Source: a virus. Taken from it: a stretch of 64,000 bases of DNA. Below are positions 1 through 64,000 of this stretch, one piece after another. A model generated the notes under the pieces. That model searched no databases. It saw nothing but the letters and a program-made list of their open reading frames with translations, and was not told the origin of the DNA. The stretch is from the IMG/VR virus record IMGVR_UViG_3300045988_185035. One strand, given 5' to 3'. How positions within the stretch are numbered: position 1 is the first letter of the stretch; each line of letters starts with the position of its first letter. Made by a program: the position numbers and the translations under genes.

Positions 1-97
1 TCTTATCGTTGATTGCCGGGATGGTCGGTGCTTCTGCCAGAACAAGCTGTCCACGCATAGAGCAGATGTCCAGAAATGAAATGATATGGTTGCCCAT
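1..97 (-). CDS. hypothetical protein (N-terminal fragment; gene continues beyond window start)
   Basis: ATG at 95-97 (minus strand) preceded by AAGGAGG; reading frame stays open to the window edge (MGNHIISFLDICSMRGQLVLAEAPTIPAINDK...). Confidence 0.4.
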   Translation of the reverse strand, partial: MGNHIISFLDICSMRGQLVLAEAPTIPAINDK

Positions 98-118
98 CCC
101 GATTACCTCCTTGATGGA

Positions 119-805
119 CTATAGTGCGCGGATACCCGCTACACCCTGAGCGCGAAGGAAAGGCTCGCCTGTCACTTTCAGAACAGTGTTGTCCCCTTTT
201 TCATACGCATAACGGATTACTTTCAGCATCTCGTAAGAGAGCTTGCTGTTGTAGGCAAGGCCTGGATTGGAAATCCCGAAATTTCCGTTCCAGCCAACCC
301 TCAACGCTTTGAGCTGAGGAATTAGCAGCTCTCTGGCTTCTATGACACCGACTCCACCCCAGCGAGCATCATGGTATGCTTGCAGACGAATTTCATCGGA
401 ACCATAACTGGTTGCAATATCTAAGGATTCATAGATGATTCCGAACTGCCCCATTAGGATGCGAGAATAGACATCAAGGATGTCAGCCGCCTGAAGCCAG
501 CCTGCTTCGTCCATTTCAATGAGCCTTGTATATGGATTTTCGTCTTTTACCTCCGACTTTATATCCACAGCAGAAAGAGCTGCGTCCAGAATCTTTCTTG
601 CTGCCTTTTGCATGGTAGGAACCGGTCCTGTGACCATAACTTCAGTCAAAATTGTATAGGCGTTTTCAATGTCTGCTTTCTTCGCACCATAAGTCTCACC
701 GACTTCTTTGCAGATAGACGAAAAGTCATTGCCGTAGAACACTTGCATGACCTGCATGATGCGTACAAACAATTTGTACTGTTCTTCTGTAAATTGAATG
801 AACAT
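119..805 (-). CDS. hypothetical protein (228 aa)
   Basis: Six-frame ORF; ATG at 803-805 preceded by AAAGGAG; upstream sigma70-like promoter TTGCCA-16-TATACT on the minus strand at about 860-890. Confidence 0.6.
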   Translation of the reverse strand: MFIQFTEEQYKLFVRIMQVMQVFYGNDFSSICKEVGETYGAKKADIENAYTILTEVMVTGPVPTMQKAARKILDAALSAVDIKSEVKDENPYTRLIEMDEAGWLQAADILDVYSRILMGQFGIIYESLDIATSYGSDEIRLQAYHDARWGGVGVIEARELLIPQLKALRVGWNGNFGISNPGLAYNSKLSYEMLKVIRYAYEKGDNTVLKVTGEPFLRAQGVAGIRAL

Positions 806-975
806 ACGCCGAAAACTCCTTTGCGTTACAGTATTATTTTACCATGAAACATAGCCACTTACAAACATGCAGCCGAAACCGTAACAGAATGTACACAAAT
901 AATTATCTTGAATCCAGTATAGCATAATCTGACGAAATGGCAACAAAAAATGCCGCACACCAAAGTGTACGGCGT

Positions 976-1063
976 TGGCGCTTGTGGTAGGATTTGAACC
1001 TACGAGCAGTTTCCTACTTCCGGTTTTCTGGACCGGCTCCTTCAGCCTCTCGGACACACAAGC
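976..1063 (-). tRNA. tRNA, type II (Ser-like long variable arm); anticodon loop CCAGAAA is atypical (C33; anticodon would read AGA)
   Basis: Hand-folded cloverleaf: acceptor GCTTGTG/CACAAGC, T-arm GTAGG-TTCAAAT-CCTAC, long variable arm, encoded CCA. Confidence 0.55.
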
Positions 1064-1066
1064 AAA

Positions 1067-1154
1067 TGGCGCAGAGGGTGAGGCTCGAACTCACAAGCCG
1101 CTTTCGCGGCGGCAGCTTAGCAAGCTGCTGCACTACCTATTGTGCGACCACTGC
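1067..1154 (-). tRNA. tRNA-Ser(GCT)
   Basis: Anticodon stem GCAGC/GCTGC with loop TTGCTAA; variable-arm hairpin GCCGC-GAAA-GCGGC; T-arm GTGAG-TTCGAGC-CTCAC; one mismatch in the acceptor stem; CCA encoded. Confidence 0.6.
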
Positions 1155-1213
1155 ATAAAGCACTCACATTTTTCTTGCGTATTAAATTTGATAGAACTAA
1201 CGTAGGTGCGTGT

Positions 1214-1290
1214 TGGTGACCCCTGGCAGACTCGAACTGCCGACTCCACATTGAGAGTGTGGTGACTTAGGCCAACTTGTCGAAGGGGCC
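1214..1290 (-). tRNA. tRNA-Glu(CTC)
   Basis: 5' end GGCCCCTTCGAC resembles bacterial tRNA-Glu; anticodon loop CTCTCAA; T-arm GGCAG-TTCGAGT-CTGCC; CCA encoded. Confidence 0.6.
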
Positions 1291-1293
1291 TTA

Positions 1294-1378
1294 TGGTGTG
1301 CCGGACTGGATTCGAACCAGTGAACCGTAACGGAGCGGTTTTACAGACCGTTAGCTTTAACCTCTTGCATACCGACAC
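1294..1378 (-). tRNA. tRNA-Tyr(GTA), type II
   Basis: Anticodon loop CTGTAAA; long variable arm; T-arm ACTGG-TTCGAAT-CCAGT; acceptor stem carries one G.U pair; CCA encoded. Confidence 0.65.
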
Positions 1379-1402
1379 ATAGAATGAGGCATTAAACCTC
1401 AC

Positions 1403-1478
1403 TGGTGCTCCCGGCTGGAGTCGAACCAGCTGCACGCGGCTCTTCAGACCGCTGCTCTACCAGGTGAGCTACAGAAGC
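1403..1478 (-). tRNA. tRNA-Phe(GAA)
   Basis: GCTTCTGTAGCTCA...GAGC start; anticodon loop CTGAAGA; T-arm GCTGG-TTCGACT-CCAGC; CCA encoded. Confidence 0.75.
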
Positions 1479-1479
1479 A

Positions 1480-1556
1480 TGGTGACCGAAATGGGGCTTG
1501 AACCCATAACCTCAAGCGTGAAGGGCTTGCGACTTAACCAATTCGTCAATTCGGCC
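1480..1556 (-). tRNA. tRNA, possibly Glu(TTC); anticodon loop CCTTCAC has C33
   Basis: Acceptor GGCCGAA/TTCGGTC; T-arm ATGGG-TTCAAGC-CCCAT; anticodon stem CAAGC/GCTTG. Confidence 0.5.
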
Positions 1557-1585
1557 ATGTTATGCCGCGCCCGGCGGCTGAGAAT

Positions 1586-1807
1586 TTAAGCGATAACGAG
1601 AATATCGTCAATTTTAGTATCCAACATCGCGGCTAAAATCACGAGGTTGTCGATAGTAGGAAGAGCCGCACCAGCTTGCCACTTAGCGACGGCCTGCGGA
1701 GTAACGCCGAGGGCATCCGCCATATCTTTAACCTTGATGCCCGCCGCTTTGCGGAGCGTTTTGATGTTGGCACCAGTTTGCTGGATGTCTATAGTAGGAA
1801 TCGTCAT
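1586..1807 (-). CDS. XRE-family helix-turn-helix transcriptional regulator (Cro/CI-like, 73 aa)
   Basis: IKTLRKAAGIKVKDMADALGVTPQAVAKWQAG matches the HTH_XRE pattern; the gene sits inside the tRNA array. Confidence 0.8.
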   Translation of the reverse strand: MTIPTIDIQQTGANIKTLRKAAGIKVKDMADALGVTPQAVAKWQAGAALPTIDNLVILAAMLDTKIDDILVIA

Positions 1808-2106
1808 TTGTATGCTGCCTTTCTTTATGCAGGCAACAAAAAAGCTGCCTGCCGAAATCTCGACAAGCAGCTATGACATGCAGTTATCGTTTAGAAGACG
1901 CACCGCATCTGCGCACTGACTGTGTTGGCCTGTCGAGGAGTATGGGAAATAAAGCTGCGTTCATAGGAACTGAACTCAGATTCATAACTATACTCGTTAA
2001 ACGACATAGTGTTGACAGTGTTGCACAGCATATTGGGTATCTCCTTTCTCGTTTCGTTCTGATTCTATTATAGCACGTTTGCATTGAAACGCAATCAACT
2101 TGTGGT

Positions 2107-2289
2107 TTACTTTTTGCTACACCATTTGGCGGTGTCGGGAATGTATATGGCATCTACTCCATCTTGCTTTGGGCTGGAAGGATTTTCCCTGGTTCCCGGC
2201 AACGGGGTTCCTCGTGCTGCCCTGAATTTGGTGCGATAGCCTGCGCCTTGATGCAGTACACGTTCTGAGCCGAGTAATTTGTCGTTCAT
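2107..2289 (-). CDS. small hypothetical protein (60 aa)
   Basis: ATG preceded by GAAAGGAGTATAC; short ORF between tRNA blocks. Confidence 0.4.
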   Translation of the reverse strand: MNDKLLGSERVLHQGAGYRTKFRAARGTPLPGTRENPSSPKQDGVDAIYIPDTAKWCSKK

Positions 2290-2347
2290 GGTATACTCCT
2301 TTCAAAAACAATAATGAGCATGCACCTTTTGAGTACATACTCACCGT

Positions 2348-2423
2348 TGGCAGGGGTAACACGACTCGAACATGCAACACGCGGTTTTGGAGACCGCTGC
2401 TCTACCACTTGAGCTATACCCCT
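2348..2423 (-). tRNA. tRNA-Trp(CCA)
   Basis: AGGGGTATAGCTCAAGTGGTAGAGC; anticodon loop CTCCAAA; acceptor AGGGGTA/TACCCCT; CCA encoded. Confidence 0.7.
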
Positions 2424-2430
2424 ATATAGA

Positions 2431-2505
2431 TGCTTCAGCTGGGAATTGAACCCAGAAGAACTCGGAGCTTAAATCCGCTGCGTCTGCCAGTTGCGCCACT
2501 GAAGC
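2431..2505 (-). tRNA. tRNA, isotype uncertain; loop TTTAAGC would give anticodon TAA (Leu-type) on a short-variable-arm scaffold; no encoded CCA
   Basis: Acceptor GCTTCAG/CTGAAGC; T-arm CTGGG-TTCAATT-CCCAG; D-arm GCGCAACTGGCAGACGC is identical to the tRNA at 2627-2706. Confidence 0.45.
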
Positions 2506-2534
2506 AAAGTTAGCAGTTATCGCATTGCTGGACG

Positions 2535-2621
2535 TGGTGCTCTCGGTGGGAGTCGAACCCACACTCCATGAATGGAACCAGACTCTGAATCTGGCGCGTC
2601 TGCCTATTCCACCACGAGAGC
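2535..2621 (-). tRNA. tRNA-Leu(CAG), type II
   Basis: Anticodon stem CCAGA/TCTGG with loop TTCAGAG; long variable arm; T-arm GTGGG-TTCGACT-CCCAC; CCA encoded. Confidence 0.65.
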
Positions 2622-2626
2622 TTAAA

Positions 2627-2706
2627 TGGTGTCCAAGGCGGGAATCGAACCCGCAGTAAATACTGGTTCCTTAAACCAGCGCGTCTGCCAGTTGCGCCAC
2701 TTGGAC
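2627..2706 (-). tRNA. tRNA, isotype uncertain (loop TTAAGGA, or a 9-nt loop TTTAAGGAA)
   Basis: Acceptor GTCCAAG/CTTGGAC; T-arm GCGGG-TTCGATT-CCCGC; shares its D-arm with the tRNA at 2431-2505; CCA encoded. Confidence 0.45.
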
Positions 2707-2734
2707 ATAGTGGCAGTTGACGTACTGCCGAACG

Positions 2735-2811
2735 TGGTACTCCCCGAGGGATTTGAACCCTCAAAAATGTGCGGTTTGAGCGCACCGTGTCTGCCATTCC
2801 ACCAGAGGAGC
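2735..2811 (-). tRNA. tRNA with anticodon CAA (Leu-type anticodon) but a short variable arm
   Basis: Acceptor GCTCCTC/GGGGAGT with two G.U pairs; anticodon stem GTGCG/CGCAC with loop CTCAAAC; T-arm GAGGG-TTCAAAT-CCCTC. Confidence 0.5.
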
Positions 2812-2814
2812 TTA

Positions 2815-2890
2815 TGGCGGGCGTAGCAGGGCTTGAACCTGCGACACACGGGTTAACGGCCCGCTGCTCTGCCTACTGAGCTATACACCC
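2815..2890 (-). tRNA. tRNA-Asn(GTT); loop CCGTTAA has C33
   Basis: GGGTGTATAGCTCAGTAGGCAGAGC; T-arm GCAGG-TTCAAGC-CCTGC; CCA encoded. Confidence 0.6.
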
Positions 2891-2921
2891 AAAGAAGTGA
2901 CAGATGACGCTCTGCCGGGCG

Positions 2922-2997
2922 TGGTGCGCTCGCGGGAAGTCGAATCCCGAACCTGCCGATTAAAAGTCGGCTACTCTGCCAGTTGAGTTACGAGCAC
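2922..2997 (-). tRNA. tRNA-Lys(TTT)
   Basis: Anticodon stem GCCGA/TCGGC with loop CTTTTAA; T-arm CGGGA-TTCGACT-TCCCG; acceptor GTGCTCG/CGAGCGC. Confidence 0.7.
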
Positions 2998-3076
2998 TTG
3001 TTGCGCATCTACCGTGCCTTGCTTTGGGAGCACTGTCTTTGTGAATCTCACTTCCGATGCGCCTGAAAGTGATAGG

Positions 3077-3150
3077 TGGCCGAGGATGGTCGAGTTGAAC
3101 GACCAATGTCAGAGCCAAAATCTGATGCCTTACCGTTTGGCAAATCCTCG
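3077..3150 (-). tRNA. tRNA-Gln(TTG)
   Basis: Acceptor CGAGGAT/ATCCTCG; anticodon stem TCAGA/TCTGA with loop TTTTGGC; T-arm GGTCG-TTCAACT-CGACC; CCA encoded. Confidence 0.55.
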
Positions 3151-3534
3151 ATGTATACAATATGTATATTTGATACACTTTAATAAGCCCGCCCGGAGCA
3201 TCTTCCGGTGGCATCAAAATGGACTGGATTTGATTTTCTGCATAGAAAAAGCACCCATCAGGCGTTGTGCGTCTGACAGGTGCTCATATCGTGCAGAGTA
3301 CGGAAAACGGCCGATACTCGGATGGTTTTATACTACCATCACTGCACTATGATTCACACAAACAGACAGCACAAAGTTGCCGAGGAGGTACAAATTGCTC
3401 CACAGCTCTTGCCACTTATTCTGTTTGTTCATCATAGTAGCGAACATCGGTGTGTTCTCCTTTCCTAAAATCTCATTATCTTTATTATACACACTGTAAT
3501 ACACAAAGTCAATAGCTAAATTGCAAAAAGTCTA

Positions 3535-3582
3535 AGAAAAAGGCCCGCCGATTTCTCGACGAGCCTCAAGTTCGGGCTTGGC
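3535..3582 (-). terminator. rho-independent terminator downstream of the repeat-lipoprotein gene
   Basis: GC-rich hairpin GCCCG...CGGGC followed by CTTTTTCTT on the minus strand. Confidence 0.45.
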
Positions 3583-3630
3583 TAAATAGCCTGCAACGCT
3601 ATTAGTTATGCCCCAACTGTTCCTGATGGT

Positions 3631-6396
3631 TTAGTCAGCAGCTTCCTCGACAACGATAGCTTCGACTTCGGTCTCTTTGGGCAGAGTGGCATCTTCCTGC
3701 TTGACACCCTCAGAGTCAGACTCTTCAGCATCTTCAGCCGGAACATCAGATTCTGCCGTATCGGCGGGAAGCTCCTCACTTACGGCCGGGGTTTCTGCTT
3801 CCACTGGGGTCTCAACCTCGGCGTCGGAAGGGTTTACACTTGCCAGAGACTGGCTTGCAATGCGGGGGATGGACTCGGTCTTGGTCTCGCCGCAGACAGA
3901 GCAGGTGTGGGTCTTAACGCCCTCATGGTCAGCAGTAGGCTCAACGGTCACAACACCGTTATCCCAACTGTGGTTGTTGGTCTTAGGCAGAGTCTCGATG
4001 AGTTCGGAATAACCGCAGCGGTCGCAGACGTAATCGGTATGACCGTCTTCCTTGCAGGTAGCGGGAGTGGTGTGCAGAGAACCGCTATGGCCCAGTGCGT
4101 TGGTGTAGTTGTCGGTATAAGACTTGGAATCGTCCTCGTTGCACTTATGGTAGGTGTAGCCCTGCTCAGTGCAAGTAGGCTCGACAACAGTCACAGTAAA
4201 GGTGTACTTGGTGGCGAGGATTCCCTCGGTTTTGGTTGCACCACAGACAGTGCAGGTGTAGGTACGGATACCGTTCTCATCGTGGGTCGGCTCTTTGGTA
4301 ACAACGCCCTCGTCCCAAGTATGACCCGTGGCATAAAGGGTATAGGTCATAGTGTGCGTCGGGTCGTTTTTGCAAGTCCGAGTCAGAGAACCATCCTCGG
4401 TGCAAGTTGCCTGCTTGGTGACAACGCCATCATCCCAATCATGGCCGGTGGCAGGAATCGGAGCAGTCTTAGTCTCATTGCAGCCGTCCACGGTGCAGTA
4501 GAAAGTGCGAACGCCGTCTTCCTCGCAAGTCGGCTGCTTGGTCACTTCATTGCGGCCCCAAACGTGGCCCAGCTGAGGGATAGTTTCGGTGTAGGTGTCA
4601 CCGCAGTTCTTGCAGGTGTAGGTGCGGATGCCGCTGGTGGTCTGCGTAGGCTCCTTTGTCACAACGCCTTCATCGTAGTCATGGCCCGTAGCAGGAACTT
4701 CCTCGGTCTTGGTCTTGTTGCAGACGGTGCAGGTAAAGGTCTTCTCACCTGCTTCAGTGCAGGTAGGAGCCTTAGTGATTTCGCCATCGTTCCACTGATG
4801 GTCTTCGGTAACAGGCAGGGTGCTGATGTGCTGGGTGTCGCCGCAGCGCTCGCAGACATTGTCTACGCTGCCCTCGTCTTTGCAGGTGGCAGGGGTCGTG
4901 ACTTCCTTGTAATCGTGGCCCAGAGCGTCGGTATAGCTGTCCTTGTAGGACATGGAGGCATCCTCATTGCACTCGTGCAGGGTGTAACCCTGTTCAGTAC
5001 AGGTGGGCGCAACCACGGTGTCAGTATAGGTGTAGCCCTTGGCAGGGATGACCTCGGTGTAGGTATGGGTCGGGTCATTCTTGCAGGTAAAGGTCTTAAC
5101 GCCATCCTCGGTGCAAGTGGCAGCCGTAGTGATGACACCATCATCCCATTCATGGCCCAGAGCGGCAATTTCCTCGGTCTGAGTCTCGGTGCAGCCGTCG
5201 TTCAGGCACTTGAAAGTCTTGACGCCAGGCTGGTCGCAGGTAGGCTCGGTGGTAACAGTACCCTCGTCCCACTTGTGACCCAGTGCCGGGATAACCTCGG
5301 TCTTGGTCTCACCATCGCGGGAGCAGGTGTAGGTCATAGTACCGTCGGCCGTGCAGGTGGCGGCAACCGTAACAACGCCCTCGTTCCAGTCATGGCCCAG
5401 AGCATCGGTGAAGTCGCGCTTCTCGGTCAGGCTCTCGTCCTGGTCGCAGATGTACACGGTGTAGCCCTGCTCAGTGCAGGTGGGAGCAACCGTCTCACCC
5501 TTGTGCCAGGTCTTCTCCAGAACAGGAATGTCCTCGGTGTAGGAGTCACCGCAAACGGTACAGGTAAAGGTCTTGACGCCCTTCTCATAGATAGTCGGAG
5601 CCTTGGTGACAACACCCTCGTCATAGCTGTGGGGCAGCTTGGCGGTGTAGTCAGCCTTGTAAGTCAGACCCGGAACCTCGTTGCACTCATAGATGGTATA
5701 GCCTTCGCTGGTGCAGGTTGCCGGAACGACTTCCTTGATATGGTAGGTCTTGTTCAGCGCAGGAATCTCTTCGGTACGGGTCTCGCCGCAGTCCTTGCAC
5801 TTGAAGGTCTTGATACCGTTCTCGGTGTAGGTAGCCGCCTTGGTGATGACGCCGTTATCCCAGTTGTGGCCCTTAGGAGCGGTGTAGTTGTCGTTATAGT
5901 TCATGCCGCCCCACTCGTTGCAGATATGCTCGTCATACCCGCCGGTGGTGCAGGAAGCCTCATGGTGGCGAACAACAAAGGTGTAGGTAGGCTCGGCTTT
6001 CTTTTCTTCGGCTGCGGCCGGGGCTGCACTGGCCTGCTGAACGGGTGCCTTGGTCTGAGTCTTGCTGGTGCTGTAGGTCGGCTTCTTGGTAGAAGTGGTG
6101 TTCGCCTGGTCAGAAGAGTTGGAGCTGCTGACAGAAGAATCGGCGGTTTCATCCTTTGCGGTGTCCTGCTTGGTGTCCTCGGTCTTCGTCTCGGAGTCAG
6201 CCGTGGCGGCAGAACTGGCCGTATCCTCGCTCGTGGCGGGAGCCTCGGTCGGAGCCGGTTCAGACTGGCTGGTAGTGGATTCAGAAGATGCAACATTGCT
6301 TTCGTTTTTAGCGCCACAGCCGGTAGCGGAAACCGCCACTGCTGCTGCCATCGCAAAAGCCATGATACTCTTCGCAAGTTTGGTTTTCTTACGCAT
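3631..6396 (-). CDS. surface lipoprotein with about 18 tandem Cys-rich repeats (921 aa)
   Basis: ATG at 6396 preceded by AAGGAGAG; signal peptide with lipobox (ATGC); Ser/Thr/Ala-rich linker; two alternating 35-40-aa repeat types (VxPTCTEQGYTxYxCNED..., GHxWDxGVVTKxPT...TFTCxxCGxTxTE); acidic C-terminus. Confidence 0.8.
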   Translation of the reverse strand: MRKKTKLAKSIMAFAMAAAVAVSATGCGAKNESNVASSESTTSQSEPAPTEAPATSEDTASSAATADSETKTEDTKQDTAKDETADSSVSSSNSSDQANTTSTKKPTYSTSKTQTKAPVQQASAAPAAAEEKKAEPTYTFVVRHHEASCTTGGYDEHICNEWGGMNYNDNYTAPKGHNWDNGVITKAATYTENGIKTFKCKDCGETRTEEIPALNKTYHIKEVVPATCTSEGYTIYECNEVPGLTYKADYTAKLPHSYDEGVVTKAPTIYEKGVKTFTCTVCGDSYTEDIPVLEKTWHKGETVAPTCTEQGYTVYICDQDESLTEKRDFTDALGHDWNEGVVTVAATCTADGTMTYTCSRDGETKTEVIPALGHKWDEGTVTTEPTCDQPGVKTFKCLNDGCTETQTEEIAALGHEWDDGVITTAATCTEDGVKTFTCKNDPTHTYTEVIPAKGYTYTDTVVAPTCTEQGYTLHECNEDASMSYKDSYTDALGHDYKEVTTPATCKDEGSVDNVCERCGDTQHISTLPVTEDHQWNDGEITKAPTCTEAGEKTFTCTVCNKTKTEEVPATGHDYDEGVVTKEPTQTTSGIRTYTCKNCGDTYTETIPQLGHVWGRNEVTKQPTCEEDGVRTFYCTVDGCNETKTAPIPATGHDWDDGVVTKQATCTEDGSLTRTCKNDPTHTMTYTLYATGHTWDEGVVTKEPTHDENGIRTYTCTVCGATKTEGILATKYTFTVTVVEPTCTEQGYTYHKCNEDDSKSYTDNYTNALGHSGSLHTTPATCKEDGHTDYVCDRCGYSELIETLPKTNNHSWDNGVVTVEPTADHEGVKTHTCSVCGETKTESIPRIASQSLASVNPSDAEVETPVEAETPAVSEELPADTAESDVPAEDAEESDSEGVKQEDATLPKETEVEAIVVEEAAD

Positions 6397-6536
6397 GGTT
6401 TTACTCTCCTTAGCGTGTTTTAAGGGTTGCTTTTCGAGCAGAAAACAACTTATTTTTAACGTGCGTTCGTGCTTTCCGTTCACTGACTACATTATACCAA
6501 AATCCGGCATCAATTGAAATTTTGTGCCCCAATGCT

Positions 6537-7271
6537 TTACAAACTGTTCATATTTGATGAGCATTCAGGCTTCCAGGTGAGAACCGTATTCAGCACAGAT
6601 TCAAGCTCCTTTCCCTCATACAGCGAGAGCTTATTAAGAGCATGACGCATAAGAGTATCGTAATTCGTAACACTCATATCGAGTGGTATGGTGATGGTAA
6701 CAGTGCCAGAAAGCGGAGTGAGGATGATAGGAGTGTTGTTTCTGAACTTTTTCTCATCTTTCGGCACCCAGCCGTTTGTCAGAAGATAATCATACAAAGC
6801 ATACGGATTCACAGCCGTCACAGAAACACGACCATCCAGCATCTTGTAAGCCCGCAAATACTTGGTTTCTCGAAGCAAGTCTTTCTGGGTCAGCGGATAT
6901 GGCAGCCTGGTAAGGTCCATGTTGCTGCGTAAATCACTCAGTTTGACTTTAGTAGCAACCGGATTCTGACGGATATGCCAGATGTATTCGGCGTAGCTCA
7001 TTCCCTTCCGGCGGGTCAACACATTTACCGCGTCTGCCACCTCTTTCGGGAATTCTGCCCGGATGTCAGCCATTGTAATGGTTGTATCCTCGACAGTGTC
7101 GTGCAGGTACGCAACAGCTTCGGCTACCGGGTCATCGTTCACCCCCTTAGCAACCACCGAGACATGTGCGATAAAGTAGTCTTCCCCTGCTTTGTCCTTC
7201 TGCCCCGCATGGGCTTCTACCGCCCAGCGTTTGGCTTTTTCGACCATCTTGGTCAGTTCTAATTCGGTCAT
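6537..7271 (-). CDS. HD-domain (p)ppGpp hydrolase-like protein (SpoT/Mesh1-type small alarmone hydrolase) with a C-terminal extension
   Basis: AHAGQKDKAGEDYFIAHV...AVAYLHDTVEDT matches the SpoT/RelA HD hydrolase motif; start MTELEL with a GAGGAG ribosome-binding site. Confidence 0.75.
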   Translation of the reverse strand: MTELELTKMVEKAKRWAVEAHAGQKDKAGEDYFIAHVSVVAKGVNDDPVAEAVAYLHDTVEDTTITMADIRAEFPKEVADAVNVLTRRKGMSYAEYIWHIRQNPVATKVKLSDLRSNMDLTRLPYPLTQKDLLRETKYLRAYKMLDGRVSVTAVNPYALYDYLLTNGWVPKDEKKFRNNTPIILTPLSGTVTITIPLDMSVTNYDTLMRHALNKLSLYEGKELESVLNTVLTWKPECSSNMNSL

Positions 7272-7321
7272 ACAAAACTCCTCATAAAACAAGAAAAGCC
7301 GGGATTGACCCGGCAAAATCA

Positions 7322-7410
7322 TGGCGGACGGGGTGGGATTCGAACCCACGGACACTTGCGGCATCGCTGGTTTTCAAGACCAGTTCCATAGGCCACTCGG
7401 ACACCCGACC
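7322..7410 (-). tRNA. tRNA-Ser(TGA), type II
   Basis: GGTCGGGTGTCCGAGTGG...; anticodon stem CTGGT/ACCAG with loop CTTGAAA; long variable arm; T-arm GTGGG-TTCGAAT-CCCAC. Confidence 0.7.
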
Positions 7411-7445
7411 ATGTAGTAAGATGTTAGCCGCAGTTGTCCCCCTGC

Positions 7446-7560
7446 GTTGCCCGTCGTCCGCCCCGTGGAGGCCATCTTTATGGACGACTGACGGAGTTTT
7501 GCTCCGTCTATACCGCAGCCGCTTTCGCCACACGGTATGATTATTACGGCTTGCTTGCGC
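7446..7560. ncRNA. structured repeat unit A (~100 nt): GTTGCCC box, hairpin 1 with CGTGGAGG core loop, hairpins 2 and 3
   Basis: Stem pairs GTCGTCC/GGACGAC, GACGGAG/CTCCGTC and ATACCG/CGGTAT; homologous to the unit at 7713-7830 with compensatory stem changes. Confidence 0.45.
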
Positions 7561-7712
7561 ATCCTGTTCTATCGGCGTGTCCGCCGTAGCGCGGCAAGAT
7601 GAACAATGCTCGTGGTGTAGTTTTACCCGAAAAGGAGACTTCGGAGGCCCCGCGCTATTTCATCATGGAACTTAACTAACGACACAAGAGTATTAGCCAC
7701 AGATGTATCTGT

Positions 7713-7830
7713 GTTGCCCGTCATCCACCTCGTGGAGGTTGCTCTTTTGGATGACTGACGAGGGTGTGCGCCTCGCCAATGCCGCAGCCGGTTTCGCCAC
7801 TCGGCACTGCATTTTTCCGGCTTGACGATG
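7713..7830. ncRNA. structured repeat unit B (tandem paralog of 7446-7560)
   Basis: GTCATCC/GGATGAC, GACGAGG/CCTCGCC and TGCCG/CGGCA stems enclose the same conserved loops (cgtggagg; ccgcagccgSTTTCGCCAC). Confidence 0.45.
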
Positions 7831-7979
7831 CCCTGTGTAAATCGCTTGTCCAAGCGGCGCGGACAAGGCATTCGTCTTCGTGGTCATAGTTAAGGAGTTC
7901 CGCGCAAATGACCGTACTGCGAATCAACAACAGTACAATGCACGCCCAGAGACAGCCGCAGGAAGCGGCATGTTGCTGG

Positions 7980-8055
7980 TGGTGGAAATAGAGGGATTCG
8001 AACCCTCGACCCCCTGCTTGCAAAGCAGGTGCTCTCCCAGCTGAGCTATATCCCC
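7980..8055 (-). tRNA. tRNA-Ala(TGC)
   Basis: GGGGATATAGCTCAGCTGGGAGAGC with G3.U70; anticodon loop TTTGCAA; T-arm GAGGG-TTCGAAT-CCCTC. Confidence 0.75.
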
Positions 8056-8085
8056 ATGATGGCGGGGCATCCCCGCCGGACAGTT

Positions 8086-8469
8086 TTAGGTGTACTGGAA
8101 GTCGCCGTACTGCTTGACCTCGCGCTCCAGGTGGAGCGGAATGGTCTTGGTGCTTCGCTGCGTGATGTCGCTACGTGCCACCAGAGTCTCGCTTACGCCT
8201 GCCGCCTGAAGAACTTCAAACAGATTGGACGGTCCTGTACCAGCATAGCCCGCCGTCAGTCCGTTGACACGCATTGTAAACCCATGCAGACGCGGTGCCA
8301 GGCCGGAGATGAAGTCGAGCTCAACAACGACCTCGTCACTCTTATCGTTCACACGTTTGACTGAGATAGCACGGATGTTCTGGCTTCCGAAGGTCTCAAT
8401 CAGTTTCTTGGCTGCCGCTGCGGTTTCAATCGTGGATGTACCTTCTACATTGATAATTGCCTGCTCCAT
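8086..8469 (-). CDS. hypothetical protein (about 127 aa)
   Basis: Internal ATG (MEQAIINVEG...) preceded by AAAGGAGATGATTCCA; the longer N-terminal ORF extension is Arg-rich and lacks a ribosome-binding site. Confidence 0.5.
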   Translation of the reverse strand: MEQAIINVEGTSTIETAAAAKKLIETFGSQNIRAISVKRVNDKSDEVVVELDFISGLAPRLHGFTMRVNGLTAGYAGTGPSNLFEVLQAAGVSETLVARSDITQRSTKTIPLHLEREVKQYGDFQYT

Positions 8470-8670
8470 TGGAATCATCTCCTTTCTACTTAGAGTTGTC
8501 ATGCGCTGTAGCAGATAACGCTCTGCCATGCGGGGCTTTACGTTGCCCATTCGTGTTCGGTTCCGGCTACGACGACTTCCGTAAGGACTTAGCCAACCGC
8601 CAACAGGTGCATGCCCCCGTTGGAAGCTTCTTGGGCGGATTCTCAAAGAGCGCGTCGCCCAATCGGACCG

Positions 8671-8746
8671 TGGAGCTTAGTGGCAGATTCGAACTGCCCG
8701 CCTGCACATTACGAGTGTGCCGCTCTGCCTAATGAGCTAACCAAGC
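8671..8746 (-). tRNA. tRNA-Thr(CGT)
   Basis: GCTTGGTTAGCTCATTAGGCAGAGC; anticodon stem GCACA/TGTGC with loop CTCGTAA; T-arm GGCAG-TTCGAAT-CTGCC. Confidence 0.7.
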
Positions 8747-9124
8747 ATGGCAGGATGTTTTATGCTTGTTATCATCCCAAATCAGGGCAGCCAACCCTGC
8801 ATCAAGCACCATCCGGCAGCCACGCCGATGGATTCTGTATTGTACCCTCTCCGCCGTTTTCCGGTCTCATTCGCGACTGATACTGAGACTTTCGGATACT
8901 CTCAGGCACAGCACCTGTTTGCCGATTCTTTTAGAGGCTGTCCATTGGCATTCGGACAGCGGACCACAAGTGGACCATGCTCGCTTTATTTAGTGTCGTG
9001 CGTACGGTGACAGCGACGGTGGAGCGGGCAGCGGGATTCATTTCTATTCACGCCACCCATGTGGGCAGCGACAATTGCTATACCCCGCGTGGTGGGTCGC
9101 GTCTGGCTTTCGCTTTTGCGGCCT

Positions 9125-9319
9125 TTATTTTGCTTCGCTGTTTATGTACCCAAACCAGCAGCTTTCGCAGCCAGCGAACCCCGCGCACCCTTCCTCGTAC
9201 ACGTCATTCCATGGCGGACATCTGAAATTCTTTTCAAAGACTTTTACCATGTTCTTTTTGATATCTTCCACGGGTCCGCTGAACTTCATTCCTTTTGTCA
9301 ATTCTTCAAAAACCGTCAT
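9125..9319 (-). CDS. small Cys-rich protein (64 aa)
   Basis: AGGAGGGAAAGAAA-ATG; Cys-rich C-terminal region (CPPW...C...C..C) suggests a zinc-ribbon-like fold; lone CDS within the tRNA array. Confidence 0.55.
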   Translation of the reverse strand: MTVFEELTKGMKFSGPVEDIKKNMVKVFEKNFRCPPWNDVYEEGCAGFAGCESCWFGYINSEAK

Positions 9320-9368
9320 TTTTCTTTCCCTCCTTCTCGCCGCGTGGAGGCTACCAGCGTAGGGATAT

Positions 9369-9443
9369 TGGAGGAGTATATCGGGGTCGAACCGACGTTA
9401 TCTGCTTGGAGGGCAGAGGTATTAACCGTTATACGAATACTCC
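9369..9443 (-). tRNA. tRNA-Gly(TCC)
   Basis: Acceptor GGAGTAT/ATACTCC; anticodon stem TCTGC/GCAGA with loop CCTCCAA; T-arm GTCGG-TTCGACC-CCGAT; CCA encoded. Confidence 0.6.
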
Positions 9444-10604
9444 ACAAGATTGCGGGTGAACCCTCATTTAGCCCCGCCATGATGTTCGTTTAGGAGGTAG
9501 TCGGCCCCGAACGCCATCTTTACACCACCTGACAATCTTGCGAATCTCATCGCTGACTATGCGTGAGAATCCAAGAAAGCGCTTGGGTGTTGGTCAACTT
9601 CAAATCTTAGAGCCCTACCGTTACTTCCCTGTCAATTCGGGCGAACGGTTTTCGATGGGCTGAGTTTGTAAGACTGCGGCTCACTTACCAGCTGCCGTGC
9701 AGCAGTCTCGCCTGTAACGGCTGTGTCGCGTCTGGCTGCGCCCCGGCTTTACGGGGATGCTCGTACGTCTGCATGCTTGATGGGGCGGGATTTGTTGTTT
9801 CCGAACCGTAGTTCGAGAGGAAGCACTCGCCCACACAACTTCCTGGCTTTTAGGGATACCGCTCACGTCGGGAGCCGTGATGCGATTCCCAAGATTGAAA
9901 ACTTAGCCATGTCGCGGGTATTGACCGCAACGATGTTGCCCACTGCTCACCACGAGGAGGTTGTTTTCTGAGCAGTAACGCGGATTGTGTGAACCAGTCC
10001 GCGCAAGCAGCTTCCGCGTATTCCCTGCTGCTCGAGGGGGTTCGTTGAGCGTCCGCTGACGCCGTACCCCGGAGGGAACGTCCAAAGGCGTTTTGCAGTA
10101 CGGAAAAGTTCGGTTTAGAGCCATGAACTGGGCCAAGGACTGCTTACCTTGTCTGGTTTGCCCTTCAGATTGGGTTGAGAGCATTCGTCAGCGACTGTAG
10201 AAATCGTTGTCCACCACCCGCCGCGTGGAGGCTGTCTCATGGGTGGCTGGGCTCGTCGGATGTTTCCGGCGTGCCCAGATAGGCGCTACCTATCGTGTCG
10301 TTCTAAGGCGGGAGCTGCCCGCCATCAGGTTTACCTGTGCATCGGATTATCCCTTTCACTTATGCGGCCTGTCGGACGTAATTAGTGCATAGGCGTTCTC
10401 CTTTGTTCAGATTTTGACATCGGACGCGGTAATTACTGCATCGGAGTGCCCTCCCTGTTAGATTTCGACCTGTTTAACGTCCGTGTCAGGACGTGTTCTG
10501 GATGGGTGGTGTCACACCACCGTGTTCCGTGCTTACGCGTCGCACCTGTACTCCACTATTACGCCTTATCGCGCGATTGACGTGTTCCCTTGTACTACAT
10601 CCAG

Positions 10605-10681
10605 TGGCGACTCGTGCCGGTTTCGAACCGGCGACCTCCAGCGTGACAGGCTGGCGTTCTAACCGTCTGAACTAACGAGCC
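10605..10681 (-). tRNA. tRNA-Asp(GTC)
   Basis: GGCTCGTTAGTTCAGACGGTTAGAAC; anticodon loop CTGTCAC; T-arm GCCGG-TTCGAAA-CCGGC. Confidence 0.7.
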
Positions 10682-10715
10682 ATATATGGCCGATTTAACG
10701 TCGCGGCCGAGACGA

Positions 10716-10790
10716 TGGATACGGGGATGGGACTTGAACCCACAACCACCAGCGTATGAGGCTGGAAAGCTACCATTGCTATACCCCGTG
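10716..10790 (-). tRNA. tRNA-Met(CAT), possibly initiator-like
   Basis: Anticodon stem CCAGC/GCTGG with loop CTCATAC; T-arm GTGGG-TTCAAGT-CCCAT; position 1-72 is an unpaired C.A. Confidence 0.55.
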
Positions 10791-11050
10791 TCAATAACAA
10801 GACATTGGCCGCAAGAACCTTCAAAACTTGCGTTGTCCATCTCTCGCCACGCGGAGGCTGTCTTGTGAGGGATTCTCGGAGATTGCGCAAGGATGTGTAA
10901 AACTATACTGGTGTAGTATGATGTGCTGCAAGCAGCTACAATGCACATTCTCCGAGGTTGTTATTACCGTCTATCAAGTGAGGGTATGTAGCACTATAGT
11001 AGTTGTGATGTGTGTCGGGATGACACTTACAACACTTGATATTCGGTATA

Positions 11051-11126
11051 TGGCGGGTCGTACAGGGCTCGAACCTGTGACATCTTGATTAACAGTCAAG
11101 CGCTCTGCCGACTGAGCTAACGACCC
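11051..11126 (-). tRNA. tRNA-Asn(GTT)
   Basis: GGGTCGTTAGCTCAGTCGGCAGAGC; anticodon loop CTGTTAA; T-arm ACAGG-TTCGAGC-CCTGT. Confidence 0.7.
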
Positions 11127-11296
11127 AGAAATAAGACATTTGCCACGGGGAGCTCAATACCCGTGTTACCGTCACCGCCGCGAGGAGGCTGTCTTATGGT
11201 GACATAGCCCGCAAGATGTGTGTATAGCATCGTATCAAGAAGTTACGATTCATCAAGCGGGATTTCGGATTTCAACGGAGGAACGATGAAAACCAA

Positions 11297-11372
11297 TGGA
11301 GCTTCCGGTGGGACTCGAACCCACAACCTACTGATTACAAGACAGTTGCTCCGCCTGTTGAGCCACAGAAGC
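11297..11372 (-). tRNA. tRNA-Thr(TGT)
   Basis: GCTTCTGTGGCTCAACAGGCGGAGC; anticodon loop CTTGTAA; T-arm GTGGG-TTCGAGT-CCCAC. Confidence 0.7.
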
Positions 11373-11467
11373 ATGGTAGTCGCAAGGAGTAAAACCTTGA
11401 CGACAAATGTATTATTTAGTATATGCGGTTCGCACGATTCGGCAATACAGATTATTTGAAGCACATT

Positions 11468-12139
11468 CTATATTTTGCGAATCTGCAAGTCACTGACATC
11501 TGCAATGTCTCGGTTTTCTTTCGTGACATCCTTTACCGCGCGTTTCTTTGACCAGAGAACACTCAGGACGCGATTGCGAAGGTTGTCGTCCTCGATAGTG
11601 GATGTCACTTTTACGATTTCTGACTCGCTCAAGTAGACTGTTCCACCCTGCTGAATCATGGTCGGATACCCGTTATCACTTCTCAGGACCTTTTTATCAA
11701 GGCTATCGTAGGCGTATATCGCGTCGATAAGAAGTTCGGCCGCGATTCCGTCCAGCTGTGCTTCCGTAATGCCCTGGAATACGAGCCAACGGTGCATGAA
11801 CGAATCATCCGGGATGCTGTCGCTGTAAAGAGAGAACAGCGGAGACACCAATTTGTTGCTCGAATAGCGCTCATGCTCTTCATCGACATTCAGGTTGTCC
11901 TGCCAAAGCTTCAGCATCAAGCCATCGCCGTAGTAGACGAACGTGTCGTGAAAGAACCCGGACGAGCACACTTTGATGTGGTCGATGTTTGCTACTTCCT
12001 CACGGCGGCAGAGCACAAAGCGAGTGCCTTCACTCTTGCCGTAGGTCTCATCGTCCCACTTGACCGTGACTCGTTCCAGCACAAAGCTGTCGTTGAGGAG
12101 CTTCAGAACTTTATTGATGGGAAATACTCGCCAGTCCAT
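11468..12139 (-). CDS. hypothetical protein
   Basis: Start MDWRVFP with GGAGGGAAACCTG-ATG; TGATG stop/start overlap with the upstream gene. Confidence 0.6.
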   Translation of the reverse strand: MDWRVFPINKVLKLLNDSFVLERVTVKWDDETYGKSEGTRFVLCRREEVANIDHIKVCSSGFFHDTFVYYGDGLMLKLWQDNLNVDEEHERYSSNKLVSPLFSLYSDSIPDDSFMHRWLVFQGITEAQLDGIAAELLIDAIYAYDSLDKKVLRSDNGYPTMIQQGGTVYLSESEIVKVTSTIEDDNLRNRVLSVLWSKKRAVKDVTKENRDIADVSDLQIRKI

Positions 12140-12750
12140 CAGGTTTCCCTCCACTTCTTTGCTATCTGGTCGTACTCGGCCACTTCTTTTTTCGTAACCT
12201 TGCCGTCCTTTTTATACAGCGTGACGCGCTGGATATAGTTGGCGGCATTGGCATCAAGTCGGCGCATGGCTTCGGCAGCAGAACTCGTCGTAGTGACTCC
12301 ACGATAAGAGCCGCCGGAGCCCAGGACATCAGGCTCATAGTAGCCAGTCTCGTAGTAGACTGCCACATCCTGTCTGTCAGGAGAGGTCGCATCCAGAATG
12401 ACCTTTGCGGTATCTTTGCCACCATCTGTATAGGAGTTGCGGATGATGCGAGCACCACGGTCATTCCCCTGCTGTTCATAGGCATCGGCAAAGAACTCAA
12501 CGTAGGTCTTGAACTTCTGTTCGTCGCCGTCTCGATGCGCTTCAATGAGCTTTCCGAGCGTAACTGCGTTAGTGACATTTGTGCTTTTAGGAGCAAACTG
12601 AAAAGCAATATACTCTAAAGCTCCGGAAATGCCACCACTAAGATGATTTTCTTTGGAGTAATTGAGAATCATCGCTACAGCATCATCCGACAGATAGATT
12701 CCGCGAAGCTTGCGTTCTTCCGTCTTTCCTTCTCTTTTGGCGCTTTTCAT
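12139..12750 (-). CDS. hypothetical protein (203 aa)
   Basis: Six-frame ORF; translationally coupled to the downstream gene. Confidence 0.6.
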   Translation of the reverse strand: MKSAKREGKTEERKLRGIYLSDDAVAMILNYSKENHLSGGISGALEYIAFQFAPKSTNVTNAVTLGKLIEAHRDGDEQKFKTYVEFFADAYEQQGNDRGARIIRNSYTDGGKDTAKVILDATSPDRQDVAVYYETGYYEPDVLGSGGSYRGVTTTSSAAEAMRRLDANAANYIQRVTLYKKDGKVTKKEVAEYDQIAKKWRET

Positions 12751-12827
12751 CGCTTTGTGCTCCTCTCTTGAACTGTCTACATTATACCATTTTTTGAGTT
12801 CCGACTCGTACTGTGTAGGCTAATGAT

Positions 12828-13502
12828 TCATAGATTCTTAACAAACTTACGCGTTTTTACTGGAATGAATCTGTAATGACCAGTCGCATCTTGCTCGACT
12901 CTCCATTTCCACATGTGTCCCTGCATCCGCTCAGAATACAGCATCTGCTCGGCCGGTAAAAGCAGCCCTATGCCGTAGTATTTTGTAAGTGGTCTTCCAT
13001 TTTCGTGGTTCTCAGCAGCACGAGGAAAAGGTCGTTTCTCGCGTTCTAATTTGTGCCCCGCATCGAGCAGTTCTGTTGCATAGAGCGCTGCATTCACCCG
13101 ATGAAATACATATAGCATTTTGGTGCTTGAGAAGTAATAGAAGATGCAGTTTGCGTTTTTATAGAGCCACCCATCTGAATGATGGAGCGTTGACTCATTG
13201 GTGACGGGATTGCAGTTGATGACATTGCCATTCGCGTCAAATAGATAAGAGTCAACGGCCTGTTCCAGGAAGATGTTGCCGGTAGTGTATGTATCCGTTT
13301 TGGCGTCGAGTGTCACTGTGCGGCCATCCTTGCGATGAATCAGGAAGTCAATATCCTGTTCTTGATACGTTTTGATGCTTCGCACATCTTCGTAGCTCTC
13401 AAAGCTCAACCTTCCCAATTCGCAGCTCTTTTTTACGTAGTCAATTGCCACCTGCTCTCCGAGCTTTCCGATTGCAAGCTGGTCTTTCATATTGTAAGCC
13501 AA
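12828..13502 (-). CDS. hypothetical protein, possible PD-(D/E)xK-type nuclease fold
   Basis: GEQVAIDYV...DIDFLI...TLDAKTD resembles a D...(D/E)xK active-site arrangement; weak call. Confidence 0.45.
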   Translation of the reverse strand: MAYNMKDQLAIGKLGEQVAIDYVKKSCELGRLSFESYEDVRSIKTYQEQDIDFLIHRKDGRTVTLDAKTDTYTTGNIFLEQAVDSYLFDANGNVINCNPVTNESTLHHSDGWLYKNANCIFYYFSSTKMLYVFHRVNAALYATELLDAGHKLEREKRPFPRAAENHENGRPLTKYYGIGLLLPAEQMLYSERMQGHMWKWRVEQDATGHYRFIPVKTRKFVKNL

Positions 13503-13508
13503 GAGGTA

Positions 13509-14249
13509 TCACCTCCGCACTTTGCGGCAGGCAGGGCACTTGGGACCGTACTTGCATACGGTAAAAAGCAGCGGCGTCCATTCTCCATCCTTGCCATATC
13601 CGCAATCGGGACATACCAAAGCAATGCGTTCACCGCTTCCGGCGGTGAGTTCATTGGGCCTAAACTTGTTGGCTGTCGGATGCCACATGGCTGCAATCTG
13701 AGTGTATCCCACGCTAATGATAGGCTTCGTCGTGCATTTACGAATCCGTTTCATCCGGCTGTGAGAAGCATTCAACCTGGCGCATTGCGGGCAGCCTGTA
13801 TGATTCACGCCGCTGCCGCAAGCGAAAGCCAGGAGTGGATGCCACTCGCCGTTTTGACCATAGCCGCAGGTCTTGCAGACAAGATAGACATGCAGACCGC
13901 TGCCGGATGTGATTTGGTCAGGCTGGATGGTATTTAGAGTCGGATGCCACTGTTCGGCAATTTCAGGATGAACTGTAGCTACATCATTCACGCCCTTGAC
14001 CACGATTCGTCCAGCACAGACAGGGCAGCCGCCTCTCGTGCGGCAGACAGAAGAAAGCACCGGTCGCCATTCTCCGTTCTTACCGTATCCGCACCGGGGG
14101 CAAATCAAGGCAATACGTCGCCCACTTCCGCACGTGATTTCATCAGGACCACAGTCATTGGCAGTCGGTTGCCACATGGCAGCAATTTCAGGATGCTCTT
14201 CCGCCACTGTGCCACGGGGTTCATAGAGTTTAATCTCAAATTCACGCAT
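13509..14249 (-). CDS. protein with three tandem zinc-ribbon repeats (DUF4379-like 'probable zinc-ribbon')
   Basis: Repeat (HPEIAxxWxPTxN...ITxGSGxxIALxCPxCGYGKxGEWxP...CP.C) occurs three times. Confidence 0.65.
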   Translation of the reverse strand: MREFEIKLYEPRGTVAEEHPEIAAMWQPTANDCGPDEITCGSGRRIALICPRCGYGKNGEWRPVLSSVCRTRGGCPVCAGRIVVKGVNDVATVHPEIAEQWHPTLNTIQPDQITSGSGLHVYLVCKTCGYGQNGEWHPLLAFACGSGVNHTGCPQCARLNASHSRMKRIRKCTTKPIISVGYTQIAAMWHPTANKFRPNELTAGSGERIALVCPDCGYGKDGEWTPLLFTVCKYGPKCPACRKVRR

Positions 14250-15153
14250 CCTTGTCCTCCTTTTCTTGCCGCTCGATGACCCAGCTCACAATATGGTCCG
14301 TGCAAGCCTTCGTGACGTTGCTGGGCGTATAGTTGTGGTCAATGCGACAGAGCATATCTTCGATTTCTTCTTTGCTCGCCGTATAGCCGACTGAGCTAAA
14401 AAACTTCTCGCATAAGTCATGTGCAGACTGAGTATCCAGCATGCGAACACGATGAAGGAAGCTGAACCGCCGGAACAGTGCAGCATCAAGCTGGTCTTCC
14501 CTGTTCGTGGTTCCGATAAGGATAACGTCATTGGGTAGCCGGTCAAGTTCCTGCATCAGAGCAATTGTCACACGGCTCATTTCTGCCACATCATCGCGGC
14601 CGCCGCGCTTCATGCCAATAGCGTCAATTTCGTCAAGGCACAGTACACAGGGACTGCGTCTGGCATAGTCAAAGACCAGGCCGATGTTCTGCTGCGTCTT
14701 GCCAAGAGCCGAGCTGATGAGGCCGGAAAATTTGAGATATACGAACGGCAGGTCTGCTTTGTGGGCAATGTATCTTGCCAGTTCGGTTTTACCAGTCCCG
14801 GGCTCGCCGCTCAGGAGCAAAGAACTGGTATAGTGAACGCCCATTTCTTTGAGTTTGAGGGACGCTTTTCTCGTTTTGAGAATCTTATCGATGACCGCTT
14901 CCTCCGATTCTCGGATGAGGAACCTCTGCTCCGGGAAATCAGAGACGTCTTCTGCCACCAAGAGCCCTTGCATGTTGAACGGCAATTCAATGAATCGCGG
15001 CTCAACATTATTGAGCTTTGCCAGGCAGTTCGTCTTGAACTGCTCATCCTTCGCAGATGTGATACTGTTCAGGATGATTTTTGCCTGCATCTGTGCTTTG
15101 CGAATGTCGCCTTCTGCTACATAGCGAAGGAGCATACGGTTGTTATCATTCAT
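14242..15153 (-). CDS. AAA+ ATPase
   Basis: Walker A GEPGTGKT, Walker B VLCLDEID, sensor-1 TTN, arginine finger FRRF. Confidence 0.85.
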   Translation of the reverse strand: MNDNNRMLLRYVAEGDIRKAQMQAKIILNSITSAKDEQFKTNCLAKLNNVEPRFIELPFNMQGLLVAEDVSDFPEQRFLIRESEEAVIDKILKTRKASLKLKEMGVHYTSSLLLSGEPGTGKTELARYIAHKADLPFVYLKFSGLISSALGKTQQNIGLVFDYARRSPCVLCLDEIDAIGMKRGGRDDVAEMSRVTIALMQELDRLPNDVILIGTTNREDQLDAALFRRFSFLHRVRMLDTQSAHDLCEKFFSSVGYTASKEEIEDMLCRIDHNYTPSNVTKACTDHIVSWVIERQEKEDKDA

Positions 15154-15210
15154 GGTTTATTTACCTCTATAAATGAAAAGACCCACCGAATGGCAGGTCT
15201 TGCTTCTCTG

Positions 15211-15816
15211 TTATTTATTTGCAAAGTAGGTGTCGGTATCTGCCCTGGCAGCTCTTGCCTCAATGTCAGCTTCGTTCAGATACCGAATGCTTTTGAAGGA
15301 ATAGTTAGTATCGCCCTTTGAACGGACATAGATACCGCGCTTTGCGTATGTCAGCCCAGGTGTCATATCACTATCAGCCGTAGTCAGTAGTTTGATAATC
15401 GGATGCTCACCGGTATCATCAACCACACAAAGGCTCACATCCGCATTGCCGTCGCAAGGGTAATTTTCTGGCAGTTTCACTTCGTAATCCACCACTACGA
15501 GTTCGGGGTTTTCGATGCCTTTTCTCAGCTCATCAAGAACCGATTCATCCGTCCGAAGCACAGAAAGAGAGTTGCTAAGAGCAATGACGTTGTTGACGTA
15601 ATTTTCGCTTTTGCTCTCTGTCGTGATTTTCGTAATGCGCATTTCAATGTCATGCCACCGGCCGTCGGTCAAGGACCCATTTGAGACGGTTCCCCAGTCA
15701 CCGAGAGCGATAAGGTCACTGTTCTCACCTTGCGCCGGTTCTGTTTCAATACTGGTTTGGGCTGGAAGGTCCACAATGAGTCGGTTTCTTTCTGACATAG
15801 CTTCTTTGTCAATCAA
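15211..15816 (-). CDS. hypothetical protein (TTG start)
   Basis: GGAGGA 8 nt upstream of TTG; acidic protein; promoter motif and leader hairpin lie upstream. Confidence 0.55.
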   Translation of the reverse strand: MIDKEAMSERNRLIVDLPAQTSIETEPAQGENSDLIALGDWGTVSNGSLTDGRWHDIEMRITKITTESKSENYVNNVIALSNSLSVLRTDESVLDELRKGIENPELVVVDYEVKLPENYPCDGNADVSLCVVDDTGEHPIIKLLTTADSDMTPGLTYAKRGIYVRSKGDTNYSFKSIRYLNEADIEARAARADTDTYFANK

Positions 15817-15904
15817 TGTTGAGTCCTCCTTGCAAATAAAAAAGCAGGCTCTTAAAAGAACCTGCTTTCGTGGTCGTTAATACACTTTTTGGTCTACAAT
15901 ATTC

Positions 15905-15932
15905 AGTTTACTCAATTCGCACAAACGCGCAA
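15905..15932 (-). promoter_or_regulatory. sigma70-like promoter with conserved GTGCGAATTG spacer (TTGCGC-N16-TAAACT)
   Basis: Member of the repeated promoter-like motif family described in the findings. Confidence 0.45.
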
Positions 15933-15952
15933 GAAGGCAACATGAAACGGTT

Positions 15953-16429
15953 TTATTTCCATTCCATATATGGAATATGTGCCAGCATAAGCAAACACAC
16001 TTCAAGATTTGATTCGATGTAACGAGCAATTGTATCGAATCGTTGATTCAGACTCAATGACTCAAAAGTGTAGCCGGATTCAGAGAGAATCATTTCCTCG
16101 CTGCTGGTATACATAACATTGAGCATCGCCGTCAATGCTTGCAGGATTTCCGTATCGCAGTCCTTCTTTGTGAAGAAGAAATATCGTGTTGAGTTCCCAT
16201 CGGTGATGCCGATTTTGCCTTCATAGCCATCAAAACTTGCAAGGTCGCCGAATAAGCTGCAAGCAATATAGCCAAGCTTTTCTTCAACCGGCACAGTGAC
16301 CCACAAAGGATAACGCTCGTTTGGCTGAAAATCAGTCTTGCCACAGTTATACTCCCACTCGATGAAAGTACGAATACTGATAACTTCTCCGTACGGCGTA
16401 ATAATTTTGACGTTTTCCAATTTACTCAC
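15953..16429 (-). CDS. hypothetical protein (158 aa)
   Basis: Six-frame ORF with RBS GAGGTGAGTAAATTG-ATG; promoter motif at about 16455-16478. Confidence 0.55.
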   Translation of the reverse strand: MSKLENVKIITPYGEVISIRTFIEWEYNCGKTDFQPNERYPLWVTVPVEEKLGYIACSLFGDLASFDGYEGKIGITDGNSTRYFFFTKKDCDTEILQALTAMLNVMYTSSEEMILSESGYTFESLSLNQRFDTIARYIESNLEVCLLMLAHIPYMEWK

Positions 16430-16523
16430 CTCACTTGTGCGTCACATGACTTTATTGTATTCAATTCGCAATGAAAAGCAAAAAGAGGGGCCGCCTGACG
16501 GCAGTCCCTCTTATGCAATGTGA

Positions 16524-17033
16524 TTAGTATTTTCCGGCTTGTACACCGGGAATGGCTTCGATTTTCTTGAGGATGTTCTCGAAGTTGTGCATGACATACG
16601 ACGAGATTTCGCACATCTTCTCCTCGTGGTTCAGGGTGTCGAATTTGGCAAAAGCGCCGTTTTCCTCATAAGCAGCTTTCACCTCTGCGTAAACACGCTT
16701 GAAAACATTCGCGCTTTCGATGGCAACCTTGTCAGCGTAAAACGGGCACCAAACTTCTTTGGTAGTGTTGGCGGTCTTGATGAGGATAGGTTCTCCCCTG
16801 TCATCACCATTGCCCAGCATCTGGAACAGGGACATAGACATGGCCTGCATCTTCTGGGAAGGAGTCAACTCCTCCCATTTGGTGCCGGGTTCAGCAATCT
16901 TGCAACTGTTGAACTTGGCGTATGCACAGCCGGTCTCGGCCTGGTAGTTTTTGTCGCGAGTCTCCGTGTAAAGAAACTCGGCGACATCTTTGGTCGGCAT
17001 GGATTTGCCCATCAGAATAACAGTTTTGCTCAT
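16524..17033 (-). CDS. hypothetical protein (169 aa)
   Basis: Six-frame ORF packed against its neighbours. Confidence 0.55.
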   Translation of the reverse strand: MSKTVILMGKSMPTKDVAEFLYTETRDKNYQAETGCAYAKFNSCKIAEPGTKWEELTPSQKMQAMSMSLFQMLGNGDDRGEPILIKTANTTKEVWCPFYADKVAIESANVFKRVYAEVKAAYEENGAFAKFDTLNHEEKMCEISSYVMHNFENILKKIEAIPGVQAGKY

Positions 17034-17057
17034 GGTGGTATTCTCCTTTTTGAAAAA

Positions 17058-18491
17058 TTACATCGTCGGACTTTGCGGCAGCCACTGCTGCGGATAAGCA
17101 CGAAGCAGATTCTTAGGCACGCAATCGCTCAGCGCAGAGTTCTCAGCAAGTGCCATGTCGATGATGTAGTAATCATCACCGTTGCGCATCACATCAACAC
17201 TCCACTGCCCTGTCAGCTCTACGTGCGGAATAACCTTCTTCAGCTCATCCAGAACAATCTGGACACTCTCCTTGTAGCGCTTTTCCAGCACATCCTCGTG
17301 CATCTGGTAGATAACGTAGTCGTGCCGTTCCTGCGGACTGCTCACTTCCTGGAATTTGCCCTTCATCACATCGCTGCGCCAGTACGGACTGACGCCGAGA
17401 ATCGTCTTAGCATCGAAGTCCACAAACACGCGGTATTCAGTGTGCAGCGGCAGACCGTTATAGATAGTCGGATTCCCTTCCTTGTCTTTGATATACTCTC
17501 TGACAACCCACTCGTTGGTCGTATTTGCCCCGTAGAAGCAATGCCCATTGCCGGGTGCTGCCATAGAGCAGGTCAGATGGTTCAAAAACAAGAAATACTC
17601 GCCCATCTCACGGACCTCTTGAGGTTCATGGACATGGGCATTGCGGAACTCGTACTTGGAAGAGTACGTGCCGGTTTTGATGAAGTAGTCGCCATCATCG
17701 TCCAGATGGAAGATTCTCTTGCAGTAACGATTCACAATCGCTTTCGTCACGGGATTAAGCGTCTCAAAGCCGAGTCTCGTGAGTTGGAGCATCGTGATGG
17801 GCACATGCAAGAGTTTTGTCTCCGGCACCTTGAAGAACTTGTTGCCGTCCAAGGCAGCAACCAGTGGCGGCAGCCAGTAGCTCATCGTGTTCGGATTCAT
17901 TTCAAGCATTTGATATGTGATGTCATCGAGGTCCAGAATGTCGAGGCCCTGGCGGAACACGTGATACTGCATCGCTTTGTTTCGGTCGTTTCTCGCATCG
18001 AGATACGCCTTGTAATGGCTGAGCAGCACCTTATAAGACGGTTCCGAAATGTCAATCTTCATCAGATTGCCGGTCAGCTGCGGCCGAAGTTCTTCCGGGA
18101 ACTTCTTGAGGTCCTCATTCGTAACCGGCGGAAGGATATGCTGGTTTGTGGAATATCGAACATAATAGCCTCCACGCTCCGGCTCATAGATGTACATTCT
18201 GGTGTTGTCCATCAGCTCGGCAACGATTTTGTCAATGAGATTGTCCAGCTCTTTCGTAAAAGGCACGCTCTTATCGAGCATTGCCTTTACGGTTGCGGTA
18301 TCCCACTGGAGAAGGTTTTCGGACAGTGCGCCACTTTCCAGCACTTGGGTCCTGTAGACATCTTCAAAGGTCTTGAGCGCATCAGGGCTCGTTTTCAGCA
18401 TCGATGCAAGCTCCTCATAGGAAAACGACTCATTTTCCTTCTTTGAGAGCATCGCGCCGATTTGAGCAAGCATATCGTTGAGGTGAGCCAT
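17058..18491 (-). CDS. putative ATP-grasp fold enzyme (477 aa)
   Basis: C-terminal half shows ATP-grasp-like motifs: YFIKTGTYSSKYEFRN, EWVVREYI, EYRVFVDFD, DYYIIDMALAENS. Confidence 0.5.
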   Translation of the reverse strand: MAHLNDMLAQIGAMLSKKENESFSYEELASMLKTSPDALKTFEDVYRTQVLESGALSENLLQWDTATVKAMLDKSVPFTKELDNLIDKIVAELMDNTRMYIYEPERGGYYVRYSTNQHILPPVTNEDLKKFPEELRPQLTGNLMKIDISEPSYKVLLSHYKAYLDARNDRNKAMQYHVFRQGLDILDLDDITYQMLEMNPNTMSYWLPPLVAALDGNKFFKVPETKLLHVPITMLQLTRLGFETLNPVTKAIVNRYCKRIFHLDDDGDYFIKTGTYSSKYEFRNAHVHEPQEVREMGEYFLFLNHLTCSMAAPGNGHCFYGANTTNEWVVREYIKDKEGNPTIYNGLPLHTEYRVFVDFDAKTILGVSPYWRSDVMKGKFQEVSSPQERHDYVIYQMHEDVLEKRYKESVQIVLDELKKVIPHVELTGQWSVDVMRNGDDYYIIDMALAENSALSDCVPKNLLRAYPQQWLPQSPTM

Positions 18492-18823
18492 CAGTAGCCC
18501 TCCTCATCGGAAATTTCATCTGCCGTCAGGTTTTCGTTGAAGTCCACGGTCAAATCAGCAACCGGCGCGTCCAGCTTTTTAAGGCCGAACGACTCATAGA
18601 AGCCATCAGGAATCTCGGCCGCATCACCCCAGTTGAAGTAGCCACTGTTGAGTCGCAGCGTCTTTTTGCCTTCTTCGGTATCCAGATAAGACTTTACGGC
18701 GTTGCGTACTTGCGTGAGAACGTCATACGCTTTTTCAGAGTCATACTCAAACTGCAACATGGTCGTCTCGGTGCTGAATGGGCCGATGATTTCGTTTGCT
18801 GCGATAGTAAAAATTTTAGTCAT
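18491..18823 (-). CDS. hypothetical acidic protein (110 aa)
   Basis: AAAGGAGTGTATTTACC-ATG; preceded by a leader hairpin plus U-tract and the promoter motif. Confidence 0.55.
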   Translation of the reverse strand: MTKIFTIAANEIIGPFSTETTMLQFEYDSEKAYDVLTQVRNAVKSYLDTEEGKKTLRLNSGYFNWGDAAEIPDGFYESFGLKKLDAPVADLTVDFNENLTADEISDEEGY

Positions 18824-18850
18824 GGTAAATACACTCCTTTGTTTTGACGC

Positions 18851-18888
18851 AAAAAGAGCGGGCCTCCCGCGTGGGAAGTCCGCTCTTC
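18851..18888 (-). terminator. leader hairpin plus U-tract (terminator-like) between the promoter motif and the start codon
   Basis: Minus strand AAGAGCGGACTTCCCACGCGGGAGGCCCGCTCTTTTTG lies 25 nt upstream of the ATG at 18823. Confidence 0.5.
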
Positions 18889-18949
18889 AAGCGAAATTGT
18901 GAATACGAAGGGCAAGTCGCCTTTTCGATTATGTTATCTATCGTACACT

Positions 18950-18987
18950 TTTATCTTATGCAATTCGCATATTTTGACAACCAAGTG
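18950..18987 (-). promoter_or_regulatory. sigma70-like promoter TTGTCA-N16-TAAGAT with GCGAATTGC spacer
   Basis: Minus strand TTGTCAAAATATGCGAATTGCATAAGAT. Confidence 0.5.
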
Positions 18988-19152
18988 CTTTTGTTGGATG
19001 AATGACTGGATACGAGTGGCATCGTCATATTCGAGATGAAGGGTCGCGTTTACCATATTAGTAATAGATTGGATTGGTTATTGGATAGAATTGGATAGAT
19101 TTTGTATTGCTATGAGTTAATATCTAATCAAGAACGGAACAGTTGATACCCT

Positions 19153-20310
19153 TTACGGCTTGCAATACCCGCAAGGTGTATAGCCCTGCTCGATTAGGTC
19201 ATCGCGGGAACCTGTATAGTCTTTGCGGTTTGCATCGCTCATTTGAGCTACGGCGGAGCAGTCAGGCTTATGAAATTTCATAGAGTTTGTGTTCAGGACA
19301 TAGGTACTGACCGTCGTATTCTTTTGCTGTGACTCCTCGACCTCGACTGTATCGGTGGTAGTGCTTCCTGCCGCCTGGTGATATTCGCCATAGGTGAAAG
19401 AAACGTCTTTACCATCTGAGGTGCAGTAGATGTCTCCCATCTCGTCAGTTCTGAAAACCTCAATGTCTTTGCTCTGGAGCTTTGCCAAAGTGATGTCGTG
19501 TGGATGACCATAGCTGTTGTCCTTGCCACAGGAAATAACAGCATAGGCTGGATTCACTGTGTCGAGGAACGCTTCGGATGTGGAGGTTCGAGAACCATGA
19601 TGCCCTACCTTCAGAACAGTAGATTGGATGTCTTGTCCAGACTGTAGGATAACATCTTCGGCAGGCTCTTCTGCATCACCCGTAAACAAGAATGAGGTTT
19701 CTCCATATACGATGCGTAGGACAATGGAGGTATTGTTGGTATCATCCGGCACTGAGTTCACGGCGATAACAGTCACTTCGGCATCGCCAAGGGAGAATGT
19801 ATCCCCTACCGACGGAATCGTAAGGCCGTTGCCTCTTTCTTCCGCTCGCTGCTTGAAGTTCCGAAAAGCTTTACTGTCGTACTCTGTGACAGGGCAATAC
19901 GTGACATCAGCCGTCACGGCTTCGAATGCACCGGAAAGACCTCCGATATGGTCTTCATGGGCGTGCGTGCCAACAACATAATCCAGATGTCCGTCTGTCT
20001 CACGTTCCAGAACAGAATATACGAGGTCAGAATCATCAACATTGCCACCGTCAATGAGCATCGAATGCCCATCACAGGTAACAAGAGCAGAGTCCGCCTG
20101 CCCCACATCAATGAAGTGGATAGTAAAGCTGCCGTCTTCCGTTACGCCAGCCGTCTGCTCGCTGTCAGAGACAGGACTTTCTGAGACGACCCCGGATACA
20201 GGAAGACTACCCGAATCAATCGGGGTCTGACCGCAGCCTGCGAAGCTGAGGGTGAAGAGTGCCGCAATCGCTGCCGCTGCTCTCCGCAAGAATGTGTTTT
20301 TGCTTTGCAT
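19153..20310 (-). CDS. MBL-fold metallo-hydrolase lipoprotein (ComEC/Rec2-type beta-lactamase domain) with C-terminal Ada-like Cys-rich zinc-binding motif
   Basis: Lipobox LSFAGC; THAHEDHIGG and later HHGSR motifs; C-terminal KFHKPDC...GYTPCGYCKP. Confidence 0.75.
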   Translation of the reverse strand: MQSKNTFLRRAAAAIAALFTLSFAGCGQTPIDSGSLPVSGVVSESPVSDSEQTAGVTEDGSFTIHFIDVGQADSALVTCDGHSMLIDGGNVDDSDLVYSVLERETDGHLDYVVGTHAHEDHIGGLSGAFEAVTADVTYCPVTEYDSKAFRNFKQRAEERGNGLTIPSVGDTFSLGDAEVTVIAVNSVPDDTNNTSIVLRIVYGETSFLFTGDAEEPAEDVILQSGQDIQSTVLKVGHHGSRTSTSEAFLDTVNPAYAVISCGKDNSYGHPHDITLAKLQSKDIEVFRTDEMGDIYCTSDGKDVSFTYGEYHQAAGSTTTDTVEVEESQQKNTTVSTYVLNTNSMKFHKPDCSAVAQMSDANRKDYTGSRDDLIEQGYTPCGYCKP

Positions 20311-20342
20311 TGGAAATTTCTCTTTTCAAATAAAAAAGAGCG

Positions 20343-20385
20343 GGCCTACCCCGGAATGGGATAAGTCCGCTCTTAAAACAGATTG
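20343..20385 (-). terminator. leader hairpin plus U-tract upstream of the MBL lipoprotein gene
   Basis: Minus strand AAGAGCGGACTTATCCCATTCCGGGGTAGGCCCGCTCTTTTTTATTTG. Confidence 0.5.
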
Positions 20386-20474
20386 TGAACGATAGAAAAT
20401 CGTAACATCTTTATGTGTTTGGTATCTATCGTACAATCAATATTGTAGTCAATTCGAAAGGAATGGCAAGGCCT

Positions 20475-20696
20475 TCACTTTTGGTTATGGGACACTTTAA
20501 GGTCAGCATAAATGCAGCACCCAATAAGACCCAGGCTGCAGATACATCCAAGTGCTATATGGCGAGGATAAAGAATAAGCCAAGTGGGGTCAGTCATCGC
20601 CTTTGCCCAAAAAAGAACGTCCGACAAAGCAATGGTGAGCGGAATGATAATGGTCTTTGTGACCTTCCAGATTTTCAGTAGTTTTTCCTTTGACAT
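20475..20696 (-). CDS. small membrane protein (73 aa, two predicted TM helices)
   Basis: AGGAG ribosome-binding site; hydrophobic segments. Confidence 0.5.
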   Translation of the reverse strand: MSKEKLLKIWKVTKTIIIPLTIALSDVLFWAKAMTDPTWLILYPRHIALGCICSLGLIGCCIYADLKVSHNQK

Positions 20697-20708
20697 CTTT
20701 TGGCACTC

Positions 20709-21482
20709 CTAAGCAGACAGCGTGGCTCTGACGACATAGCGTTGGTTTGTGGTTTGGTAGTATCCGAACGGATAGCAGGTATACATCACGAGCCGGTCGG
20801 TGGTGTCCGAAAGGTCCACAAGAATGGTTCCATCATCGGCCACCACAGTGCTTGCATCTTCCGTTACGGTTCCGGGCCTAGCGGAATCTATCGTATATAC
20901 GTATTGTCCGTAGTCTGTAGTGACCACAAATTCGTCTCCAATACTCACGTATTGAAGCAAAGCCAAAGTGCTGTCGTTATGAGAGCAAAGAAGATGGCAA
21001 CCACCGTACCCGACCTGATAGGAGCCTGTGTACTGATATACACCGCTGCGGCTGTCGAGGAGAGCTTGGTCATCGCCCCAGATAAGGGAAGCGTTGATAC
21101 CTACGCTGCTGCATGAGACTGTCCCGTAGGAAGCGCCATACGTGGCAGGCACCACATCACCCCATACGCTGGTCGTGAGTGGAACCGAAGTATCTGTAGG
21201 GACCGGTGTTGGTGCTTCTGTCGGTTCAGGCGTCTGTGTAGGAGTAGGCTCTGGTGCAGCTGTTGGTTTCGACAAAGGAGCATGAGGTGTGGGTTCCGGG
21301 ATGCTGTCGGTGCTTAGATAAATCGCATCATTCGCTGTCTCAGCCGTTGCCGCTGATTCCGTTGTGCTGGCAAAAGAGTCTGGTGGTACTGATACGGGAG
21401 TAGATGCACTACTCGCGCAAGCTGTGGCAAAGGTCAGTACGCCTACTGCCACAGCAGTTATCACTGCTTTTGTCCGTCTCAT
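20709..21482 (-). CDS. lipoprotein with Ser/Thr/Pro-rich linker and a C-terminal sortase-like transpeptidase domain
   Basis: Lipobox FATAC; C-terminal CHLLCSHND ... LVMYTCYP ... RYVVRA resembles the sortase His / TLxTC / Arg arrangement; low-confidence fold assignment. Confidence 0.5.
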   Translation of the reverse strand: MRRTKAVITAVAVGVLTFATACASSASTPVSVPPDSFASTTESAATAETANDAIYLSTDSIPEPTPHAPLSKPTAAPEPTPTQTPEPTEAPTPVPTDTSVPLTTSVWGDVVPATYGASYGTVSCSSVGINASLIWGDDQALLDSRSGVYQYTGSYQVGYGGCHLLCSHNDSTLALLQYVSIGDEFVVTTDYGQYVYTIDSARPGTVTEDASTVVADDGTILVDLSDTTDRLVMYTCYPFGYYQTTNQRYVVRATLSA

Positions 21483-21524
21483 ATAACAAGTCCTTTCTGG
21501 TCGTTAGTAAAAATCAAAGCTGCC

Positions 21525-22190
21525 TCAATGCTTAACGAATCGAGGCAGCTTTTTGGCAACGGACATGATAAGCCATTTTTGCGTTTCTTCTGAGAGTTGG
21601 TGCGGTTTGCACTCTACCTTCTTGCGGATACCATAGGTGCTTTCACCGTCATAGTAAATCAGGACACCGATGCCATCGGGAATTTCGCCTTTCACTTTTT
21701 TATAGAGAGCCGTCGGCATAGCATAGTAGTTGCAATGCCCTACAAAGTTGTGCCCGTGGTCAGAGTGAAAGTCCCCTACTGAGATTTTAATTTCTACACA
21801 GGTGATGACGGTATCAATCGTGTAGAGATGCTCTGTCTTATACAACCTACAGAACCGCTCGGTGCAAGGTTCGTTGCGAAAATTCCAGTTGGAGATGTCC
21901 TTCGGACAATTCACTTCCTGCGTCCATTGTTCGATAGACGGCATAACGAGGTCTTTATCCTCGTCGGAGTACATCGACAATTTGCAAGTTCCACACTTTG
22001 TCTCAGAAGTAAAACACTCCTGCACACGGACGAAATCTACAAGCCCAGAGCGTGTCGTGCCGCACTCCACAGGCACTTCAAGAGCATCGAAGCCCTGGCG
22101 GAATGTATCCGTTCTATACCCGCCGTAGTTGGTTGGATTCCAGTTATGGAGCGCCACCTCAATTTCGCGGGTCAATTGTGTTTTAGCCAC
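21525..22190 (-). CDS. hypothetical Cys/His-rich protein (221 aa), possibly nuclease-like
   Basis: Six-frame ORF; several CxxC motifs; ITCVEIKISVGDF gives a weak PD-(D/E)xK hint. Confidence 0.45.
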   Translation of the reverse strand: MAKTQLTREIEVALHNWNPTNYGGYRTDTFRQGFDALEVPVECGTTRSGLVDFVRVQECFTSETKCGTCKLSMYSDEDKDLVMPSIEQWTQEVNCPKDISNWNFRNEPCTERFCRLYKTEHLYTIDTVITCVEIKISVGDFHSDHGHNFVGHCNYYAMPTALYKKVKGEIPDGIGVLIYYDGESTYGIRKKVECKPHQLSEETQKWLIMSVAKKLPRFVKH

Positions 22191-22334
22191 TTGTGTTTAC
22201 CTCAGAATATCATGGCCCAGCTGAATCATCTTTTTACGCTTTTTGTGCAAAGAGACAAGATGCGCAACGGCAGCTGCGACACCGGCTACCATTACGATTT
22301 TCAGGAATTTCTTCATGGGGGTTCTCCTTTCAGG

Positions 22335-23201
22335 TTACGCCTTTTTCTTGGCCTTTTTGGTTTCGGGCTTTACGATACGTCCCGTGGCATCGTAGATGTT
22401 ATACGGAAAATCACCGTCATTGATGCGCTTTGCGACACGCTGGCCGGTGGCAGTCTTATAATACTGGTTCAGACGATTCGCAGTACGGTAGAAGGCATAT
22501 TTTGCATACTGCGTGCCGGTCTTAGAGGTGTTGTTGCGAATCAGGTCATCACGCAGCATGACGGCATAGTGCTCGGCTTCATTGGTCGTGAAACCGCTAT
22601 AGAAAACTTCGAGAAACTTGGAGATATAGGCTTCGGGCACATCGTTTATCGCTGCCACAATCATGGCGGCGGTGATACCGGCGGAAGACAGGCCACGCAT
22701 CGAACCACGCTTAATATGGCTCGTGACCATCTCAATCTGAGGCCGATACTTGGCGAGCCACTCGGTCAAGTCTTCCTCATGGCTTAAATTGGAGCCGGAA
22801 AACATACGGCCGATAAGGTTGGCTGCCGAGAGAATTGTTTTGTCGGTCCAACTCATGTCGTAGTCTGACATCTGGACACGGTTCGCCATCGAGCGGCTGT
22901 TGCCGGAGTCGATGTGCTGAGACTTGGGCGCATTGAAGGTCACGTTCATGCGCACAGTGACACCGGATTCTACCACCGCCATCAGCCGGTGCTGACCATC
23001 GACCAACGTGCCATCGGTGGCAATCGCAATGCCCTGATGAGTCGTGTCCCAGTGACCCTCGCGCATATCCTTTGCCATTTTCTTGACCTTGGCAAAGTTC
23101 ACGTTGCGGTTATTGGTGTTCTTCTCCAGCCACTGCTTTGCCAGTGCGGGCGTAACGACATAGCCGTCACGAGTATGCTGTTCAAAATTATAACGTCCCA
23201 T
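22335..23201 (-). CDS. ParB-like nuclease domain protein (ParB/Srx N-terminal domain)
   Basis: LVDGQHRLMAV motif; start MGRYNFEQ with GGAAGGAA ribosome-binding site. Confidence 0.7.
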   Translation of the reverse strand: MGRYNFEQHTRDGYVVTPALAKQWLEKNTNNRNVNFAKVKKMAKDMREGHWDTTHQGIAIATDGTLVDGQHRLMAVVESGVTVRMNVTFNAPKSQHIDSGNSRSMANRVQMSDYDMSWTDKTILSAANLIGRMFSGSNLSHEEDLTEWLAKYRPQIEMVTSHIKRGSMRGLSSAGITAAMIVAAINDVPEAYISKFLEVFYSGFTTNEAEHYAVMLRDDLIRNNTSKTGTQYAKYAFYRTANRLNQYYKTATGQRVAKRINDGDFPYNIYDATGRIVKPETKKAKKKA

Positions 23202-23278
23202 TGTGATTCCTTCCTGCCTTATAGGCATGTAATATGACTGATTTATATTTACTGTGATTTGTCGATGAATGAGATGGA

Positions 23279-23785
23279 TTAGATGACGGGCTTTTCCGCA
23301 GAATACTGCCGATTGACCAGTTCCTGTGTACTCATGGCGCAGAACCCTGCATCAGCGGCCGCGTCAACCGCCTTGAAGTAGTCATCCACAAAGAGAATTT
23401 GGGAAGACTCCAAGCCATAGACTTTAGCAAACATCTGCATAACGGTCACTTTGCGTTCCGGGCTGGATGTGCCCAGCATGTCATGGAACTGACCCGGAAA
23501 GTGCATCTCAAGCCACTGCTTTTTGAACGGCAGCGTGATGCTGTCCTGCACAAAAGAGATGCAGTATTTCGGAATGTCGGGGCAGCTCTCAAGGAAGTGC
23601 TGGATGAGGTCATTTGGCTCACCGATTTCATCAAAGATTCGGTAGCCGTCCTTCGTTTCTTTTTCCCGGCGCAGGAGCCGTTCTCTATGTGCTTCGCCCG
23701 TAGAGTCGAGACGCTGTTCCCGATAGTGGATAAGCAGAGTATCATCAAAATCGAAGAACATCATCTTGATTTTTGAAAGGTTCAT
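23279..23785 (-). CDS. HAD-superfamily hydrolase (phosphatase-like)
   Basis: Motif I FFDFDDTLL (DxDxT) and a later FVDD motif. Confidence 0.7.
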   Translation of the reverse strand: MNLSKIKMMFFDFDDTLLIHYREQRLDSTGEAHRERLLRREKETKDGYRIFDEIGEPNDLIQHFLESCPDIPKYCISFVQDSITLPFKKQWLEMHFPGQFHDMLGTSSPERKVTVMQMFAKVYGLESSQILFVDDYFKAVDAAADAGFCAMSTQELVNRQYSAEKPVI

Positions 23786-23798
23786 GTTTCTTTCTCCT

Positions 23799-24086
23799 TT
23801 ATTTGTAGGCAATTTCATGGTTCACGACATCAGACTCCGTCAGAAAGACGTCACTATAGTCGTCATCATCCGTTCCGGCGCAGACCCGGTGTTCATACGG
23901 CATAGAGCCTTCTTGCTCCACATCGATGCGCCAGATACCGTCGGTGTAGTGGACGAACAAAACCGTGTCATCTTCCAGAAAGAGCCAGACACCAGCCACA
24001 TCATAGCAGCCGATTTCATCCTCTGTATAATTTGAATTGTCCAAGCAGACGAGGTCGTCACTCGAACCGTAGATTTTGACCATCAT
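23799..24086 (-). CDS. hypothetical acidic protein (95 aa)
   Basis: Six-frame ORF. Confidence 0.45.
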   Translation of the reverse strand: MMVKIYGSSDDLVCLDNSNYTEDEIGCYDVAGVWLFLEDDTVLFVHYTDGIWRIDVEQEGSMPYEHRVCAGTDDDDYSDVFLTESDVVNHEIAYK

Positions 24087-24099
24087 ATACCTTCCTGCT

Positions 24100-24384
24100 T
24101 TACTTCACGATGCGGTCTTTTACCGCAGCTTCTGCCTCTGCGTACTGCCGAGCATGACTTTTGGCTTCCACCAGCAGAGCATCCTGCTCAACCTGAAGCA
24201 CTGCCTGCATTGAGGTGTGCTGTTTCCGCTTTGCACGTGAAACGGTATGCTGCCTGACCGCCTGGCGGATAGCTGCGTTTGTGTGTTGGATGCTGGCGGT
24301 TTCCTCATGCGAGAAGTCCCTATCTGTACCTCCTTGAAGATTAGACTCGGTTACAGTCTTGGCAAACTCAATAGATGTCGTCAT
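24100..24384 (-). CDS. hypothetical protein (about 94 aa)
   Basis: Internal start MTTSIEF with GGAGGCAGCT-ATG. Confidence 0.5.
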   Translation of the reverse strand: MTTSIEFAKTVTESNLQGGTDRDFSHEETASIQHTNAAIRQAVRQHTVSRAKRKQHTSMQAVLQVEQDALLVEAKSHARQYAEAEAAVKDRIVK

Positions 24385-24991
24385 AGCTGCCTCCGATTCC
24401 GGCCCAAAGAGCTTCATCACTCAAGTCGTTGCGCGGGCACTTAATAATGCCCGCTTCTCTTAAAATTTTTCTTGCTTCATTTGGCGTTAATCCATATTGC
24501 TTGGCAAGATTCGATAGAGACTGATTTGGAATAGCTCTGGCTTGGGCAATCAATCGTCTTTTCCTCTCGGCCCAATCGATTTCGGATTTCTTTGTTTTGG
24601 GTGCAGAGCGAACGGTTCTCTCGAAGTTGATTTCGAGGTCTTTTTGGTACTTCTTCGCGATTGCCTGAATGCCGCTGCTGGTCATGCCCCACTTTTCGGC
24701 GATGGTATTATAGGGCACACCATTTATGTAATCTTCGTAGATTTCCTTGTTTCTGGCACGCTTTGCCTGTGTGTTTCTTTGCCAGTTAAGGCGTGTCTTT
24801 TCCAAGCCGTATTCAGAGTCTGAACGAAGGATTTGTACAATCCTATAGCCAGACACGCCATATTTATCGGCCAAATCCACGACACACACGCCATCTATAT
24901 AATCTCGGTAAATCGCGTCATTACGTTCTTTCAAGGATTTATGGACGTCGTTATGTCTTGGCTTCATCTTAGTATCGCTATTTCCCATCAC
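24368..24991 (-). CDS. DNA-binding protein with three helix-turn-helix repeats
   Basis: Three HTH-like segments (IYRDYIDGVCVVDLADKYGVSGYRIVQIL; IYEDYINGVPYNTIAEKWGMTSSGIQAI; SLSNLAKQYGLTPNEARKILREAG). Confidence 0.55.
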   Translation of the reverse strand: MMGNSDTKMKPRHNDVHKSLKERNDAIYRDYIDGVCVVDLADKYGVSGYRIVQILRSDSEYGLEKTRLNWQRNTQAKRARNKEIYEDYINGVPYNTIAEKWGMTSSGIQAIAKKYQKDLEINFERTVRSAPKTKKSEIDWAERKRRLIAQARAIPNQSLSNLAKQYGLTPNEARKILREAGIIKCPRNDLSDEALWAGIGGSYDDIY

Positions 24992-26343
24992 AGACCTCCA
25001 AACGAAAGCTGCTCGCCCGTGGTCTGAGGCTTTGCTTCACTCTTTTCTTTCTTCTTGGAACCAAAACTGCCACCGTTGCGCCGCTTATAGCCATAGCCCT
25101 TGTGCGCAGCCTGAACGGATTTGTACCCATACCCGTTTGCATCGTCCAGCACAGTGTTGGAATCCTCTTCCATGATGACGTAGCGTACATCACCAGGTTT
25201 AGACAGCTTAGAGGAGCGAATAACTCGATAGTCGGCCGGGAACGCTTCTTTTTCTTTCTTATACTGCTCTTCCCCATCCTTCCACCAGCCAACAGGTTCA
25301 GAATCATACGTCTTACGCTCCGGCGGCAGACGCGTGTACTGGGAGAAGTCATAGGGCTCCGTAGCGGTTTCTTCTGCGACTTTGACATCTACGCCCATGC
25401 TCTGTAGACTGTTCAGCATTTGCTCGAAACTGTCAGCCGGGTTCAAAACAACCTGTTTCGGGGCTTGAGCCGGGCTGTACTGGGTGACAGGCTTCGGGCG
25501 CTTCTTCTCGCGGACTTTCCAGACCTTGAGAAGCTGACGTTCGTTGAAGTCGATGACCAAGCCGCAGTCTTTGAGCATCTTGCGAACTACATAGGTAGAG
25601 AAGGTTGAATAGCCTGAATACGGGCCGACATGGTTCTCAATATCGACTGCCACGCAAGACATCTGATGCTCAAACTCTGCATGGTCATCAAGCCACTGTT
25701 CGATGACATGGAGGAGTTCTTTCTTGTTGACCGATTCTTCCGCGGCTTTCTTATTCTGTTTCACGTATGCTTCGCAGGCTGCCAGAATCGTGTCATATCC
25801 GTTTACTGCCGTGCCATCCACGATAGAGCGGGTTCCGGCATCCAGGATGACATACTGCTCACCCTGCTTGATAATAGCAACGCCTTCGTCCTGCGGCGTT
25901 TCCTCTACAATGTTGCCGCCGGTATCAAATTCAGGCAGCGAAGTGTCGGACATAACTCGGTCAAGAATCGTATCGAGGCTTTGGGAGTAGTCTTTCTCCA
26001 GATTGTAGGAGAGAGCTTCCGTATAGACGCCCTTTGTGATACACTTCACCACTGCGTTCAAAAACGCCGTGCGGTCCGGAATTTCGACTTCATACATCGT
26101 GTTATCCCGAATGTTCCAAAGTACACCGGTAGGCAGGCCTGTAGCGAGCATATAGCAAGCGCACTGGATGAAATGCTTGTGAGCAAGGCTCGACACAAAT
26201 TTAAGGCAATAAACTTTATTATCTTTGACTACATCGGCCATACCGCTGACGATAAGCGATGTGACAGGCTGCTTCAGCTCATCCTGTTCAACCACAAGGT
26301 TTAACTCAGCACGTTCCTGAACCTCTTCGTCATGCGTGAACAT
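24988..26343 (-). CDS. hypothetical protein (up to 451 aa; true start probably internal)
   Basis: Six-frame ORF overlapping the 3' end of the helicase gene by 43 nt. Confidence 0.5.
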   Translation of the reverse strand: MFTHDEEVQERAELNLVVEQDELKQPVTSLIVSGMADVVKDNKVYCLKFVSSLAHKHFIQCACYMLATGLPTGVLWNIRDNTMYEVEIPDRTAFLNAVVKCITKGVYTEALSYNLEKDYSQSLDTILDRVMSDTSLPEFDTGGNIVEETPQDEGVAIIKQGEQYVILDAGTRSIVDGTAVNGYDTILAACEAYVKQNKKAAEESVNKKELLHVIEQWLDDHAEFEHQMSCVAVDIENHVGPYSGYSTFSTYVVRKMLKDCGLVIDFNERQLLKVWKVREKKRPKPVTQYSPAQAPKQVVLNPADSFEQMLNSLQSMGVDVKVAEETATEPYDFSQYTRLPPERKTYDSEPVGWWKDGEEQYKKEKEAFPADYRVIRSSKLSKPGDVRYVIMEEDSNTVLDDANGYGYKSVQAAHKGYGYKRRNGGSFGSKKKEKSEAKPQTTGEQLSFGGL

Positions 26344-27812
26344 AAAAGACGGTCGGTCAGTGCTTTAGCCTGCTCCGGCGTGATGAAAGGCAGTTCTACC
26401 TGCTTGATATAACGGTCCTGGCTCGTCATCAGCATTGTAAGAAACAGAACTTTTTGCTCAACGGACTTCCAAGTGGTTGGAACCTTCGCCATCTTGTCCT
26501 TGTGTAGGTACATGAAGAAGGCGATGGCGCTGTCGATGTCGTAAAAATCGAAGAAGTTTGCCTGCTGGTAGATGCCAATGCAGGGAGACAGGTCAATCAT
26601 CGCATCGGAGTGCTTGATTTCAATTTCCGTCTGGTCTTTCTGGAATACCTGCTTGGTTGTGATAAGGTTGTAGCACGCATCCACATCCTCATCAAACTTG
26701 AAATCGAACATTTCACTGATGTCGAATTTGTCCTTAAAGGTGGTGCGAGTCTTGACAGGGGTCATCAGTGTCTTGTCGCTCACGAGGCTACGCTTATCGG
26801 GTTTGACGAAGATGACCTCCTGCTTGCCACGGCTCGCAGCTACGCAAAAGAGGTTGCGCATGATTTCGTAGCGAGTCAGAGGCTGGCGCATACGGGTGGC
26901 CCAGTAATCCTCAGTGAAATCGAAAACTACACAGATAGGGCGCTCCATACCCTTGCTGCCATCGAACGTCGTGAAGATGCCCACGTTACCGTTCGGAGCT
27001 ACGCTCTTTTCACCATCGTTGTCCTTGATGCTGGCATAGACGTGCTTCTTATCATAGAGGTTGTCGGGACGTTCTTCCAAGGCATTCAAAACTGCGGCCA
27101 TCTGGCCGGTACGAGCGCCAAGGCATAGGACGTTCTTCGGGTCCAAATCGTTGAGGTACTCGATGACCTCATCCTTCGTCATGGACTTGACTTTGCAGTT
27201 CTCGTTGACTCCGTTGATTTCCTTATTCCAGATAGTGCCAAGGCGCTCGGCCAAGTCGTGGGACAAGCGGAAGCATTGGGTAAAGTTGACCTGCGTGTGT
27301 TTGCCGAGGAACTTGTTGATGAAGTTCCAGATGTCCAAGGATGTGGTGTCGTAGATTTTCTGCGCCATATCCCCCACCGCAATAATTTGCATGGTGGGGT
27401 TTTCTTCCTTGATATATTCAAGCATTCGAGAGATTTCTTCGTTAATATCTTGGTACTCATCGATGATGAGCACGTCATAGCGACCGACCGGAACATGCAA
27501 ATCGAGCGCCTTCTTAATTTGCTCGCCCTGTCCAATATTACGAACTCCGTGCCGATAGAGGAGTTTTGAAGCAAAGCCGTGGTAGTTCTGGACGACAACA
27601 TTGTCGTTTAGGATTTTTTCTTGCGCGTCGAGTTTTAGCAGACGGTTATAGGTCAGGTACAGAATCTGTTTGGAGGCGTCAAACTCGTTACACAACACGT
27701 TGATGGTCGATGTTTTACCGCTGCCGATGCAAGCGTCACAGAGTATATTTCTGCCTGCGAGAGCCAGGCGTACAAGGTCCTGTTGCTCAGTAGACAGGTT
27801 AGCGAGAGTCAT
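26301..27812 (-). CDS. SF1 DNA helicase, UvrD/PcrA-like, with C-terminal extension
   Basis: Walker A GSGKTS, motif II IIDEYQD, motif III VGDMAQKIY, motif V GIFTTFDGSKGMERP, motif VI RNLFCVAASRGKQE; GGAGGATTCAAACC-ATG. Confidence 0.85.
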   Translation of the reverse strand: MTLANLSTEQQDLVRLALAGRNILCDACIGSGKTSTINVLCNEFDASKQILYLTYNRLLKLDAQEKILNDNVVVQNYHGFASKLLYRHGVRNIGQGEQIKKALDLHVPVGRYDVLIIDEYQDINEEISRMLEYIKEENPTMQIIAVGDMAQKIYDTTSLDIWNFINKFLGKHTQVNFTQCFRLSHDLAERLGTIWNKEINGVNENCKVKSMTKDEVIEYLNDLDPKNVLCLGARTGQMAAVLNALEERPDNLYDKKHVYASIKDNDGEKSVAPNGNVGIFTTFDGSKGMERPICVVFDFTEDYWATRMRQPLTRYEIMRNLFCVAASRGKQEVIFVKPDKRSLVSDKTLMTPVKTRTTFKDKFDISEMFDFKFDEDVDACYNLITTKQVFQKDQTEIEIKHSDAMIDLSPCIGIYQQANFFDFYDIDSAIAFFMYLHKDKMAKVPTTWKSVEQKVLFLTMLMTSQDRYIKQVELPFITPEQAKALTDRLLCSRMTKRFRNVLS

Positions 27813-27846
27813 GGTTTGAATCCTCCAGAATACGTATTAACGCAAA

Positions 27847-27885
27847 AAGAATACCCCGGCAGGCACGCATGGTGTTCCGCCGGGG
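27847..27885 (-). terminator. leader hairpin plus U-tract upstream of the helicase gene
   Basis: Minus strand ACCCCGGCGG...GCCGGGGTATTCTTTTTGCG between the promoter motif and the ribosome-binding site. Confidence 0.45.
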
Positions 27886-27904
27886 TACAATTATTTATCT
27901 TACA

Positions 27905-27945
27905 ATATCAATTGTAGGCAATTCGCACAGATGGTCAAGCACTTT
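27905..27945 (-). promoter_or_regulatory. sigma70-like promoter TTGACC-N16-TACAAT with GTGCGAATTGCC spacer
   Basis: Minus strand GCTTGACCATCTGTGCGAATTGCCTACAAT. Confidence 0.5.
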
Positions 27946-28010
27946 TTATCGTATTTTGTTTTGAGTTTTGCGGGTACAAAAATAACGCCCACCCGTGATT
28001 TACGGATGGA

Positions 28011-28113
28011 CGTTCAATCTTACGCAGCCACATGTGCTGCTACGATGCTTTCGGACGACATGTAGCCGATACCGTCCTCGTTTCAATCTTACGCAGTCAC
28101 ACGGGCTGCTACG
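28011..28113. repeat. two about 34-bp direct repeats, each with an internal dyad GCAGCCACATGTGCTGC
   Basis: cgttcaatcttacgcagccacatgtgctgctacg and cgtttcaatcttacgcagtcacacgggctgctacgg; intergenic. Confidence 0.6.
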
Positions 28114-28218
28114 GCAAAATTACATAACAAAGAATTTTGCATATATTCAGCATTGTATATTCTGCCACTATTGGTTCTACGTTATTTTTGTTTGCTATCA
28201 CCGCATCTCTTTGCGGTT

Positions 28219-29226
28219 TTACATAATTCGATGCAGATAGGATTTGTTGATTTCTACGAGCAACTCCTCGATTTTCGCAAAATCGGGTTTTGCCGGGAGT
28301 TCCGTTTTCTTCACGTCACGCTGGAATTTCGTTTCGAGCTGGTCCACAAACTCGAAGAATTCGGGTGCATACGACCCATCCTCACGCATATACTTGCCGT
28401 TGCGGATAGCCAGCAGTTCTTCGTGCTCCTTGTCCCGGCTGGTGATGATGCGTCCTTGCTCCAGAATGTCAAATGCTGTGTAATACAGTCTCACAAGGTG
28501 CATGGCGTGCTTATTGATATGGGCAGCATCCTTTTGCGCTTTCGGATGCTGCGGCTGTTCATACTGGTCGATAGTCGTTGTCAGACCTCGAAGCAGGGAC
28601 TTGAGAGAGTTGACAGGATAGTTACTCAGATTTCCAGAAATCAAGAGAGGATGTTTGCCTTCAGAATCGACATCTTCACTGATGCTGATTTCAAAGACAT
28701 CATCTTTACCCTGACCTGCAATCAGTCGTTCGAGGCTTCTCTTTTCAAACTTGTTTTTGAGTGGCTCAGGAGAAGCGCCGTTCCGCAGTAGCCCCATCTG
28801 CAAGCGTCTGAGCTGGTCGTTCGCAAAGCCACCATAGCTGTATGCAATGCGCCGGGTCAGGAAAAGTTCCTTGTTATCCAGCAGCATCTGTCCTTCTGGA
28901 GTCATGTTCACATACAGCTTCGGGTCGTTGCCAAGAAGCTCAATGACATTAGGGTTACATTGGACAAGCAGGTTGACAAATTTATTGATGGCGTAGATGA
29001 CGGTATCCGTCTGATTATTGATGACTTGCTCGAAGCGATTAAACCCCAAGATTTCAGGCGAACCAGCCGCACCACGGATGTCAACATCTGAACCCTCAAC
29101 ATTCGTACCATAGGCGTGGCTGCCGCCGATAGTCAAAAACAGGATGTTATCTCCCAGATGCTTGTTGGTGCGTAAAAAATCATATTCTTCACGCTGGAGA
29201 ATCGCTTTCAATTCTGCGTTTGTCAT
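28219..29226 (-). CDS. Pol-beta superfamily nucleotidyltransferase (335 aa)
   Basis: LTIGGSHAYGTNVEGSDVDIRG is the GS...DxD nucleotidyltransferase motif. Confidence 0.65.
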   Translation of the reverse strand: MTNAELKAILQREEYDFLRTNKHLGDNILFLTIGGSHAYGTNVEGSDVDIRGAAGSPEILGFNRFEQVINNQTDTVIYAINKFVNLLVQCNPNVIELLGNDPKLYVNMTPEGQMLLDNKELFLTRRIAYSYGGFANDQLRRLQMGLLRNGASPEPLKNKFEKRSLERLIAGQGKDDVFEISISEDVDSEGKHPLLISGNLSNYPVNSLKSLLRGLTTTIDQYEQPQHPKAQKDAAHINKHAMHLVRLYYTAFDILEQGRIITSRDKEHEELLAIRNGKYMREDGSYAPEFFEFVDQLETKFQRDVKKTELPAKPDFAKIEELLVEINKSYLHRIM

Positions 29227-29246
29227 GTTACCACTTCCTTACTATT

Positions 29247-29666
29247 TCACGTCATTGCAATACATTTCTTTTCAACCCGGACCCACTTCTCCGTACCCCT
29301 GTCATACTCCAGCACGTCTTTGGCAACCACTGTGCTTCCCTCGATATATTCCAGAATTTGCCGCACACGCATGGGACGTTTCGCATCCTGTGCTATCCGT
29401 AGCGCTGCATCTCTGTACTCAACTGTGTATGCAGGCTCGTAGGTTACATACGGGCAGCCATCGGGTTGTGTCTGACGACTCAGCTCAAAGCGCGACCGGA
29501 CGTAGCCGTTGTGCAGGGCATTACGGATGGCGCAAGCACTTTTTCTTTCGCCACTCTGTTCAAAGGTTTGTGCAATTTCCTCCACACACCGACAAAAATG
29601 CGTGGCATCTTGGCTGTGTTTTGCGAAAATCAGTTTTCGAATCAGCAGTGCTTCATCTTGACTCAC
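29247..29666 (-). CDS. hypothetical protein (139 aa)
   Basis: Six-frame ORF. Confidence 0.5.
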   Translation of the reverse strand: MSQDEALLIRKLIFAKHSQDATHFCRCVEEIAQTFEQSGERKSACAIRNALHNGYVRSRFELSRQTQPDGCPYVTYEPAYTVEYRDAALRIAQDAKRPMRVRQILEYIEGSTVVAKDVLEYDRGTEKWVRVEKKCIAMT

Positions 29667-29678
29667 GGCTCTCTCCTT

Positions 29679-30014
29679 TCACTTCTTCGTCGAGACCAAG
29701 AAGACTCTTTTGGAGAAAGTTCCCTTCTCTGCTGCCTTCTGGCTTCTGACCTGTTCCACTTCCCTCTTAGAGACAGCGCAAGTCTTGCCCATAGCGTACA
29801 GAACCTCCATGACGTCTGATATTTCCTCTGCACAGTCCAGAACGCTCCGTTGCTTGGCGGTGTAGGCTTCCAGCAGTTCGGCAACCTCTTCTTTCAGTTT
29901 CTCAGCCAGAGCATCTTCGTACTCCTTATCAGACAGCTTACGGGTCACGCAGGTTTCTCCGTTTTTCTCAATAATAGCCGGGATATTATCCCGAACCAGC
30001 TTTTGAAACATCAT
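29679..30014 (-). CDS. MazG-like nucleoside triphosphate pyrophosphohydrolase
   Basis: KLVRDNIPAIIEKNGET ... EEVAELLEA ... EEISDVMEVLYA (MazG/PRA-PH-like); GGAGGAAAG-N-ATG internal start. Confidence 0.7.
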   Translation of the reverse strand: MMFQKLVRDNIPAIIEKNGETCVTRKLSDKEYEDALAEKLKEEVAELLEAYTAKQRSVLDCAEEISDVMEVLYAMGKTCAVSKREVEQVRSQKAAEKGTFSKRVFLVSTKK

Positions 30015-30018
30015 AGTT

Positions 30019-30441
30019 TTATCTTTCCTCCAGTTTACAGCGCCGCAGCGGTATGCGCAGCTCACGACAGGTGTATGCGGTTTCTCGTTCATCTTCGGCT
30101 CCTTCAAAGACTACACAGCCTTTCTGCTGCTGTTTGGAAAGGTATGTAGGTAAATCATCGTTTGTGACAGATACAAATAGGTATCCACGCTCACTGGCGT
30201 ACATCGCAGCCAAGGCCGCAATCTTCTGCCCTGATTCTGCTACAATGACAACCTTATCTCGCTTTGCCAGCATCTTGTCGAGATACTCAGCTACCTGTTT
30301 GCGGTGCTTCCCCATCGCTTGCTGCGTGGCAGTAACACCACAAAAGAACCAATCCTTTTCGCAGATTCTGGCATCGCATTCCTTGCACTGAAGGTAAACC
30401 ACATTGCCGTTTATGTATGGACAGTAAATGCTCATTCGCAA
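30019..30441 (-). CDS. hypothetical protein with N-terminal Cys4 zinc-finger and Rossmann-like segment
   Basis: CPYINGNVVYLQCKECDARICEKDWFFC; VVIVAESGQKIAALAAMYASERG. Confidence 0.45.
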   Translation of the reverse strand: MRMSIYCPYINGNVVYLQCKECDARICEKDWFFCGVTATQQAMGKHRKQVAEYLDKMLAKRDKVVIVAESGQKIAALAAMYASERGYLFVSVTNDDLPTYLSKQQQKGCVVFEGAEDERETAYTCRELRIPLRRCKLEER

Positions 30442-30660
30442 TTACACCTTTTTGAAATATTTCTCAACGTATTCATCCGGCAGCTCCATGCGCATCTTAT
30501 CCGGTCCTGTGAATTCCTTGAAGCTATATTGCCCACCGCACCAGAACAGATGCCAGATAGTCCCGCGTTTGACGCGGTACGGCTTCTTTTTGCCATCAGG
30601 CCCGTCATACCATAGTGTCAGCGGCTTGACGCATTTGTAATTTGTGTTATACATATCGCT
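30442..30660 (-). CDS. small hypothetical protein (about 72 aa)
   Basis: AAGGAGCGAT-ATG internal start; the longer ORF is Arg-rich and overlaps its neighbour. Confidence 0.4.
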   Translation of the reverse strand, partial: SDMYNTNYKCVKPLTLWYDGPDGKKKPYRVKRGTIWHLFWCGGQYSFKEFTGPDKMRMELPDEYVEKYFKKV

Positions 30661-30703
30661 CCTTGTTTTTGTTGGTGGATTCTCCAACCCGTATTTATTT
30701 GTC

Positions 30704-31183
30704 TTATCTCTTATTCGGCGACAAAACCCAAATCTCCACATTAGCGTTCCACGCCTCAGCAGCTTCGGCAATGAGAGAAAAGACAGTGTCCCAATCACCG
30801 CCCGCCAGGCCGCAGCCGATGCTGCTCGGAATACGGATAGTTGCTTCCGGGGCAATTTTCGAACAATCTCGCATAAACGTAAACAATGCCGTTGCAAAGG
30901 CAGCATAGTTCGTCTGACGTTCACCAAGTCCATAGTTATTTTGCCCAAACAGGTTCACGACATGAATGTTCGGCTCAACCCGGACTTTCTGGTAACTGCC
31001 AAGGAACTCCTTCCATGCCGGAATTTCCATATATTGCTGGTACACAACGGGCCACTTACGGCGAATTTTGAGAGCAAGCCCCGCGCCCATCACGCCTCGA
31101 CAATTCACCTGTTGACAGATGTAGACATCCTTGTTAGTGGGAAGATTCGTCAGGATGTCGCCGGAGATAATCTTGATGCTCAT
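30704..31183 (-). CDS. macro domain protein (ADP-ribose binding/hydrolase)
   Basis: IKIISGDIL...DVYICQQVNCRGVMGAGLALKI ... GCGLAGGDW matches the MacroD-like ADP-ribose-binding loops. Confidence 0.8.
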   Translation of the reverse strand: MSIKIISGDILTNLPTNKDVYICQQVNCRGVMGAGLALKIRRKWPVVYQQYMEIPAWKEFLGSYQKVRVEPNIHVVNLFGQNNYGLGERQTNYAAFATALFTFMRDCSKIAPEATIRIPSSIGCGLAGGDWDTVFSLIAEAAEAWNANVEIWVLSPNKR

Positions 31184-31187
31184 GTCC

Positions 31188-31787
31188 TCACTCCTTTATG
31201 ACGGTATAGTTGCCCGTGGCAAAGCCCAGCAGCTTGTTGTAAAGTTCCGCAGCAATTTCAATGAATGTCTCGCTGCAAGGGCTTATCCTGTGCAGAAAAC
31301 GCTTGTCTTGCTGCATCATAGATGCCATATTGAAGGCAATGGCAAGAACCTTTTTCTGCATGCGGCCGAAAGTCACGCCTCTCATTTCCACACTGTCAGG
31401 CGTTGCTGCCCACACGGATGCCTGTACTGTAATGGCCCACAGGTCCGCATCCCAGAAGCGAGCGTTTTCGTTGCCCATCAAGGGCCGCATAATGCGCCAG
31501 GCGTTCTCGTAGCTCTTGCCTTCGACATTTTCAATGGCAGGCCCGAAGAAGCCGTCCGTTTTGTTGCTGAGTTCAATGAGACGCTCAGCCATCTTGGTGG
31601 CAGCGTAGGCCAGAGACTTGGCATCGGTGTCGTTCATTTCGATAGTCAGCTCTTCCCCATCGGGCTTGATGTACTTATACTTGTTCTCACCGATGGCTGC
31701 ACTCTCCCACAGGATGCGGGGCAGTTCCTTCAGCATGGTCTTGCTTGCACCAGCCTTTGCTTTATCAATGTAACTGCTGTTTGCCAT
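31188..31787 (-). CDS. hypothetical protein, paralog of 38391-39053
   Basis: AKSLAYAATKMAERLIELSNKTDGF aligns with AKHLAESSVLLAERLMVLYNMTAGF. Confidence 0.6.
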   Translation of the reverse strand: MANSSYIDKAKAGASKTMLKELPRILWESAAIGENKYKYIKPDGEELTIEMNDTDAKSLAYAATKMAERLIELSNKTDGFFGPAIENVEGKSYENAWRIMRPLMGNENARFWDADLWAITVQASVWAATPDSVEMRGVTFGRMQKKVLAIAFNMASMMQQDKRFLHRISPCSETFIEIAAELYNKLLGFATGNYTVIKE

Positions 31788-31825
31788 GTTGTGTTCCTTT
31801 CAGTTCAAATGATAGATGCCTTAAC

Positions 31826-32251
31826 TCAATTCAGTTTGTTTCCCGGATAGAGTGCATAATCATTGCGGGATGTATGCTCCTCGCTATGTATCAGCATCAC
31901 GTTCGCCATGCTGGTGTAGTAGTCTTTGTCTCCGCTCATAGTGTCTTCGACCTCGAACTTGATGTTCAGACCGCCATCAACAATCTCGTACTTTACGAGT
32001 TTGGCTATGACCCACTGGTTATTATGTCGGTAGTAGATGTGGTCATAGTCAGGCTCTGCTGTCTCTGCTGTGCCGGGTTCGGCCGTCTCGCTCGTAGCAA
32101 ACAGCTGCGACGGAATGTCTTTCAGCTCTTCCAGCGTCTGGTCTGCCACTTCACCGCATCCCTCGAAGGCTACCGCAACGACCAGAATCACGCACACAAC
32201 CAATACTTTCTTTGCAAATCGCATAATCTGTTTCAAATGAATCACCACCAT
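31826..32251 (-). CDS. small lipoprotein
   Basis: Signal peptide plus lipobox AFEGC. Confidence 0.5.
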   Translation of the reverse strand: MVVIHLKQIMRFAKKVLVVCVILVVAVAFEGCGEVADQTLEELKDIPSQLFATSETAEPGTAETAEPDYDHIYYRHNNQWVIAKLVKYEIVDGGLNIKFEVEDTMSGDKDYYTSMANVMLIHSEEHTSRNDYALYPGNKLN

Positions 32252-32552
32252 TATTGTAGGTGCAATGTGCTTTTTTGCTTTCTCTATCTATAATTTTACC
32301 TGTAAAAACAGCAAAATACAACGATAGTAGCTTGTTTTTAATCTTCTGTACACATTTTGAAAGAGTGTCTTTGCCATCGAATAGAAAAGAAAAAGCCCGC
32401 CTGTTAGCAGCAGGCAGGCCGTTCTCGCAGTGAGCGTTTTAGGTCCGCTCAAGACCCTATTCGTCTCTACCGAAGCAACGCTGTCAACGCTGTTCAGTAT
32501 CTATTAGTATATGGTGGTCGCATATCGTGTCAACTGGATATCGCGGCAATGC

Positions 32553-32596
32553 AACAGAAAAAGGAGCCTCGCCCGTTTTTGCAGGTAAGACTCCTC
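32553..32596 (-). terminator. rho-independent terminator
   Basis: Hairpin GGAGCCTCGCCCG...CGGGCGAGGCTCC followed by TTTTT on the minus strand. Confidence 0.55.
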
Positions 32597-32607
32597 GTTC
32601 GTTTGGC

Positions 32608-32934
32608 TTAGCCTTCGATATCGAAAGTGTAGCCCTTCACGGTCATAGTGACCAGGCCGCCACGAGACTGACACTTTACGCCGTCCAGGCTGACATCGAG
32701 AGTCAGGCTGGAATCTTCGTTGTCCAGCCAGCTGGGCCGCATGTAGGCAGCGAGGTCGTGCAGCGCACCGATGACGTAAGCAACCAGGTCCTCATCATCC
32801 AGAGTCTGAGCAATCACATCGTTTTCCTTGTCGGCGGGAAAGCCGATGGAAGCGGTGATGCTGTCAAGGGTGTTGTCGTCCTTGGAGCGGAAAGCGGTGG
32901 CGCTGAACTCAATCAGGTTGGGGTTGATGTTCAT
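32608..32934 (-). CDS. hypothetical protein, tandem paralog A (108 aa)
   Basis: AAGGAGAATACCACT-ATG; shares ATAFR..DDN.L.S..ASI..P.......I..TLDDE.L....ALH/YNL......P.WLD.ED.SLTLD....G..AQSRGGLV with 33120-33440. Confidence 0.6.
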   Translation of the reverse strand: MNINPNLIEFSATAFRSKDDNTLDSITASIGFPADKENDVIAQTLDDEDLVAYVIGALHDLAAYMRPSWLDNEDSSLTLDVSLDGVKCQSRGGLVTMTVKGYTFDIEG

Positions 32935-33065
32935 AGTGGTATTCTCCTTTATATTTGTTATTAGTTCCCTGTGGTACTTATTATTGTATGCGACTCGCAT
33001 AAGGCGTCAACCGTCGCGCCTACGGCTTTTGCAGCTATGCTCTCTTATCCGTTTAGCAGCTACGC

Positions 33066-33106
33066 AACAAAAAAGGAGCCTCACCCGCTGCTGCAGGCAA
33101 GGCTCT
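33066..33106 (-). terminator. rho-independent terminator
   Basis: GGAGCCTCACCCGCTGCTGCAGGCAAGGCTC hairpin with a T-tract on the minus strand. Confidence 0.5.
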
Positions 33107-33119
33107 GAATTGTCTCAGC

Positions 33120-33440
33120 TTAATCTTCGAGGTTGAAGGTGAAGCCGTTTCCTTTCATAGCAACGAGACCGCCGCGTGACTGAGCCTCGCTGCCGTCGAT
33201 GAAAATATCCAGCGTCAGGCTGGTATCCTCGCCGTCCAGCCAGTTGGGGCGCAGGTCGCTGACAAGGTTGTACAGTGCTGCAACAGCATGAACAATAAGC
33301 TTCTCATCGTCCAGCGTGTTCCCAATCACTTCGTCGTCGTTCTCCACGGGTACGCTGATGGAAGCCGAGAGACTTTCGAGGTTGTTGTCGTCATCGTTGC
33401 GGAATGCGGTAGCTTCGAATTTCAGAGTGCAAGTGTTCAT
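33120..33440 (-). CDS. hypothetical protein, tandem paralog B (106 aa)
   Basis: AAAGGAGAACACCAAT-ATG; paralog of 32608-32934. Confidence 0.6.
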   Translation of the reverse strand: MNTCTLKFEATAFRNDDDNNLESLSASISVPVENDDEVIGNTLDDEKLIVHAVAALYNLVSDLRPNWLDGEDTSLTLDIFIDGSEAQSRGGLVAMKGNGFTFNLED

Positions 33441-33635
33441 ATTGGTGTTCTCCTTTGTGTGTTATTGAGATTCTTCTTGCACCTTTAATTGTACGCAAAT
33501 CGCACGATACAGCAATATAAAATTCCTTTAATAGAATCCGAAATATTTGAATTCAATTCGTGATTTCTTTGATTTTGTGATTTTCGCACGCGTAGGTGCC
33601 AAAAAGTTTATGTATAGCCTGGTTTATACTGACCT

Positions 33636-34532
33636 TTATGAATTTTGTTCATACACATTTATCAGCACTTGCTTGTTGGATGCAATAAGTGTCACCTTTT
33701 CACTGTAATTGATGCCTGGCGTCAAGAACATCCTTTTATTAAGAATTTCAGTGGTATATGTATAATCAAAGAGTCGATTTGTCAAATCTGCATTTTTATT
33801 TGAAGTGAAAATGACGCCTATATGCGTAGCCAGTGGAACCCAAATCTCTAAATTTTCGTTTTTGGACCGGAAACAAGCTACCGGAAAATTTGAAGTGATG
33901 AAGACTTTGCTTGTATAGCAAAAACGAAATTTAAAATTGCTTAATATGTTGCTAAAGTTTTCGGCTTGAAATCCCTCAAGTTTCCTTAATTCGTCCGTTG
34001 GTACGATTGTTCGATTTAGTGCTTGCTTTAGAAATGCGTTCATCATCAGACCCCACTCGTCTTTACCGAGAACAGGACCCTTCAGATTGTTAAACATGCG
34101 CTCATAGGTTGTTTTGTTCCTAAAATAAAGTTGAGCAATAAATTGAAACAGTATGCTCTTTTCTTCTTTATTTAGAATTAGGACTGTATTAAAATTTTCA
34201 TGGTGGCTTGCTATTTCTATAATTTTGTCAATCAATTTCTTTTGCTGAGATTCAAATTTTGAAAAGAGGTGCTCTTTCTCATTATGTAGAATATATTGGC
34301 CGCCATATTGGCTTTCATACAAATTATTAGCAGAGCACAAACTTGAGACTCCATTTTCTTTCGGGCGAGGGTTGATTCCTGTAGCCTCAAGAGAATAAAC
34401 CACGCCGGGTTTCCCCGGAATTGAAAAATAAGACAAGTAAAATTGTGGGACATAGTGTTCATTGACCGTTGCATTTTGCACATTTGATGACATCGTTATT
34501 GCTCCTTTCATAAAAAGAAAAAAGCCTCCCAC
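33636..34532 (-). CDS. DUF4238-like protein (HxVPxxYL motif)
   Basis: N-terminal NEHYVPQFYLSYF motif characteristic of DUF4238; lies in an AT-rich segment. Confidence 0.55.
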   Translation of the reverse strand: MGGFFLFMKGAITMSSNVQNATVNEHYVPQFYLSYFSIPGKPGVVYSLEATGINPRPKENGVSSLCSANNLYESQYGGQYILHNEKEHLFSKFESQQKKLIDKIIEIASHHENFNTVLILNKEEKSILFQFIAQLYFRNKTTYERMFNNLKGPVLGKDEWGLMMNAFLKQALNRTIVPTDELRKLEGFQAENFSNILSNFKFRFCYTSKVFITSNFPVACFRSKNENLEIWVPLATHIGVIFTSNKNADLTNRLFDYTYTTEILNKRMFLTPGINYSEKVTLIASNKQVLINVYEQNS

Positions 34533-34632
34533 CGTAGTCAGTGTGATACTGATTACGATAGGAGGCTGTGAACCTGTTGTGATGATTGTATTATAGCACG
34601 AATTGAGAATTGCGCAAGACTATATAAGGCGC

Positions 34633-35250
34633 TTATTTGGGTGTTATTGTTAACGGTGTCCCAATTTTGACAGCTAAGAACCAGTGACCACTCCTACATT
34701 CTACCTTATGATATATTACCCGCGCCTTGTTCGTTTTGTCTAATGCTATTTTTTCTCCTGTTAGAAGCTCTATACTATTATTTTCATAATCAACAATTCC
34801 AAGCAGAATTTGCTTTGTCTCACTTGGCGCGATAAATTCGATTGTAACAAATTTCTGTTCGTTGACAACAATTTCTATGTCAGTTGCAACATCATTTCCT
34901 TTGTTATATATATCAAGTTTGATTGCAAATTTTTGGGCGTGGTCGAGCAGCGCTTCTTCAAAGTCATTGGCGTTCATTCTCGCGATTACATTTGCACTTT
35001 TGCTTGCTTGTAAACAATATTGCTTTTCTTCTATATCAGCTGTTTTTTGTGTGAGGATTATAATGCTGACTAAATTAAGCGTTTCAACGACGCTTGCTAT
35101 AATTTCCCACGCATCATTGATTTTCAGACAATACAGAGCTACCCTGACTATTAGTATAATGATTGCGGAAATGCTCCAAACGTAAACAGGCTTTACTTTT
35201 CTTTTGAAGTGCTTATCATTTGATTCCATAGCATTTAATATTGTTTTCAA
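34633..35250 (-). CDS. membrane protein (two N-terminal TM helices plus soluble domain)
   Basis: Hydrophobic segments VYVWSISAIIILIVRVALY and IIASVVETLNLVSIIILT; AT-rich. Confidence 0.5.
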   Translation of the reverse strand: MKTILNAMESNDKHFKRKVKPVYVWSISAIIILIVRVALYCLKINDAWEIIASVVETLNLVSIIILTQKTADIEEKQYCLQASKSANVIARMNANDFEEALLDHAQKFAIKLDIYNKGNDVATDIEIVVNEQKFVTIEFIAPSETKQILLGIVDYENNSIELLTGEKIALDKTNKARVIYHKVECRSGHWFLAVKIGTPLTITPK

Positions 35251-36649
35251 TCTCTTCCCCTAACTCCCTATTTGTCTCCGCATCCCCCACCATATCTCTC
35301 AGCAATACAAACATAGCTCTCAACACAATGCCAGAGCCATGATAACGCCCAACGCGCTGGTACTTTTCAGAGTCGCAACAGTCATGCAGTATCGTTGCTT
35401 GCCCGAACGCGACAGCCGCATTAAGTGCCATCGCAATGGGCGTTCCAATGGCAAACTCGCCATCTGAAACCAATGCGAGCTTTGCAAGCCAGATATAGGA
35501 GCGGTAAACATAGAGTATCTCTTCCAGCAACATGCCGCTCCAATCGGAACCTGTGTCGTTCCCTTGGATGGTGACAATTACCTTCTTGAAGCCATCTTTC
35601 GCCTGCTTATACTTCCTATCGGCCGCATCCAGGCAAGCCATTTGGAACATTGCCTTGTAAGAGGAATCATCCAGTTGCAGAGCTTTCTGGAAGCATTGCA
35701 ATGCTCTCTCTCCGTCTGCATACATTTGTTTTTCGGACAGGCCGTATTGAAGGAATATCTCGGCCGTAAAAGGCATTGTCTCTTTGGAGGCGTGCTCTAT
35801 GGCATCACGCAGGTATGGTCTTGCATCAAGAGCAAATTGCGGCTGTCCTTCGCACAGTGCTGCTGCAAGGCGGTACATGGGCACGAAGCCGGGGGCTACG
35901 CGGTAGATTTTGTTCAGCTCCGAGAGCAGCTTCTCTACCGGTTCAAGAATCGAAAGCAGCCTTATTGTCAACGAGGTGTAAGTCTCCAACGCGGCTGTAA
36001 GCTCTCTTAGATGTCTCTGTGCGTTCACATAAGCGTACACGGAATAGATGCTCTGTGGCCCTACTCGACTTTGCTTTTCCAGCCCAATGAAGGAATCTGC
36101 CATCTCGTTAAGGAAGCTGTCTTCCGGCAACTTGTAATCACTCTTTAGGCTGAGAGCCTTTAGTTCGCTCATTTTCAGAACCTGAAACGTTCTCTTGATT
36201 TGCAAGTGCGCGAACATGTCAAATTGCCAGAAGGTCTCATTGATGTGCTGTAGACTCGCTACTGCCATCGCATCTCCTCGCCAAACGTGACGGATGATGT
36301 CATTAAGTGCTTCCTTCTCAAACTGCATCACAGAGGAACGGCTCTGTATAGCATCAGCACCATTGATAATTAGTTTCTGTTCCTTGATGCTGAAAGCGCA
36401 CCACAATTCATTCTCAGCCAGCTCTGCATCACCGGGATAGCGGTCAGTGAGAAACAGATACGCTGTCTGTTTATTTTCAGGATGCGCCAATATCTTATGT
36501 TGCTTTGACATGTCTTCGGCCGACATCCTGGTTGTTCTGACCAGGCAGCCAACGAAGGAAAAGAATGTTCTCAAGACTTCTTTTTCTGCTCCGGCTTGCG
36601 GTTCGTAGCAAATTTTGATAGCCATAATTGGCTTGATTGCATTGCTCAT
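35216..36649 (-). CDS. large hypothetical protein with TPR-like helical repeats (477 aa)
   Basis: Six-frame ORF; helical repeats (ALQCFQKALQLDDSSYKAMFQMA); overlaps the previous gene by 35 nt. Confidence 0.55.
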   Translation of the reverse strand: MSNAIKPIMAIKICYEPQAGAEKEVLRTFFSFVGCLVRTTRMSAEDMSKQHKILAHPENKQTAYLFLTDRYPGDAELAENELWCAFSIKEQKLIINGADAIQSRSSVMQFEKEALNDIIRHVWRGDAMAVASLQHINETFWQFDMFAHLQIKRTFQVLKMSELKALSLKSDYKLPEDSFLNEMADSFIGLEKQSRVGPQSIYSVYAYVNAQRHLRELTAALETYTSLTIRLLSILEPVEKLLSELNKIYRVAPGFVPMYRLAAALCEGQPQFALDARPYLRDAIEHASKETMPFTAEIFLQYGLSEKQMYADGERALQCFQKALQLDDSSYKAMFQMACLDAADRKYKQAKDGFKKVIVTIQGNDTGSDWSGMLLEEILYVYRSYIWLAKLALVSDGEFAIGTPIAMALNAAVAFGQATILHDCCDSEKYQRVGRYHGSGIVLRAMFVLLRDMVGDAETNRELGEEIENNIKCYGIK

Positions 36650-36667
36650 GATTGCTTTTTATAACAA

Positions 36668-36710
36668 GAAACGCACGCGTGCGTTCAAAATCACATGCGT
36701 GCGTTTTAAG
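36668..36710. promoter_or_regulatory. perfect 16-bp palindrome AACGCACGCGTGCGTT plus half-site repeat (ACATGCGTGCGTTTT)
   Basis: Intergenic between 36712-37329 and the start of 35216-36649; candidate operator or bidirectional terminator. Confidence 0.45.
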
Positions 36711-36711
36711 A

Positions 36712-37329
36712 TTATTTCGTTTCTTTCTTCGGATAGACACCGCTCGTTGTAGCCGTAAACAGCTTTTGGAAGATTGCTACAGCTACCAAGCAGAACCTCT
36801 CTGTTTTTGTTCTTCCTTCTACTTGCAGGCAGCCGCTTTCCTGAATTTGAAGCAGCGCCTTATAGATGGCTCCATAGATGGTCTTTCGGAGGTCTGCATC
36901 TTCTTTGAGTACAGCCACGATGTCTTTCGATGCCCAGGTGCAAACGCACATGAGTTCTGAAAATTTTTCGTCTTCTCCTTCAAAGGCCAGCTTCCCGCCG
37001 GGTGCGAAAGCTGCAAGTGCCAGTTTGTAAAGGTCCACGTCATCTTTCGGCGTTTTGAGTTTGTCAGACTCTTTTGTGGCATCCCATACTTTAAGGATGC
37101 CGTCAGCATATTTTGCCGACATGAAAGCAAGTCTGGTTCGCGTAAAATCGTTTGCCTTTACACGCTGCTCAGTTTCGGGATTGTAACAGGTCGTACTATC
37201 TACAATGTACTGCTGCTTCATCGTCGTCTCGATAGCTCGAACTGCAGGCATCAGACTTTTTGTATAGCTTTCAAGGGCTTGAAAGCCTTTATCCCCTTCG
37301 CTATTGCGATTCTTGTAATTGCACTTCAT
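36712..37329 (-). CDS. hypothetical protein (205 aa)
   Basis: Six-frame ORF. Confidence 0.55.
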   Translation of the reverse strand: MKCNYKNRNSEGDKGFQALESYTKSLMPAVRAIETTMKQQYIVDSTTCYNPETEQRVKANDFTRTRLAFMSAKYADGILKVWDATKESDKLKTPKDDVDLYKLALAAFAPGGKLAFEGEDEKFSELMCVCTWASKDIVAVLKEDADLRKTIYGAIYKALLQIQESGCLQVEGRTKTERFCLVAVAIFQKLFTATTSGVYPKKETK

Positions 37330-37340
37330 AGATGCCTCCG

Positions 37341-37952
37341 TTACGCAATAGAATTAACCATATCCAACTCCATACAGAAAACCACGAAGGCCAGGTTGGT
37401 GATTTTATCGGCATCCGTATCGAGATGCCCGACAAGTTCCTTGACCGCACCGCCGTCCTTGAGGCTCTTGGCCGCCTGGTAGATGAGCATGTAGGTGTTG
37501 ACGTAGATAGCCTGCTGTTTCACGCGGTCCTTGGTAATGTGCTCCGGCATGCAATCCTCGGACAGCGACTTAATGAGCGGATACCAGCAGGAAAGGTACA
37601 AAGCACCTCCCTCATCGTTCATCGCCTGCTGAATCTTGACCTGATACTTCGGGTAATTGCCATTCACGACCTCAATGAACTCGGTATCTTTGAACTCATC
37701 GCGGTGGCAGTGAAGCCACAGGATAGCGTTGGCAAGGTCCATGCAGATGAGCGCCAGCTTTTCGGCTTTGGCATCATCCAGTTTGACGGTATCGAAGCTG
37801 TCAGCATCGATGTCATACTGCTTGTAAATGTTCACCAGCTTGTAGCTATTCTCCCCTGCGCGTACCTTTGCCTTGATGAAGTCGGTAAAGTCGTGCGCCA
37901 GGGCCTCGTAGGCTTTCTGCTGCTCTTCGGCAATCGTATTCTGTTCGCTCAT
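37341..37952 (-). CDS. hypothetical protein, paralog of 39180-39791
   Basis: AAGGAGAACTCAAC-ATG; shares YKLVNIY, LKDGGAVKELV and DADKITNLAF with the paralog. Confidence 0.6.
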   Translation of the reverse strand: MSEQNTIAEEQQKAYEALAHDFTDFIKAKVRAGENSYKLVNIYKQYDIDADSFDTVKLDDAKAEKLALICMDLANAILWLHCHRDEFKDTEFIEVVNGNYPKYQVKIQQAMNDEGGALYLSCWYPLIKSLSEDCMPEHITKDRVKQQAIYVNTYMLIYQAAKSLKDGGAVKELVGHLDTDADKITNLAFVVFCMELDMVNSIA

Positions 37953-37966
37953 GTTGAGTTCTCCTT

Positions 37967-38410
37967 TTATCTTAATTTGGTCCTGATTTCTTCGAGCATC
38001 ATGCCCAGTTTGTTCTGACCGTGAACGCCCTTGCATCTGGGACACTGGCAATCCCCCCAATAGTTATCGTGCCAGCCGGTCGTGTCTTCGATAATGTGCC
38101 GGTCGCCTGTAGCGAGCAGTCGCTGTTTGAACTCTTCGTTCTGGTTGAACTTGGCATACAGCACCCGGCGCATCGCCTCGTCTCGAACTTCGTCCCAATC
38201 TGGAGGAAGTTGGACCCGGCGGCCGAGTCGCTTAGCCTCGTTCGGCATGAGACAGGCAAACTGGCGTCTCTCCTCCGGCGGGACCTTCTGGGCTTGGAAT
38301 GCTGCTTCCGCGTTGAGGTAGTAGATTCCATCCAGCACAAAGGAGCAAGGATAATAATTGCTCAGAAACCCGTAGGTCGGGTCGTCTTTCTTAAACCGCA
38401 GCAGATTCAA
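37967..38410 (-). CDS. NADAR-domain protein (YbiA-like; ADP-ribose/N-glycoside hydrolase family)
   Basis: LSNYYPCSFVLDGIYYLNAEAAFQAQK...AKRLGR...KFNQNEEFKQRLLATGDRHIIE...DNYWGDC matches the NADAR/YbiA signature; likely TTG start after GGAGG. Confidence 0.8.
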   Translation of the reverse strand: MNLLRFKKDDPTYGFLSNYYPCSFVLDGIYYLNAEAAFQAQKVPPEERRQFACLMPNEAKRLGRRVQLPPDWDEVRDEAMRRVLYAKFNQNEEFKQRLLATGDRHIIEDTTGWHDNYWGDCQCPRCKGVHGQNKLGMMLEEIRTKLR

Positions 38411-39053
38411 TGTGCATTCCCTCCATAACCCCGGCGGGCGTATTTTTGAGAACCTTGTAGCGCATCGTCGTAGCACCAAGCAGACCGTTGAAGACGGTCA
38501 CGGCGGTATGCACGAACAGAGGGTTCTGCAAGGTCATCTTGCCGTTTGTATCCCACTGGCCTTTGAGTTCAGCGGCCGCATCGTACACAACCATCATCAT
38601 GGCTTCATACATGTCGGACATCAGCTGTCGGTCGTACTTCTTCAAAGCATAGTAGCTTGGCAGGTTGTAAACGCGGCCGAGGAGCGGCTCGTCATACAAG
38701 GGCGAACCTTTCGCAACCATCGTATTGTAGACTTTGGGCCAGGCAGCTTCTTTCGGCTTGCCGGTGGTTGCCTGCATCTCGATGTTCTTGAAACCAGCCG
38801 TCATGTTGTACAGCACCATGAGCCGCTCGGCAAGCAAGACAGAAGATTCAGCCAGGTGCTTTGCTTCCTCATTGGTCATCGCAACCTGCATGGCCGTGCT
38901 GTCCGAGTCGTTGCCATAATAGAAATACTGCTTGCGCCCGGCGGCAGATTTCTGTACGAGCTTCTTTGCCAGCTGGCTCTCGATGTAATTGTAGATGTCG
39001 TTCTCCAACTCGCAGGTGATGCGCGTTGCGGTATAATGGATATTTTTGTTCAT
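38391..39053 (-). CDS. hypothetical protein, paralog of 31188-31787
   Basis: Six-frame ORF; preceded by the promoter motif and a leader hairpin. Confidence 0.6.
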   Translation of the reverse strand: MNKNIHYTATRITCELENDIYNYIESQLAKKLVQKSAAGRKQYFYYGNDSDSTAMQVAMTNEEAKHLAESSVLLAERLMVLYNMTAGFKNIEMQATTGKPKEAAWPKVYNTMVAKGSPLYDEPLLGRVYNLPSYYALKKYDRQLMSDMYEAMMMVVYDAAAELKGQWDTNGKMTLQNPLFVHTAVTVFNGLLGATTMRYKVLKNTPAGVMEGMHIESAAV

Positions 39054-39134
39054 GTAGTAGCCTCTTTCTGCATAGTAAAAAGAAAGAGCGGGCGAGCCGC
39101 TCTCCTCAAGACACTTATTTATCTTACGATTTTT

Positions 39135-39175
39135 ATTCTATGCAATTCGCACAGACACGCAAGGCGAAATAGCGA
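39135..39175 (-). promoter_or_regulatory. sigma70-like promoter TTGCGT-N16-TAGAAT with GTGCGAATTGCA spacer
   Basis: Minus strand CCTTGCGTGTCTGTGCGAATTGCATAGAAT. Confidence 0.5.
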
Positions 39176-39179
39176 CAGC

Positions 39180-39791
39180 TCACGGATTCATCTCGTATGC
39201 AATCAGCGCGTCATTGAAATACTTGAAAGCCAAGTTGCCGATTTTATCGGCGTCCTTCGGCAGCTTGTCCACCATGCGCTTAATAGAGCCGCCCGTCTTG
39301 AGAGACTTCATTGCAAGGTGAACATTCCAGTACATGTTGGTATACACCAACTGCCACTTCTTCTTATCGCCGACATAAGCATCCGGCATACAGTCTTCTG
39401 CCACAAGGCGGATAAGCATATCCCACGCATCCAGATAGAGCGGGCTTGTATTGTCGTTCAGCTTATGGATGATTTGCTTCAGATAGGAAGTGTAGTCTTC
39501 CCCGCTGATGTCAACGAGCCCGATGTCTGCGAACTTGTCGCGGAAGTAGTACAGCCAAAGTGTTGCTTTTGCAAGGTCGCAGCTGGCCGCAGCAAGCAGC
39601 TGAGCCTTTTCGTCCGGCAAAGTCACAATCTTGGCATCAGGGTCATCCAAGCCCTTCTCACCATAGAGATTGACCAGCTTGTACTGGTCTTTGCCGACTC
39701 TATCCTCTCTGCGGATAAACTCTTTGAAGTCTTCCACGAAGGCAATGTATGCCTGGACCTGTGGGTCGTTTTTCGGGTTGAACTCACTCAT
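39180..39791 (-). CDS. hypothetical protein, paralog of 37341-37952
   Basis: Six-frame ORF; paralog motifs as listed for 37341-37952. Confidence 0.6.
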   Translation of the reverse strand: MSEFNPKNDPQVQAYIAFVEDFKEFIRREDRVGKDQYKLVNLYGEKGLDDPDAKIVTLPDEKAQLLAAASCDLAKATLWLYYFRDKFADIGLVDISGEDYTSYLKQIIHKLNDNTSPLYLDAWDMLIRLVAEDCMPDAYVGDKKKWQLVYTNMYWNVHLAMKSLKTGGSIKRMVDKLPKDADKIGNLAFKYFNDALIAYEMNP

Positions 39792-39981
39792 GTGCGCTTC
39801 TCCTTTACTTTAGTCTACCTACAATGATACTCAATTCGAACGGATGAACAAGGAACCTTACGACATGTACATGGTTTCTTTAGAAATTGTTATCACGCTT
39901 TTAATAAACAGCGTCAAATCTCGCATTTTTGTATTCCATGTGTTATAAATGCAAGTAGAAAAGAAGGATGAGGCGTTTTTT

Positions 39982-40416
39982 ATGACACAAACTGATACTA
40001 AGACCCGTATCACTGGTTTTGGCTTTTACCTGGATGAAATCGAAAAGCTGATATTTTACATTTTCCTTGAGAATCATCATCAGACTATAGATGCAATGAC
40101 CGCTTCGGATAATGTTCGGGTGTTCCTTGACCGTATTTGTCTCGATAACGGCCGCATTAACTACGATGAAGCGGATAGGCTTTTGGCAAAGGATGACGAT
40201 TGTGCCTTGATGGGCGAATGCCTTACTGCTATCCTCAATTATGAGTTTGGAGAAGAGCTACTCTCTTGCCACTGTAGTGGTTCGACCGCCATGAACCGCC
40301 CGTGCCTTATACTTTCATCTGAAAAAGACCATGATGAGTCGGCTGCGGCGTATATGAAGAAAGCTACGAAGGAACTTCTCGTGGATTTTGAGCATGCGTG
40401 TCACTATATCCTGTAA
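39982..40416 (+). CDS. hypothetical Cys/His-rich protein (about 144 aa)
   Basis: One of few plus-strand genes; GGATGAGG 10 nt upstream of the ATG; followed by a bidirectional terminator. Confidence 0.5.
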   Translation: MTQTDTKTRITGFGFYLDEIEKLIFYIFLENHHQTIDAMTASDNVRVFLDRICLDNGRINYDEADRLLAKDDDCALMGECLTAILNYEFGEELLSCHCSGSTAMNRPCLILSSEKDHDESAAAYMKKATKELLVDFEHACHYIL

Positions 40417-40427
40417 AATAAAAAAGA

Positions 40428-40471
40428 AGGCTGCCACACCGGAGTTTGAGGTGACAGCCTATTTTTATTTT
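40428..40471. terminator. bidirectional rho-independent terminator
   Basis: AAAAAAGAAGGCTGCCAC...GTGACAGCCTATTTTTATTTT, with an A-tract and a T-tract flanking the hairpin. Confidence 0.65.
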
Positions 40472-40662
40472 GCTCGGCCATTGTAAAGCGCCGCAACCAT
40501 ATCCAATGCTTCTTCCAGTGATTTGCACTTGTAGCTGATGACGGTCCCGTTGCCCACGAGCATCGAGCCGCAGCGCCAGAAGGCTTTGCCATCGGAGGTA
40601 TAGATTGTGTTGCCATTAGATACTCGAAGCGTTACTCCGCTATTGGTTCTGATTTCATCCAT
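40465..40662 (-). CDS. small hypothetical protein (about 65 aa), tandem paralog
   Basis: AAGGAGACAAT-ATG; similar in size and Gly/Asn-rich beta-type composition to 40655-40855. Confidence 0.5.
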   Translation of the reverse strand: MDEIRTNSGVTLRVSNGNTIYTSDGKAFWRCGSMLVGNGTVISYKCKSLEEALDMVAALYNGRAK

Positions 40663-40855
40663 TGATTGTCTCCTTCCTGCCACCATACTTTGCAAGTACG
40701 ATTGCAACTGCGTCTTTCATGGTTGTGGCTTCTCCTTCGATTTCGCCATCACTCCGAATTAGGCGGCCATTGATGAACCAGTAGGATACATTATTGGAAG
40801 CAAAGATGACCGTACCATTGATACGAAGGCTGACGCCTGATTTCGTTTCAATCAT
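40655..40855 (-). CDS. small hypothetical protein (66 aa), tandem paralog
   Basis: GGGGAGGAGGCGTAATTTGT-ATG; overlaps the downstream paralog by 8 nt. Confidence 0.5.
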   Translation of the reverse strand: MIETKSGVSLRINGTVIFASNNVSYWFINGRLIRSDGEIEGEATTMKDAVAIVLAKYGGRKETING

Positions 40856-40876
40856 AACAAATTACGCCTCCTCCCC

Positions 40877-41056
40877 TTATAACTTTTTAGGAGTTGCTTT
40901 TGCTACAATACGTCCCGTTTCCGAAACATTGTGTTCCAACTGGAACGAATTGCGTTTATGACTAACAATAGCACTTGGTTTAGGTGTATAAGCTCTGACT
41001 CGATTGGCATTTGCTCTATTTAGCATTTCAAAGCATGTAGGGCAGATTTTATACAT
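40877..41056 (-). CDS. small CxxC protein (59 aa, MYKICPTCFEMLNRANANRVRAYTPKPSAIVSHK...), absent from the ORF track
   Basis: GGAGGTGAACC-ATG; start overlaps the stop codon of the upstream HNH gene. Confidence 0.4.
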   Translation of the reverse strand: MYKICPTCFEMLNRANANRVRAYTPKPSAIVSHKRNSFQLEHNVSETGRIVAKATPKKL

Positions 41057-41939
41057 GGTTCACCTCCAGGCATTCATTACAGACAGTGCGGTAATAATCT
41101 GCCGTAGGCTGTTCGCCTTTAGGAAGCGGCATGATGGGCTGGACATGAAGGCTCACACCCTCCGTCGGTGAGCGGCCGCAGAGAGTGCAGCGGAACCCAT
41201 CACGCTGCAGGACTGAGTGACGAAGCTCGGCAGATGCTGCTTTGCGAGCTGCTGCCCGTCTTTTCTTTTCTGCCTCGTGTTCCTTTGCAAGCCTGACAAA
41301 CTCCTTGGCCTCTGCCATAGAATATGTACGGGTCTCAGAGAGTGTTTTCCCTCTTGCCGGAGTATACTGCTTGACCACATGGAAGACAGGCTGTGTGACA
41401 GGTGTGCCATACACCGCATCGTTCACGAGCTTCTGTTCCCACTTGTGATAGATGCGGAACGGCACCCGGCGGCCGCAATCGTCATCTTTCTCCGTCCAGT
41501 TTGGCAGGCCTTCGAGTTCTTTTTTGTACATTCCAAACTGAATGTTGTTGCTATTGGCCCAGCCGAAGACCTCCTCAAATGCCGGAATTTTCTTCTGGAC
41601 AGTGCTCATAAAGAGCCGGTCAAAGGAGACATTTTGGTAGTTCTCCATCGTATCTTGAGGATACTCCAGCGTGATTTCCGCATCGACATCATAGAACACA
41701 TAGCCCTGATTGATTTCCAGCAGTCCTTCGAGGATATTACTTGTCTGCTTCACATTCTTCCTGGCGTGACGCGTGATAAAGAACCAGATGAGACCAACAA
41801 CGACCAGCAAGCCTGCTGCCATCAGAACAATATCCAATGACGTTATCATTGCCATTTGGTCTTCAAGCCAGAACGAGAACTCATCGGGCAGGTCAATCAG
41901 CCAGTCGTAAAAGTCAACCGGCTTTCCGTAGTTGTACAT
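41049..41939 (-). CDS. membrane-anchored HNH endonuclease
   Basis: N-terminal TM helix; C-terminal LQRDGFRCTLCGR...LHVQPI...CNEC HNH motif. Confidence 0.7.
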   Translation of the reverse strand: MYNYGKPVDFYDWLIDLPDEFSFWLEDQMAMITSLDIVLMAAGLLVVVGLIWFFITRHARKNVKQTSNILEGLLEINQGYVFYDVDAEITLEYPQDTMENYQNVSFDRLFMSTVQKKIPAFEEVFGWANSNNIQFGMYKKELEGLPNWTEKDDDCGRRVPFRIYHKWEQKLVNDAVYGTPVTQPVFHVVKQYTPARGKTLSETRTYSMAEAKEFVRLAKEHEAEKKRRAAARKAASAELRHSVLQRDGFRCTLCGRSPTEGVSLHVQPIMPLPKGEQPTADYYRTVCNECLEVNHV

Positions 41940-41952
41940 AAAAATGCCTCTT

Positions 41953-42624
41953 TCAATTCAGACCGTTTTCATCGTACTTGTTGCTCTTTCCAAGGTTACA
42001 GATGCTGCAAAGGGTCCGCAGGTTGGACGGCACAGTCTTTCCGCCTTTGGATACAGGTAAGATGTGGTCAACATGTAACGTGATGCCATCTTTCGGAGTG
42101 CGGCCGCAAAGCACACACTTAAAGCCATCGCGCTTCATAATGTCATATCGCAAGGACGGTGTCATGGCTTTCCGCTGGTATTCCTTGCTTTCCTTTTCTT
42201 TATCCTTCTGATAGGACTCGTTTATAAGAGTCTCAATCTCACTCGCGGTATAAACCTGGCTGTCCCCATAGTTTCGATGCCCCTGCGGTGAAGTATAGGT
42301 TTTGGCGCAGCGCAGGAGCAGTTCCGTTGTGGGAGTCGGACAGTTGCGTTCTTCTTTCTTGACTTCATCGCGTTCGAGTCTCGCATACATCTTTGAGCGC
42401 CATGTAGGCTCATAATCTTCTGTCTCGTCGAAGTACGGAGGCAAATCATCAAAATCATGGAGGTATTGGTTCATCAAGTTGGCATTTTCTCTTGTGAGCT
42501 GCAACAGCGTTTCAAATTCTTCTCGTTCCTTACTGACTTGCATAAAGACGTTCTTCTCGAAGTTAAAATGGTCATATTTCGGCTTTGTATCAAGTTGCCA
42601 TCTGCGAGTTACCATCCGGAACAT
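41953..42624 (-). CDS. HNH endonuclease domain protein (3' portion of a frameshifted paralog of 41049-41939)
   Basis: IMKRDGFKCVLCGRTPKDGITLHVDHILPVSKGG...NLRTLCSICN HNH motif; the N-terminal TM plus YTFYDV segment lies in ORF 42590-42874 in another frame. Confidence 0.6.
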   Translation of the reverse strand: MFRMVTRRWQLDTKPKYDHFNFEKNVFMQVSKEREEFETLLQLTRENANLMNQYLHDFDDLPPYFDETEDYEPTWRSKMYARLERDEVKKEERNCPTPTTELLLRCAKTYTSPQGHRNYGDSQVYTASEIETLINESYQKDKEKESKEYQRKAMTPSLRYDIMKRDGFKCVLCGRTPKDGITLHVDHILPVSKGGKTVPSNLRTLCSICNLGKSNKYDENGLN

Positions 42625-42874
42625 CGTAGAAGGTATATTTTCCGTTCAGCTCAATCAGTGCATGAAGCCGCGTACTGGTAGTAAGGACCAGCTGCTGCAT
42701 CTTGTTTTCATAAACCAAGTACCAGATGAATCCAAGAAGGAATACGATAGAAACTGTGAGCAGCAAAAGAAACATTGGGAAAGTCATGGGTGAAAGTCCT
42801 TTATACAAATATAGATAGAATTCGATATACGATACCAACGGCAACAAGCATAAGCACCGGAATCCAGCTGCCAA
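42590..42874 (-). pseudogene. 5' portion (TM helix plus LIELNGKYTFYDV) of the frameshifted HNH paralog
   Basis: Aligns to the N-terminal region of 41049-41939 (LEINQGYVFYDVD); the frame breaks after FYDV. Confidence 0.45.
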
Positions 42875-43232
42875 GTGTCAGAGGCTGGTCTTCTCTACAG
42901 CAGAATGCTTTCTTCGGGTTGCCGCTCGGAAAATAGAACATCCTGGCTTCCGGGTAATCATCTTGCTTACGGCGCTTTTTGTAGATTCTGCCTTCAAACT
43001 CGAATTGATATACGACAGAATAGTTGTAGTTCTTATAGGCGGGTTCACTGGAGTCATACGGCAAGTCCCGGATTTTGACAGGCGTTGCCATAGCATAGTA
43101 ACCTTTATCTTTTGCTGCCTGAACCTGCTTTTCGTAAGTGTTGAACCAGTGAGGATGCTTGGCTACAGGGATACCGATACAGATGATGACAATGAAGGTT
43201 GAGATGGCAAACAGAGCAATGTTCACGGCCAA
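42801..43232 (-). CDS. membrane protein (143 aa)
   Basis: Hydrophobic N- and C-terminal segments. Confidence 0.5.
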   Translation of the reverse strand: MAVNIALFAISTFIVIICIGIPVAKHPHWFNTYEKQVQAAKDKGYYAMATPVKIRDLPYDSSEPAYKNYNYSVVYQFEFEGRIYKKRRKQDDYPEARMFYFPSGNPKKAFCCREDQPLTLGSWIPVLMLVAVGIVYRILSIFV

Positions 43233-44500
43233 TCCCTCCCATAAACTCTGATGTCGGACGGATATTCTGTCATCATCTTGTATTCATCTTCGTTAGCCTT
43301 CACATCACACCATGTCCACTTACCATCCGCAAAAATAATGACACGTCCCCTTTGAAGCTCTGAGATGTATTTTGCGTTCTTTTCGCTCAAGTGGCACGCT
43401 TTTGCCACAGCGGGAACCAAATGGCTGAATATTTTGTGGTATATCTGAACATCTGAATCAGCCATGATTTCATGGAGAAACGCATCGTCTATACCGTCGT
43501 TAAACACGCTGGTAACGGTGATTACGGTGCAGTCACAGGACATCGCGTTCTGGCAGAGGTATTTGCTCCAGCTCAAAGTGGTGTCACGCTCCAGCATAAA
43601 CGGAGCATTTTTCATAACGTCACGGTTCTCGCCAAAGAATACATCACGCATTAGAATAGCCTTCTTGTCCGCCTCGTTCTGCATACGCTCGCTGAGGATT
43701 TCAAAGCAATAGGCCATCATAAAGTCCTTGGCCGTACTGTCTTTTTCGATTTGTCCCCTGTATTTCATAAAGTCCAGCACAAGGAAAGGACTATCCCAAT
43801 CAATATCCGTCTTATGGTTGAACCAGCCATAAGGTCCATCTACAAACTGTGAAAGCACGTTTGCGAAGTCATCAAGTTCTTTCAGATGTGCAAGCTTAAT
43901 GGTCGTATAAAAGTCTTCTATAGTCGGGAACTCTTTGTACTGGTCTGAGCCTTCCACGAGAAGACTGGCATTGTCATAGGTGATGCCTTTGACCTTATAA
44001 AGGCGGTAGAGTAACGCGTCAAGCAATCTCGCTTGCTCCGGTGTCATCTCAGGATACATTGCTCTGAACACTGTGAGCAGTTCCTGTACTTTCCTTGTTA
44101 GAGCTGAGCACTTACGGGGGCCTTCTTTCGGATTGCGAATGTCGAACAAGTTGATATGTGAGTTTTCTTCTCCTATAATCACGTTCTTACCGCCAAGCTG
44201 GTCGCACATATAGCCGTACTCTTCACGGCTCAACCCATCCGTTAGGATAGTAGCTTGTGCTCCTTGCTTGCAAAGGCGGTAAAGAATCAACTTGCCAGTA
44301 AAATCCTTGCCCTGGCCGTGGCTTCCGACAATGGAGATGACTGAGTTTTGATGCTTGGAAGCGTCAGTCATGTTGACGACTATATCGGCATCCTCTTTTC
44401 CTGTCCAGCACTTTGCAATGCTGATACCGCCTTCTTCTTGAATCGGTATGATTTCAGGAACATTAGCGGGCGCTTGCTTCTTTTTGAAAAACGGAAACAT
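43223..44500 (-). CDS. P-loop ATPase-like protein
   Basis: ISIVGSHGQGKDFTGKLIL is a Walker-A-like motif; GGGAGGG ribosome-binding site; promoter motif and terminator lie upstream. Confidence 0.5.
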   Translation of the reverse strand: MFPFFKKKQAPANVPEIIPIQEEGGISIAKCWTGKEDADIVVNMTDASKHQNSVISIVGSHGQGKDFTGKLILYRLCKQGAQATILTDGLSREEYGYMCDQLGGKNVIIGEENSHINLFDIRNPKEGPRKCSALTRKVQELLTVFRAMYPEMTPEQARLLDALLYRLYKVKGITYDNASLLVEGSDQYKEFPTIEDFYTTIKLAHLKELDDFANVLSQFVDGPYGWFNHKTDIDWDSPFLVLDFMKYRGQIEKDSTAKDFMMAYCFEILSERMQNEADKKAILMRDVFFGENRDVMKNAPFMLERDTTLSWSKYLCQNAMSCDCTVITVTSVFNDGIDDAFLHEIMADSDVQIYHKIFSHLVPAVAKACHLSEKNAKYISELQRGRVIIFADGKWTWCDVKANEDEYKMMTEYPSDIRVYGRDWP

Positions 44501-44524
44501 GTCATTTTCCCTCCCAATATGTAT

Positions 44525-44560
44525 CTGATTTTTATTATCTGCAATTCGCACAATTCATCA
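44525..44560 (-). promoter_or_regulatory. sigma70-like promoter TTGATG-N17-GATAAT with GTGCGAATTGCA spacer
   Basis: Minus strand TTTGATGAATTGTGCGAATTGCAGATAATAAAAATC; directly follows a terminator. Confidence 0.5.
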
Positions 44561-44574
44561 AATTTTCGCAGATA

Positions 44575-44611
44575 CGAAAAAAGCAGCCACCTCCCGAAGG
44601 AAGCGGCTGCG
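44575..44611 (-). terminator. rho-independent terminator
   Basis: GCAGCCGCTTCCTTCGGGAGGTGGCTGC followed by TTTTTTCG on the minus strand. Confidence 0.6.
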
Positions 44612-44626
44612 TATCACTAATCCGAA

Positions 44627-45493
44627 TTAGAACTTGAAGAATCGAGGCACAATACCATCTTTGTCCATGTCCAGAATCATGGCAGCGAAAGTATCCATCT
44701 GAATCGGCACAAACTCAGCCGTATAGCTGAGCGAGCCGCCGGACTCTTCTGCAATGTCAAGCATCGTCTTGAGGAATGCTGTAAAGTCCTGAATCTGGTT
44801 AGGTTTGAGGGTGACGCTCGTGCAGATAGAGAGGCAACCCTCATCTACATCTGCTACATCGCCTTCCTCGCGGCCGAAGACGCTCCTGACGGACTGAACT
44901 GCAGCCAGCATCTTATCGACCTGCTGAACGGTGAAGGTATTTCCCGCTTTCAGCTCCATCTCGAAGGTGTAGCAGAACCAGAAAGGAATATCCTTTACCG
45001 CTTCTTCCGACACATAATCGGGACTGTCGCACAGCGTCTTGCCATCAAAGGTCAGCATCGACACATGGCTGTCCACGTCGTAGTATTCAAGGCCCTGATA
45101 CCGGACCGATTCAGCCCCGCAATCCTGCAAAATATCGCTCCAGAATGCAGAGCCGTAGAAGATGCTGTGGCTGAAGTAGTGAATCATGCCGTAAGACAGA
45201 AACGCTTCAACGTCCACATCTTCGAGGATACGCGAAACGGCATCCTCCACTTCCGGCGTGCTCTGCCAGCTGGTATCGAGACCATCAAGCCCCTTCCCGC
45301 CGGTCTTGTTGTGAATGTCCAGAGCAGTTTTCCCGTCAAGTTTGATGACCATTGCGCTAAGACTCATGGACTCGATGCTGGCGGTATCGAGGAACTGGCG
45401 CAAATACCGCGCCAAATCTTTACGTACCTGCTCGGCACCCTTCTCACCTTTCCCGATAATGATGCGCTCAATAGCGACAAGTTCAGTGCTCAT
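44627..45493 (-). CDS. hypothetical protein (288 aa)
   Basis: Six-frame ORF. Confidence 0.55.
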   Translation of the reverse strand: MSTELVAIERIIIGKGEKGAEQVRKDLARYLRQFLDTASIESMSLSAMVIKLDGKTALDIHNKTGGKGLDGLDTSWQSTPEVEDAVSRILEDVDVEAFLSYGMIHYFSHSIFYGSAFWSDILQDCGAESVRYQGLEYYDVDSHVSMLTFDGKTLCDSPDYVSEEAVKDIPFWFCYTFEMELKAGNTFTVQQVDKMLAAVQSVRSVFGREEGDVADVDEGCLSICTSVTLKPNQIQDFTAFLKTMLDIAEESGGSLSYTAEFVPIQMDTFAAMILDMDKDGIVPRFFKF

Positions 45494-45503
45494 AAAAGCT
45501 CCT

Positions 45504-45671
45504 TTACTCTATATGGATAGGTAGTTCGATTTCCGCCTCGTTATGCTTTAGAGGCGGCAAGACCTGCTCGTACTCCGCAATCTTTTCAGCCAGTTCGGCA
45601 GCGCTCAGCATTTTGATTTCCGGCGGAACAATGCAGCGGTCATCAACGACATAGTTCTTAGTGCCCATAGG
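45504..45671 (-). CDS. small hypothetical protein
   Basis: ATG start close to the upstream stop; weak GAGGGA ribosome-binding site. Confidence 0.35.
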   Translation of the reverse strand, partial: PMGTKNYVVDDRCIVPPEIKMLSAAELAEKIAEYEQVLPPLKHNEAEIELPIHIE

Positions 45672-45678
45672 CATTCCC

Positions 45679-46179
45679 TCACAGTGCAGCCAGATAGTGA
45701 ATCGCCATCTTTGCAAACCCGATAGCAGATACAAAGCACCATCCTGCTTTTCCAGCCCAGATAACCTTTGTATAGATGGGTAATACCTTTCGGACCGGCT
45801 CCAATTTCCCGAATGCAAGAGGAATTGCGGATACCATCAGCAGCGAAATGTCAAACGCTAAACAAACAAACACAGTTAAACAGTAGTTCAGCATGAGTTG
45901 AGCTTCGACCTTATTGACTTCAATTAAGCGCAAAGCCAACAAAGCAAATGCCGTTGAAATCACACAGCTAATGACAAGGATTCGTACCGTATGGTTCAGA
46001 GTATCCTCGGGTGATAGGTATTTTCTTTTGCCGCAGCAATAGGTTACTTCTTGGAAGGCTTTACGCCCAAAATACAAGTTATAAACACCATTTACTGCGA
46101 AAAGGATAGCTGTTATGGAGAACAGCGCCACTCTGCAAATATCAACGATACCCATAGGAATCAAAAGGAGAACTTGCAC
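45679..46179 (-). CDS. polytopic membrane protein
   Basis: Multiple hydrophobic helices. Confidence 0.5.
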   Translation of the reverse strand: MQVLLLIPMGIVDICRVALFSITAILFAVNGVYNLYFGRKAFQEVTYCCGKRKYLSPEDTLNHTVRILVISCVISTAFALLALRLIEVNKVEAQLMLNYCLTVFVCLAFDISLLMVSAIPLAFGKLEPVRKVLPIYTKVIWAGKAGWCFVSAIGFAKMAIHYLAAL

Positions 46180-47048
46180 TCACGGCGCTCGCGGCCATTG
46201 CCGCACCAATAGTGCCGCCAGGTGGGAGCCTTACCGTTCGCTTCCTTCTTGTAACGCTCCATCAGATAATGGCCCACCACAAAGGTCTTGATATTGACTT
46301 TCTTGGTCTGGCCCTTGAACGTAAAGACAGGACGTTCGTCCTTTTTCGGGCTGTCCAGACGAATCTCCGCGCCTTTGCTGGCAAGGTAGTAGGCACACAG
46401 CATTGCGAGACGGACATAGGGCGTGCCTTCGCCGTAAACAGACGGGATAGCGTCCAGCGTTTCAGGAATAGTGATGTCATCTTTATCGCGGGTCGAAGAT
46501 GCCTTTTCGATGTACTGTTTCGTGCTGCGAGTCGCCTCCGTCAAGCTCTGACCCCCCTTAATCCAAGCGGGAAGGGACAGGAACGCGAAGTTCTCCTTCT
46601 CGTTCTGGACGGGGCCGACAAGGACGATGCCAACGAAGGTGTCATCCGTCTTTGTATCGAACTCGATATGCACGAACATGCCGCAGTAGTCCACGCTGTT
46701 GTACAGAGGCACATAGAAGTTCTTGAACGGCAGGCGCTCCAGCACCTCGCGATGGAGGGTGAGGTCATCGGTATCCATCAGCAGTTCCAGAAAATCCTTG
46801 CCGAAATCGTAGATGACCTTGGTCTGATTCCAGTTGGCGATGGTGTAGCACGGGAAAATCTGGGCAGCCAGCACCTTTTCAAAGCCAGGCTGCTGCATCT
46901 GCTGGGCAACACGCAGGCACTGAAGCGTAGCGCCCTTGGTGAATTCGTCCAGCGTCTTGCCGCAGGGGTCCTCAAAATCGAAGCCGGTACGGGTCGAGCG
47001 AGTAACGGCATTGGCGGTGAGTGCGATACGAACCTGTTCAGAAGTCAT
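46161..47048 (-). CDS. hypothetical protein (295 aa)
   Basis: Six-frame ORF; structured intergenic region containing the CGTGGAGGC motif lies upstream. Confidence 0.6.
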   Translation of the reverse strand: MTSEQVRIALTANAVTRSTRTGFDFEDPCGKTLDEFTKGATLQCLRVAQQMQQPGFEKVLAAQIFPCYTIANWNQTKVIYDFGKDFLELLMDTDDLTLHREVLERLPFKNFYVPLYNSVDYCGMFVHIEFDTKTDDTFVGIVLVGPVQNEKENFAFLSLPAWIKGGQSLTEATRSTKQYIEKASSTRDKDDITIPETLDAIPSVYGEGTPYVRLAMLCAYYLASKGAEIRLDSPKKDERPVFTFKGQTKKVNIKTFVVGHYLMERYKKEANGKAPTWRHYWCGNGRERRECKFSF

Positions 47049-47120
47049 AAATATCCTCCAAAATATGTTATTTGTTTTCGGTTTCCCGATGGTTTGTTAG
47101 AAAGCAAAGTTGTCTGCCAG

Positions 47121-47179
47121 CCGTAGCTGTTGCCCGCTGCCCGCCTCGTGGAGGCCCCTTTGCATAAAGGCAGCTGCGG
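47121..47179. promoter_or_regulatory. hairpin-embedded CGTGGAGGC core element (copy g)
   Basis: CCGTAGCTG-ttgcccgctgcccgcctcgtggaggcccctttgcataaagg-CAGCTGCGG. Confidence 0.45.
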
Positions 47180-47191
47180 GGAGAACCCCGC

Positions 47192-47767
47192 TCAAGATTT
47201 GATGTTTAGGCGTCTATTGATTTCTTTTACGCCGAGTTTTCGAGATGTAAATACAGGCTTTACCTCTTGCCCGTGCTGTTTCACAAACCGTTCGAGCACT
47301 GTCCATGACGGCTCGCTTCCATCCTCAAAGGAATACGGGCCAAGGTTCAGAAAGAGCCAGGTCTTGGTGTGTTCCCTGCCGGCCAGATAGTGAATGAGTG
47401 ATGCCGTAATGGCAAGAACCCCCTTATGCCATGTGTAGGTCATAGTTCGGCTCACATCATGGACAATAAGTTGGGGCTGCTTTCCCATCGCCATATCGAC
47501 TTCGATGGTATGCGCGGCAACAGGCTTGTCGTCCGTAATCTTATACTGATGCAGAATCATCGGGATACGACCTGGAACGATACGGTCATGGTCCAGTACA
47601 AAGTCCGCGTATTCCCCTGTCACATCAAAGACAATGATTCGGTCTGAGGTGGTACGCAGCGTCTTGGCAATCTGACGCTTACACCAGAACGTCTTCCCTA
47701 CCCCTTCATTGGCAGATACGAGAGTATAGTAGCTGGTTTCAATGATATTAGGTTCTATCCGTTTCAT
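47192..47767 (-). CDS. P-loop NTPase (small)
   Basis: LVSANEGVGKTF Walker A motif; IIVFDVTGEY hhhhD segment. Confidence 0.5.
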   Translation of the reverse strand: MKRIEPNIIETSYYTLVSANEGVGKTFWCKRQIAKTLRTTSDRIIVFDVTGEYADFVLDHDRIVPGRIPMILHQYKITDDKPVAAHTIEVDMAMGKQPQLIVHDVSRTMTYTWHKGVLAITASLIHYLAGREHTKTWLFLNLGPYSFEDGSEPSWTVLERFVKQHGQEVKPVFTSRKLGVKEINRRLNIKS

Positions 47768-48293
47768 TCCTTGATGTACTCCTCGCAAAACTCCAGTTTG
47801 CGTTCTGCATAACTCTCATCACCCGTAACATTGACCAGAAATTCTTGCAATTCGGCTTCGAGCTTCTTCTCGGTCAGAGTGGCGAGCTTTTCGTTATACT
47901 CTTTCGGCGGCCAATCAATGGCGCAGAAAATCATCGTGTTACCATCGTAGTCAAACGTACTGAAAAAGCTTCCGGAGGGATAGCCGTAACACTTTTCAAA
48001 AACGTGACACAGGGCGTTTGCATAGATGATATGGGCTTTTTCCTTCAAGCAGCCACTCCCGTAGTCCTTAGCCCGGTGCAGATTATACCAATCACCGGCT
48101 GCCGCAACGAATTTCATGTACAGCGGCCAGGATTCATACCCTTTGAGGTCTTCGTTTTTGAAAGATGGCACTAAATCGAGAACTTCTTCTTTTGTCGGAA
48201 CGTATTTTGCCAGATAATCCTCGTTGTAATGGACTTCCTCGCCGTCTCCAAGGTTGATGCCTTTCCCGGTGTTGTTTACGTGATACCACCCCA
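47764..48293 (-). CDS. hypothetical protein (about 176 aa)
   Basis: Start MGWYHV with GGAGGAGG ribosome-binding site. Confidence 0.5.
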
Positions 48294-48869
48294 TTAGTTG
48301 TTTGCCTCCTCCATTTGCATTTTGATTAGCAGAACTGCGCTTGTTGCAGACAACAGTGAAAGAAATCCGCACAGAAACGATGCCCAAAAATTCTCGGCGT
48401 CGGAGCTGCTGTCTACGCTGATATAGTACGGATATGCGTTCATGTCTCCAATTGCTTCCTGATATTCCTCCAGGTGTTCTGCCGGTACTGCCAGGATATT
48501 GCCTTTAATAGGCGCGTGGCTGTAGATATAGGAGCCTTTTTCGCTATCATCAAACTCTGCCGCGATGATGTAATCATCACCGCTTTTGGTGTATACCTTT
48601 ATCGGATAGAAAGCTGTCACATAGTCGCCGGATGGCTCATCGCTTGCAGCCTGATGACGTTCCCACATAATGATGTTGGATACAATGTTATAGTCTTCCG
48701 AATCCAGCGCAATGGATTTTTTCTCATACTGCTCCAATTGAGAAGGCTCAACCGTAGCCAGGTTCGTTCTGATAACCTGCTGCATGTAGGAAATCGGTAC
48801 GAATGCAAACAGTACCGCCATCACCAACATAAGAAGTATCTGCATAATGGCTTTCGTTTTCTTTTTCAT
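48294..48869 (-). CDS. membrane protein (N- and C-terminal TM helices)
   Basis: MKKKTKAIMQILLMLVMAVLFAF and ASFLCGFLSLLSATSAVLLI hydrophobic segments. Confidence 0.5.
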   Translation of the reverse strand: MKKKTKAIMQILLMLVMAVLFAFVPISYMQQVIRTNLATVEPSQLEQYEKKSIALDSEDYNIVSNIIMWERHQAASDEPSGDYVTAFYPIKVYTKSGDDYIIAAEFDDSEKGSYIYSHAPIKGNILAVPAEHLEEYQEAIGDMNAYPYYISVDSSSDAENFWASFLCGFLSLLSATSAVLLIKMQMEEANN

Positions 48870-48955
48870 AGTTATCTCCCGTGTGCTGCATACCAAGCAT
48901 AGAAGCCATCGTATTGCTCCCGCCCTGGTCTGTCTTCGCTCAAACTCGCGGGTAT

Positions 48956-49210
48956 CTACAAATGACTATACCGTCCGGCGTGCAAGCCTCTACCACAGGC
49001 TTCTTTTTCGGCTTCTTTGAGTTTCTCAGGAAATTCCCGTTCTTCCTTCTCGTTTTCTCGGAAGGCTTCCGCAAACGCTTTGTACAAGTCGTAAGTATCT
49101 TTTTCAGGATTAAAAGGCACGGTCCTATAATACTCCGTTATGAACCATTTTTTACCATCGATGCTTGTCAGATAAAATCTTGTATTTGGGATTGGGATAC
49201 TTCCCATCAT
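48956..49210 (-). CDS. hypothetical protein (about 84 aa)
   Basis: GGAGGATGGTGAGTAAC-ATG. Confidence 0.45.
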   Translation of the reverse strand: MMGSIPIPNTRFYLTSIDGKKWFITEYYRTVPFNPEKDTYDLYKAFAEAFRENEKEEREFPEKLKEAEKEACGRGLHAGRYSHL

Positions 49211-49215
49211 GTTAC

Positions 49216-49608
49216 TCACCATCCTCCACGAGATAAGCGAACCCACTCTGTCCTTGTCCCGCTGTAATACGGAGTATGAGTATACGCTTCGTAGGCCCAT
49301 TTGCGCTCTTGCTCTTCCCTCAATGCTTGCTCCTCCTTCAGTTCCTTGACTGTGGCGATGAGCTTGTTTTCTTTGCCTTCCGCTTCACCTTTGGCAAAAG
49401 CGGCTTTTTGGGCTTCGTCAATACGCTGGTATCTGTTCTTTCGTTCTTTCTCGATATAGAGTAGTCCATTGGCTACTGCATCGAGAAATGCTTGTGTCTC
49501 AAAGGCAGAAATAGGTTCTTTTCCATCCTTATCTTTGGATACACAGAAAAAGCCGTTTTCGTCATAGCAGATGAAATAGGGAGAGTTTGGGACCTGTTGT
49601 GTTTTCAT
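49216..49608 (-). CDS. hypothetical protein (130 aa)
   Basis: Six-frame ORF; structured intergenic region with CGTGGAGGCTGTCTT lies upstream. Confidence 0.55.
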   Translation of the reverse strand: MKTQQVPNSPYFICYDENGFFCVSKDKDGKEPISAFETQAFLDAVANGLLYIEKERKNRYQRIDEAQKAAFAKGEAEGKENKLIATVKELKEEQALREEQERKWAYEAYTHTPYYSGTRTEWVRLSRGGW

Positions 49609-49661
49609 GGCTTTCTCCCCTTCTTTTTCGTTCTGAAGACTATTTGCCAGGAGCCTTTCCC

Positions 49662-49705
49662 GTTGCCCGCCGCTTGCCCCGTGGAGGCTGTCTTCGTTGA
49701 GCGGC
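49662..49705. promoter_or_regulatory. hairpin-embedded CGTGGAGGCTGTCTT element (copy h)
   Basis: GTTGCCC-GCCGCT-tgccccgtggaggctgtcttcgttg-AGCGGC. Confidence 0.45.
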
Positions 49706-49739
49706 AGCAGCCCTCAATGGGCTGCGTGATGAACCTCAA

Positions 49740-51431
49740 TTATTTGTTGGGGCCCGTCTTCTTTTTATACGGATTGGTTTTGTTGGTGGTAGCATGCTTC
49801 TCAGCTGCCTTGGCGTGAGCATCCATGATGGCCTTTTCCTCGTCCGTAAAATCGGGACGGAAAGAAGTTTTATCTTCGCCGGTGATAGGGTCCTTCTCAT
49901 GGAACATCCAACCATCTTCGACACGCTCGGAGGTGATGTGAGATTTTGGCTCATCCAACTCCACACCATCGATATGGATGTTGCGGTCCGTCTTAGCCTG
50001 GATGCTATTGGCACGAACAATCTCACCCATGTCGATACCGGTTGCCTCCTTCACCGTCTGCATGGTCTGGGCCATGAGCACCGGGACGTTACCAGACACA
50101 CCGGATACGCCGGAAGCATCACCACCGATGATAGACACCTTGTCGATGCTGGACAGGGGCTGGGCCACGCTCTTGGCGATGTCAGGCAGAACCTTGATAA
50201 GCATTTCGGCAACAGCTGCGTCGTTGTACTGTTTGTAGGCTTCGGCTTTCTGCTTCATAGCCTCTGCCTCAGCCAGACCTTTCTGGCGAATGGCTTCAGC
50301 CTCAGCCTTACCGACCATCTCGATGCCTTCTGCTTCCTGCTGCTTAGCGAACTTTTGTGCTTCGGCTGCACGCTCCGCCTCGTATTTTTTGGCTTCTGCT
50401 TCTTTCTGACGGCGATAAAGGTCTGCATCAGCCTGTTTACGGACTTCTGCGTCCAGTTTACGCTGCTGGACTTCGGCTTCCTGCGCAGCAAGGTCAACCA
50501 TCTTCTTCTGCTTGGCAATCTCTGCGTCAGCCTCAGCTTCTTTGATTTCCTTGGCACGGAGGTTCATCTGGATACGACCAGCAGCATCTGCGTCGGCCGC
50601 AGCTTTGTCAGCTTCTGCCTTCAGCTTTGCCTTGGCAAGCTGCAACTCGTTGTTGCGCTGTGCGATAGCGGTCTGGGCTTCAACTTCCTTGGCGTTCGCT
50701 GCCATCTCAGCATCTGCTTTGGCACATGCCACATCGCGAGCAGCCTGGGCACGAGCAATCTCAGCCTGCTTCTTCACCAGTTCTTCCTGCTCGATACCGA
50801 TAGCTTCGATGACACCGTGATTGTGGCCCTGTGCATCAATCGCGTCCCTAATGTCTTGAACATTGAAGGTCACGACCTCAAGGCCCATCTTGGCGAGGTC
50901 TGGACGAGCGTTCTCAATGACGCTCAGTGCCATCTGCTTGCGGTTTGTCAGAATCTGGTCAACGGTCATGTCGGAGACAATCTCACGCAGGTTGCCCTGC
51001 AGAACGTCATTGACCTTGTCGTTGATGCCCTGCTCGTTCATGCCCAAGAAGTTCGAGATAGCTGCCTGCTGGCGGGACATGATATACGCCTTGGCGTCCT
51101 TCAGACCAGATGCTTTGACCTCATCGTCCAACACAGTGGAGTTCTCACTGTAAACCTGAATCGTTACGACAGAATCAATCCAGAGCGACACGCCATTCTG
51201 AGTCTTGACGCCTGTTTCAGGGGTCTTGACATCGATTTTCAGCAGCCGCATGTTCAGCTTGTCTGCTCGTTGCAAGACAGGAAGCACAAACGTGCCTTTA
51301 CCGGATACTACTTTAGGCTTTGACAACCCAAAACCGGTCACGACGATAGCCTCCGTCGGAGGGGCCTTCTTGTAGCACAGAAAGCCGAAGATGATAATAA
51401 GGACTGCTACAATCCCGATGATAAGCGCCAT
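49740..51431 (-). CDS. flotillin-like SPFH/Band-7 domain membrane protein
   Basis: N-terminal TM helix; SPFH segment FVLPVLQRADKLNMRLLKIDVKTPE...VSLWIDSVVTIQV; long Ala/Glu/Lys coiled-coil region. Confidence 0.8.
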   Translation of the reverse strand: MALIIGIVAVLIIIFGFLCYKKAPPTEAIVVTGFGLSKPKVVSGKGTFVLPVLQRADKLNMRLLKIDVKTPETGVKTQNGVSLWIDSVVTIQVYSENSTVLDDEVKASGLKDAKAYIMSRQQAAISNFLGMNEQGINDKVNDVLQGNLREIVSDMTVDQILTNRKQMALSVIENARPDLAKMGLEVVTFNVQDIRDAIDAQGHNHGVIEAIGIEQEELVKKQAEIARAQAARDVACAKADAEMAANAKEVEAQTAIAQRNNELQLAKAKLKAEADKAAADADAAGRIQMNLRAKEIKEAEADAEIAKQKKMVDLAAQEAEVQQRKLDAEVRKQADADLYRRQKEAEAKKYEAERAAEAQKFAKQQEAEGIEMVGKAEAEAIRQKGLAEAEAMKQKAEAYKQYNDAAVAEMLIKVLPDIAKSVAQPLSSIDKVSIIGGDASGVSGVSGNVPVLMAQTMQTVKEATGIDMGEIVRANSIQAKTDRNIHIDGVELDEPKSHITSERVEDGWMFHEKDPITGEDKTSFRPDFTDEEKAIMDAHAKAAEKHATTNKTNPYKKKTGPNK

Positions 51432-51669
51432 ATACATACTCCTTTCGCTCATCACAACCAATGCCTGTCTTTTGTGCAGGCGCGAATACAAACAAAAAAG
51501 CTGCGGAAGCAAAAGCAACCACAGCCTTTTATATGAACCACCGGCCCAGGAAAAAGCCGATGGGGTGAATACAAGCGGAAAGCAAACATGTCAAAGTGAG
51601 AGGAAACCACGTCGTACACACCGGCAGGAAGAGGTTAAGACCCGCCGGAACCCAATTCCGCTTGTACAA

Positions 51670-51705
51670 TTCTAATTCTACGCAATTCGCACAAATGCAC
51701 AAGAC
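51670..51705 (-). promoter_or_regulatory. sigma70-like promoter TTGTGC-N16-TAGAAT with GTGCGAATTGCG spacer
   Basis: Minus strand CTTGTGCATTTGTGCGAATTGCGTAGAAT; lies 230 nt upstream of the flotillin start codon. Confidence 0.5.
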
Positions 51706-51720
51706 ATTATTTCGATAAGC

Positions 51721-51761
51721 AAAAAGAATCCCCGCTGCTCTTTGCGGGGAAAGCAGCGGGG
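51721..51761 (-). terminator. rho-independent terminator
   Basis: CCCCGCTGCT...AGCAGCGGGG 10-bp stem followed by ATTCTTTTTGC on the minus strand. Confidence 0.6.
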
Positions 51762-51938
51762 TCCGTAAGAAAGGATAAAGAAAGGATGTAAGGAACGAGG
51801 TGACTGCATGAAAGCAGATAGAACCGTCGGAGAGGGACGGCAAATGTTGTGAGAACTCAGGCACTGTACCCTGCCCCGGTTTGCATGGCTGCCATCGACA
51901 GCACCGTCGGGTCTTTGTCCTTGCCCTCTATATTGTAT

Positions 51939-51956
51939 TATACCACATGTGGTATA
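51939..51956. promoter_or_regulatory. perfect 18-bp palindrome TATACCACATGTGGTATA
   Basis: Lies in a 420-bp non-coding segment; the CACATGTG core also occurs in the repeats at 28011-28113. Confidence 0.5.
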
Positions 51957-52182
51957 CAAAATCAAGATGCAATCCGAAAATATGGCACATTTAGTGCTTT
52001 GTCTGTATAATGAGTTGAACTTCTTTGCCTCTGTTTGTGGAGCTCAATCCAAAAAAATAGCCGTTTTCCAACCTTTTGGGAAATGAGATACACTTTTAAC
52101 TTTAACTCATTCCTGAAGCAGAGTAATGATGACGGTTCTGGCATTGGAGTAGTCCGAGGCACAGGTCGTCAGTGCCAACACC

Positions 52183-52618
52183 TTATAAGTTCCAGCATCT
52201 TTTTTGTAGGCTGCGAGTACATCCTGATTTACGTTCTCTGCATTTTCTTCTACATGTCTCGGCAGCAAAGCCAAGCGGTGCGTAGACGCTTTCCAGCTGT
52301 TCAGCCGTTAGATAGTAGCGTTCCCGGCCAGCCAGGTGTTCGGGTCCTTGCAGGTCTGTGGTACTGCCCACCTTTGCCCAGTCACCATTGATGCAAGCAA
52401 AGAAATCGGCAGCCGAGCCGTCCTCGCTTTCAAGTTTGATGTCTGCTTCTTTGTCTTCTTCAAGGCTGCTTTGCATTGCTGTTTCGGAGGTCGCAATTGA
52501 TGTTGTATTCTGTCCCTTCTTATCATCTGCGTAAGCCGCCGGTATGAAAGGAGTAAACAACTGCGCGGCGAGCAAAATGGCAGCCGATAAGCTTGTGATT
52601 CTTTTTGCGTCTGTCACT
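52183..52618 (-). CDS. secreted protein (signal peptide), probable GTG start
   Basis: AAAGGTG-N7-GTG; ITSLSAAILLAAQLFTPFIPAAYA signal peptide. Confidence 0.45.
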
Positions 52619-52708
52619 GTATCACACCTTTGCTGATATTTTGCGAAAAAGTTATAATGTGACAACCATTGCAATGGATACTGTTGCCAATTCGCACGTT
52701 TTGGCAAC

Positions 52709-52737
52709 AAAAAAGCCCGACCGCTTTGGGTCGAGCT
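52709..52737 (-). terminator. rho-independent terminator
   Basis: AAGCTCGACCCAAAGCGGTCGGGCTTTTTT on the minus strand; the promoter motif at 52670-52705 follows. Confidence 0.55.
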
Positions 52738-52875
52738 TAATGCTTCTTATTATATGTTGCTGGTTTTGCGTTTTCTTTTGGGACAGTGAAGTGTTTGTAA
52801 ACAATTCATCACACACTGTCAAGATTTATTATGATATGGTATAATGGGTATAGAAAATGAGAGGAATGATGTGTA

Positions 52876-53289
52876 ATGCAAACCTCAATGCAGAGACTGT
52901 GTCTTTCAAACGAGCAGATTGAACGGCTTCAAGCTATCATAGAGTCAAAGCAAAACTGCAAGTGCCAGGCGGATGTATCGTTTGGCACTGTATGGATTAC
53001 ATCGGATGATGAACTCAATGAGCTGCGAGTCTCTTTTCTGGGTGATTTCGAGCTTGTCGTGTCCCGCGTTGGCTTTACTCATAAGCGTCGTGGTACGATG
53101 ACTTCTGTTCTGGAAGAACTGAAGAAGATATGCACCGAGGTCGGCGTTCCCAGGATTGTGATACAGTCTGTTCTGACACCTGAGATGCAGGCATTCTGCC
53201 AGGCGCATCATATTGAGCCTGACAAGAACACAACCATGCAGGTTGGTGATGTCTTGGTAGGCGACTATTATCTTATGCTGGATACCTGA
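52876..53289 (+). CDS. small protein with a GNAT-like motif (putative acetyltransferase fold)
   Basis: Plus-strand promoter TGTCAA-N17-TGgTATAAT; ribosome-binding site GAGAGGAATGATGTGTA-ATG; HKRRGTMTSVLEELKKICTEVGVPRIV resembles the GNAT motif A. Confidence 0.45.
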   Translation: MQTSMQRLCLSNEQIERLQAIIESKQNCKCQADVSFGTVWITSDDELNELRVSFLGDFELVVSRVGFTHKRRGTMTSVLEELKKICTEVGVPRIVIQSVLTPEMQAFCQAHHIEPDKNTTMQVGDVLVGDYYLMLDT

Positions 53290-53295
53290 ACCTTT

Positions 53296-53685
53296 TCAGC
53301 ATTCGAGAACTTCCGGGTCTCCATCGAAATTCTCTCCCCTGTCGAGGCGCTGCCCCACAGAGAAGTTGATGACAAGGGGGTCCTTGTCGTATTCAGAATA
53401 GTCGAAGTCTTCCCTCTCACCGTCACTCAACGCTGGGTCATACTCAATTGTTGCGAGCCAAGCATCGAACGGCATTTCATCATGGGTTGCGATGTATTTG
53501 GCGTACTGCCCAAACAGTTCGCAGCATCTGGGCCACGGCAGAGGATTGTCAAGATAAAACTCAAGCTGCCAGTCCTCATACGGAGTCAGGTCGTTCACGC
53601 CGTAACGCTGGAGCCCCTTGAGTGCTTCCTGGCCTTCCTTGCTGGTAAAGAGATAATCGTATCCGTTCATGTTCATTTCCGTCAT
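53296..53685 (-). CDS. hypothetical acidic protein (129 aa)
   Basis: Six-frame ORF; convergent with the GNAT-like gene, stop codons 6 nt apart. Confidence 0.5.
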   Translation of the reverse strand: MTEMNMNGYDYLFTSKEGQEALKGLQRYGVNDLTPYEDWQLEFYLDNPLPWPRCCELFGQYAKYIATHDEMPFDAWLATIEYDPALSDGEREDFDYSEYDKDPLVINFSVGQRLDRGENFDGDPEVLEC

Positions 53686-53844
53686 CTTTTACAGGTCCTT
53701 TCTTTATTTGTGTTTCTTCCAAGTTCGTGGTGGTCGGCCGAGTCCCTGCCTCCTTTCTTTGTGGGGTCACTCTATAAAGAGATATTTTCTATAAAAATGT
53801 AAACCGCTATATACAAAAAGCCTCCAAAATTCTGGCGGCTGCTG

Positions 53845-54369
53845 TTATTTGTGATGGAGAGGTGCTGCTCCGAGTAATGCTGTCACATCAAACGACGATG
53901 CGTTATAGACTGTCAGCTGTTTCTCAAGCGCGTATTTCACAGTATAAGCTGTGCCGCCTGTCTGCTTCGTGCAGTAAGAAATGCAATAGTCTGAGCAATC
54001 GACCAGATGCCTGTCACGGGTCAAGTAAGCACTCTTGCTCGGCTCTTTACTGACATAGACGATTTTATCCATCTTTTTGTCTAAGTTCTTAGCATGGAGC
54101 TGCTGTTCTGGAGTCCATCGGTCGCGGTAGCCTTCAAAAGGAAGCACCTCGATGATGCGCAGGCGGCCGTTTTCTTTCTTCAGCTCAATGAGCATCTCCG
54201 CTACGAGGGTATCGAATCCTAAAGCACCGCCTACTCCATAGTAGATAATTCCGCTCTGGATGAGTGGGATAAGCCGATGCCTTACTCTGGTTAGAATCTT
54301 TGTCTGCTCTCCCGGCGGGATGTTTCGATGCCCCGTAAAGCAGCATGTTTGCTTCTTAAATTTTCCCAT
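53845..54369 (-). CDS. YpsA-like SLOG-family protein (DUF1273)
   Basis: CCFTGHRNIP ... YYGVGGALGFDTLVAEMLIELKKENGRLRIIEVLPFEGY aligns with the B. subtilis YpsA pattern ITGYKPFELG...[36 protein letters not shown]. Confidence 0.7.
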   Translation of the reverse strand: MGKFKKQTCCFTGHRNIPPGEQTKILTRVRHRLIPLIQSGIIYYGVGGALGFDTLVAEMLIELKKENGRLRIIEVLPFEGYRDRWTPEQQLHAKNLDKKMDKIVYVSKEPSKSAYLTRDRHLVDCSDYCISYCTKQTGGTAYTVKYALEKQLTVYNASSFDVTALLGAAPLHHK

Positions 54370-54435
54370 ACAGGCTCCTTTCTGTCAATTGGACAATTTA
54401 TCATTTTTTGTCAATTCCGCTCACAAATAAAGTGA

Positions 54436-54466
54436 CGATATTGACGAATTAGCGCAATTCCGTATA
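54436..54466 (+). promoter_or_regulatory. consensus sigma70 promoter TTGACG-N17-TATAAT (plus strand)
   Basis: ttgacgaattagcgcaattccgtataat; the spacer contains GCGCAATTC, reminiscent of the minus-strand motif. Confidence 0.6.
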
Positions 54467-54499
54467 ATTAAAATCAGCATTACAGAATAGCAATGAAAG

Positions 54500-54895
54500 T
54501 TGGTGTTTTCTATGGCAGCTTCCAGCCATGCGCCCCGTCCGTATCATCTGACTCCCGCAGAGGAAACCGTTATGAAAGCTTTCTGGAACAGCAAAAAGCC
54601 GCTGTGCCAGCAGGATATCCTTGACCATGTGAAAGAGAATGGTGACCTGTTCTGGAAAGAGCGTTCCATCTTCGCCATCATCAATTCCTTGATGAAGAAA
54701 GGCTGTATTAAGGAAGATGGTATGGTTCGCGCAGGTAAGACCTATGTGAGAACCTTTGTCGCAGCTATGAGCCGTCCGGAGTTCTACGCCGCTATGGTTA
54801 CAAACGCTCTGACAAAGAAGGAACTGGTCGAGTTCCGCCGCGCTATGCGTCATTTGGCGAGTGAAGACACTGAGTCTCCTGACGAGGAGGCTTGA
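54500..54895 (+). CDS. BlaI/MecI/CopY-family winged-helix transcriptional repressor
   Basis: LTPAEETVMKAFW..QQDILDHV....ERSIFAIINSLMKKGCIKEDG...KTYVRTFV pattern of penicillinase-repressor-family regulators. Confidence 0.65.
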   Translation: MVFSMAASSHAPRPYHLTPAEETVMKAFWNSKKPLCQQDILDHVKENGDLFWKERSIFAIINSLMKKGCIKEDGMVRAGKTYVRTFVAAMSRPEFYAAMVTNALTKKELVEFRRAMRHLASEDTESPDEEA

Positions 54896-54901
54896 CCTCA
54901 T

Positions 54902-55210
54902 TTGGAGGTGATTCTTGTGTCAAATGCACGAATGCTGGGTGCTTATATCAGGCAGAAAATGGAAGAGCGGAATGTTTCAGTGTCCTCTGTTGCTTCCCTG
55001 CTCGGATGCCAGGAAGTCGAGGCAGAAAGGTTTTTATGCGGCCGTGTACTTGCGACGTATCCGCAGATGAAGCAGATTGCTGAGTATCTTGGCTTATCTG
55101 TGCATGAACTCCTGCGGAACGCCTCTCAACTTGAGGAGGATACCCCTAAAAAGAAAGTGCTCGACATCATCTGGGATTACATGGATGTCAGAGACGCGGT
55201 ATTATGTTAA
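54902..55210 (+). CDS. XRE-family HTH regulator
   Basis: LGAYIRQKMEERNVSVSSVASLLGCQEVEAERFLCGR...QIAEYLGLSVHELL. Confidence 0.6.
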   Translation: MEVILVSNARMLGAYIRQKMEERNVSVSSVASLLGCQEVEAERFLCGRVLATYPQMKQIAEYLGLSVHELLRNASQLEEDTPKKKVLDIIWDYMDVRDAVLC

Positions 55211-55232
55211 CCACACGCCACGGTGGTGGGCC

Positions 55233-55505
55233 TTAACAAGGGTCTGCTGCTGTGGCGCTTTTTCGTGCTTCCACGAACCATTTATCTACTTCATAATAGA
55301 GATATGTGCTGGCTCTGCCAATCTGGCATGTATAGCGTACTCCCACGCCGCCGGTTTTAGAGTATTTGCGCGGCATCACCTCCGAAATGTTTGTGATGTC
55401 GAAGCGTTGGCCCGTATCCCAGATAACGGTCTGTGGTATGAGCGTTCCGTCCGGCTGAAAGTCAGCGATGACCTCAACATATTTCTTGATTCTCTGTTCT
55501 GGCAT
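55233..55505 (-). CDS. hypothetical protein (90 aa) immediately downstream of the Y-family polymerase gene
   Basis: Six-frame ORF with a 3-nt gap to the polymerase gene; could be a polymerase accessory protein, which cannot be verified from sequence alone. Confidence 0.45.
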   Translation of the reverse strand: MPEQRIKKYVEVIADFQPDGTLIPQTVIWDTGQRFDITNISEVMPRKYSKTGGVGVRYTCQIGRASTYLYYEVDKWFVEARKSATAADPC

Positions 55506-55508
55506 GGA

Positions 55509-56777
55509 TTATATGCTCCCTTGTAAGTATCCGTGTGGGTGAATCGTATGGTCTGCCCTCGCGTCGCAATGTGAGAGGAGTCGGTCCTTATACATCACGG
55601 CTCGCTGCACGGAATAGTATCCAAATCTATTTCGGACCCCATCAATGGCAGATTCTAAGCGTTCCATCTCTTCTTGCTTTTCGGCACTGAAGTCGAACGA
55701 GATTTGGCAAGGCTCCGTATCCGGCTGTAGGTCTATGGCCCGCACGCCAATGGAACGAAGATGCTCGCTCCAATGATAGTGCTTTTTATATAACGTGAAC
55801 GCGGCGGTCGCTATCTCTTGCTCTTGCATCGTCGGCAGGGACAGCTTCATCTGGCGCTCGAAGCTGAATAGGTTGGAGTCCCTCAAACTCACCTCCACGC
55901 CTCGGCATCGGAAATGGCTCTCTCGGAGGCGTGCCGCGACACTCTCTGCGAGCAGGTAAAGCACTATCCAAACATCCTGGTCGGTCTTTAAGTCCCGTGG
56001 TGTCGTCCAGCTATTTCCGATGCTCTTGATGGGAGCAAGCACCTCCCGCTGCTCGTACTTCGCCACCGGGTCAGAATCCAGGCCGTTGGCAAACCTCCAG
56101 AGCAAGAGTCCTACCTTGCCGAGCTTCTCCTGCAAGAACTGAGGTCTGGTCTTCGCCAAGTCTCCAATGGTATGTATGGCATAGTTATCTAACTTGGCTG
56201 CCGTTTTCTTTCCTACATATAGCAAATCCGAAGCAGGCAGTGGGAAAACTATCTTCTCGAAGTTCTGCCTATTGATGACCGTAATGGCATCCGGCTTTTT
56301 ATAGTCCGAGCCGAGCTTTGCCATCGTCTTATTCCAACTGACTCCGACCGAACATGTGATACCGAGTTCGTCCTTGACGGTGTCGGAAATTTTCTTTGCT
56401 ATCTCCTCACCTGTCCCAAAGAGAGACTGACTCGCGGTACAATCGAGCCAGGCCTCGTCCAAACCAAACGGTTCGACTTGGTCGGTGTAGCGAAGGAAGA
56501 TTTCTCTTGTGTAGTCGCTGAATCGGGTGTATAGGTCATAGTGAGCCGGAACAAAGGTGATGTCTCTGCAATGCTGCTGCGCCTCCCAAAGCGGCATACC
56601 GGTTTTTACCCCCATCCGCTTGGCCGGATACGAAGCTGTCAATACGATGCCGCTCCGTCGCTCTGGGTCACCGCATACTGCAATCGGCTTGTCCCGCAAT
56701 TCGGGATGGTAGGCCATCTCGCAGCTGGCATAGAAACAGTTCATATCGCAATGAAGGATGGCTCGCTCTTTTGCCAT
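55509..56777 (-). CDS. Y-family DNA polymerase (DinB/UmuC-like translesion polymerase)
   Basis: AILHCDMNCFYASCE catalytic motif; GIVLTASYPAKRMGVKTGMP; length and arrangement typical of DinB. Confidence 0.85.
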   Translation of the reverse strand: MAKERAILHCDMNCFYASCEMAYHPELRDKPIAVCGDPERRSGIVLTASYPAKRMGVKTGMPLWEAQQHCRDITFVPAHYDLYTRFSDYTREIFLRYTDQVEPFGLDEAWLDCTASQSLFGTGEEIAKKISDTVKDELGITCSVGVSWNKTMAKLGSDYKKPDAITVINRQNFEKIVFPLPASDLLYVGKKTAAKLDNYAIHTIGDLAKTRPQFLQEKLGKVGLLLWRFANGLDSDPVAKYEQREVLAPIKSIGNSWTTPRDLKTDQDVWIVLYLLAESVAARLRESHFRCRGVEVSLRDSNLFSFERQMKLSLPTMQEQEIATAAFTLYKKHYHWSEHLRSIGVRAIDLQPDTEPCQISFDFSAEKQEEMERLESAIDGVRNRFGYYSVQRAVMYKDRLLSHCDARADHTIHPHGYLQGSI

Positions 56778-56972
56778 AATATACAACCTCAATTCGTACA
56801 GATGGTTCCTAATTCGCATATAACAACCGACTGTTGTTATTATAGCCTATCAAGTGGTGGGATGCAAGGGGTATGGAAGAATTTGCCGTTTGCAATCCCA
56901 TTAGTTACTCTACAACTGTGGAAGACCTTGACAAAAGAAAGAGAGGAGCTTGTTTGGCTCCCCTCTTTTACT

Positions 56973-58682
56973 TTATTCTGTGATATTCAGTTTTTTGAGT
57001 TCCTCGTATACGCTCTGCTCTACAAGGTTCAGCGATGTGACGTCACGGATATAGCCTACCGGAACACCTTTTCGTCCGGCGAGGTCTTTGATTGGCGTAT
57101 ACTCTTTATGGCCCATGCTGTCAGTCTTGAAGAGTACGGCGGCCGCACCGTCCAATTGCCTATCGGCCGTCATTGCTTTATCTTTCTCGACAACCGCAGC
57201 ATTTGGGTATTTCTGAGCGAATTTGCCCATGATGTTTGGATGCCCACCAACGAAGACGATTTTCTTAGCCGAGAAGATTTTTGAAAGTTCCTCCTCATAG
57301 TTGATGTCTGGTTCCGCCGGGGCAGCCTCTACTCTTTCTTCGGTCGGTTGAGCTGGAAGCTGCTGACGCAGCCTGGCGTTCTCTTCCCGCAGAGCTTTGA
57401 GTTGTTCCTCAAGGTCCATGATTTGCTTTTGCTGGGACTCGACCTTGGATTGGATGCCCGCATAGCGGTTTCTGGCATCTTCGGCCGCACGTTCTGCCGC
57501 ATCGGCGCGGGCCTTGTACTCTTTCAGGGACTTTTTCTGCTGTTTCAGCAACTCACCGTCCCGTTCCATCTGTCGCTTGCACTTCTTCAGCTCATTGTTC
57601 AGACGTGTGCCTTGCGGATTGAAGAAGTAATCCTGCAATCCTTCCAGCACAGTTTTCTTCGTTTGCTCGCAAAGCATCGTATAGTAAGTAGCATTAAAGA
57701 GTGCAGTACGGAATATTTTCACTTTCTCTTTTGCTATCTGTACGGTTTCACTATCGTAAGAGGATTCGTTGCCTGCGTCAATCGCTTCCCATACCTTCTC
57801 AAGCGGTGCATCTACCTTATCGATACTGGCGGCCGTATAAGCAGCAACTGCCATGTGCATCAGCATTTCCTTGGACAGCACCTGCTTATCCATTCTTTGC
57901 TGGTTCATTACGCCACTGGCCGTGAGTGTCGCGATAAGAGGCATCTGAAGAGCGTTTTCTTCATCGCGTTCTATACCTGTTTTCCGGCGCATCGTATTGG
58001 AGTCGTTAATCCAGGTGGCACCGAAGCTTTTAGCAGCAAATCGCGGCCGTACTATGGTTCGATACAAATAGTCGTAGCGTTCCATGTAGCGAACCTTGGC
58101 AGTGGTATTGATATTACCCAACAGCATCATCGCCAAGAGTGCATTGGTGTAGATGTCATTGCTGCAAGAATCGAAATTCTTGTATCGCGGTGCATATACC
58201 GCAAAGAAGGCTCTGGATGGCGGATTCAGTTTATGTTCTGTAAAAGCGTCATACGCTATGGTTTGCTTGCTCTTGTCGTCATCAGGGGTTGACTCTATCT
58301 TACTGTATACTGCTTCGAGCGCCTTCTCGTTAATCGCAGGCAATTTTTCTTTCTTTGTGTTTTTCAGATAGGTTGATAGGAGGTCTTCGGTAAACTGTGG
58401 CTTATCATCTTCGTCGCTGCTTAGAATACATGCCAGGCATAGGACTGCATTGCGGCTCTGCACTGTATCTAAGCCTAATATGTACTGGAGCGTTTTCTCT
58501 CCGTGGCAGATTGCTTTGATATGCTTATCTACCTTATCCTGATGCTCACTGTAGTATTTGCCGGACAACTCTATGCACGCTTTGCTTCGGCTCGCAAATA
58601 GCGCCATGCGTTCGGCGTACTTATCGTACAATGCGCCCACTGTCATGGTCTCCGGGATGTTGTTCTTTGCCACGTCATTCAC
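56973..58682 (-). CDS. large coiled-coil protein with conserved C-terminal VFVGGHP domain (569 aa)
   Basis: Central heptad-rich segment; C-terminal roughly 90 aa are homologous to the C-terminus of 60264-62738. Confidence 0.6.
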   Translation of the reverse strand: MNDVAKNNIPETMTVGALYDKYAERMALFASRSKACIELSGKYYSEHQDKVDKHIKAICHGEKTLQYILGLDTVQSRNAVLCLACILSSDEDDKPQFTEDLLSTYLKNTKKEKLPAINEKALEAVYSKIESTPDDDKSKQTIAYDAFTEHKLNPPSRAFFAVYAPRYKNFDSCSNDIYTNALLAMMLLGNINTTAKVRYMERYDYLYRTIVRPRFAAKSFGATWINDSNTMRRKTGIERDEENALQMPLIATLTASGVMNQQRMDKQVLSKEMLMHMAVAAYTAASIDKVDAPLEKVWEAIDAGNESSYDSETVQIAKEKVKIFRTALFNATYYTMLCEQTKKTVLEGLQDYFFNPQGTRLNNELKKCKRQMERDGELLKQQKKSLKEYKARADAAERAAEDARNRYAGIQSKVESQQKQIMDLEEQLKALREENARLRQQLPAQPTEERVEAAPAEPDINYEEELSKIFSAKKIVFVGGHPNIMGKFAQKYPNAAVVEKDKAMTADRQLDGAAAVLFKTDSMGHKEYTPIKDLAGRKGVPVGYIRDVTSLNLVEQSVYEELKKLNITE

Positions 58683-58758
58683 TCCTTTTCTATCTGTATT
58701 ATATCAATCACGGTATCAACAACCAATGTTGGCGGCAAGAATGTTACAGATTCTTCAG

Positions 58759-59208
58759 TTATTCTTTGATAAACGCCCATAAGTTAGGCAATTGAAGAGT
58801 CGTGCGGAGGTAATCTGAAAGCTCTTTGTTCTGGTCAAGACCTATACGGCCACGGAAGAGATATTGTTCCCCCACATCGTTTGTCAGGGTCAGATACCAG
58901 CGGTCGGTGTGTTGCGCTTCATCTGTTTGCAGGAACATCGGCAAATGATGTTTTACTTTCGCGAGCACGGAATGTATTGCATCAGCCGGTAGATGATGGA
59001 TGGTGTAGTGGTCCCGAACCGGTTCGTCTTCATCCAGGTATTCAAGTTGTTCGAGATATACATGACCTCCCTGCTCTGCTACAATAAGTCGCTGTTCTGA
59101 TTCTTTGTTCGGTTCAGTATCAAGGCTTAGCCTTGTGCAGGTAGTACGAAGCTGCAATCTGATGATGTTTCCCTCGAATTGCTTCGAGTTATGGTCTGTA
59201 AATGCCAT
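58759..59208 (-). CDS. hypothetical protein (149 aa)
   Basis: Six-frame ORF. Confidence 0.5.
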   Translation of the reverse strand: MAFTDHNSKQFEGNIIRLQLRTTCTRLSLDTEPNKESEQRLIVAEQGGHVYLEQLEYLDEDEPVRDHYTIHHLPADAIHSVLAKVKHHLPMFLQTDEAQHTDRWYLTLTNDVGEQYLFRGRIGLDQNKELSDYLRTTLQLPNLWAFIKE

Positions 59209-59319
59209 AAATATGCCTCTTTCTGAGTACGATGCGTCTCTGTATAGTTTATCGCCCTATGCACAACTCGTTTTCATTTTCCGCATGACGATGCCTGTAT
59301 TTATGGCGCGTAGCGTGCT

Positions 59320-60126
59320 TTATGGTTTGCGGCTCTCAATGCTTTTCTTCGCACGCTGATAAGCCGTGTCAAACTCTCTTTGTTTCTTCTCTCTCATAAC
59401 ATCTGAAAAGAGAATCAAGTTCTTGCGTTGCCCCATCTGTTCATCGTCTTGGAAGCCATCAAAGGTCAGTTTGCAGTCGAGGGCCATCTCTAAGCTGACG
59501 ATACGGGAATAGTCCTTATTGAGTGGAAGCTCGTGCTCTTCGTCATCCAAAAGCAGGATACTATAGAGCCATCTGGCTGGTCCTTCGATAAAGTCAAGGT
59601 CAATCTTTGTGTCGAACAGTTCTTCGCCTGGGAACAGCGGAGATTCGACTCTTGGGTATTCTTCATCAAAGCCGAAATTATAAATCAGCTCACAGTAAGG
59701 TGATGCGGGTGTTATCGTGCAGCGGTATTTTTCAGTCGGAAAGGCAATGCACTGTGTTAAGGTGTAGGCAAATGGCCCAGCGCTGCGAGTTGCAAGGTTG
59801 AAGTATTCGACCCAAGCGTTCTGGTTCGTTGTCAGATAGGTAGAGGCAGCTTCCTGTATGAGCTTTATGGCCTCTGTGCGATTTGTATACAGGAGGTCCC
59901 CTTCCGGCGTGTCTCTGCCATTCTCCATCTGGAACCCATCAACTTCGTCATACAAGGTCTTGACTTTGCTTGTTTTGATTTCGAGGCGCGAAAAGCCAAA
60001 GGCTCCGTCGTAGTGTAGGAAGTTGTATTGCCTGGTATCAATGTGTAAGATGCCTTTGATGACAAATTCTGAATCATAGTATCCGATGTGACGGTATCCT
60101 GAGACTTCTGCTCGAATGATGCTCAT
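59320..60126 (-). CDS. hypothetical protein (268 aa)
   Basis: Six-frame ORF. Confidence 0.55.
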   Translation of the reverse strand: MSIIRAEVSGYRHIGYYDSEFVIKGILHIDTRQYNFLHYDGAFGFSRLEIKTSKVKTLYDEVDGFQMENGRDTPEGDLLYTNRTEAIKLIQEAASTYLTTNQNAWVEYFNLATRSAGPFAYTLTQCIAFPTEKYRCTITPASPYCELIYNFGFDEEYPRVESPLFPGEELFDTKIDLDFIEGPARWLYSILLLDDEEHELPLNKDYSRIVSLEMALDCKLTFDGFQDDEQMGQRKNLILFSDVMREKKQREFDTAYQRAKKSIESRKP

Positions 60127-60263
60127 ACCAATCCTCTCTTTTATAAAACAGAGATTTTTTCAGAGAAAATTTTCAAAATTGCGAAAGCGGCTTGTAGCAA
60201 AGATTTAGCAAGTATTAGCAAGTTCGTAGATAGTTTGTTCTGAACTGAAGCAAGTAACGGCTT

Positions 60264-62738
60264 TTATTGTTGCTGGTCCGCATTGACTACCTGCTCTGCG
60301 CATTTTGCAGCGGAGGCGGAAGTGAAATAACGCAGCGGGATGTTCTTGCTGCGGACAATGTCGATGATTTTGTAGAAAGCCTTATGGGAGAGGTAGTTGG
60401 TTTGCAGCCATACGATGTCCGCGCCCTTGATTTGTTCAGTGCTCGGAACTCCATCCACGAATTTCACATCCGGCACCATCGGCCGTATTGCCTTCAGCCA
60501 GGAAGGATGTCCGCCAAAGACGATGTGCTTCATGGTGGTGTGGTACGGAAACTCTATCTGCGTCTTGGTATCTTTCCTGGCAGCAGAGTCTGCGTCATTG
60601 GTCAGCGCAAACACCAGCTCACGAAGGTCGTTCAGTTCTTGCTTTTCTTTCTCGTGTTCTACAGAAGCCTTCTCTATGGCAGTAGTTAGTTCACTGATTG
60701 TCTTTTCGGCTTTATAGAGTCCCTGCTTATTCTTTTCATCCTTATTCTTGAGCTTCTCAATCTCTGCTTCATACGTATCGCATTTGGCACGTAGAGCATC
60801 ACACTCATCTTTTGTGTCGTTTGGAAAGTCGATACGGTCTTTCAAGTTGGACAGTAGAGATATGTATGCGGCGTATACAGCTCTACCTTCCGGCGAGGTC
60901 ACGCCCAAATCGGTAAGGGCTGTTTCTACTGGGTCTACGCTGGCTGTGTTACGTGGAACGAGGACTCCATCGGTATAGGTGTACACGGCGGCCGCCGGGG
61001 TCATACGCACGGGAGTCTTTGCATCTGCACCTTCTTGTTGTACCAAAGACATTGTATTCCAGCAGATTGGCACAACACTACTATCGCTTGTCAGGTTGTC
61101 TTCCATCAGATGTAGTTTGGATGTATTAGCATCGATATAGGAAGCAGACTGACCTGTTGCATCCAAGCATTGTTTGACTGCTCCTCCACACCACGGTAGT
61201 TGCGCTGCTGCGTAGGAGAGAAGCACACAGGATGGATAGTAAAGCCACGGAAGATTATCACCGTTATCCATCATGTAGTAGAACGCAAAGCACACTGCAT
61301 ACGGGTCCATGACTTCAAACATCACCGCACGCTTTGCTACTGCTGACGAATATTTCTTTGCCCATGTTTCTTTCGTCCAATAGGCACATTCGGCACTGTC
61401 ATAAGCAAAGTCTCGTTCCAACTCGTTGAGCTTTTGGAGCTCGGTTTGCATTGCCTCTAACTTTGCAACGATAGTTTCTCCGCGTTCTGTAATAGAATGG
61501 AGCCCGATGGTCATTTCGGTTTTCGCGCCGACTCCAGGCATATTATTTTTAGCAAGCGGTATGGCTTTTGCCTTGACCATAGAATGCGTCTTTTTGGAAA
61601 AAGCATTTGCTTCATCGCTCACTTTATTAAGCTCGTCATCAAGGCGATGGATTTCATCCAGACATTTCTTCTCTTCCTTGACCCACTTGGAGCGGCAACA
61701 GAAATAACGACTTATGGCTCCCCTTACCTGTATGGCATACATATTTACAGCATTATCGACCTTATCTTCTGGGAGCAAGCCAACAATGGCATCAAACACA
61801 TTTCTGGACGGTACATTCTGATGCTGCTTACCCCCGACGGTATAGCTATCAGTGACAGGATACTTGAGCGGAGGCTTCTCCGGGTTATTGATGCCAACAC
61901 AGTCCTCGTTTCGATGCAGAATGATATAGACCATACTGCGAATCACAGCTTCACTATAGCAAGGAGATACACAAGACGGCAGTTCGATAGATGCGAGCTG
62001 TTCCTCGTCTTTTGGCAACAAAGCGAGTGCTTCATCCATCTTGTGGTTCGCTCTGATGGCATCCAGCATCCAGATAGCAGCGGCGAGCGAGTAATTGAAC
62101 TGTCGCTCGCCTATGTTGAACGGAGGAGTCATCACCATATTCAGGCGGACCCATTCGTCCTCGTATCGCACCTCAAGGTCTTCCGGTATATATTCTTTGG
62201 CAATAGCTACTGCCATATCTCGTGTTTCGGCAATGGCTTCTACTCGCCTATCTATTGTTTTGTTGTCAATGTCAAACTCAAAGGCAACGGTTGGGTCCTT
62301 CTCCATCTCGCCGCCGAATCCGGCTATGTTTTTAAGCAACGCCCGTTTGCATCGTTCTTTGAAGCTGCCGGTTGGCTTCTTGCTATTGCGTTTTGCCTTG
62401 CCTTTGCCCATCGTATTCTCCTTTGTATGGGACACGCCAAATTTCTCTAATATAACATTATACGACATGTTGCGGTATTTATCAATCACCACGCTTTTCC
62501 GTGTACGGCAAGCTTCACATTTTCCAGACGAGTTTTTGCTGATTCCGGCACTTTTTACAACGAGTTCCGTTCTACTGTTTGTGGTTTGCGTGAACGCCGC
62601 ACTCGGCTCCCACATAGAGTTGCTTGCCAACTGTGTCATGGTTGGCTGCTCTGATATGATGTCTGGCAGCGCTTGCTCGCTATGAAGCGCGTGCCGGATG
62701 TACTGGACCGTGCCCCCTTGCCGTGGTTCATCCAGCAC
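60264..62738 (-). CDS. large hypothetical protein (up to 824 aa) sharing a C-terminal domain with 56973-58682
   Basis: HIVFGGHPSWLKAIRPMVPDVKFVDG aligns with KIVFVGGHPNIMGKFAQKYPNAAVVEKD; coiled-coil segment present. Confidence 0.6.
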   Translation of the reverse strand: MLDEPRQGGTVQYIRHALHSEQALPDIISEQPTMTQLASNSMWEPSAAFTQTTNSRTELVVKSAGISKNSSGKCEACRTRKSVVIDKYRNMSYNVILEKFGVSHTKENTMGKGKAKRNSKKPTGSFKERCKRALLKNIAGFGGEMEKDPTVAFEFDIDNKTIDRRVEAIAETRDMAVAIAKEYIPEDLEVRYEDEWVRLNMVMTPPFNIGERQFNYSLAAAIWMLDAIRANHKMDEALALLPKDEEQLASIELPSCVSPCYSEAVIRSMVYIILHRNEDCVGINNPEKPPLKYPVTDSYTVGGKQHQNVPSRNVFDAIVGLLPEDKVDNAVNMYAIQVRGAISRYFCCRSKWVKEEKKCLDEIHRLDDELNKVSDEANAFSKKTHSMVKAKAIPLAKNNMPGVGAKTEMTIGLHSITERGETIVAKLEAMQTELQKLNELERDFAYDSAECAYWTKETWAKKYSSAVAKRAVMFEVMDPYAVCFAFYYMMDNGDNLPWLYYPSCVLLSYAAAQLPWCGGAVKQCLDATGQSASYIDANTSKLHLMEDNLTSDSSVVPICWNTMSLVQQEGADAKTPVRMTPAAAVYTYTDGVLVPRNTASVDPVETALTDLGVTSPEGRAVYAAYISLLSNLKDRIDFPNDTKDECDALRAKCDTYEAEIEKLKNKDEKNKQGLYKAEKTISELTTAIEKASVEHEKEKQELNDLRELVFALTNDADSAARKDTKTQIEFPYHTTMKHIVFGGHPSWLKAIRPMVPDVKFVDGVPSTEQIKGADIVWLQTNYLSHKAFYKIIDIVRSKNIPLRYFTSASAAKCAEQVVNADQQQ

Positions 62739-62957
62739 AAAGAAAACTTACACGCCGTGCAACAGGATTCGCCTATAGCTTACACGCGTGTGACTGTCCG
62801 TGTAAGTCACAGTCTTATTATTTCCTTTTGTTGCCATGCACAGCGCCACAAGGCCGCCTGCCACGAGGTATTTCATGCTTAGACCGATATTGTTCCTATA
62901 CAACAAGAAAAGCACGCCACAGAAGCCCGTAGGCCCCTATGACGTGCGTATCGTTAT

Positions 62958-63800
62958 TTAGAGATAGTTAGACAGCTTAATGACGGATACTCCGTATGGA
63001 GATGTATCAATGTCGAGGTATGTGCAACCGGAGTTGGGTCTGTCCATGCGAGTGATTTCTTTATGAGGGATATGTCCAAAAATATAGAGCGTATCCCGAT
63101 GACCGGTCAACATTTCGTCTTTATCATAATCAAAGACTCGACCGAACGGGTTGTTGTGAGTTACCACGATTTGTTTGAATCGAGAACCGGGCGGAGGCGT
63201 GATGTTGAGTTCCTGTGCTTGATTCTCAAAGGTAGTTTCAAAGCTTTCCCTCGTTTTTTTCGTACCTGACAGATACTCATAGATGGTATGTTCTGCTTCG
63301 TACGGTGTGCCACACATATTGTCGAGCAGATAGGCGACCATCTGCCAAAGCCCATCGTTCTCCCACGCGAGTGTGTAGGTAATAAAAAGCTTCTGCCACC
63401 CGGCGAATGTATGAGGTCTTGCGGCGAGAATCTTCTTTCTTTCCTCCATGCTGCATCTGAGCGTTTCGAGTTCTTCTTTTGTTCTGAAGATGTGCTCTCC
63501 TTGCTTGTAGTGTAGGAAGACCCAGGCTGCGAGCTTTCTGACGGTCGGAGACTGTGCGAGTGCTTTATAGTATCGAAGCATCTGCCTATGTTCGTATTCG
63601 TGGTTGCCAAGAACGAGATGGACTGTATCTGGATGCTCCGTAATGAAGTTGACGACCTTTGCGTTTTCCTTGCCACGGTCTACTACATCACCAACGAAGA
63701 CGAGCTTGTCGGTTTCTTCATTCCATCCGGCGGCCATGAGGGATTCGATGAGACCTTTGTAGTTCCCATGCACATCTCCTGCCACATAGATGTCGCTCAT
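62958..63800 (-). CDS. Ser/Thr protein phosphatase (calcineurin-like metallophosphoesterase, lambda-PPase type)
   Basis: GDVHGN ... GDVVDRG ... GNHE motifs in canonical order. Confidence 0.85.
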   Translation of the reverse strand: MSDIYVAGDVHGNYKGLIESLMAAGWNEETDKLVFVGDVVDRGKENAKVVNFITEHPDTVHLVLGNHEYEHRQMLRYYKALAQSPTVRKLAAWVFLHYKQGEHIFRTKEELETLRCSMEERKKILAARPHTFAGWQKLFITYTLAWENDGLWQMVAYLLDNMCGTPYEAEHTIYEYLSGTKKTRESFETTFENQAQELNITPPPGSRFKQIVVTHNNPFGRVFDYDKDEMLTGHRDTLYIFGHIPHKEITRMDRPNSGCTYLDIDTSPYGVSVIKLSNYL

Positions 63801-64000
63801 TGGTTATCACCTTCTTTCCCAAAGTCGTCCGTGTTTATTTCCGCAATCTGGTTGTACAGCACTCTGAGCTTGTACATCGGTTTATCGATGTCTTGGTGCA
63901 TGTGGCCGCAACACCATTGTTTAAACTTCACCCGGCGGTAAATTTCATCAAGGTATACGCCAGTCGGGTCGTGAATCGGGCTGATGTCTCTGAAATAGAT
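63797..64000 (-). CDS. metallophosphoesterase, C-terminal fragment (gene continues beyond window end)
   Basis: Open frame to the window edge; ...WCCGHMHQDIDKP (GHxH motif); ATGA stop/start overlap with the downstream phosphatase gene. Confidence 0.45.
   Translation of the reverse strand: MYFRDISPIHDPTGVYLDEIYRRVKFKQWCCGHMHQDIDKPMYKLRVLYNQIAEINTDDFGKEGDNQ

Follow-up and report, generated by a model that had tools for sequence, protein, structure and literature searches.

Conserved tRNA arrays with atypical tRNAs and HDV-like ribozymes in a large gut phage

In gut phages, theta ribozymes and amber suppressor tRNAs are often found in linkage (PMC10879173). For phage tRNAs, an evasion of anticodon nucleases by mutations in the anticodon loop was proposed (PMC10264068), and the gamma-toxin of K. 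lactis, an anticodon nuclease, is indifferent to the exchange U33C (PMC2275089). LeuRS of E. coli, which is not the likely host here, needs neither the long variable arm nor the anticodon of its tRNA (PMC9976931).

The window, i.e. the whole analysed stretch of 64 kb, originates from a large gut phage that uses the standard code and whose host is probably a Bacillota bacterium. A large phage with tRNA arrays co-oriented with the protein genes had been assumed in an earlier note on this DNA. This is in agreement with the phage-type genes and with the length of related contigs, which reach 153 kb for those with a 950-aa marker protein and 183-247 kb for others with the same arrays. With moderate confidence, we regard the arrays as a tRNA island of working tRNAs, whose odd features were inherited and selected and which would supply phage translation; expression, charging, cleavage and an anti-defence benefit of tRNAs and ribozymes are what we infer in addition.

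tRNA arrays and predicted transcription units

Exactly 22 minus-strand tRNA genes were identified by ARAGORN, 14 at 976-3150 and eight at 7322-11372 (Table 1), with the coordinates of the earlier note. All exceeded the gathering score of Rfam RF00005 (46-72 bits vs 29), and a relaxed ARAGORN run found no further minus-strand tRNA. The anticodon loop has 7 nt in all 22 tRNAs. ARAGORN and Infernal, as independent methods, agree on all of them and on the loop registers. Two features are absent from the earlier note, A34 in the anticodons of Ser-AGA and Leu-AAG, and a G at position 37 of Phe-GAA and Leu-UAA. The C1.A72 mismatch reported for tRNA-Met was found in Met-CAU and is kept in most orthologues; this tRNA has A11:U24, yet its anticodon stem is A29-U41/G30-C40/C31-G39.

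Three units are bracketed by promoter-like and terminator-like sites, and three minus-strand transcription units are predicted from them. The unit from 11.46 to 7.30 kb would comprise eight widely spaced tRNAs, six ribozymes, a structured RNA of 441 nt, two small ORFs and the relics of decayed tRNAs and ribozymes. The units from 3.5 to 2.3 kb and from 1.6 to 0.95 kb would contain eight and six tightly packed tRNAs, respectively.

Table 1 Features of the tRNA arrays and their surroundings (positions in the window)
Feature	Position	Strand	Evidence and remarks
Terminator-like hairpin directly after tRNA-Ser(AGA)	952..973	-	
tRNA-Ser(AGA), type II	976..1063	-	ARAGORN; Rfam 50 bits, same register; loop CCAGAAA, C33, A34
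tRNA-Ser(GCU), type II	1067..1154	-	ARAGORN, Rfam
tRNA-Glu(CUC)	1214..1290	-	ARAGORN, Rfam
tRNA-Tyr(GUA), type II	1294..1378	-	ARAGORN, Rfam
tRNA-Phe(GAA)	1403..1478	-	ARAGORN, Rfam; G37
tRNA-Glu(UUC)	1480..1556	-	ARAGORN, Rfam; loop CCUUCAC, C33
Terminator-like site after tRNA-Trp	2313-2345	-	
tRNA-Trp(CCA)	2348..2423	-	ARAGORN
tRNA-Leu(UAA), short variable region	2431..2505	-	ARAGORN; Rfam 46.6 bits; G37, G27.A43 mismatch, without CCA
tRNA-Leu(CAG), canonical type II	2535..2621	-	ARAGORN, Rfam
tRNA-Leu(AAG), short variable region (7 nt)	2627..2706	-	ARAGORN, Rfam; A34
tRNA-Leu(CAA), short variable region (6 nt)	2735..2811	-	ARAGORN, Rfam
tRNA-Asn(GUU), copy 1	2815..2890	-	ARAGORN, Rfam; loop CCGUUAA, C33
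tRNA-Lys(UUU)	2922..2997	-	ARAGORN
tRNA-Gln(UUG)	3077..3150	-	ARAGORN
Promoter-like site upstream of Gln...Trp block	3484..3512	-	TTGACT-17-TATAAT, 11/12 matches
Terminator-like hairpin after tRNA-Ser(UGA)	7298-7314	-	
tRNA-Ser(UGA), type II	7322..7410	-	ARAGORN; final gene of cluster-2 operon
HDV-like ribozyme B	7415..7488	-	RF02682, 45.3 bits; ends 4 nt upstream of tRNA-Ser(UGA)
HDV-like ribozyme A	7684..7755	-	RF02682, 51.2 bits; repeats D5, D7, D8
tRNA-Ala(UGC)	7980..8055	-	ARAGORN
tRNA-Thr(CGU)	8671..8746	-	ARAGORN
Ribozyme-core relic	9324..9368	-	P3/L3 only, without GGGCAAC or J4/2; repeat family D1
tRNA-Gly(UCC)	9369..9443	-	ARAGORN; loop CCUCCAA, C33
Structured non-coding RNA, ~441 nt	9454..9894	-	Conservation, covariation; between ribozyme C and tRNA-Gly
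HDV-like ribozyme C	9894..9976	-	RF02682, 44.6 bits
HDV-like ribozyme D	10181..10247	-	RF02682, 34.4 bits, E=4e-4; in both clades
tRNA-Asp(GUC)	10605..10681	-	ARAGORN
tRNA-Met(CAU)	10716..10790	-	ARAGORN; C1xA72
HDV-like ribozyme E	10798..10873	-	RF02682, 36.7 bits, E=1e-4; ends 7 nt upstream of tRNA-Met
tRNA-Asn(GUU), copy 2	11051..11126	-	ARAGORN
HDV-like ribozyme F	11132..11203	-	RF02682, 29 bits, E=7e-3; ends 5 nt upstream of tRNA-Asn
tRNA-Thr(UGU)	11297..11372	-	ARAGORN; CCA encoded
Two promoter-like sites upstream of cluster 2	11418..11493	-	9/12 matches each; consensus match only

Conservation and decoding of the atypical tRNAs

Via the neighbouring 950-aa protein, 53 syntenic IMG/VR loci with 92-93% or ~53% amino acid identity were collected, and the tRNA arrays are kept in them. 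More than 100 related IMG/VR contigs retain the tRNA oddities, with compensatory changes in the stems. At position 33, the 385 unique tRNAs of the family have U (309) or C (71), and never A or G. Since the atypical tRNAs are kept at ~53% identity of the neighbouring protein, with compensated stems and without a purine at position 33, the possibility of pseudogenes, considered in the earlier note, is not supported for most of them.

C33 was confirmed in the three tRNAs for which it had been reported, Ser-AGA, Glu-UUC and Asn-GUU (2815), and the Infernal alignment independently gave the same register; a fourth case, Gly-UCC, had been overlooked. C33 arose separately in seven isoacceptor groups. 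The Ser-AGA loop is identical in 41/41 loci and in all 30 unique orthologue sequences, while acceptor, anticodon and T stems show compensatory changes.

Leucine anticodons on scaffolds with a short variable region (6-7 nt) were verified for Leu-UAA, Leu-AAG and Leu-CAA, including the formerly uncertain AAG. As stated before, the D arm is identical in two of them, Leu-UAA and Leu-AAG, which share 20 nt (GTGGCGCAACTGGCAGACGC). Leu-CAG of the same phage is of type II, and its variable arm forms a stem-loop. Short-arm Leu-CAA was found in 46 of the 53 syntenic loci. Among all loci of the family, 16 (CAA), 12 (UAA) and four (AAG) unique short-arm sequences with compensated stems were counted; for the Leu-AAG orthologues this applies to the T stem. 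By inspection, the short-arm tRNAs keep the elements used by LeuRS (A73, A14/A15, G18G19, A20a, U48). Carrying the elements that bacterial LeuRS needs, they should still be charged with leucine. Furthermore, the 5' 27 nt of Leu-CAA are 89% identical to those of Leu-CAG, and the isotype switch that had been suggested is therefore not supported.

A possible, though less probable, explanation is tolerated drift, in which C33, G37, short Leu arms and A34 bring no benefit and some copies are becoming pseudogenes. With host tRNAs as a backup, constraint on phage tRNAs would be relaxed, and mildly harmful variants would therefore persist. Of 1046 unique tRNAs from diverse, unrelated metagenomic phages, 5.7% carry C33, and 34 of the 209 Leu tRNAs among them (~16%) are short-armed, with 72-80 nt; as both features are also present elsewhere, they could simply be tolerated. 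The polymorphism U33/C33 among Glu-UUC, Gly and Met orthologues of nearly identical sequence also fits drift, as do decayed tRNA relics in the spacers (9020-9095 and 7660-7683), four loci whose Ser-UGA orthologue has an anticodon loop of 6 nt, and Leu-UAA with its stem mismatches, missing CCA and variable anticodon. However, drift does not readily account for the invariant C33 of Ser-AGA beside compensating stems, the absence of purines at position 33, the scores of all 22 genes well over the gathering score, or short-arm Leu-CAA, which survives across the ~53%-identity clades and is also present on unrelated scaffolds in other phages.

Leu-UAA is the sole doubtful tRNA and may be a decaying gene or have a non-decoding role. 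The lack of an encoded CCA, reported before, was confirmed (3' end ...GAAGC-A-UCUAUAU), and G27.A43 is a mismatch in the anticodon stem. It is unlikely that Leu-UAA is a tRNA-like element with a role other than decoding, for instance a signal for the processing of the adjacent tRNA-Trp by RNase P/RNase Z, or a decoy for some tRNA-targeting enzyme of the host. Such a role would agree with its location 7 nt upstream of tRNA-Trp (always 5-9 nt in related loci), with the absence of CCA in 10 of the 12 unique UAA alleles and all three UAU variants, and with an anticodon varying between UAA and UAU (the latter on the same scaffold in five loci) while acceptor and T stems stay compensated and the cloverleaf is kept. 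UUA makes up just 5% of the Leu codons in the window. On the other hand, tRNA genes without CCA are normal in Bacillota, where they are substrates of RNase Z. Two alleles combine a perfect anticodon stem with the end ...AUCCA, and UAA with G37 is kept in 12 of the 15 unique alleles.

Recoding, with some of the atypical tRNAs as stop or frameshift suppressors (another suggestion of the earlier note) or charged non-cognately, e.g. the short-arm Leu tRNAs by another synthetase, is highly improbable and largely refuted by the sequence: the amber suppressors beside theta ribozymes, TAG as the rarest stop codon of the window ORFs (TAA 41, TGA 20, TAG 5; 5/66), the UAU variants and a 9-nt loop drawable in most Leu-UAA alleles, as positions 31 and 39 are unpaired, would suit it, but CUA, UUA and UCA anticodons are absent from the 22 tRNAs, all loops have 7 nt, the ORFs are long and unbroken in code 11 (~47.5 kb coding in 64 kb), and the Leu identity set is retained in the short-arm Leu tRNAs, whose scaffold stems from a type-II tRNA-Leu.

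Thus, the sequences indicate that the atypical tRNAs, apart from the doubtful Leu-UAA, are functional phage tRNAs and not pseudogenes, suppressors or isotype switches. An obvious match of the codon usage of the window to the tRNA set was not seen.

Ribozymes and structured RNA of the second array

Cluster 2 contains six HDV-like ribozymes. Of the ribozymes scored against RF02682 (gathering score 44), three lie above this value and five below; the catalytic C in J4/2 is present in all. A motif scan gave 227 matches on the gene strand and none on the opposite strand. In 175 loci, some from the same contigs, 25 distinct complementary P1 helices were found; 131 ribozymes adjoin the 5' side of a tRNA, and 47 adjoin the 3' side of tRNAs, all of which lack CCA. 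The tRNA-Thr(UGU) orthologue of the diverged clade lacks CCA and is directly followed by a ribozyme. P1 of ribozyme B reads GUCGUCC/GGACGAC in this phage and GCCAUCU/AGAUGGC in members of the other clade. Ribozyme F occupies the same position in 50 related loci, where its P1 covaries.

The 441-nt RNA shows 78% nucleotide identity between the clades, and no conserved ORF was found in it. RNAalifold predicted 133 pairs, 19 of them with both-sided changes vs 0-3 in slid controls. No Rfam family was matched at E<=5. Ribozymes and structured RNA make up much of cluster 2, and both are absent from the earlier note, as are the decayed tRNA relics. The relic at 9324..9368 adjoins the 3' side of tRNA-Gly and overlaps the ribosome-binding site of a 64-aa ORF; it has no Rfam match, and the motif scan gave a poor P1 only. 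The relic at ~7660-7683, directly after ribozyme A, is a decayed 5' remnant of an Asn-like tRNA.

Proposed role and comparison with known systems

If the arrays are an island of working tRNAs, the kept odd features would be C33, A34 in Ser and Leu, Leu without a long arm and the initiator-type acceptor end of Met. Each ribozyme of cluster 2 would cut at its own 5' end and remain attached, forming the structured 5' leader of a downstream tRNA (Asn, Met, Ser-UGA) or of the 441-nt RNA, and RNase P would then free the 5' end of the tRNA. Hence, ribozymes and tRNAs could act as punctuation on one long precursor. The CCA-less Leu-UAA would be finished by RNase Z and a CCA-adding enzyme. The phage tRNAs would keep translation supplied; since they differ from those of the host at the anticodon loop and the variable arm, tRNA-cutting defence nucleases or modification enzymes of the host should act on them poorly. 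The phage encodes the RNA-repair nucleotidyltransferase RlaP, which fits a pressure from RNA-damaging defences.

In comparison with known systems, C33 and short-arm Leu tRNAs are not peculiar to this phage; a cultured Ruegeria phage has a non-U33 nucleotide in 3 of 31 tRNAs. Ribozymes B, E and F lie 4-7 nt upstream of tRNAs, an arrangement opposite to the one described for theta ribozymes.

Genome context and inventory of the tRNA genes

In a search for close relatives among cultured phages, comparison of the region 900-12000 with 50,697 phage records by megablast yielded only one 48-nt tRNA match. Matches to PHROG families in the window comprised a tail protein, a DNA polymerase, a helicase and several HNH endonucleases; a Y-family polymerase is also encoded. 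About 47.5 kb of the 64 kb consist of uninterrupted minus-strand ORFs (code 11), with TAA (41), TGA (20) and TAG (5) as stop codons. Codon and stop usage were ordinary and recoding was rejected. The sortase gene is a hint of a Gram-positive host; a phage contig of distant relationship was binned in a Faecousia MAG. Two neighbouring proteins were rejected as tRNA enzymes: the HD protein as CCA enzyme, being a hydrolase of the RelA/SpoT type, and the MBL-fold protein as RNase Z, being ComEC-like. Positions of features outside the tRNA genes are listed in the table.

Features of the window beside the tRNA genes (HDV, hepatitis delta virus)
Feature	Position	Strand	Remark
RlaP "RNA repair pathway" nucleotidyltransferase	28222-29226	-	
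Sortase	20712-21482	-	
RelA/SpoT-type HD hydrolase	6540-7364	-	directly downstream of cluster 2
MBL-fold protein	19156-20310		ComEC-like
950-aa ORF	3631-6483	-	between the tRNA clusters; kept in all relatives
838-aa antisense ORF	3907-6423	+	shadows the 950-aa ORF
HDV-like ribozyme A	7684-7755	-	RF02682, above gathering score
HDV-like ribozyme B	7415-7488	-	RF02682, above gathering score
HDV-like ribozyme C	9894-9976	-	RF02682, above gathering score
HDV-like ribozyme D	10181-10247	-	below gathering score (D-F: 29-37 bits, E<=7e-3)
HDV-like ribozyme E	10798-10873	-	below gathering score
HDV-like ribozyme F	11132-11203	-	below gathering score
Two HDV-like ribozymes outside the tRNA region	47104-47174, 49634-49705	-	RF02682, 34.3 and 43.0 bits
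Structured non-coding RNA, ~441 nt	9454-9894	-	between ribozyme C and tRNA-Gly
Conserved spacers	7756-7979, 10248-10472	-	compensated hairpins
Tandem duplication, 267 nt	7415-7830	-	"upstream element plus ribozyme" module
Asn-like tRNA 5' remnant	7660-7683	-	after ribozyme A
Chimeric tRNA relic	~9020-9095	-	Met-like 5' half, 3' end of the diverged clade's tRNA-Gly
P3/L3 motif (ribozyme relic)	9324-9368		3' of tRNA-Gly

No match to the product of the 950-aa ORF was detected in Pfam, PHROG, NCBIfam or PDB sequences. With this ORF as query, 53 IMG/VR loci were recovered. Six of them showed 74-93% identity on the best segment (five with 92-93%) and are referred to as the clade of the window; the remaining loci form a diverged clade with about 41-65%, mostly ~53%, identity. 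Contigs with the ORF reach 153 kb, and other contigs with the same tRNA arrays have 183-247 kb. The arrays are syntenic across the relatives. In the window, promoter-like and terminator-like sites bracket three units (11.46 to 7.30, 3.5 to 2.3 and 1.6 to 0.95 kb).

The 22 minus-strand tRNA genes described in the earlier note were recovered with ARAGORN, 14 in cluster 1 (976-3150) and 8 in cluster 2 (7322-11372). All 22 scored above the gathering score of the Rfam tRNA model RF00005 (46-72 bits, threshold 29). A search for extra or hidden tRNAs by relaxed ARAGORN (-ps85) and intron mode gave antisense artefacts only. C33 instead of the canonical U33 was verified for Ser-AGA (976), Glu-UUC (1480) and the first copy of Asn-GUU (2815), and independent Infernal alignments agreed on the register of these loops, which answers the refutation test of the earlier note, different folding by another program. 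A fourth C33 tRNA had been overlooked, Gly-UCC at 9369 with the loop CCUCCAA, so that U33 is absent in 4 and present in 18 of the 22 tRNAs. Also correct were the 20-nt D arm common to the tRNAs at 2431 and 2627, the missing CCA of Leu-UAA (2431) and the C1xA72 mismatch of the Met tRNA. Two further features had gone unremarked: Ser-AGA and Leu-AAG carry A34, and Phe and Leu-UAA carry G37.

The observations of the earlier note were confirmed, and its interpretation was supported in part. Suppressor tRNAs had been considered, but no CUA, UUA or UCA anticodon occurs among the 22 tRNAs. Frameshift suppression was likewise not supported, all 22 anticodon loops having 7 nt according to ARAGORN and Infernal.

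Unusual anticodon loops and short-arm tRNA-Leu

The Ser-AGA loop CCAGAAA was found in 41 of 41 loci and, pooled with loci from pattern searches, in all 30 unique sequences, among which the acceptor, anticodon and T stems vary by compensating changes. Other tRNAs switch between U33 and C33, with C33 in 43 of 53 loci for Met, 14 of 42 for Glu-UUC, 7 of 50 for Gly and 6 of 58 for the second copy of Asn. In the larger pool C33 was also detected in Ser-GCU and Thr-UGU, resulting in seven isoacceptor groups in total. Among 385 unique tRNAs of the family, position 33 was U in 309, C in 71 and A or G in none. This restriction to pyrimidines at a normally invariant position points to constraint rather than decay.

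For the pattern of Ser-AGA with C33, a search of 185,579 species genomes gave two matches, one of which adjoins terminase and major head genes of a Faecousia MAG, compared to more than 120 matches in IMG/VR. The pattern with U33 was detected in 21 viral contigs. Thus, coupling of C33 to A34 was ruled out. GGA-anticodon controls with the same stem pattern gave no match and were uninformative as control, and a BLAST search with Ser-AGA against phages resulted in one weak match. A34 in four-codon boxes is likewise known from eukaryotic tRNA-Ser(AGA) and tRNA-Leu(AAG) with I34 and from the TadA-edited tRNA-Leu(AAG) of Lactobacillales. For bacteriophages, four-box ANN tRNAs were stated to be absent (2026 preprint 10.64898/2026.05.15.725136). 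Judging by their tRNA genes, many gut and environmental phage contigs are apparent exceptions to this statement.

Loops of deviating size were also observed. The Ser-UGA orthologue of four related loci (L013, L016, L036, L050) has a 6-nt anticodon loop, CUUAAA, corresponding to a deletion of G35, and a 76-nt gene at the Ala position of four others (L100, L123, L147, L199) was called with a 2-nt anticodon. These genes could be inactivated copies or assembly errors.

Bacterial tRNA-Leu belongs to type II with a long variable arm (stem-loop of more than 10 nt). As the earlier note had described, this arm is missing in Leu-UAA (2431), Leu-AAG (2627) and Leu-CAA (2735), which have variable regions of 6-7 nt; Leu-CAG is the only tRNA-Leu of the window with a normal arm. 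The short-arm Leu-CAA gene occurs in 46 of the 53 loci. The family loci taken together contain 16 CAA, 12 UAA and 4 AAG unique short-arm sequences, whose acceptor and T stems are compensated. BLAST searches with Leu-CAA against phages and with Leu-AAG against E. coli genomes gave no match.

Isotype switching had been considered for these tRNAs. It is not supported in view of the identity set of leucyl-tRNA synthetase (LeuRS) as defined in PMC9976931 (A73, A14, A15-U48, G18G19, A20a and a 3-bp D stem), which by inspection is present in all three copies of the window, and of the 5' 27 nt of Leu-CAA, which are 89% identical to those of the type-II Leu-CAG. In the alignment the length difference falls exactly at the variable arm. 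Furthermore, arm-less variants of tRNA-Leu keep being charged (PMC9976931). For these reasons leucine identity is the best reading of the short-arm tRNA sequences.

Class-I tRNA-Leu of animal mitochondria likewise combines a leucine anticodon and A73 with the lack of a long arm and is recognised by LeuRS (PMC9976931). In contrast to the mitochondrial tRNAs, the phage versions possess a full D arm of bacterial type (3-bp stem, G18G19, A20a) and a canonical T loop. According to a 2023 review, animal mitochondria are the only case among organisms and organelles in which tRNA-Leu has no long arm (PMC9976931). Thus, the phage tRNA-Leu would be an apparent exception that is not listed there.

The pattern of short-arm Leu-CAA gave at least 120 matches and its long-arm version 113. 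Among the short-arm matches listed were unrelated phages with other acceptor stems and with short-arm Leu-UAG or Leu-UAA. In a set of diverse phages (1046 unique tRNAs from ~127 loci), 34 of 209 Leu tRNAs had a length of 72-80 nt, and position 33 was occupied by U in 979, C in 60, A in 5 and G in 2 tRNAs. A cultured Ruegeria phage has no U33 in 3 of 31 tRNAs. According to these counts the atypical features are general among metagenomic phage tRNAs, enriched in the window (C33 in 4 of 22) and not unique to it. Outside the family, tRNA-Leu of 76-78 nt with A73 and a CAA, UAG or UAA anticodon was seen in seven loci (L202, L205, L210, L211, L219, L222, L229); it sits on different scaffolds, and some of these phages also encode long-arm tRNA-Leu.

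Leu-UAA is the weak case among the atypical tRNAs. Most alleles have a 27-43 or 31-39 mismatch, and divergence between close relatives is rapid; some alleles of related loci could form a 9-nt loop by opening of the 31-39 mismatch. The stems are compensated and the gene is always located 5-9 nt before tRNA-Trp. Five loci (including L064, L129 and L149; three distinct sequences) carry a UAU anticodon, specific for the isoleucine codon AUA, on the short-arm Leu-UAA scaffold. If LeuRS charges this variant, AUA would be mistranslated as leucine.

The Met tRNA shares C1xA72, found in the window and in most orthologues of both clades, and A11:U24, found in both clades (D stem of the window UAGC/GCUU), with bacterial initiator tRNA-fMet. 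Unlike the initiator, it has no three consecutive G:C pairs (A29-U41, G30-C40 and C31-G39 instead) and its discriminator is U or C, not A.

HDV-like ribozymes and structured RNA of cluster 2

Eight HDV-like ribozymes were detected on the gene strand, six of them in cluster 2 (A-F). RF02682 was the best-matching covariance model; three copies exceeded its gathering score, and the other five reached 29-43 bits. The core of this model, the nested double pseudoknot of P1, P3/L3, P1.1, P4 and J4/2 with the catalytic C, was identified, and all six copies of cluster 2 have GGC(U/C/A)AA or an equivalent J4/2 as well as P2 complementarity; P1 covaries. A regex for the P3/L3 core with P1 pairing was used to scan the related loci and gave 227 matches on the gene strand and none on the opposite strand. 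In 175 loci, some from the same contigs, 25 different and fully complementary P1 helices were found. A seventh candidate in cluster 2, 3' of tRNA-Gly, has the P3/L3 motif only and lacks P1.1, P4, J4/2 and an Rfam match; it was classified as a relic. The two copies outside the tRNA region are each situated between protein genes, in a short intergenic gap at a great distance from tRNAs, and would cut polycistronic mRNAs.

Three ribozymes of the window end 4-7 nt upstream of tRNA-Ser(UGA), tRNA-Met and tRNA-Asn. This position is kept before Asn in 50 and before Ser in 49 related loci. The nearest upstream tRNA 3' ends are 93-357 nt away from the ribozymes, beyond the ±5 nt that define theta ribozymes. 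In the diverged clade, the 3' end of a CCA-less tRNA-Thr(UGU) is joined directly by a ribozyme (distance 0; 42 loci), an arrangement that corresponds to the published theta context (PMC10879173). In contrast, tRNA-Thr(UGU) in the clade of the window (11297-11372) encodes CCA and has no adjacent ribozyme. These two states (L006-L053 versus the window) appear to represent a natural exchange between 3'-end formation by a ribozyme and the conventional mode. In the 175 loci, some of which share contigs, CCA is missing from every one of the 47 tRNAs that have a ribozyme at the 3' end. The ribozyme-preceded Asn, Met and Ser-UGA of the window all encode CCA, and none is a suppressor tRNA.

Kienbeck et al. 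(2024, PMC10879173) described theta ribozymes, minimal HDV-like ribozymes that occur in gut Caudoviricetes at the 3' ends of tRNAs; the tRNA concerned mostly has no encoded CCA, and linkage of theta ribozymes to suppressor tRNAs is frequent. The ribozymes of the window resemble them in the HDV-like fold, the catalytic C in J4/2, the occurrence in a gut phage and the location on the gene strand in tRNA regions. They differ in the 5'-leader position with no predicted cleavage site at a tRNA 3' end, in the CCA of the neighbouring tRNAs, in the absence of suppression or recoding and in P4, a full helix of 5-8 bp. No mention of the 5'-leader position was found in the text of PMC10879173, nor was another paper on it found in a literature search. 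RF02682 itself represents the HDV-like ribozyme of the bacterium Faecalibacterium prausnitzii; here, eight copies occur in a phage window, six of them in a tRNA operon.

Between the clades, identity of the cluster 2 spacers amounts to 76-94%, compared to only ~53% for the neighbouring protein. For the ~441-nt region between ribozyme C and tRNA-Gly, neither a conserved ORF nor an Rfam family at E<=5 was found, and RNase P RNA, tmRNA and group I intron were poor fits by eye. RNAalifold, applied to the full alignment including the ribozyme, gave a multi-helix fold of 133 pairs, of which 23 differ on both sides. With the ribozyme set aside, 120 pairs remain; 99.2% of their cells were paired (~40% with slid partners) and 19 of these pairs were changed on both sides (0-3 in slid controls), statistics which are to be read with only two deep lineages in the alignment. 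The central ~170 nt are almost invariant. This region is a candidate for a large, hitherto undescribed structured RNA within a tRNA operon.

Two further spacers (table) show 76-94% identity between the clades and compensated hairpins, and may be additional structured RNAs or accessory elements of the ribozymes. A 7-bp hairpin followed by A is found immediately before the predicted cleavage sites of ribozymes A and B. The spacers of cluster 2 also contain the tandem duplication and two decayed tRNA pieces, the Asn-like 5' remnant and the chimeric relic.

Proposed function and comparison with known phage tRNA arrays

Neither tRNA arrays of phages nor HDV-like ribozymes linked to tRNAs are new as such. 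Tentatively, and with more doubt than confidence, we propose for the combination described here that cluster 2 is a new kind of RNA operon and that arm-less tRNA-Leu, C33 and A34 are systematic counter-defence designs. HDV-like ribozymes cleave at their own 5' end. An upstream ribozyme would therefore remain on the pre-tRNA until its removal by RNase P. In cluster 2 the ribozymes would serve as 5' leaders and the tRNAs as 3' processing signals; ribozymes and RNase P would punctuate a long precursor, and ribozymes and tRNAs would jointly excise the tRNAs and at least one unclassified RNA of ~441 nt from one transcript. Since the ribozyme is located before rather than behind the tRNA, conserved and with covariation, RNA processing by ribozymes in phages may be wider than the removal of 3' trailers.

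The tRNAs are presumed to be expressed and charged. Non-host-like loops and the missing arm could then lower recognition by tRNA nucleases or modification enzymes of the host, and loss of the long arm would strip the mark of type-II tRNAs. Leu tRNAs would be able to lose it because LeuRS has no need for the arm. SerRS relies on the long arm, so Ser tRNAs could not lose it. Prokaryotic Schlafen tRNases exist, and human SLFN11, a nuclease specific for type-II tRNAs, is a precedent. Escape of phage tRNAs from anticodon nucleases by loop mutations was proposed by van den Berg et al. (2023, PMC10264068); a search of that text (positions 32/33, U33, C33, variable) revealed none of C33, A34 and arm-less tRNA-Leu. 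The adaptive reading is weakened by two points: these features occur widely among phages, if at low frequency, and the gamma-toxin of K. lactis is indifferent to U33C (PMC2275089).

If the proposed reading holds true, the rule of the long arm in tRNA-Leu and the claimed absence of four-box ANN tRNAs would need an exception for phages. The natural pairs of C33 and U33 tRNAs and of arm-less and armed tRNA-Leu are concrete test objects for the counter-defence hypothesis. For annotation, there may be a risk that isotype models label such tRNAs pseudogenes or mismatches.

Large virulent phages such as T4, T5 and the cluster C1 mycobacteriophages likewise possess co-oriented arrays of ~20-35 tRNAs with non-canonical anticodon loops, which are thought to serve translation without reliance on the host, as here. 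Beyond arrays of this type, the window adds C33, tRNA-Leu lacking the long arm and, in Ser-AGA and Leu-AAG, A34.

What the first reader, a model, noticed from the sequence alone, without database searches (positions are those of the whole stretch)
7440..11210. Family of at least 9 hairpin-embedded CGTGGAGGCTGTCTT elements with covarying stems, including two tandem ~100-nt three-hairpin units
A 15-20-nt core (CCsCGTGGAGGCTGTCTTat) recurs at about 7461, 7731, 9345, 9951, 10221, 10850, 11180, 47146 and 49677, with a degenerate copy near 8614. Most copies follow a GTTGYCC box. In every copy the core sits in the loop of a hairpin whose stem sequence differs between copies but stays complementary:
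- GTCGTCC/GGACGAC
- GTCATCC/GGATGAC
- GTCACC/GGTGAC
- ACTGCTCA/TGAGCAGT
- GCCGCT/AGCGGC
- CCGTAGCTG/CAGCTGCGG
That pattern is classic covariation, pointing to a structured RNA or a structure-specific protein site rather than simple sequence duplication. Copies a and b belong to two about 100-nt paralogous units (7446-7560, 7713-7830) with two more covarying hairpins and a second conserved loop (CCGCAGCCGsTTTCGCCAC). The plus-strand loop contains GGAGG, a Shine-Dalgarno-like string, followed 7-9 nt later by ATG, TTG or GTG. The short ORFs that follow are not conserved (MDD*, MVT*, and so on). The minus-strand version shows CCUCC, an anti-SD-like string. Seven copies lie between tRNA genes; two lie in leaders of protein genes. 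I cannot assign this to any known RNA family or promoter type.
Basis: seen in the sequence. Interest (0 to 1): 0.8.

Follow-up and report, generated by a model that had tools for sequence, protein, structure and literature searches.

The report
HDV-like self-cleaving ribozymes in phage
The repeated "hairpin with a conserved loop" is a set of eight HDV-like self-cleaving ribozymes on the minus strand of a gut phage, a known RNA family that here most likely cuts long tRNA, non-coding RNA and mRNA transcripts into separate units.

Summary
The repeat family is real and is a structured RNA, but it can be assigned to a known family. All eight complete copies lie on the minus strand, like every tRNA and nearly every gene. 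All eight match Rfam RF02682, the HDV-like ribozyme of F. prausnitzii: three reach the gathering score and five score 29-43 bits.

- The "conserved loop" is P2-5' plus P3/L3.
- The "GTTGYCC box" is P1.1/J1.1-4 (GGRCAAC).
- An unnoticed TTAGCC box is J4/2, which carries the catalytic C.

In 62 distinct relatives from viral contigs, P1, P2, P3, P4 and even P1.1 covary, and the catalytic C never varies. The copy at 9345 is only a P3/L3 fragment. The copy at 8614 is not supported.

These are not theta ribozymes. They keep P4, and none cuts at a tRNA 3' end. Three instead sit 4-6 nt upstream of a tRNA, two sit between protein genes, and three border conserved non-coding RNAs.

Every copy is preceded by a helix that ends 0-4 nt before the cleavage site. 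I infer transcript punctuation and 3'-end formation for the upstream unit.

The two "extra hairpins" belong to a conserved, pseudoknotted RNA of about 200 nt that has no Rfam match. That RNA is the more novel item.

The parts
7416..7488 (-). HDV-like ribozyme a. P1 is GUCGUCC/GGACGAC, P2 AAGAUG/CAUCUU, P3 GCC/GGC, L3 UCCACGG, P1.1 GG, P4 GCAG/CUGC, J4/2 GGCUAA. Its 3' end lies 5 nt before tRNA-Ser.
   Evidence: RF02682 45.3 bits, gathering score 44; model R1 96.7 bits
7684..7755 (-). HDV-like ribozyme b. P1 is GUCAUCC/GGAUGAC. It is followed directly by the paralogous non-coding RNA 7683-7489.
   Evidence: RF02682 51.2 bits
9894..9976 (-). HDV-like ribozyme c. P1 is ACUGCUC/GAGCAGU and P4 is long. 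It is followed by a 450-nt conserved non-coding stretch and then tRNA-Gly.
   Evidence: RF02682 44.6 bits; R1 35.8 bits
10175..10247 (-). HDV-like ribozyme d. P1 is GCCACCC/GGGUGGU with a G1-U pair, J4/2 is the variant GACGAA, and P4 is weak. It is the least canonical copy.
   Evidence: RF02682 34.4 bits, below the gathering score; R1 32.6 bits, E 1.6e-5; the same GACGAA variant recurs in relatives
10797..10873 (-). HDV-like ribozyme e. P1 is AUCCCUC/GAGAGAU with one C-A mismatch. Its 3' end lies 6 nt before tRNA-Met.
   Evidence: RF02682 36.7 bits; R1 40.1 bits
11131..11203 (-). HDV-like ribozyme f. P1 is GUCACC/GGUGAC and P2 is AUAAGACA/UGUCUUAU. Its 3' end lies 4 nt before tRNA-Asn.
   Evidence: RF02682 29 bits; R1 34.6 bits
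47104..47174 (-). HDV-like ribozyme g, between two protein genes. The upstream ORF 47788-47192 ends in TGA, then comes a hairpin, then A, then the cleavage site. SD GGAGG and the ATG at 47048 lie 55 nt downstream.
   Evidence: RF02682 34.3 bits; R1 40.6 bits; context
49634..49705 (-). HDV-like ribozyme h, between the SPFH/flotillin-like gene (51518-49740) and ORF 49608-49216.
   Evidence: RF02682 43 bits; R1 42 bits; context
9339..9355 (-). Remnant of a ribozyme, P3/L3 core only. It sits just 3' of tRNA-Gly-CCA and is overlapped by the SD and start of ORF 9319-9125.
   Evidence: Matches model positions 13-29 only; 15.7 bits with a broken P1
7756..7979 (-). Conserved pseudoknotted non-coding RNA between tRNA-Ala and ribozyme b. 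It ends with a helix plus A at the cleavage site.
   Evidence: Found in more than 50 loci, always ending at a ribozyme; 99.7% paired, 14 of 48 pairs compensatory, two pseudoknots; no Rfam hit
7489..7683 (-). Paralogue of the same non-coding RNA, between ribozymes b and a.
   Evidence: nhmmer E 5.7e-11 against the profile of the b-type RNA; alignment A8
47176..47191 (-). Hairpin GCGGGG-UUCU-CCCCGC immediately after the stop codon. It ends 1 nt before the cleavage site of ribozyme g and has no U-tract.
49707..49725 (-). Hairpin GCAGCCC-AUUGA-GGGCUGC ending 1 nt before the cleavage site of ribozyme h. It has no U-tract.
7298..7314 (-). The only canonical intrinsic-terminator-like site on the minus strand between 11500 and 7298. 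It lies just after tRNA-Ser and is the likely end of the tRNA/ribozyme operon.

Best explanation
The elements are eight HDV-like (delta-like) self-cleaving ribozymes of the P4-containing type modelled by Rfam RF02682. They are encoded on the minus strand of a human-gut phage of Clostridia.

How each one works (established chemistry of the family, not tested here): each folds into the nested double pseudoknot P1-P1.1-P2-P3-P4. It then cuts its own transcript at the 5' edge of P1, between an A or U at -1 and a G or A at +1, using the invariant C of J4/2. The upstream RNA is left with a 2',3'-cyclic phosphate. The downstream RNA is left with a 5'-OH and keeps the ribozyme as its 5' end.

Inferred role in this phage: punctuation of long polycistronic transcripts.
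- Each ribozyme sits directly after the closing helix of the upstream unit, which is a conserved non-coding RNA, a tRNA trailer or an mRNA 3' hairpin. That gives the upstream unit a precise, helix-capped 3' end without stopping transcription.
- The downstream unit starts with a compact ribozyme fold. In front of tRNA-Ser, tRNA-Met and tRNA-Asn, RNase P would then remove that fold together with the 4-6 nt linker.

Shown here: family identity, strand, architecture, covariation and genomic arrangement. Inferred: that the ribozymes cleave, and what the cleavage is for.
For: Identity:
- RF02682 hits all 8 copies on the minus strand, with E from 1e-8 to 0.015. Three reach the gathering score.
- My own model separates 8 copies from the background by more than 5 orders of magnitude in E-value.

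Structure, on 62 distinct relatives:
- P1 is 99.5% paired and all 7 pairs show compensatory changes.
- P4 is 97% paired.
- P2 is 77% paired and all 6 pairs show compensatory changes.
- In P1.1, C-G becomes U-A in 2 sequences.
- P2 and P1.1 were not part of the model.
- Slid controls pair at 35-51%.
- The catalytic C is invariant in 62 of 62, although it was not in the harvesting pattern.

Strand: 72 G-U pairs; all 22 tRNAs are on the minus strand.

One transcription unit: there is no terminator-like site on the minus strand between about 11400 and 7314.

Upstream helix:
- All 8 window copies have a helix ending 0-4 nt before the cleavage site, 7 of them within 0-2 nt.
- In relatives, 30 of 42 unique contexts have one, against 7.7% of 1680 random windows.
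- The -1 nucleotide is always A or U.

Intercistronic layout: g and h read stop codon, hairpin, N, cleavage site, ribozyme, SD, ATG.

Placement: the densely packed tRNA cluster at 976-3150 has no ribozyme. Ribozymes occur only where a non-tRNA unit precedes.

Precedents:
- Clustered hammerhead ribozymes flanking genes in prophages were proposed to process long phage transcripts (PMC3088659).
- Theta ribozymes cut after the tRNA acceptor helix plus discriminator (PMC10879173).
Against: - No cleavage assay or transcript-end data exist for these sequences.
- Five of the eight copies fall below the Rfam gathering score.
- Copy d has a weak P4. Copies c and e start with A rather than the usual G.
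- The upstream-helix statistic counts contexts that are related by descent, so the p-value overstates independence.
- All relatives were harvested with a pattern taken from the ribozyme core. Conservation of L3, P3 and GGRCAAC is therefore partly circular.
- The data do not separate whether the benefit falls on the upstream RNA (3' end) or the downstream RNA (5' end).
Confidence: 0.8

Rival explanations
1. Theta-type function: the ribozymes mature tRNA 3' ends by cutting right after the discriminator base, as described for minimal HDV-like theta ribozymes of gut phages.
For: The same ribozyme superfamily and the same habitat (PMC10879173). In relatives, a few copies do abut a tRNA 3' end at 0-2 nt: L032, L036 and L046 after a CCA-less tRNA-Thr, and L042 after tRNA-Leu.
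Against: In the window the nearest upstream tRNA 3' end is 93 nt from a cleavage site; the others are 177-491 nt away or absent. The window's tRNAs encode CCA. All copies have P4, whereas theta ribozymes are defined as minimal and P4-less. Only 4 of 68 unique relatives show the theta arrangement, against about 23 of 68 with a tRNA 2-13 nt downstream.
Confidence: 0.08
2. The benefit is mainly for the downstream RNA. The cleaved ribozyme acts as a structured 5'-OH cap that protects the following tRNA precursor or mRNA from 5'-end-dependent decay and insulates its folding or translation from upstream sequence.
For: Three copies lie 4-6 nt before tRNAs and two lie 25-55 nt before SD/ATG. G1 is buried in P1. 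This is not exclusive of the main explanation.
Against: Downstream partners are heterogeneous (tRNA, ORF, non-coding RNA, another ribozyme). The upstream helix is the constant partner. In Bacillus subtilis, by my own recollection of Collins et al. 2007, the 5'-OH left by the glmS ribozyme triggers RNase J1 decay rather than protection.
Confidence: 0.3
3. Allosteric ribozymes: the conserved pseudoknotted RNA upstream of copies a and b is a sensor that controls cleavage of the adjacent ribozyme.
For: The upstream RNA is highly conserved and has two pseudoknots. Its last helix abuts the cleavage site.
Against: The other six ribozymes have unrelated upstream sequences. No helix is shared between the upstream RNA and the ribozyme. 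There is no known aptamer match.
Confidence: 0.05
4. A DNA-level element, such as a promoter for a phage polymerase, a protein-binding inverted repeat or a miniature mobile repeat.
For: The elements are repeated and intergenic, often just upstream of genes. At first sight GGGCAAC...GGCUAA resembles -35 and -10 boxes (my first reading).
Against: The stems differ in sequence but keep pairing through G-U pairs that are valid on one strand only. Two pseudoknotted helices covary. The invariant positions coincide with the HDV catalytic core. There is a significant covariance-model match to a ribozyme family.
Confidence: 0.02

Closest known systems
Rfam RF02682 HDV-F-prausnitzii (drz-Fpra type HDV-like ribozyme)
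   Same: The same architecture, including P4. The same conserved L3 (UCC...), P1.1 GG, GCAAC and J4/2 GGCUAA. Covariance-model matches for all eight copies, three at or above the gathering score. Hosts are Clostridia of the gut.
   Different: The described F. prausnitzii example lies upstream of glmM and was discussed as a possible metabolite-linked regulator (PMC6765202). Here there are eight copies in one phage, in tRNA, non-coding RNA and intercistronic positions.
Theta ribozymes (minimal HDV-like ribozymes of gut Caudoviricetes; Kienbeck et al. 2024, PMC10879173)
   Same: HDV-like ribozymes in gut phages, on the same strand as neighbouring genes and embedded in tRNA regions. Cleavage comes directly after a helix plus one unpaired nucleotide.
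   Different: Theta ribozymes lack P4, and their cleavage site lies within 5 nt of a tRNA 3' end. They occur mostly in Bacteroidota phages and are often linked to suppressor tRNAs. The window's copies have P4, none is at a tRNA 3' end, three are 5' leaders of tRNAs, and ARAGORN calls no suppressor anticodon among the 22 tRNAs.
Clustered hammerhead ribozymes flanking genes in prophages (Perreault et al. 2011, PMC3088659)
   Same: Several self-cleaving ribozymes in one phage transcript, placed between genes. They were proposed to cut long phage RNAs into gene-length units.
   Different: A different ribozyme class. A hammerhead cuts within its own structure, whereas an HDV-like ribozyme cuts at its own 5' edge and so leaves nothing on the upstream product.
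Genomic HDV ribozyme (RF00094)
   Same: The fold. The string GGGCAAC after P1, the L3 CCUCC motif and the J4/2 C-(G/U)-A-A motif. Weak covariance-model matches at copies c, f and d of 31.5, 24.8 and 20.8 bits.
   Different: All three scores are below the RF00094 gathering score of 50. The context is a DNA phage, not rolling-circle replication of an RNA genome.

Membership tests
HDV-like (delta-like) self-cleaving ribozymes | Nested double pseudoknot with helices P1, P2, P3, P1.1 (and P4) in the order P1-P2-P3-P3'-P1'-P1.1-P4-P4'-P2' | tested here: met
   All five helices are present in all 8 copies. On 62 distinct relatives 93% of cells are paired and 18 of 21 pairs show compensatory changes. 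P2 and P1.1 were not in the model.
HDV-like (delta-like) self-cleaving ribozymes | Catalytic cytosine at the start of J4/2 | tested here: met
   The C of GGCNAA or GACGAA is present in all 8 window copies and invariant in 62 of 62 distinct relatives.
HDV-like (delta-like) self-cleaving ribozymes | L3 C residues pair with the GG that follows P1 (P1.1) | tested here: met
   UCC in L3 and GG after P1 occur in all copies. Two relatives have U-A in place of C-G.
HDV-like (delta-like) self-cleaving ribozymes | The first nucleotide of the ribozyme is a G paired at the base of P1 (often G-U) | tested here: inconclusive
   G1 in copies a, b, d, f, g and h, with a G-U pair in d. Copies c and e have an A1-U pair. 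In relatives there are 49 G and 13 A.
HDV-like (delta-like) self-cleaving ribozymes | Site-specific self-cleavage giving a 2',3'-cyclic phosphate and a 5'-OH | not testable with these tools
   Needs an in vitro transcription and cleavage assay, or end-specific RNA-seq.
Rfam RF02682 HDV-F-prausnitzii | Covariance-model score at or above the gathering score of 44 bits | tested here: inconclusive
   Met by b (51.2), a (45.3) and c (44.6). Not met by h (43), e (36.7), d (34.4), g (34.3) and f (29). All have E of 0.015 or lower.
Theta ribozymes | Minimal form without the P4 domain | tested here: not met
   The model pairs P4 in seven copies and not in d, where my manual parse finds only a weak 3-bp candidate; c has the longest P4 (about 7 bp or more). 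Definition from PMC10879173.
Theta ribozymes | Cleavage site within 5 nt of a tRNA 3' end | tested here: not met
   The nearest upstream tRNA 3' ends are 93, 177, 224 and 491 nt away for copies f, e, b and a. For d and c the distances are 357 and 628 nt, taken from the window coordinates and from the identical L018 copies. There is none for g and h. Only 4 of 68 relatives meet the criterion.
Intrinsic (Rho-independent) terminators | G+C-rich hairpin followed by a U-tract | tested here: not met
   The hairpins before the cleavage sites are followed by one A or U and then the ribozyme. None was called by the terminator scan.

The most novel reading that the evidence does not exclude
The ribozymes may be general 'processing terminators' that give exact 3' ends to non-tRNA RNAs as well. 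Each such end would be a helix, one nucleotide and a 2',3'-cyclic phosphate, which is the geometry theta ribozymes produce on tRNAs.

The RNA they most consistently terminate is an undescribed class. It is about 200-225 nt long, has two pseudoknots and occurs here as two tandem paralogues (7979-7756 and 7683-7489). Its function would depend on that ribozyme-made end. For example, it could be a tRNA-like substrate for end-healing, CCA-adding or ligation enzymes; the phage encodes an RlaP-family RNA-repair nucleotidyltransferase.

The stretches between two successive cleavage sites (d to c, and b to a) would carry 5'-OH and 2',3'-cyclic-phosphate ends. An RtcB-type ligase could circularise such fragments.
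Probability: 0.25. Interest if true: 0.7.

Novelty: new member of a known kind. Interest (0 to 1): 0.45.

Why it matters
The finding turns an unexplained repeat into a testable RNA-processing map for a gut phage. It gives eight predicted cleavage sites that define the ends of tRNA precursors, two mRNAs and several conserved non-coding RNAs.

It also shows that P4-containing HDV-like ribozymes in Clostridia phages occupy positions that the theta-ribozyme survey did not consider. These are 5' leaders of tRNAs, intercistronic sites and the 3' ends of structured non-coding RNAs.

A shared rule of "helix plus one nucleotide, then cleavage" links all these contexts.

Finally, it flags an unclassified pseudoknotted RNA that always ends at such a ribozyme.

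Tried and rejected
- **Promoter reading.** I first read GGGCAAC...GGCUAA upstream of the tRNAs as possible -35 and -10 boxes. I dropped this once Rfam matched a ribozyme and the boxes mapped to P1.1 and J4/2.
- **MAFFT alignments.** MAFFT alignments of the eight copies (A1, A2) put P1 and the 3' side of copy c out of register. I instead seeded a model from a and b only and realigned to it.
- **Genome scan.** A scan of bacterial genomes with the degenerate core pattern gave almost only chance matches in high-GC genomes. The model confirmed only 3 of 80 loci, all gut Clostridia MAGs.
- **Second viral scan.** A scan with the conserved motif of the non-coding RNA (GTGGCGAANNYGGYTGCG) added 73 new loci, of which only one was a true homologue. 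It therefore could not test whether that RNA ever occurs without a ribozyme.
- **Rfam at permissive thresholds.** Rfam gave nothing for the upstream non-coding RNA or for relatives.
- **Megablast.** Megablast of the region against deposited phages found only a tRNA fragment.
- **Literature.** Searches found no description of HDV-like ribozymes as tRNA 5' leaders or of the upstream-helix rule. My recollection that the Drum motif is ribozyme-associated was wrong.
- **Coding check.** Coding potential of the non-coding RNA was rejected. The 64-aa ORF 7887-7693 runs through ribozyme b, and its ATG and reading frame are not conserved.

Full report
**1. The observation**

The 15-nt core recurs far more often than chance allows. 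With up to 3 mismatches there are 7 matches against 1.66 expected, and none of 100 shuffles reaches 7.

All 22 tRNA genes in the window are on the minus strand, as are 54 of the 70 non-overlapping ORFs picked by a greedy longest-first choice. I therefore read the elements on the minus strand.

- "Stem, conserved loop, stem" becomes 5'-P1, AAGACAGCC-UCCACGN-GGC, P1'-3'.
- The "GTTGYCC box" becomes GGRCAAC immediately 3' of the stem.
- A further conserved box, GGCUAA, follows a variable hairpin.

**2. Identity**

Rfam's gathering-threshold scan reports RF02682, the HDV ribozyme from F. prausnitzii, on the minus strand at 7755-7684 (51.2 bits), 7488-7415 (45.3) and 9976-9894 (44.6). Permissive scans add five more copies:
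- 10873-10798 (36.7 bits)
- 10247-10181 (34.4)
- 11203-11132 (29)
- 49705-49634 (43)
- 47174-47104 (34.3)

I built a covariance model from copies a and b alone and ran it without filters over the whole window. It recovers exactly these eight, with E from 1e-19 to 1.6e-5. Nothing else scores below E = 1.8.

Each element parses as an HDV-like ribozyme:
- J1/2 plus the 5' strand of P2, the "AAGACA" part of the core.
- P3, RCC/GGY.
- L3, UCCNCGN.
- P1.1, the GG that pairs with the L3 CC.
- GCAAC.
- P4, of variable length.
- J4/2, GGCNAA or GACGAA, with the catalytic C.
- The 3' strand of P2.

**3. Is the structure supported independently?**

A pattern taken from the core harvested 120 loci from viral contigs. 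The eight-copy model finds 184 ribozymes in 99 of them. The best 150 were aligned as A6, which has 62 distinct rows.

I counted pairs with P2 and P1.1 added as pseudoknots. Neither was in the model.

| Helix | Cells paired | Compensatory change |
|---|---|---|
| P1 | 99.5% | all 7 pairs |
| P4 | 97% | all 3 pairs |
| P2 | 77%, despite register slips | all 6 pairs |
| P1.1 | 100% | C-G becomes U-A in two sequences |

Sliding the 3' partners drops pairing to 35-51%.

The catalytic C, which was not part of the harvesting pattern, is invariant in 62 of 62. Seventy-two G-U pairs fix the strand. On the eight window copies alone, 97.9% of cells pair and 10 of 13 pairs show compensatory changes.

Caveat: conservation of L3, P3 and GGRCAAC is partly imposed by the harvesting pattern, and the rows are related by descent.

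**4. The doubtful copies**

The 9345 copy keeps only P3/L3 (9339-9355). It has no P1 and no J4/2, and the ribosome-binding site of ORF 9319-9125 overlaps it. It is a remnant. The 8614 "degenerate copy" scores 5 bits and is not a member.

**5. Host and relatives**

The window is a phage, with a DNA polymerase, a helicase and a tail protein. Its polymerase is closest, at about 46% identity, to human-gut phages of Oscillospiraceae, Evtepia and Acutalibacteraceae.

Among 80 pattern matches in bacterial genomes, only three loci hold a ribozyme that the model confirms. They come from Ruminococcus, Eubacteriales and Lachnospiraceae MAGs.

**6. Arrangement**

On the minus strand, running from high to low coordinates, the order is:

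1. tRNA-Thr-CCA
2. 93-nt spacer
3. ribozyme f
4. tRNA-Asn
5. 177-nt spacer
6. ribozyme e
7. tRNA-Met
8. tRNA-Asp
9. 357-nt spacer
10. ribozyme d
11. 198-nt spacer
12. ribozyme c
13. 450-nt spacer
14. tRNA-Gly
15. ribozyme remnant
16. small ORF (9319-9125), then about 380 nt of non-coding sequence
17. tRNA-Thr
18. ORF
19. tRNA-Ala
20. 224-nt RNA
21. ribozyme b
22. 195-nt RNA
23. ribozyme a
24. tRNA-Ser
25. terminator at 7314-7298

No other terminator-like site lies on that strand between about 11400 and 7314. This is plausibly one transcript of about 4 kb.

Ribozymes a, e and f end 5, 6 and 4 nt before the 5' end of a tRNA.

Ribozymes g and h are intercistronic. Each is laid out as stop codon, hairpin, one nucleotide, cleavage site, ribozyme, 25-55 nt, SD, ATG.

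The tight cluster of 14 tRNAs at 976-3150 has no ribozyme.

In relatives, a tRNA starts 2-13 nt after the ribozyme in about 23 of 68 unique ribozymes. The theta arrangement, with cleavage 0-2 nt after a tRNA 3' end, occurs in 4 of 68.

**7. The constant partner is an upstream helix**

In all eight window copies a helix ends 0-4 nt before the cleavage site, and in seven of them 0-2 nt before it. Across relatives, 30 of 42 unique upstream contexts have a stable helix ending 0-1 nt before the site, against 7.7% of 1680 random windows. The -1 base is always A or U.

Where a tRNA is directly upstream, that helix is the acceptor stem and the single nucleotide is the discriminator. The geometry "helix, one nucleotide, cut" is thus common to the theta context and to the contexts seen here.

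The upstream helix could have either of two roles:
- It could protect the new 3' end.
- It could keep upstream sequence from misfolding the ribozyme. By my own recollection (Chadalavada et al. 2000), such an effect is known for the genomic HDV ribozyme.

**8. Mechanism**

The established chemistry of the family is that the J4/2 cytosine and a divalent ion promote attack of the 2'-OH of nucleotide -1. This yields a 2',3'-cyclic phosphate on the upstream product and a 5'-OH on G1 (PMC6765202).

I infer co-transcriptional punctuation. The upstream unit receives an exact, helix-capped end without terminating transcription. The downstream unit begins with the ribozyme fold. In front of tRNAs, RNase P would remove that fold.

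This parallels the proposal made for clustered hammerhead ribozymes in prophages (PMC3088659).

**9. Comparison with known families**

These are members of the HDV-like family and closest to RF02682.

They are not theta ribozymes as defined. Theta ribozymes lack P4 and cut within 5 nt of a tRNA 3' end (PMC10879173). Both features were tested here and not met. The theta paper does not mention ribozymes upstream of tRNAs, and I found no other description of this.

**10. The "two extra hairpins"**

These are the 3' end of a conserved RNA that fills the whole interval between tRNA-Ala and ribozyme b (7979-7756). A paralogue lies before ribozyme a (7683-7489).

A profile of this RNA finds it in more than 50 loci. 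Every full-length match ends at a ribozyme cleavage site.

A structure with five helices and two pseudoknots (GCGCGG/CCGCGC and AGCCG/CGGCU) is 99.7% paired, and 14 of 48 pairs show compensatory changes. Only four lineages are represented, however.

The RNA is not coding, since the ATG and reading frame are not conserved. It has no Rfam match. I could not assign it.

**11. Verdict**

The finding is a correct detection of a covarying structured RNA. The RNA belongs to a known ribozyme family, so the ribozymes themselves are ordinary in kind.

The arrangement is a modest extension of what is described. It comprises tRNA 5' leaders, intercistronic sites and the upstream-helix rule. The ribozyme-terminated pseudoknotted RNA is the part most worth following up.

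Noticed in passing
window 7756-7979 (-) and 7489-7683 (-): A conserved RNA of about 200-225 nt with two covarying pseudoknots and an invariant GUGGCGAAA...CGGCUGCG segment, present as two tandem paralogues. It always ends at an HDV-like ribozyme cleavage site, has no Rfam match and is not coding.
   Followed up: partly
window 9444-9893 (-): A 450-nt stretch between ribozyme c and tRNA-Gly. It is 79-94% identical in 29 distinct homologues from related phage contigs (331-450 nt) and has no conserved ORF. It is probably another large non-coding RNA, bounded by a ribozyme at its 5' end and by RNase P at its 3' end.
   Followed up: partly
window 8747-9124 (-): A 378-nt non-coding stretch upstream of tRNA-Thr(cgt), 81-90% identical in 31 distinct homologues. 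It includes a tRNA-like string (GCGGGGUAUAGCAAUUGUCGC..., about 9040-9100) that neither ARAGORN nor Rfam calls as a tRNA.
   Followed up: partly
window 10380-10480 (-), within spacer 10248-10604: Two tandem units of about 50 nt, each with a strong Shine-Dalgarno sequence, an AUG, one codon and UAA: AGGGAGGGCACUCCGAUGCAGUAA and AAAGGAGAACGCCUAUGCACUAA. These are start-stop-like mini-ORFs inside the tRNA operon.
   Followed up: no
window 28219-29226 (-): A 335-aa protein matching PF10127 RlaP, the RNA-repair-pathway Pol-beta-family nucleotidyltransferase (E 9e-20). This may be relevant to RNAs that carry ribozyme-made ends. No RNA ligase, RtcB or CCA-adding enzyme turned up among the roughly 40 larger ORFs scanned.
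   Followed up: partly
window 6537-7289 (-): An HD-domain protein (Pfam HD_4; weak matches to the SpoT/RelA hydrolase region; phrog_990 metal-dependent phosphohydrolase), encoded directly downstream of tRNA-Ser and the operon terminator.
   Followed up: partly
window 62958-63800 (-): A calcineurin-like metallophosphoesterase with weak matches to ApaH-type and Pnkp-phosphatase-type models. A role in healing 2',3'-cyclic-phosphate ends is conceivable but untested.
   Followed up: no
window 11297-11372 (-) versus L032 4837-4909 and L046: The window's tRNA-Thr(tgt) encodes CCA and is followed by a 93-nt structured spacer. In related contigs the tRNA-Thr(tgt) at the same position in the array lacks CCA and is followed at distance 0 by a ribozyme, the theta-like layout. 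The two solutions for the same tRNA appear to be interchangeable over evolution.
   Followed up: partly
L064 1410-1809, L045 372-771, L042 1019-1418: Related phage contigs carry a full-length tmRNA gene (RF00023, 86-88 bits) inside the same tRNA arrays. None is detected in the window.
   Followed up: no
window 976-3150 (-): A second, tightly packed cluster of 14 tRNA genes, most separated by spacers of 1-79 nt (one gap of 791 nt, 1557-2347). It contains no ribozymes, in contrast to the ribozyme-rich array at 7322-11372.
   Followed up: yes
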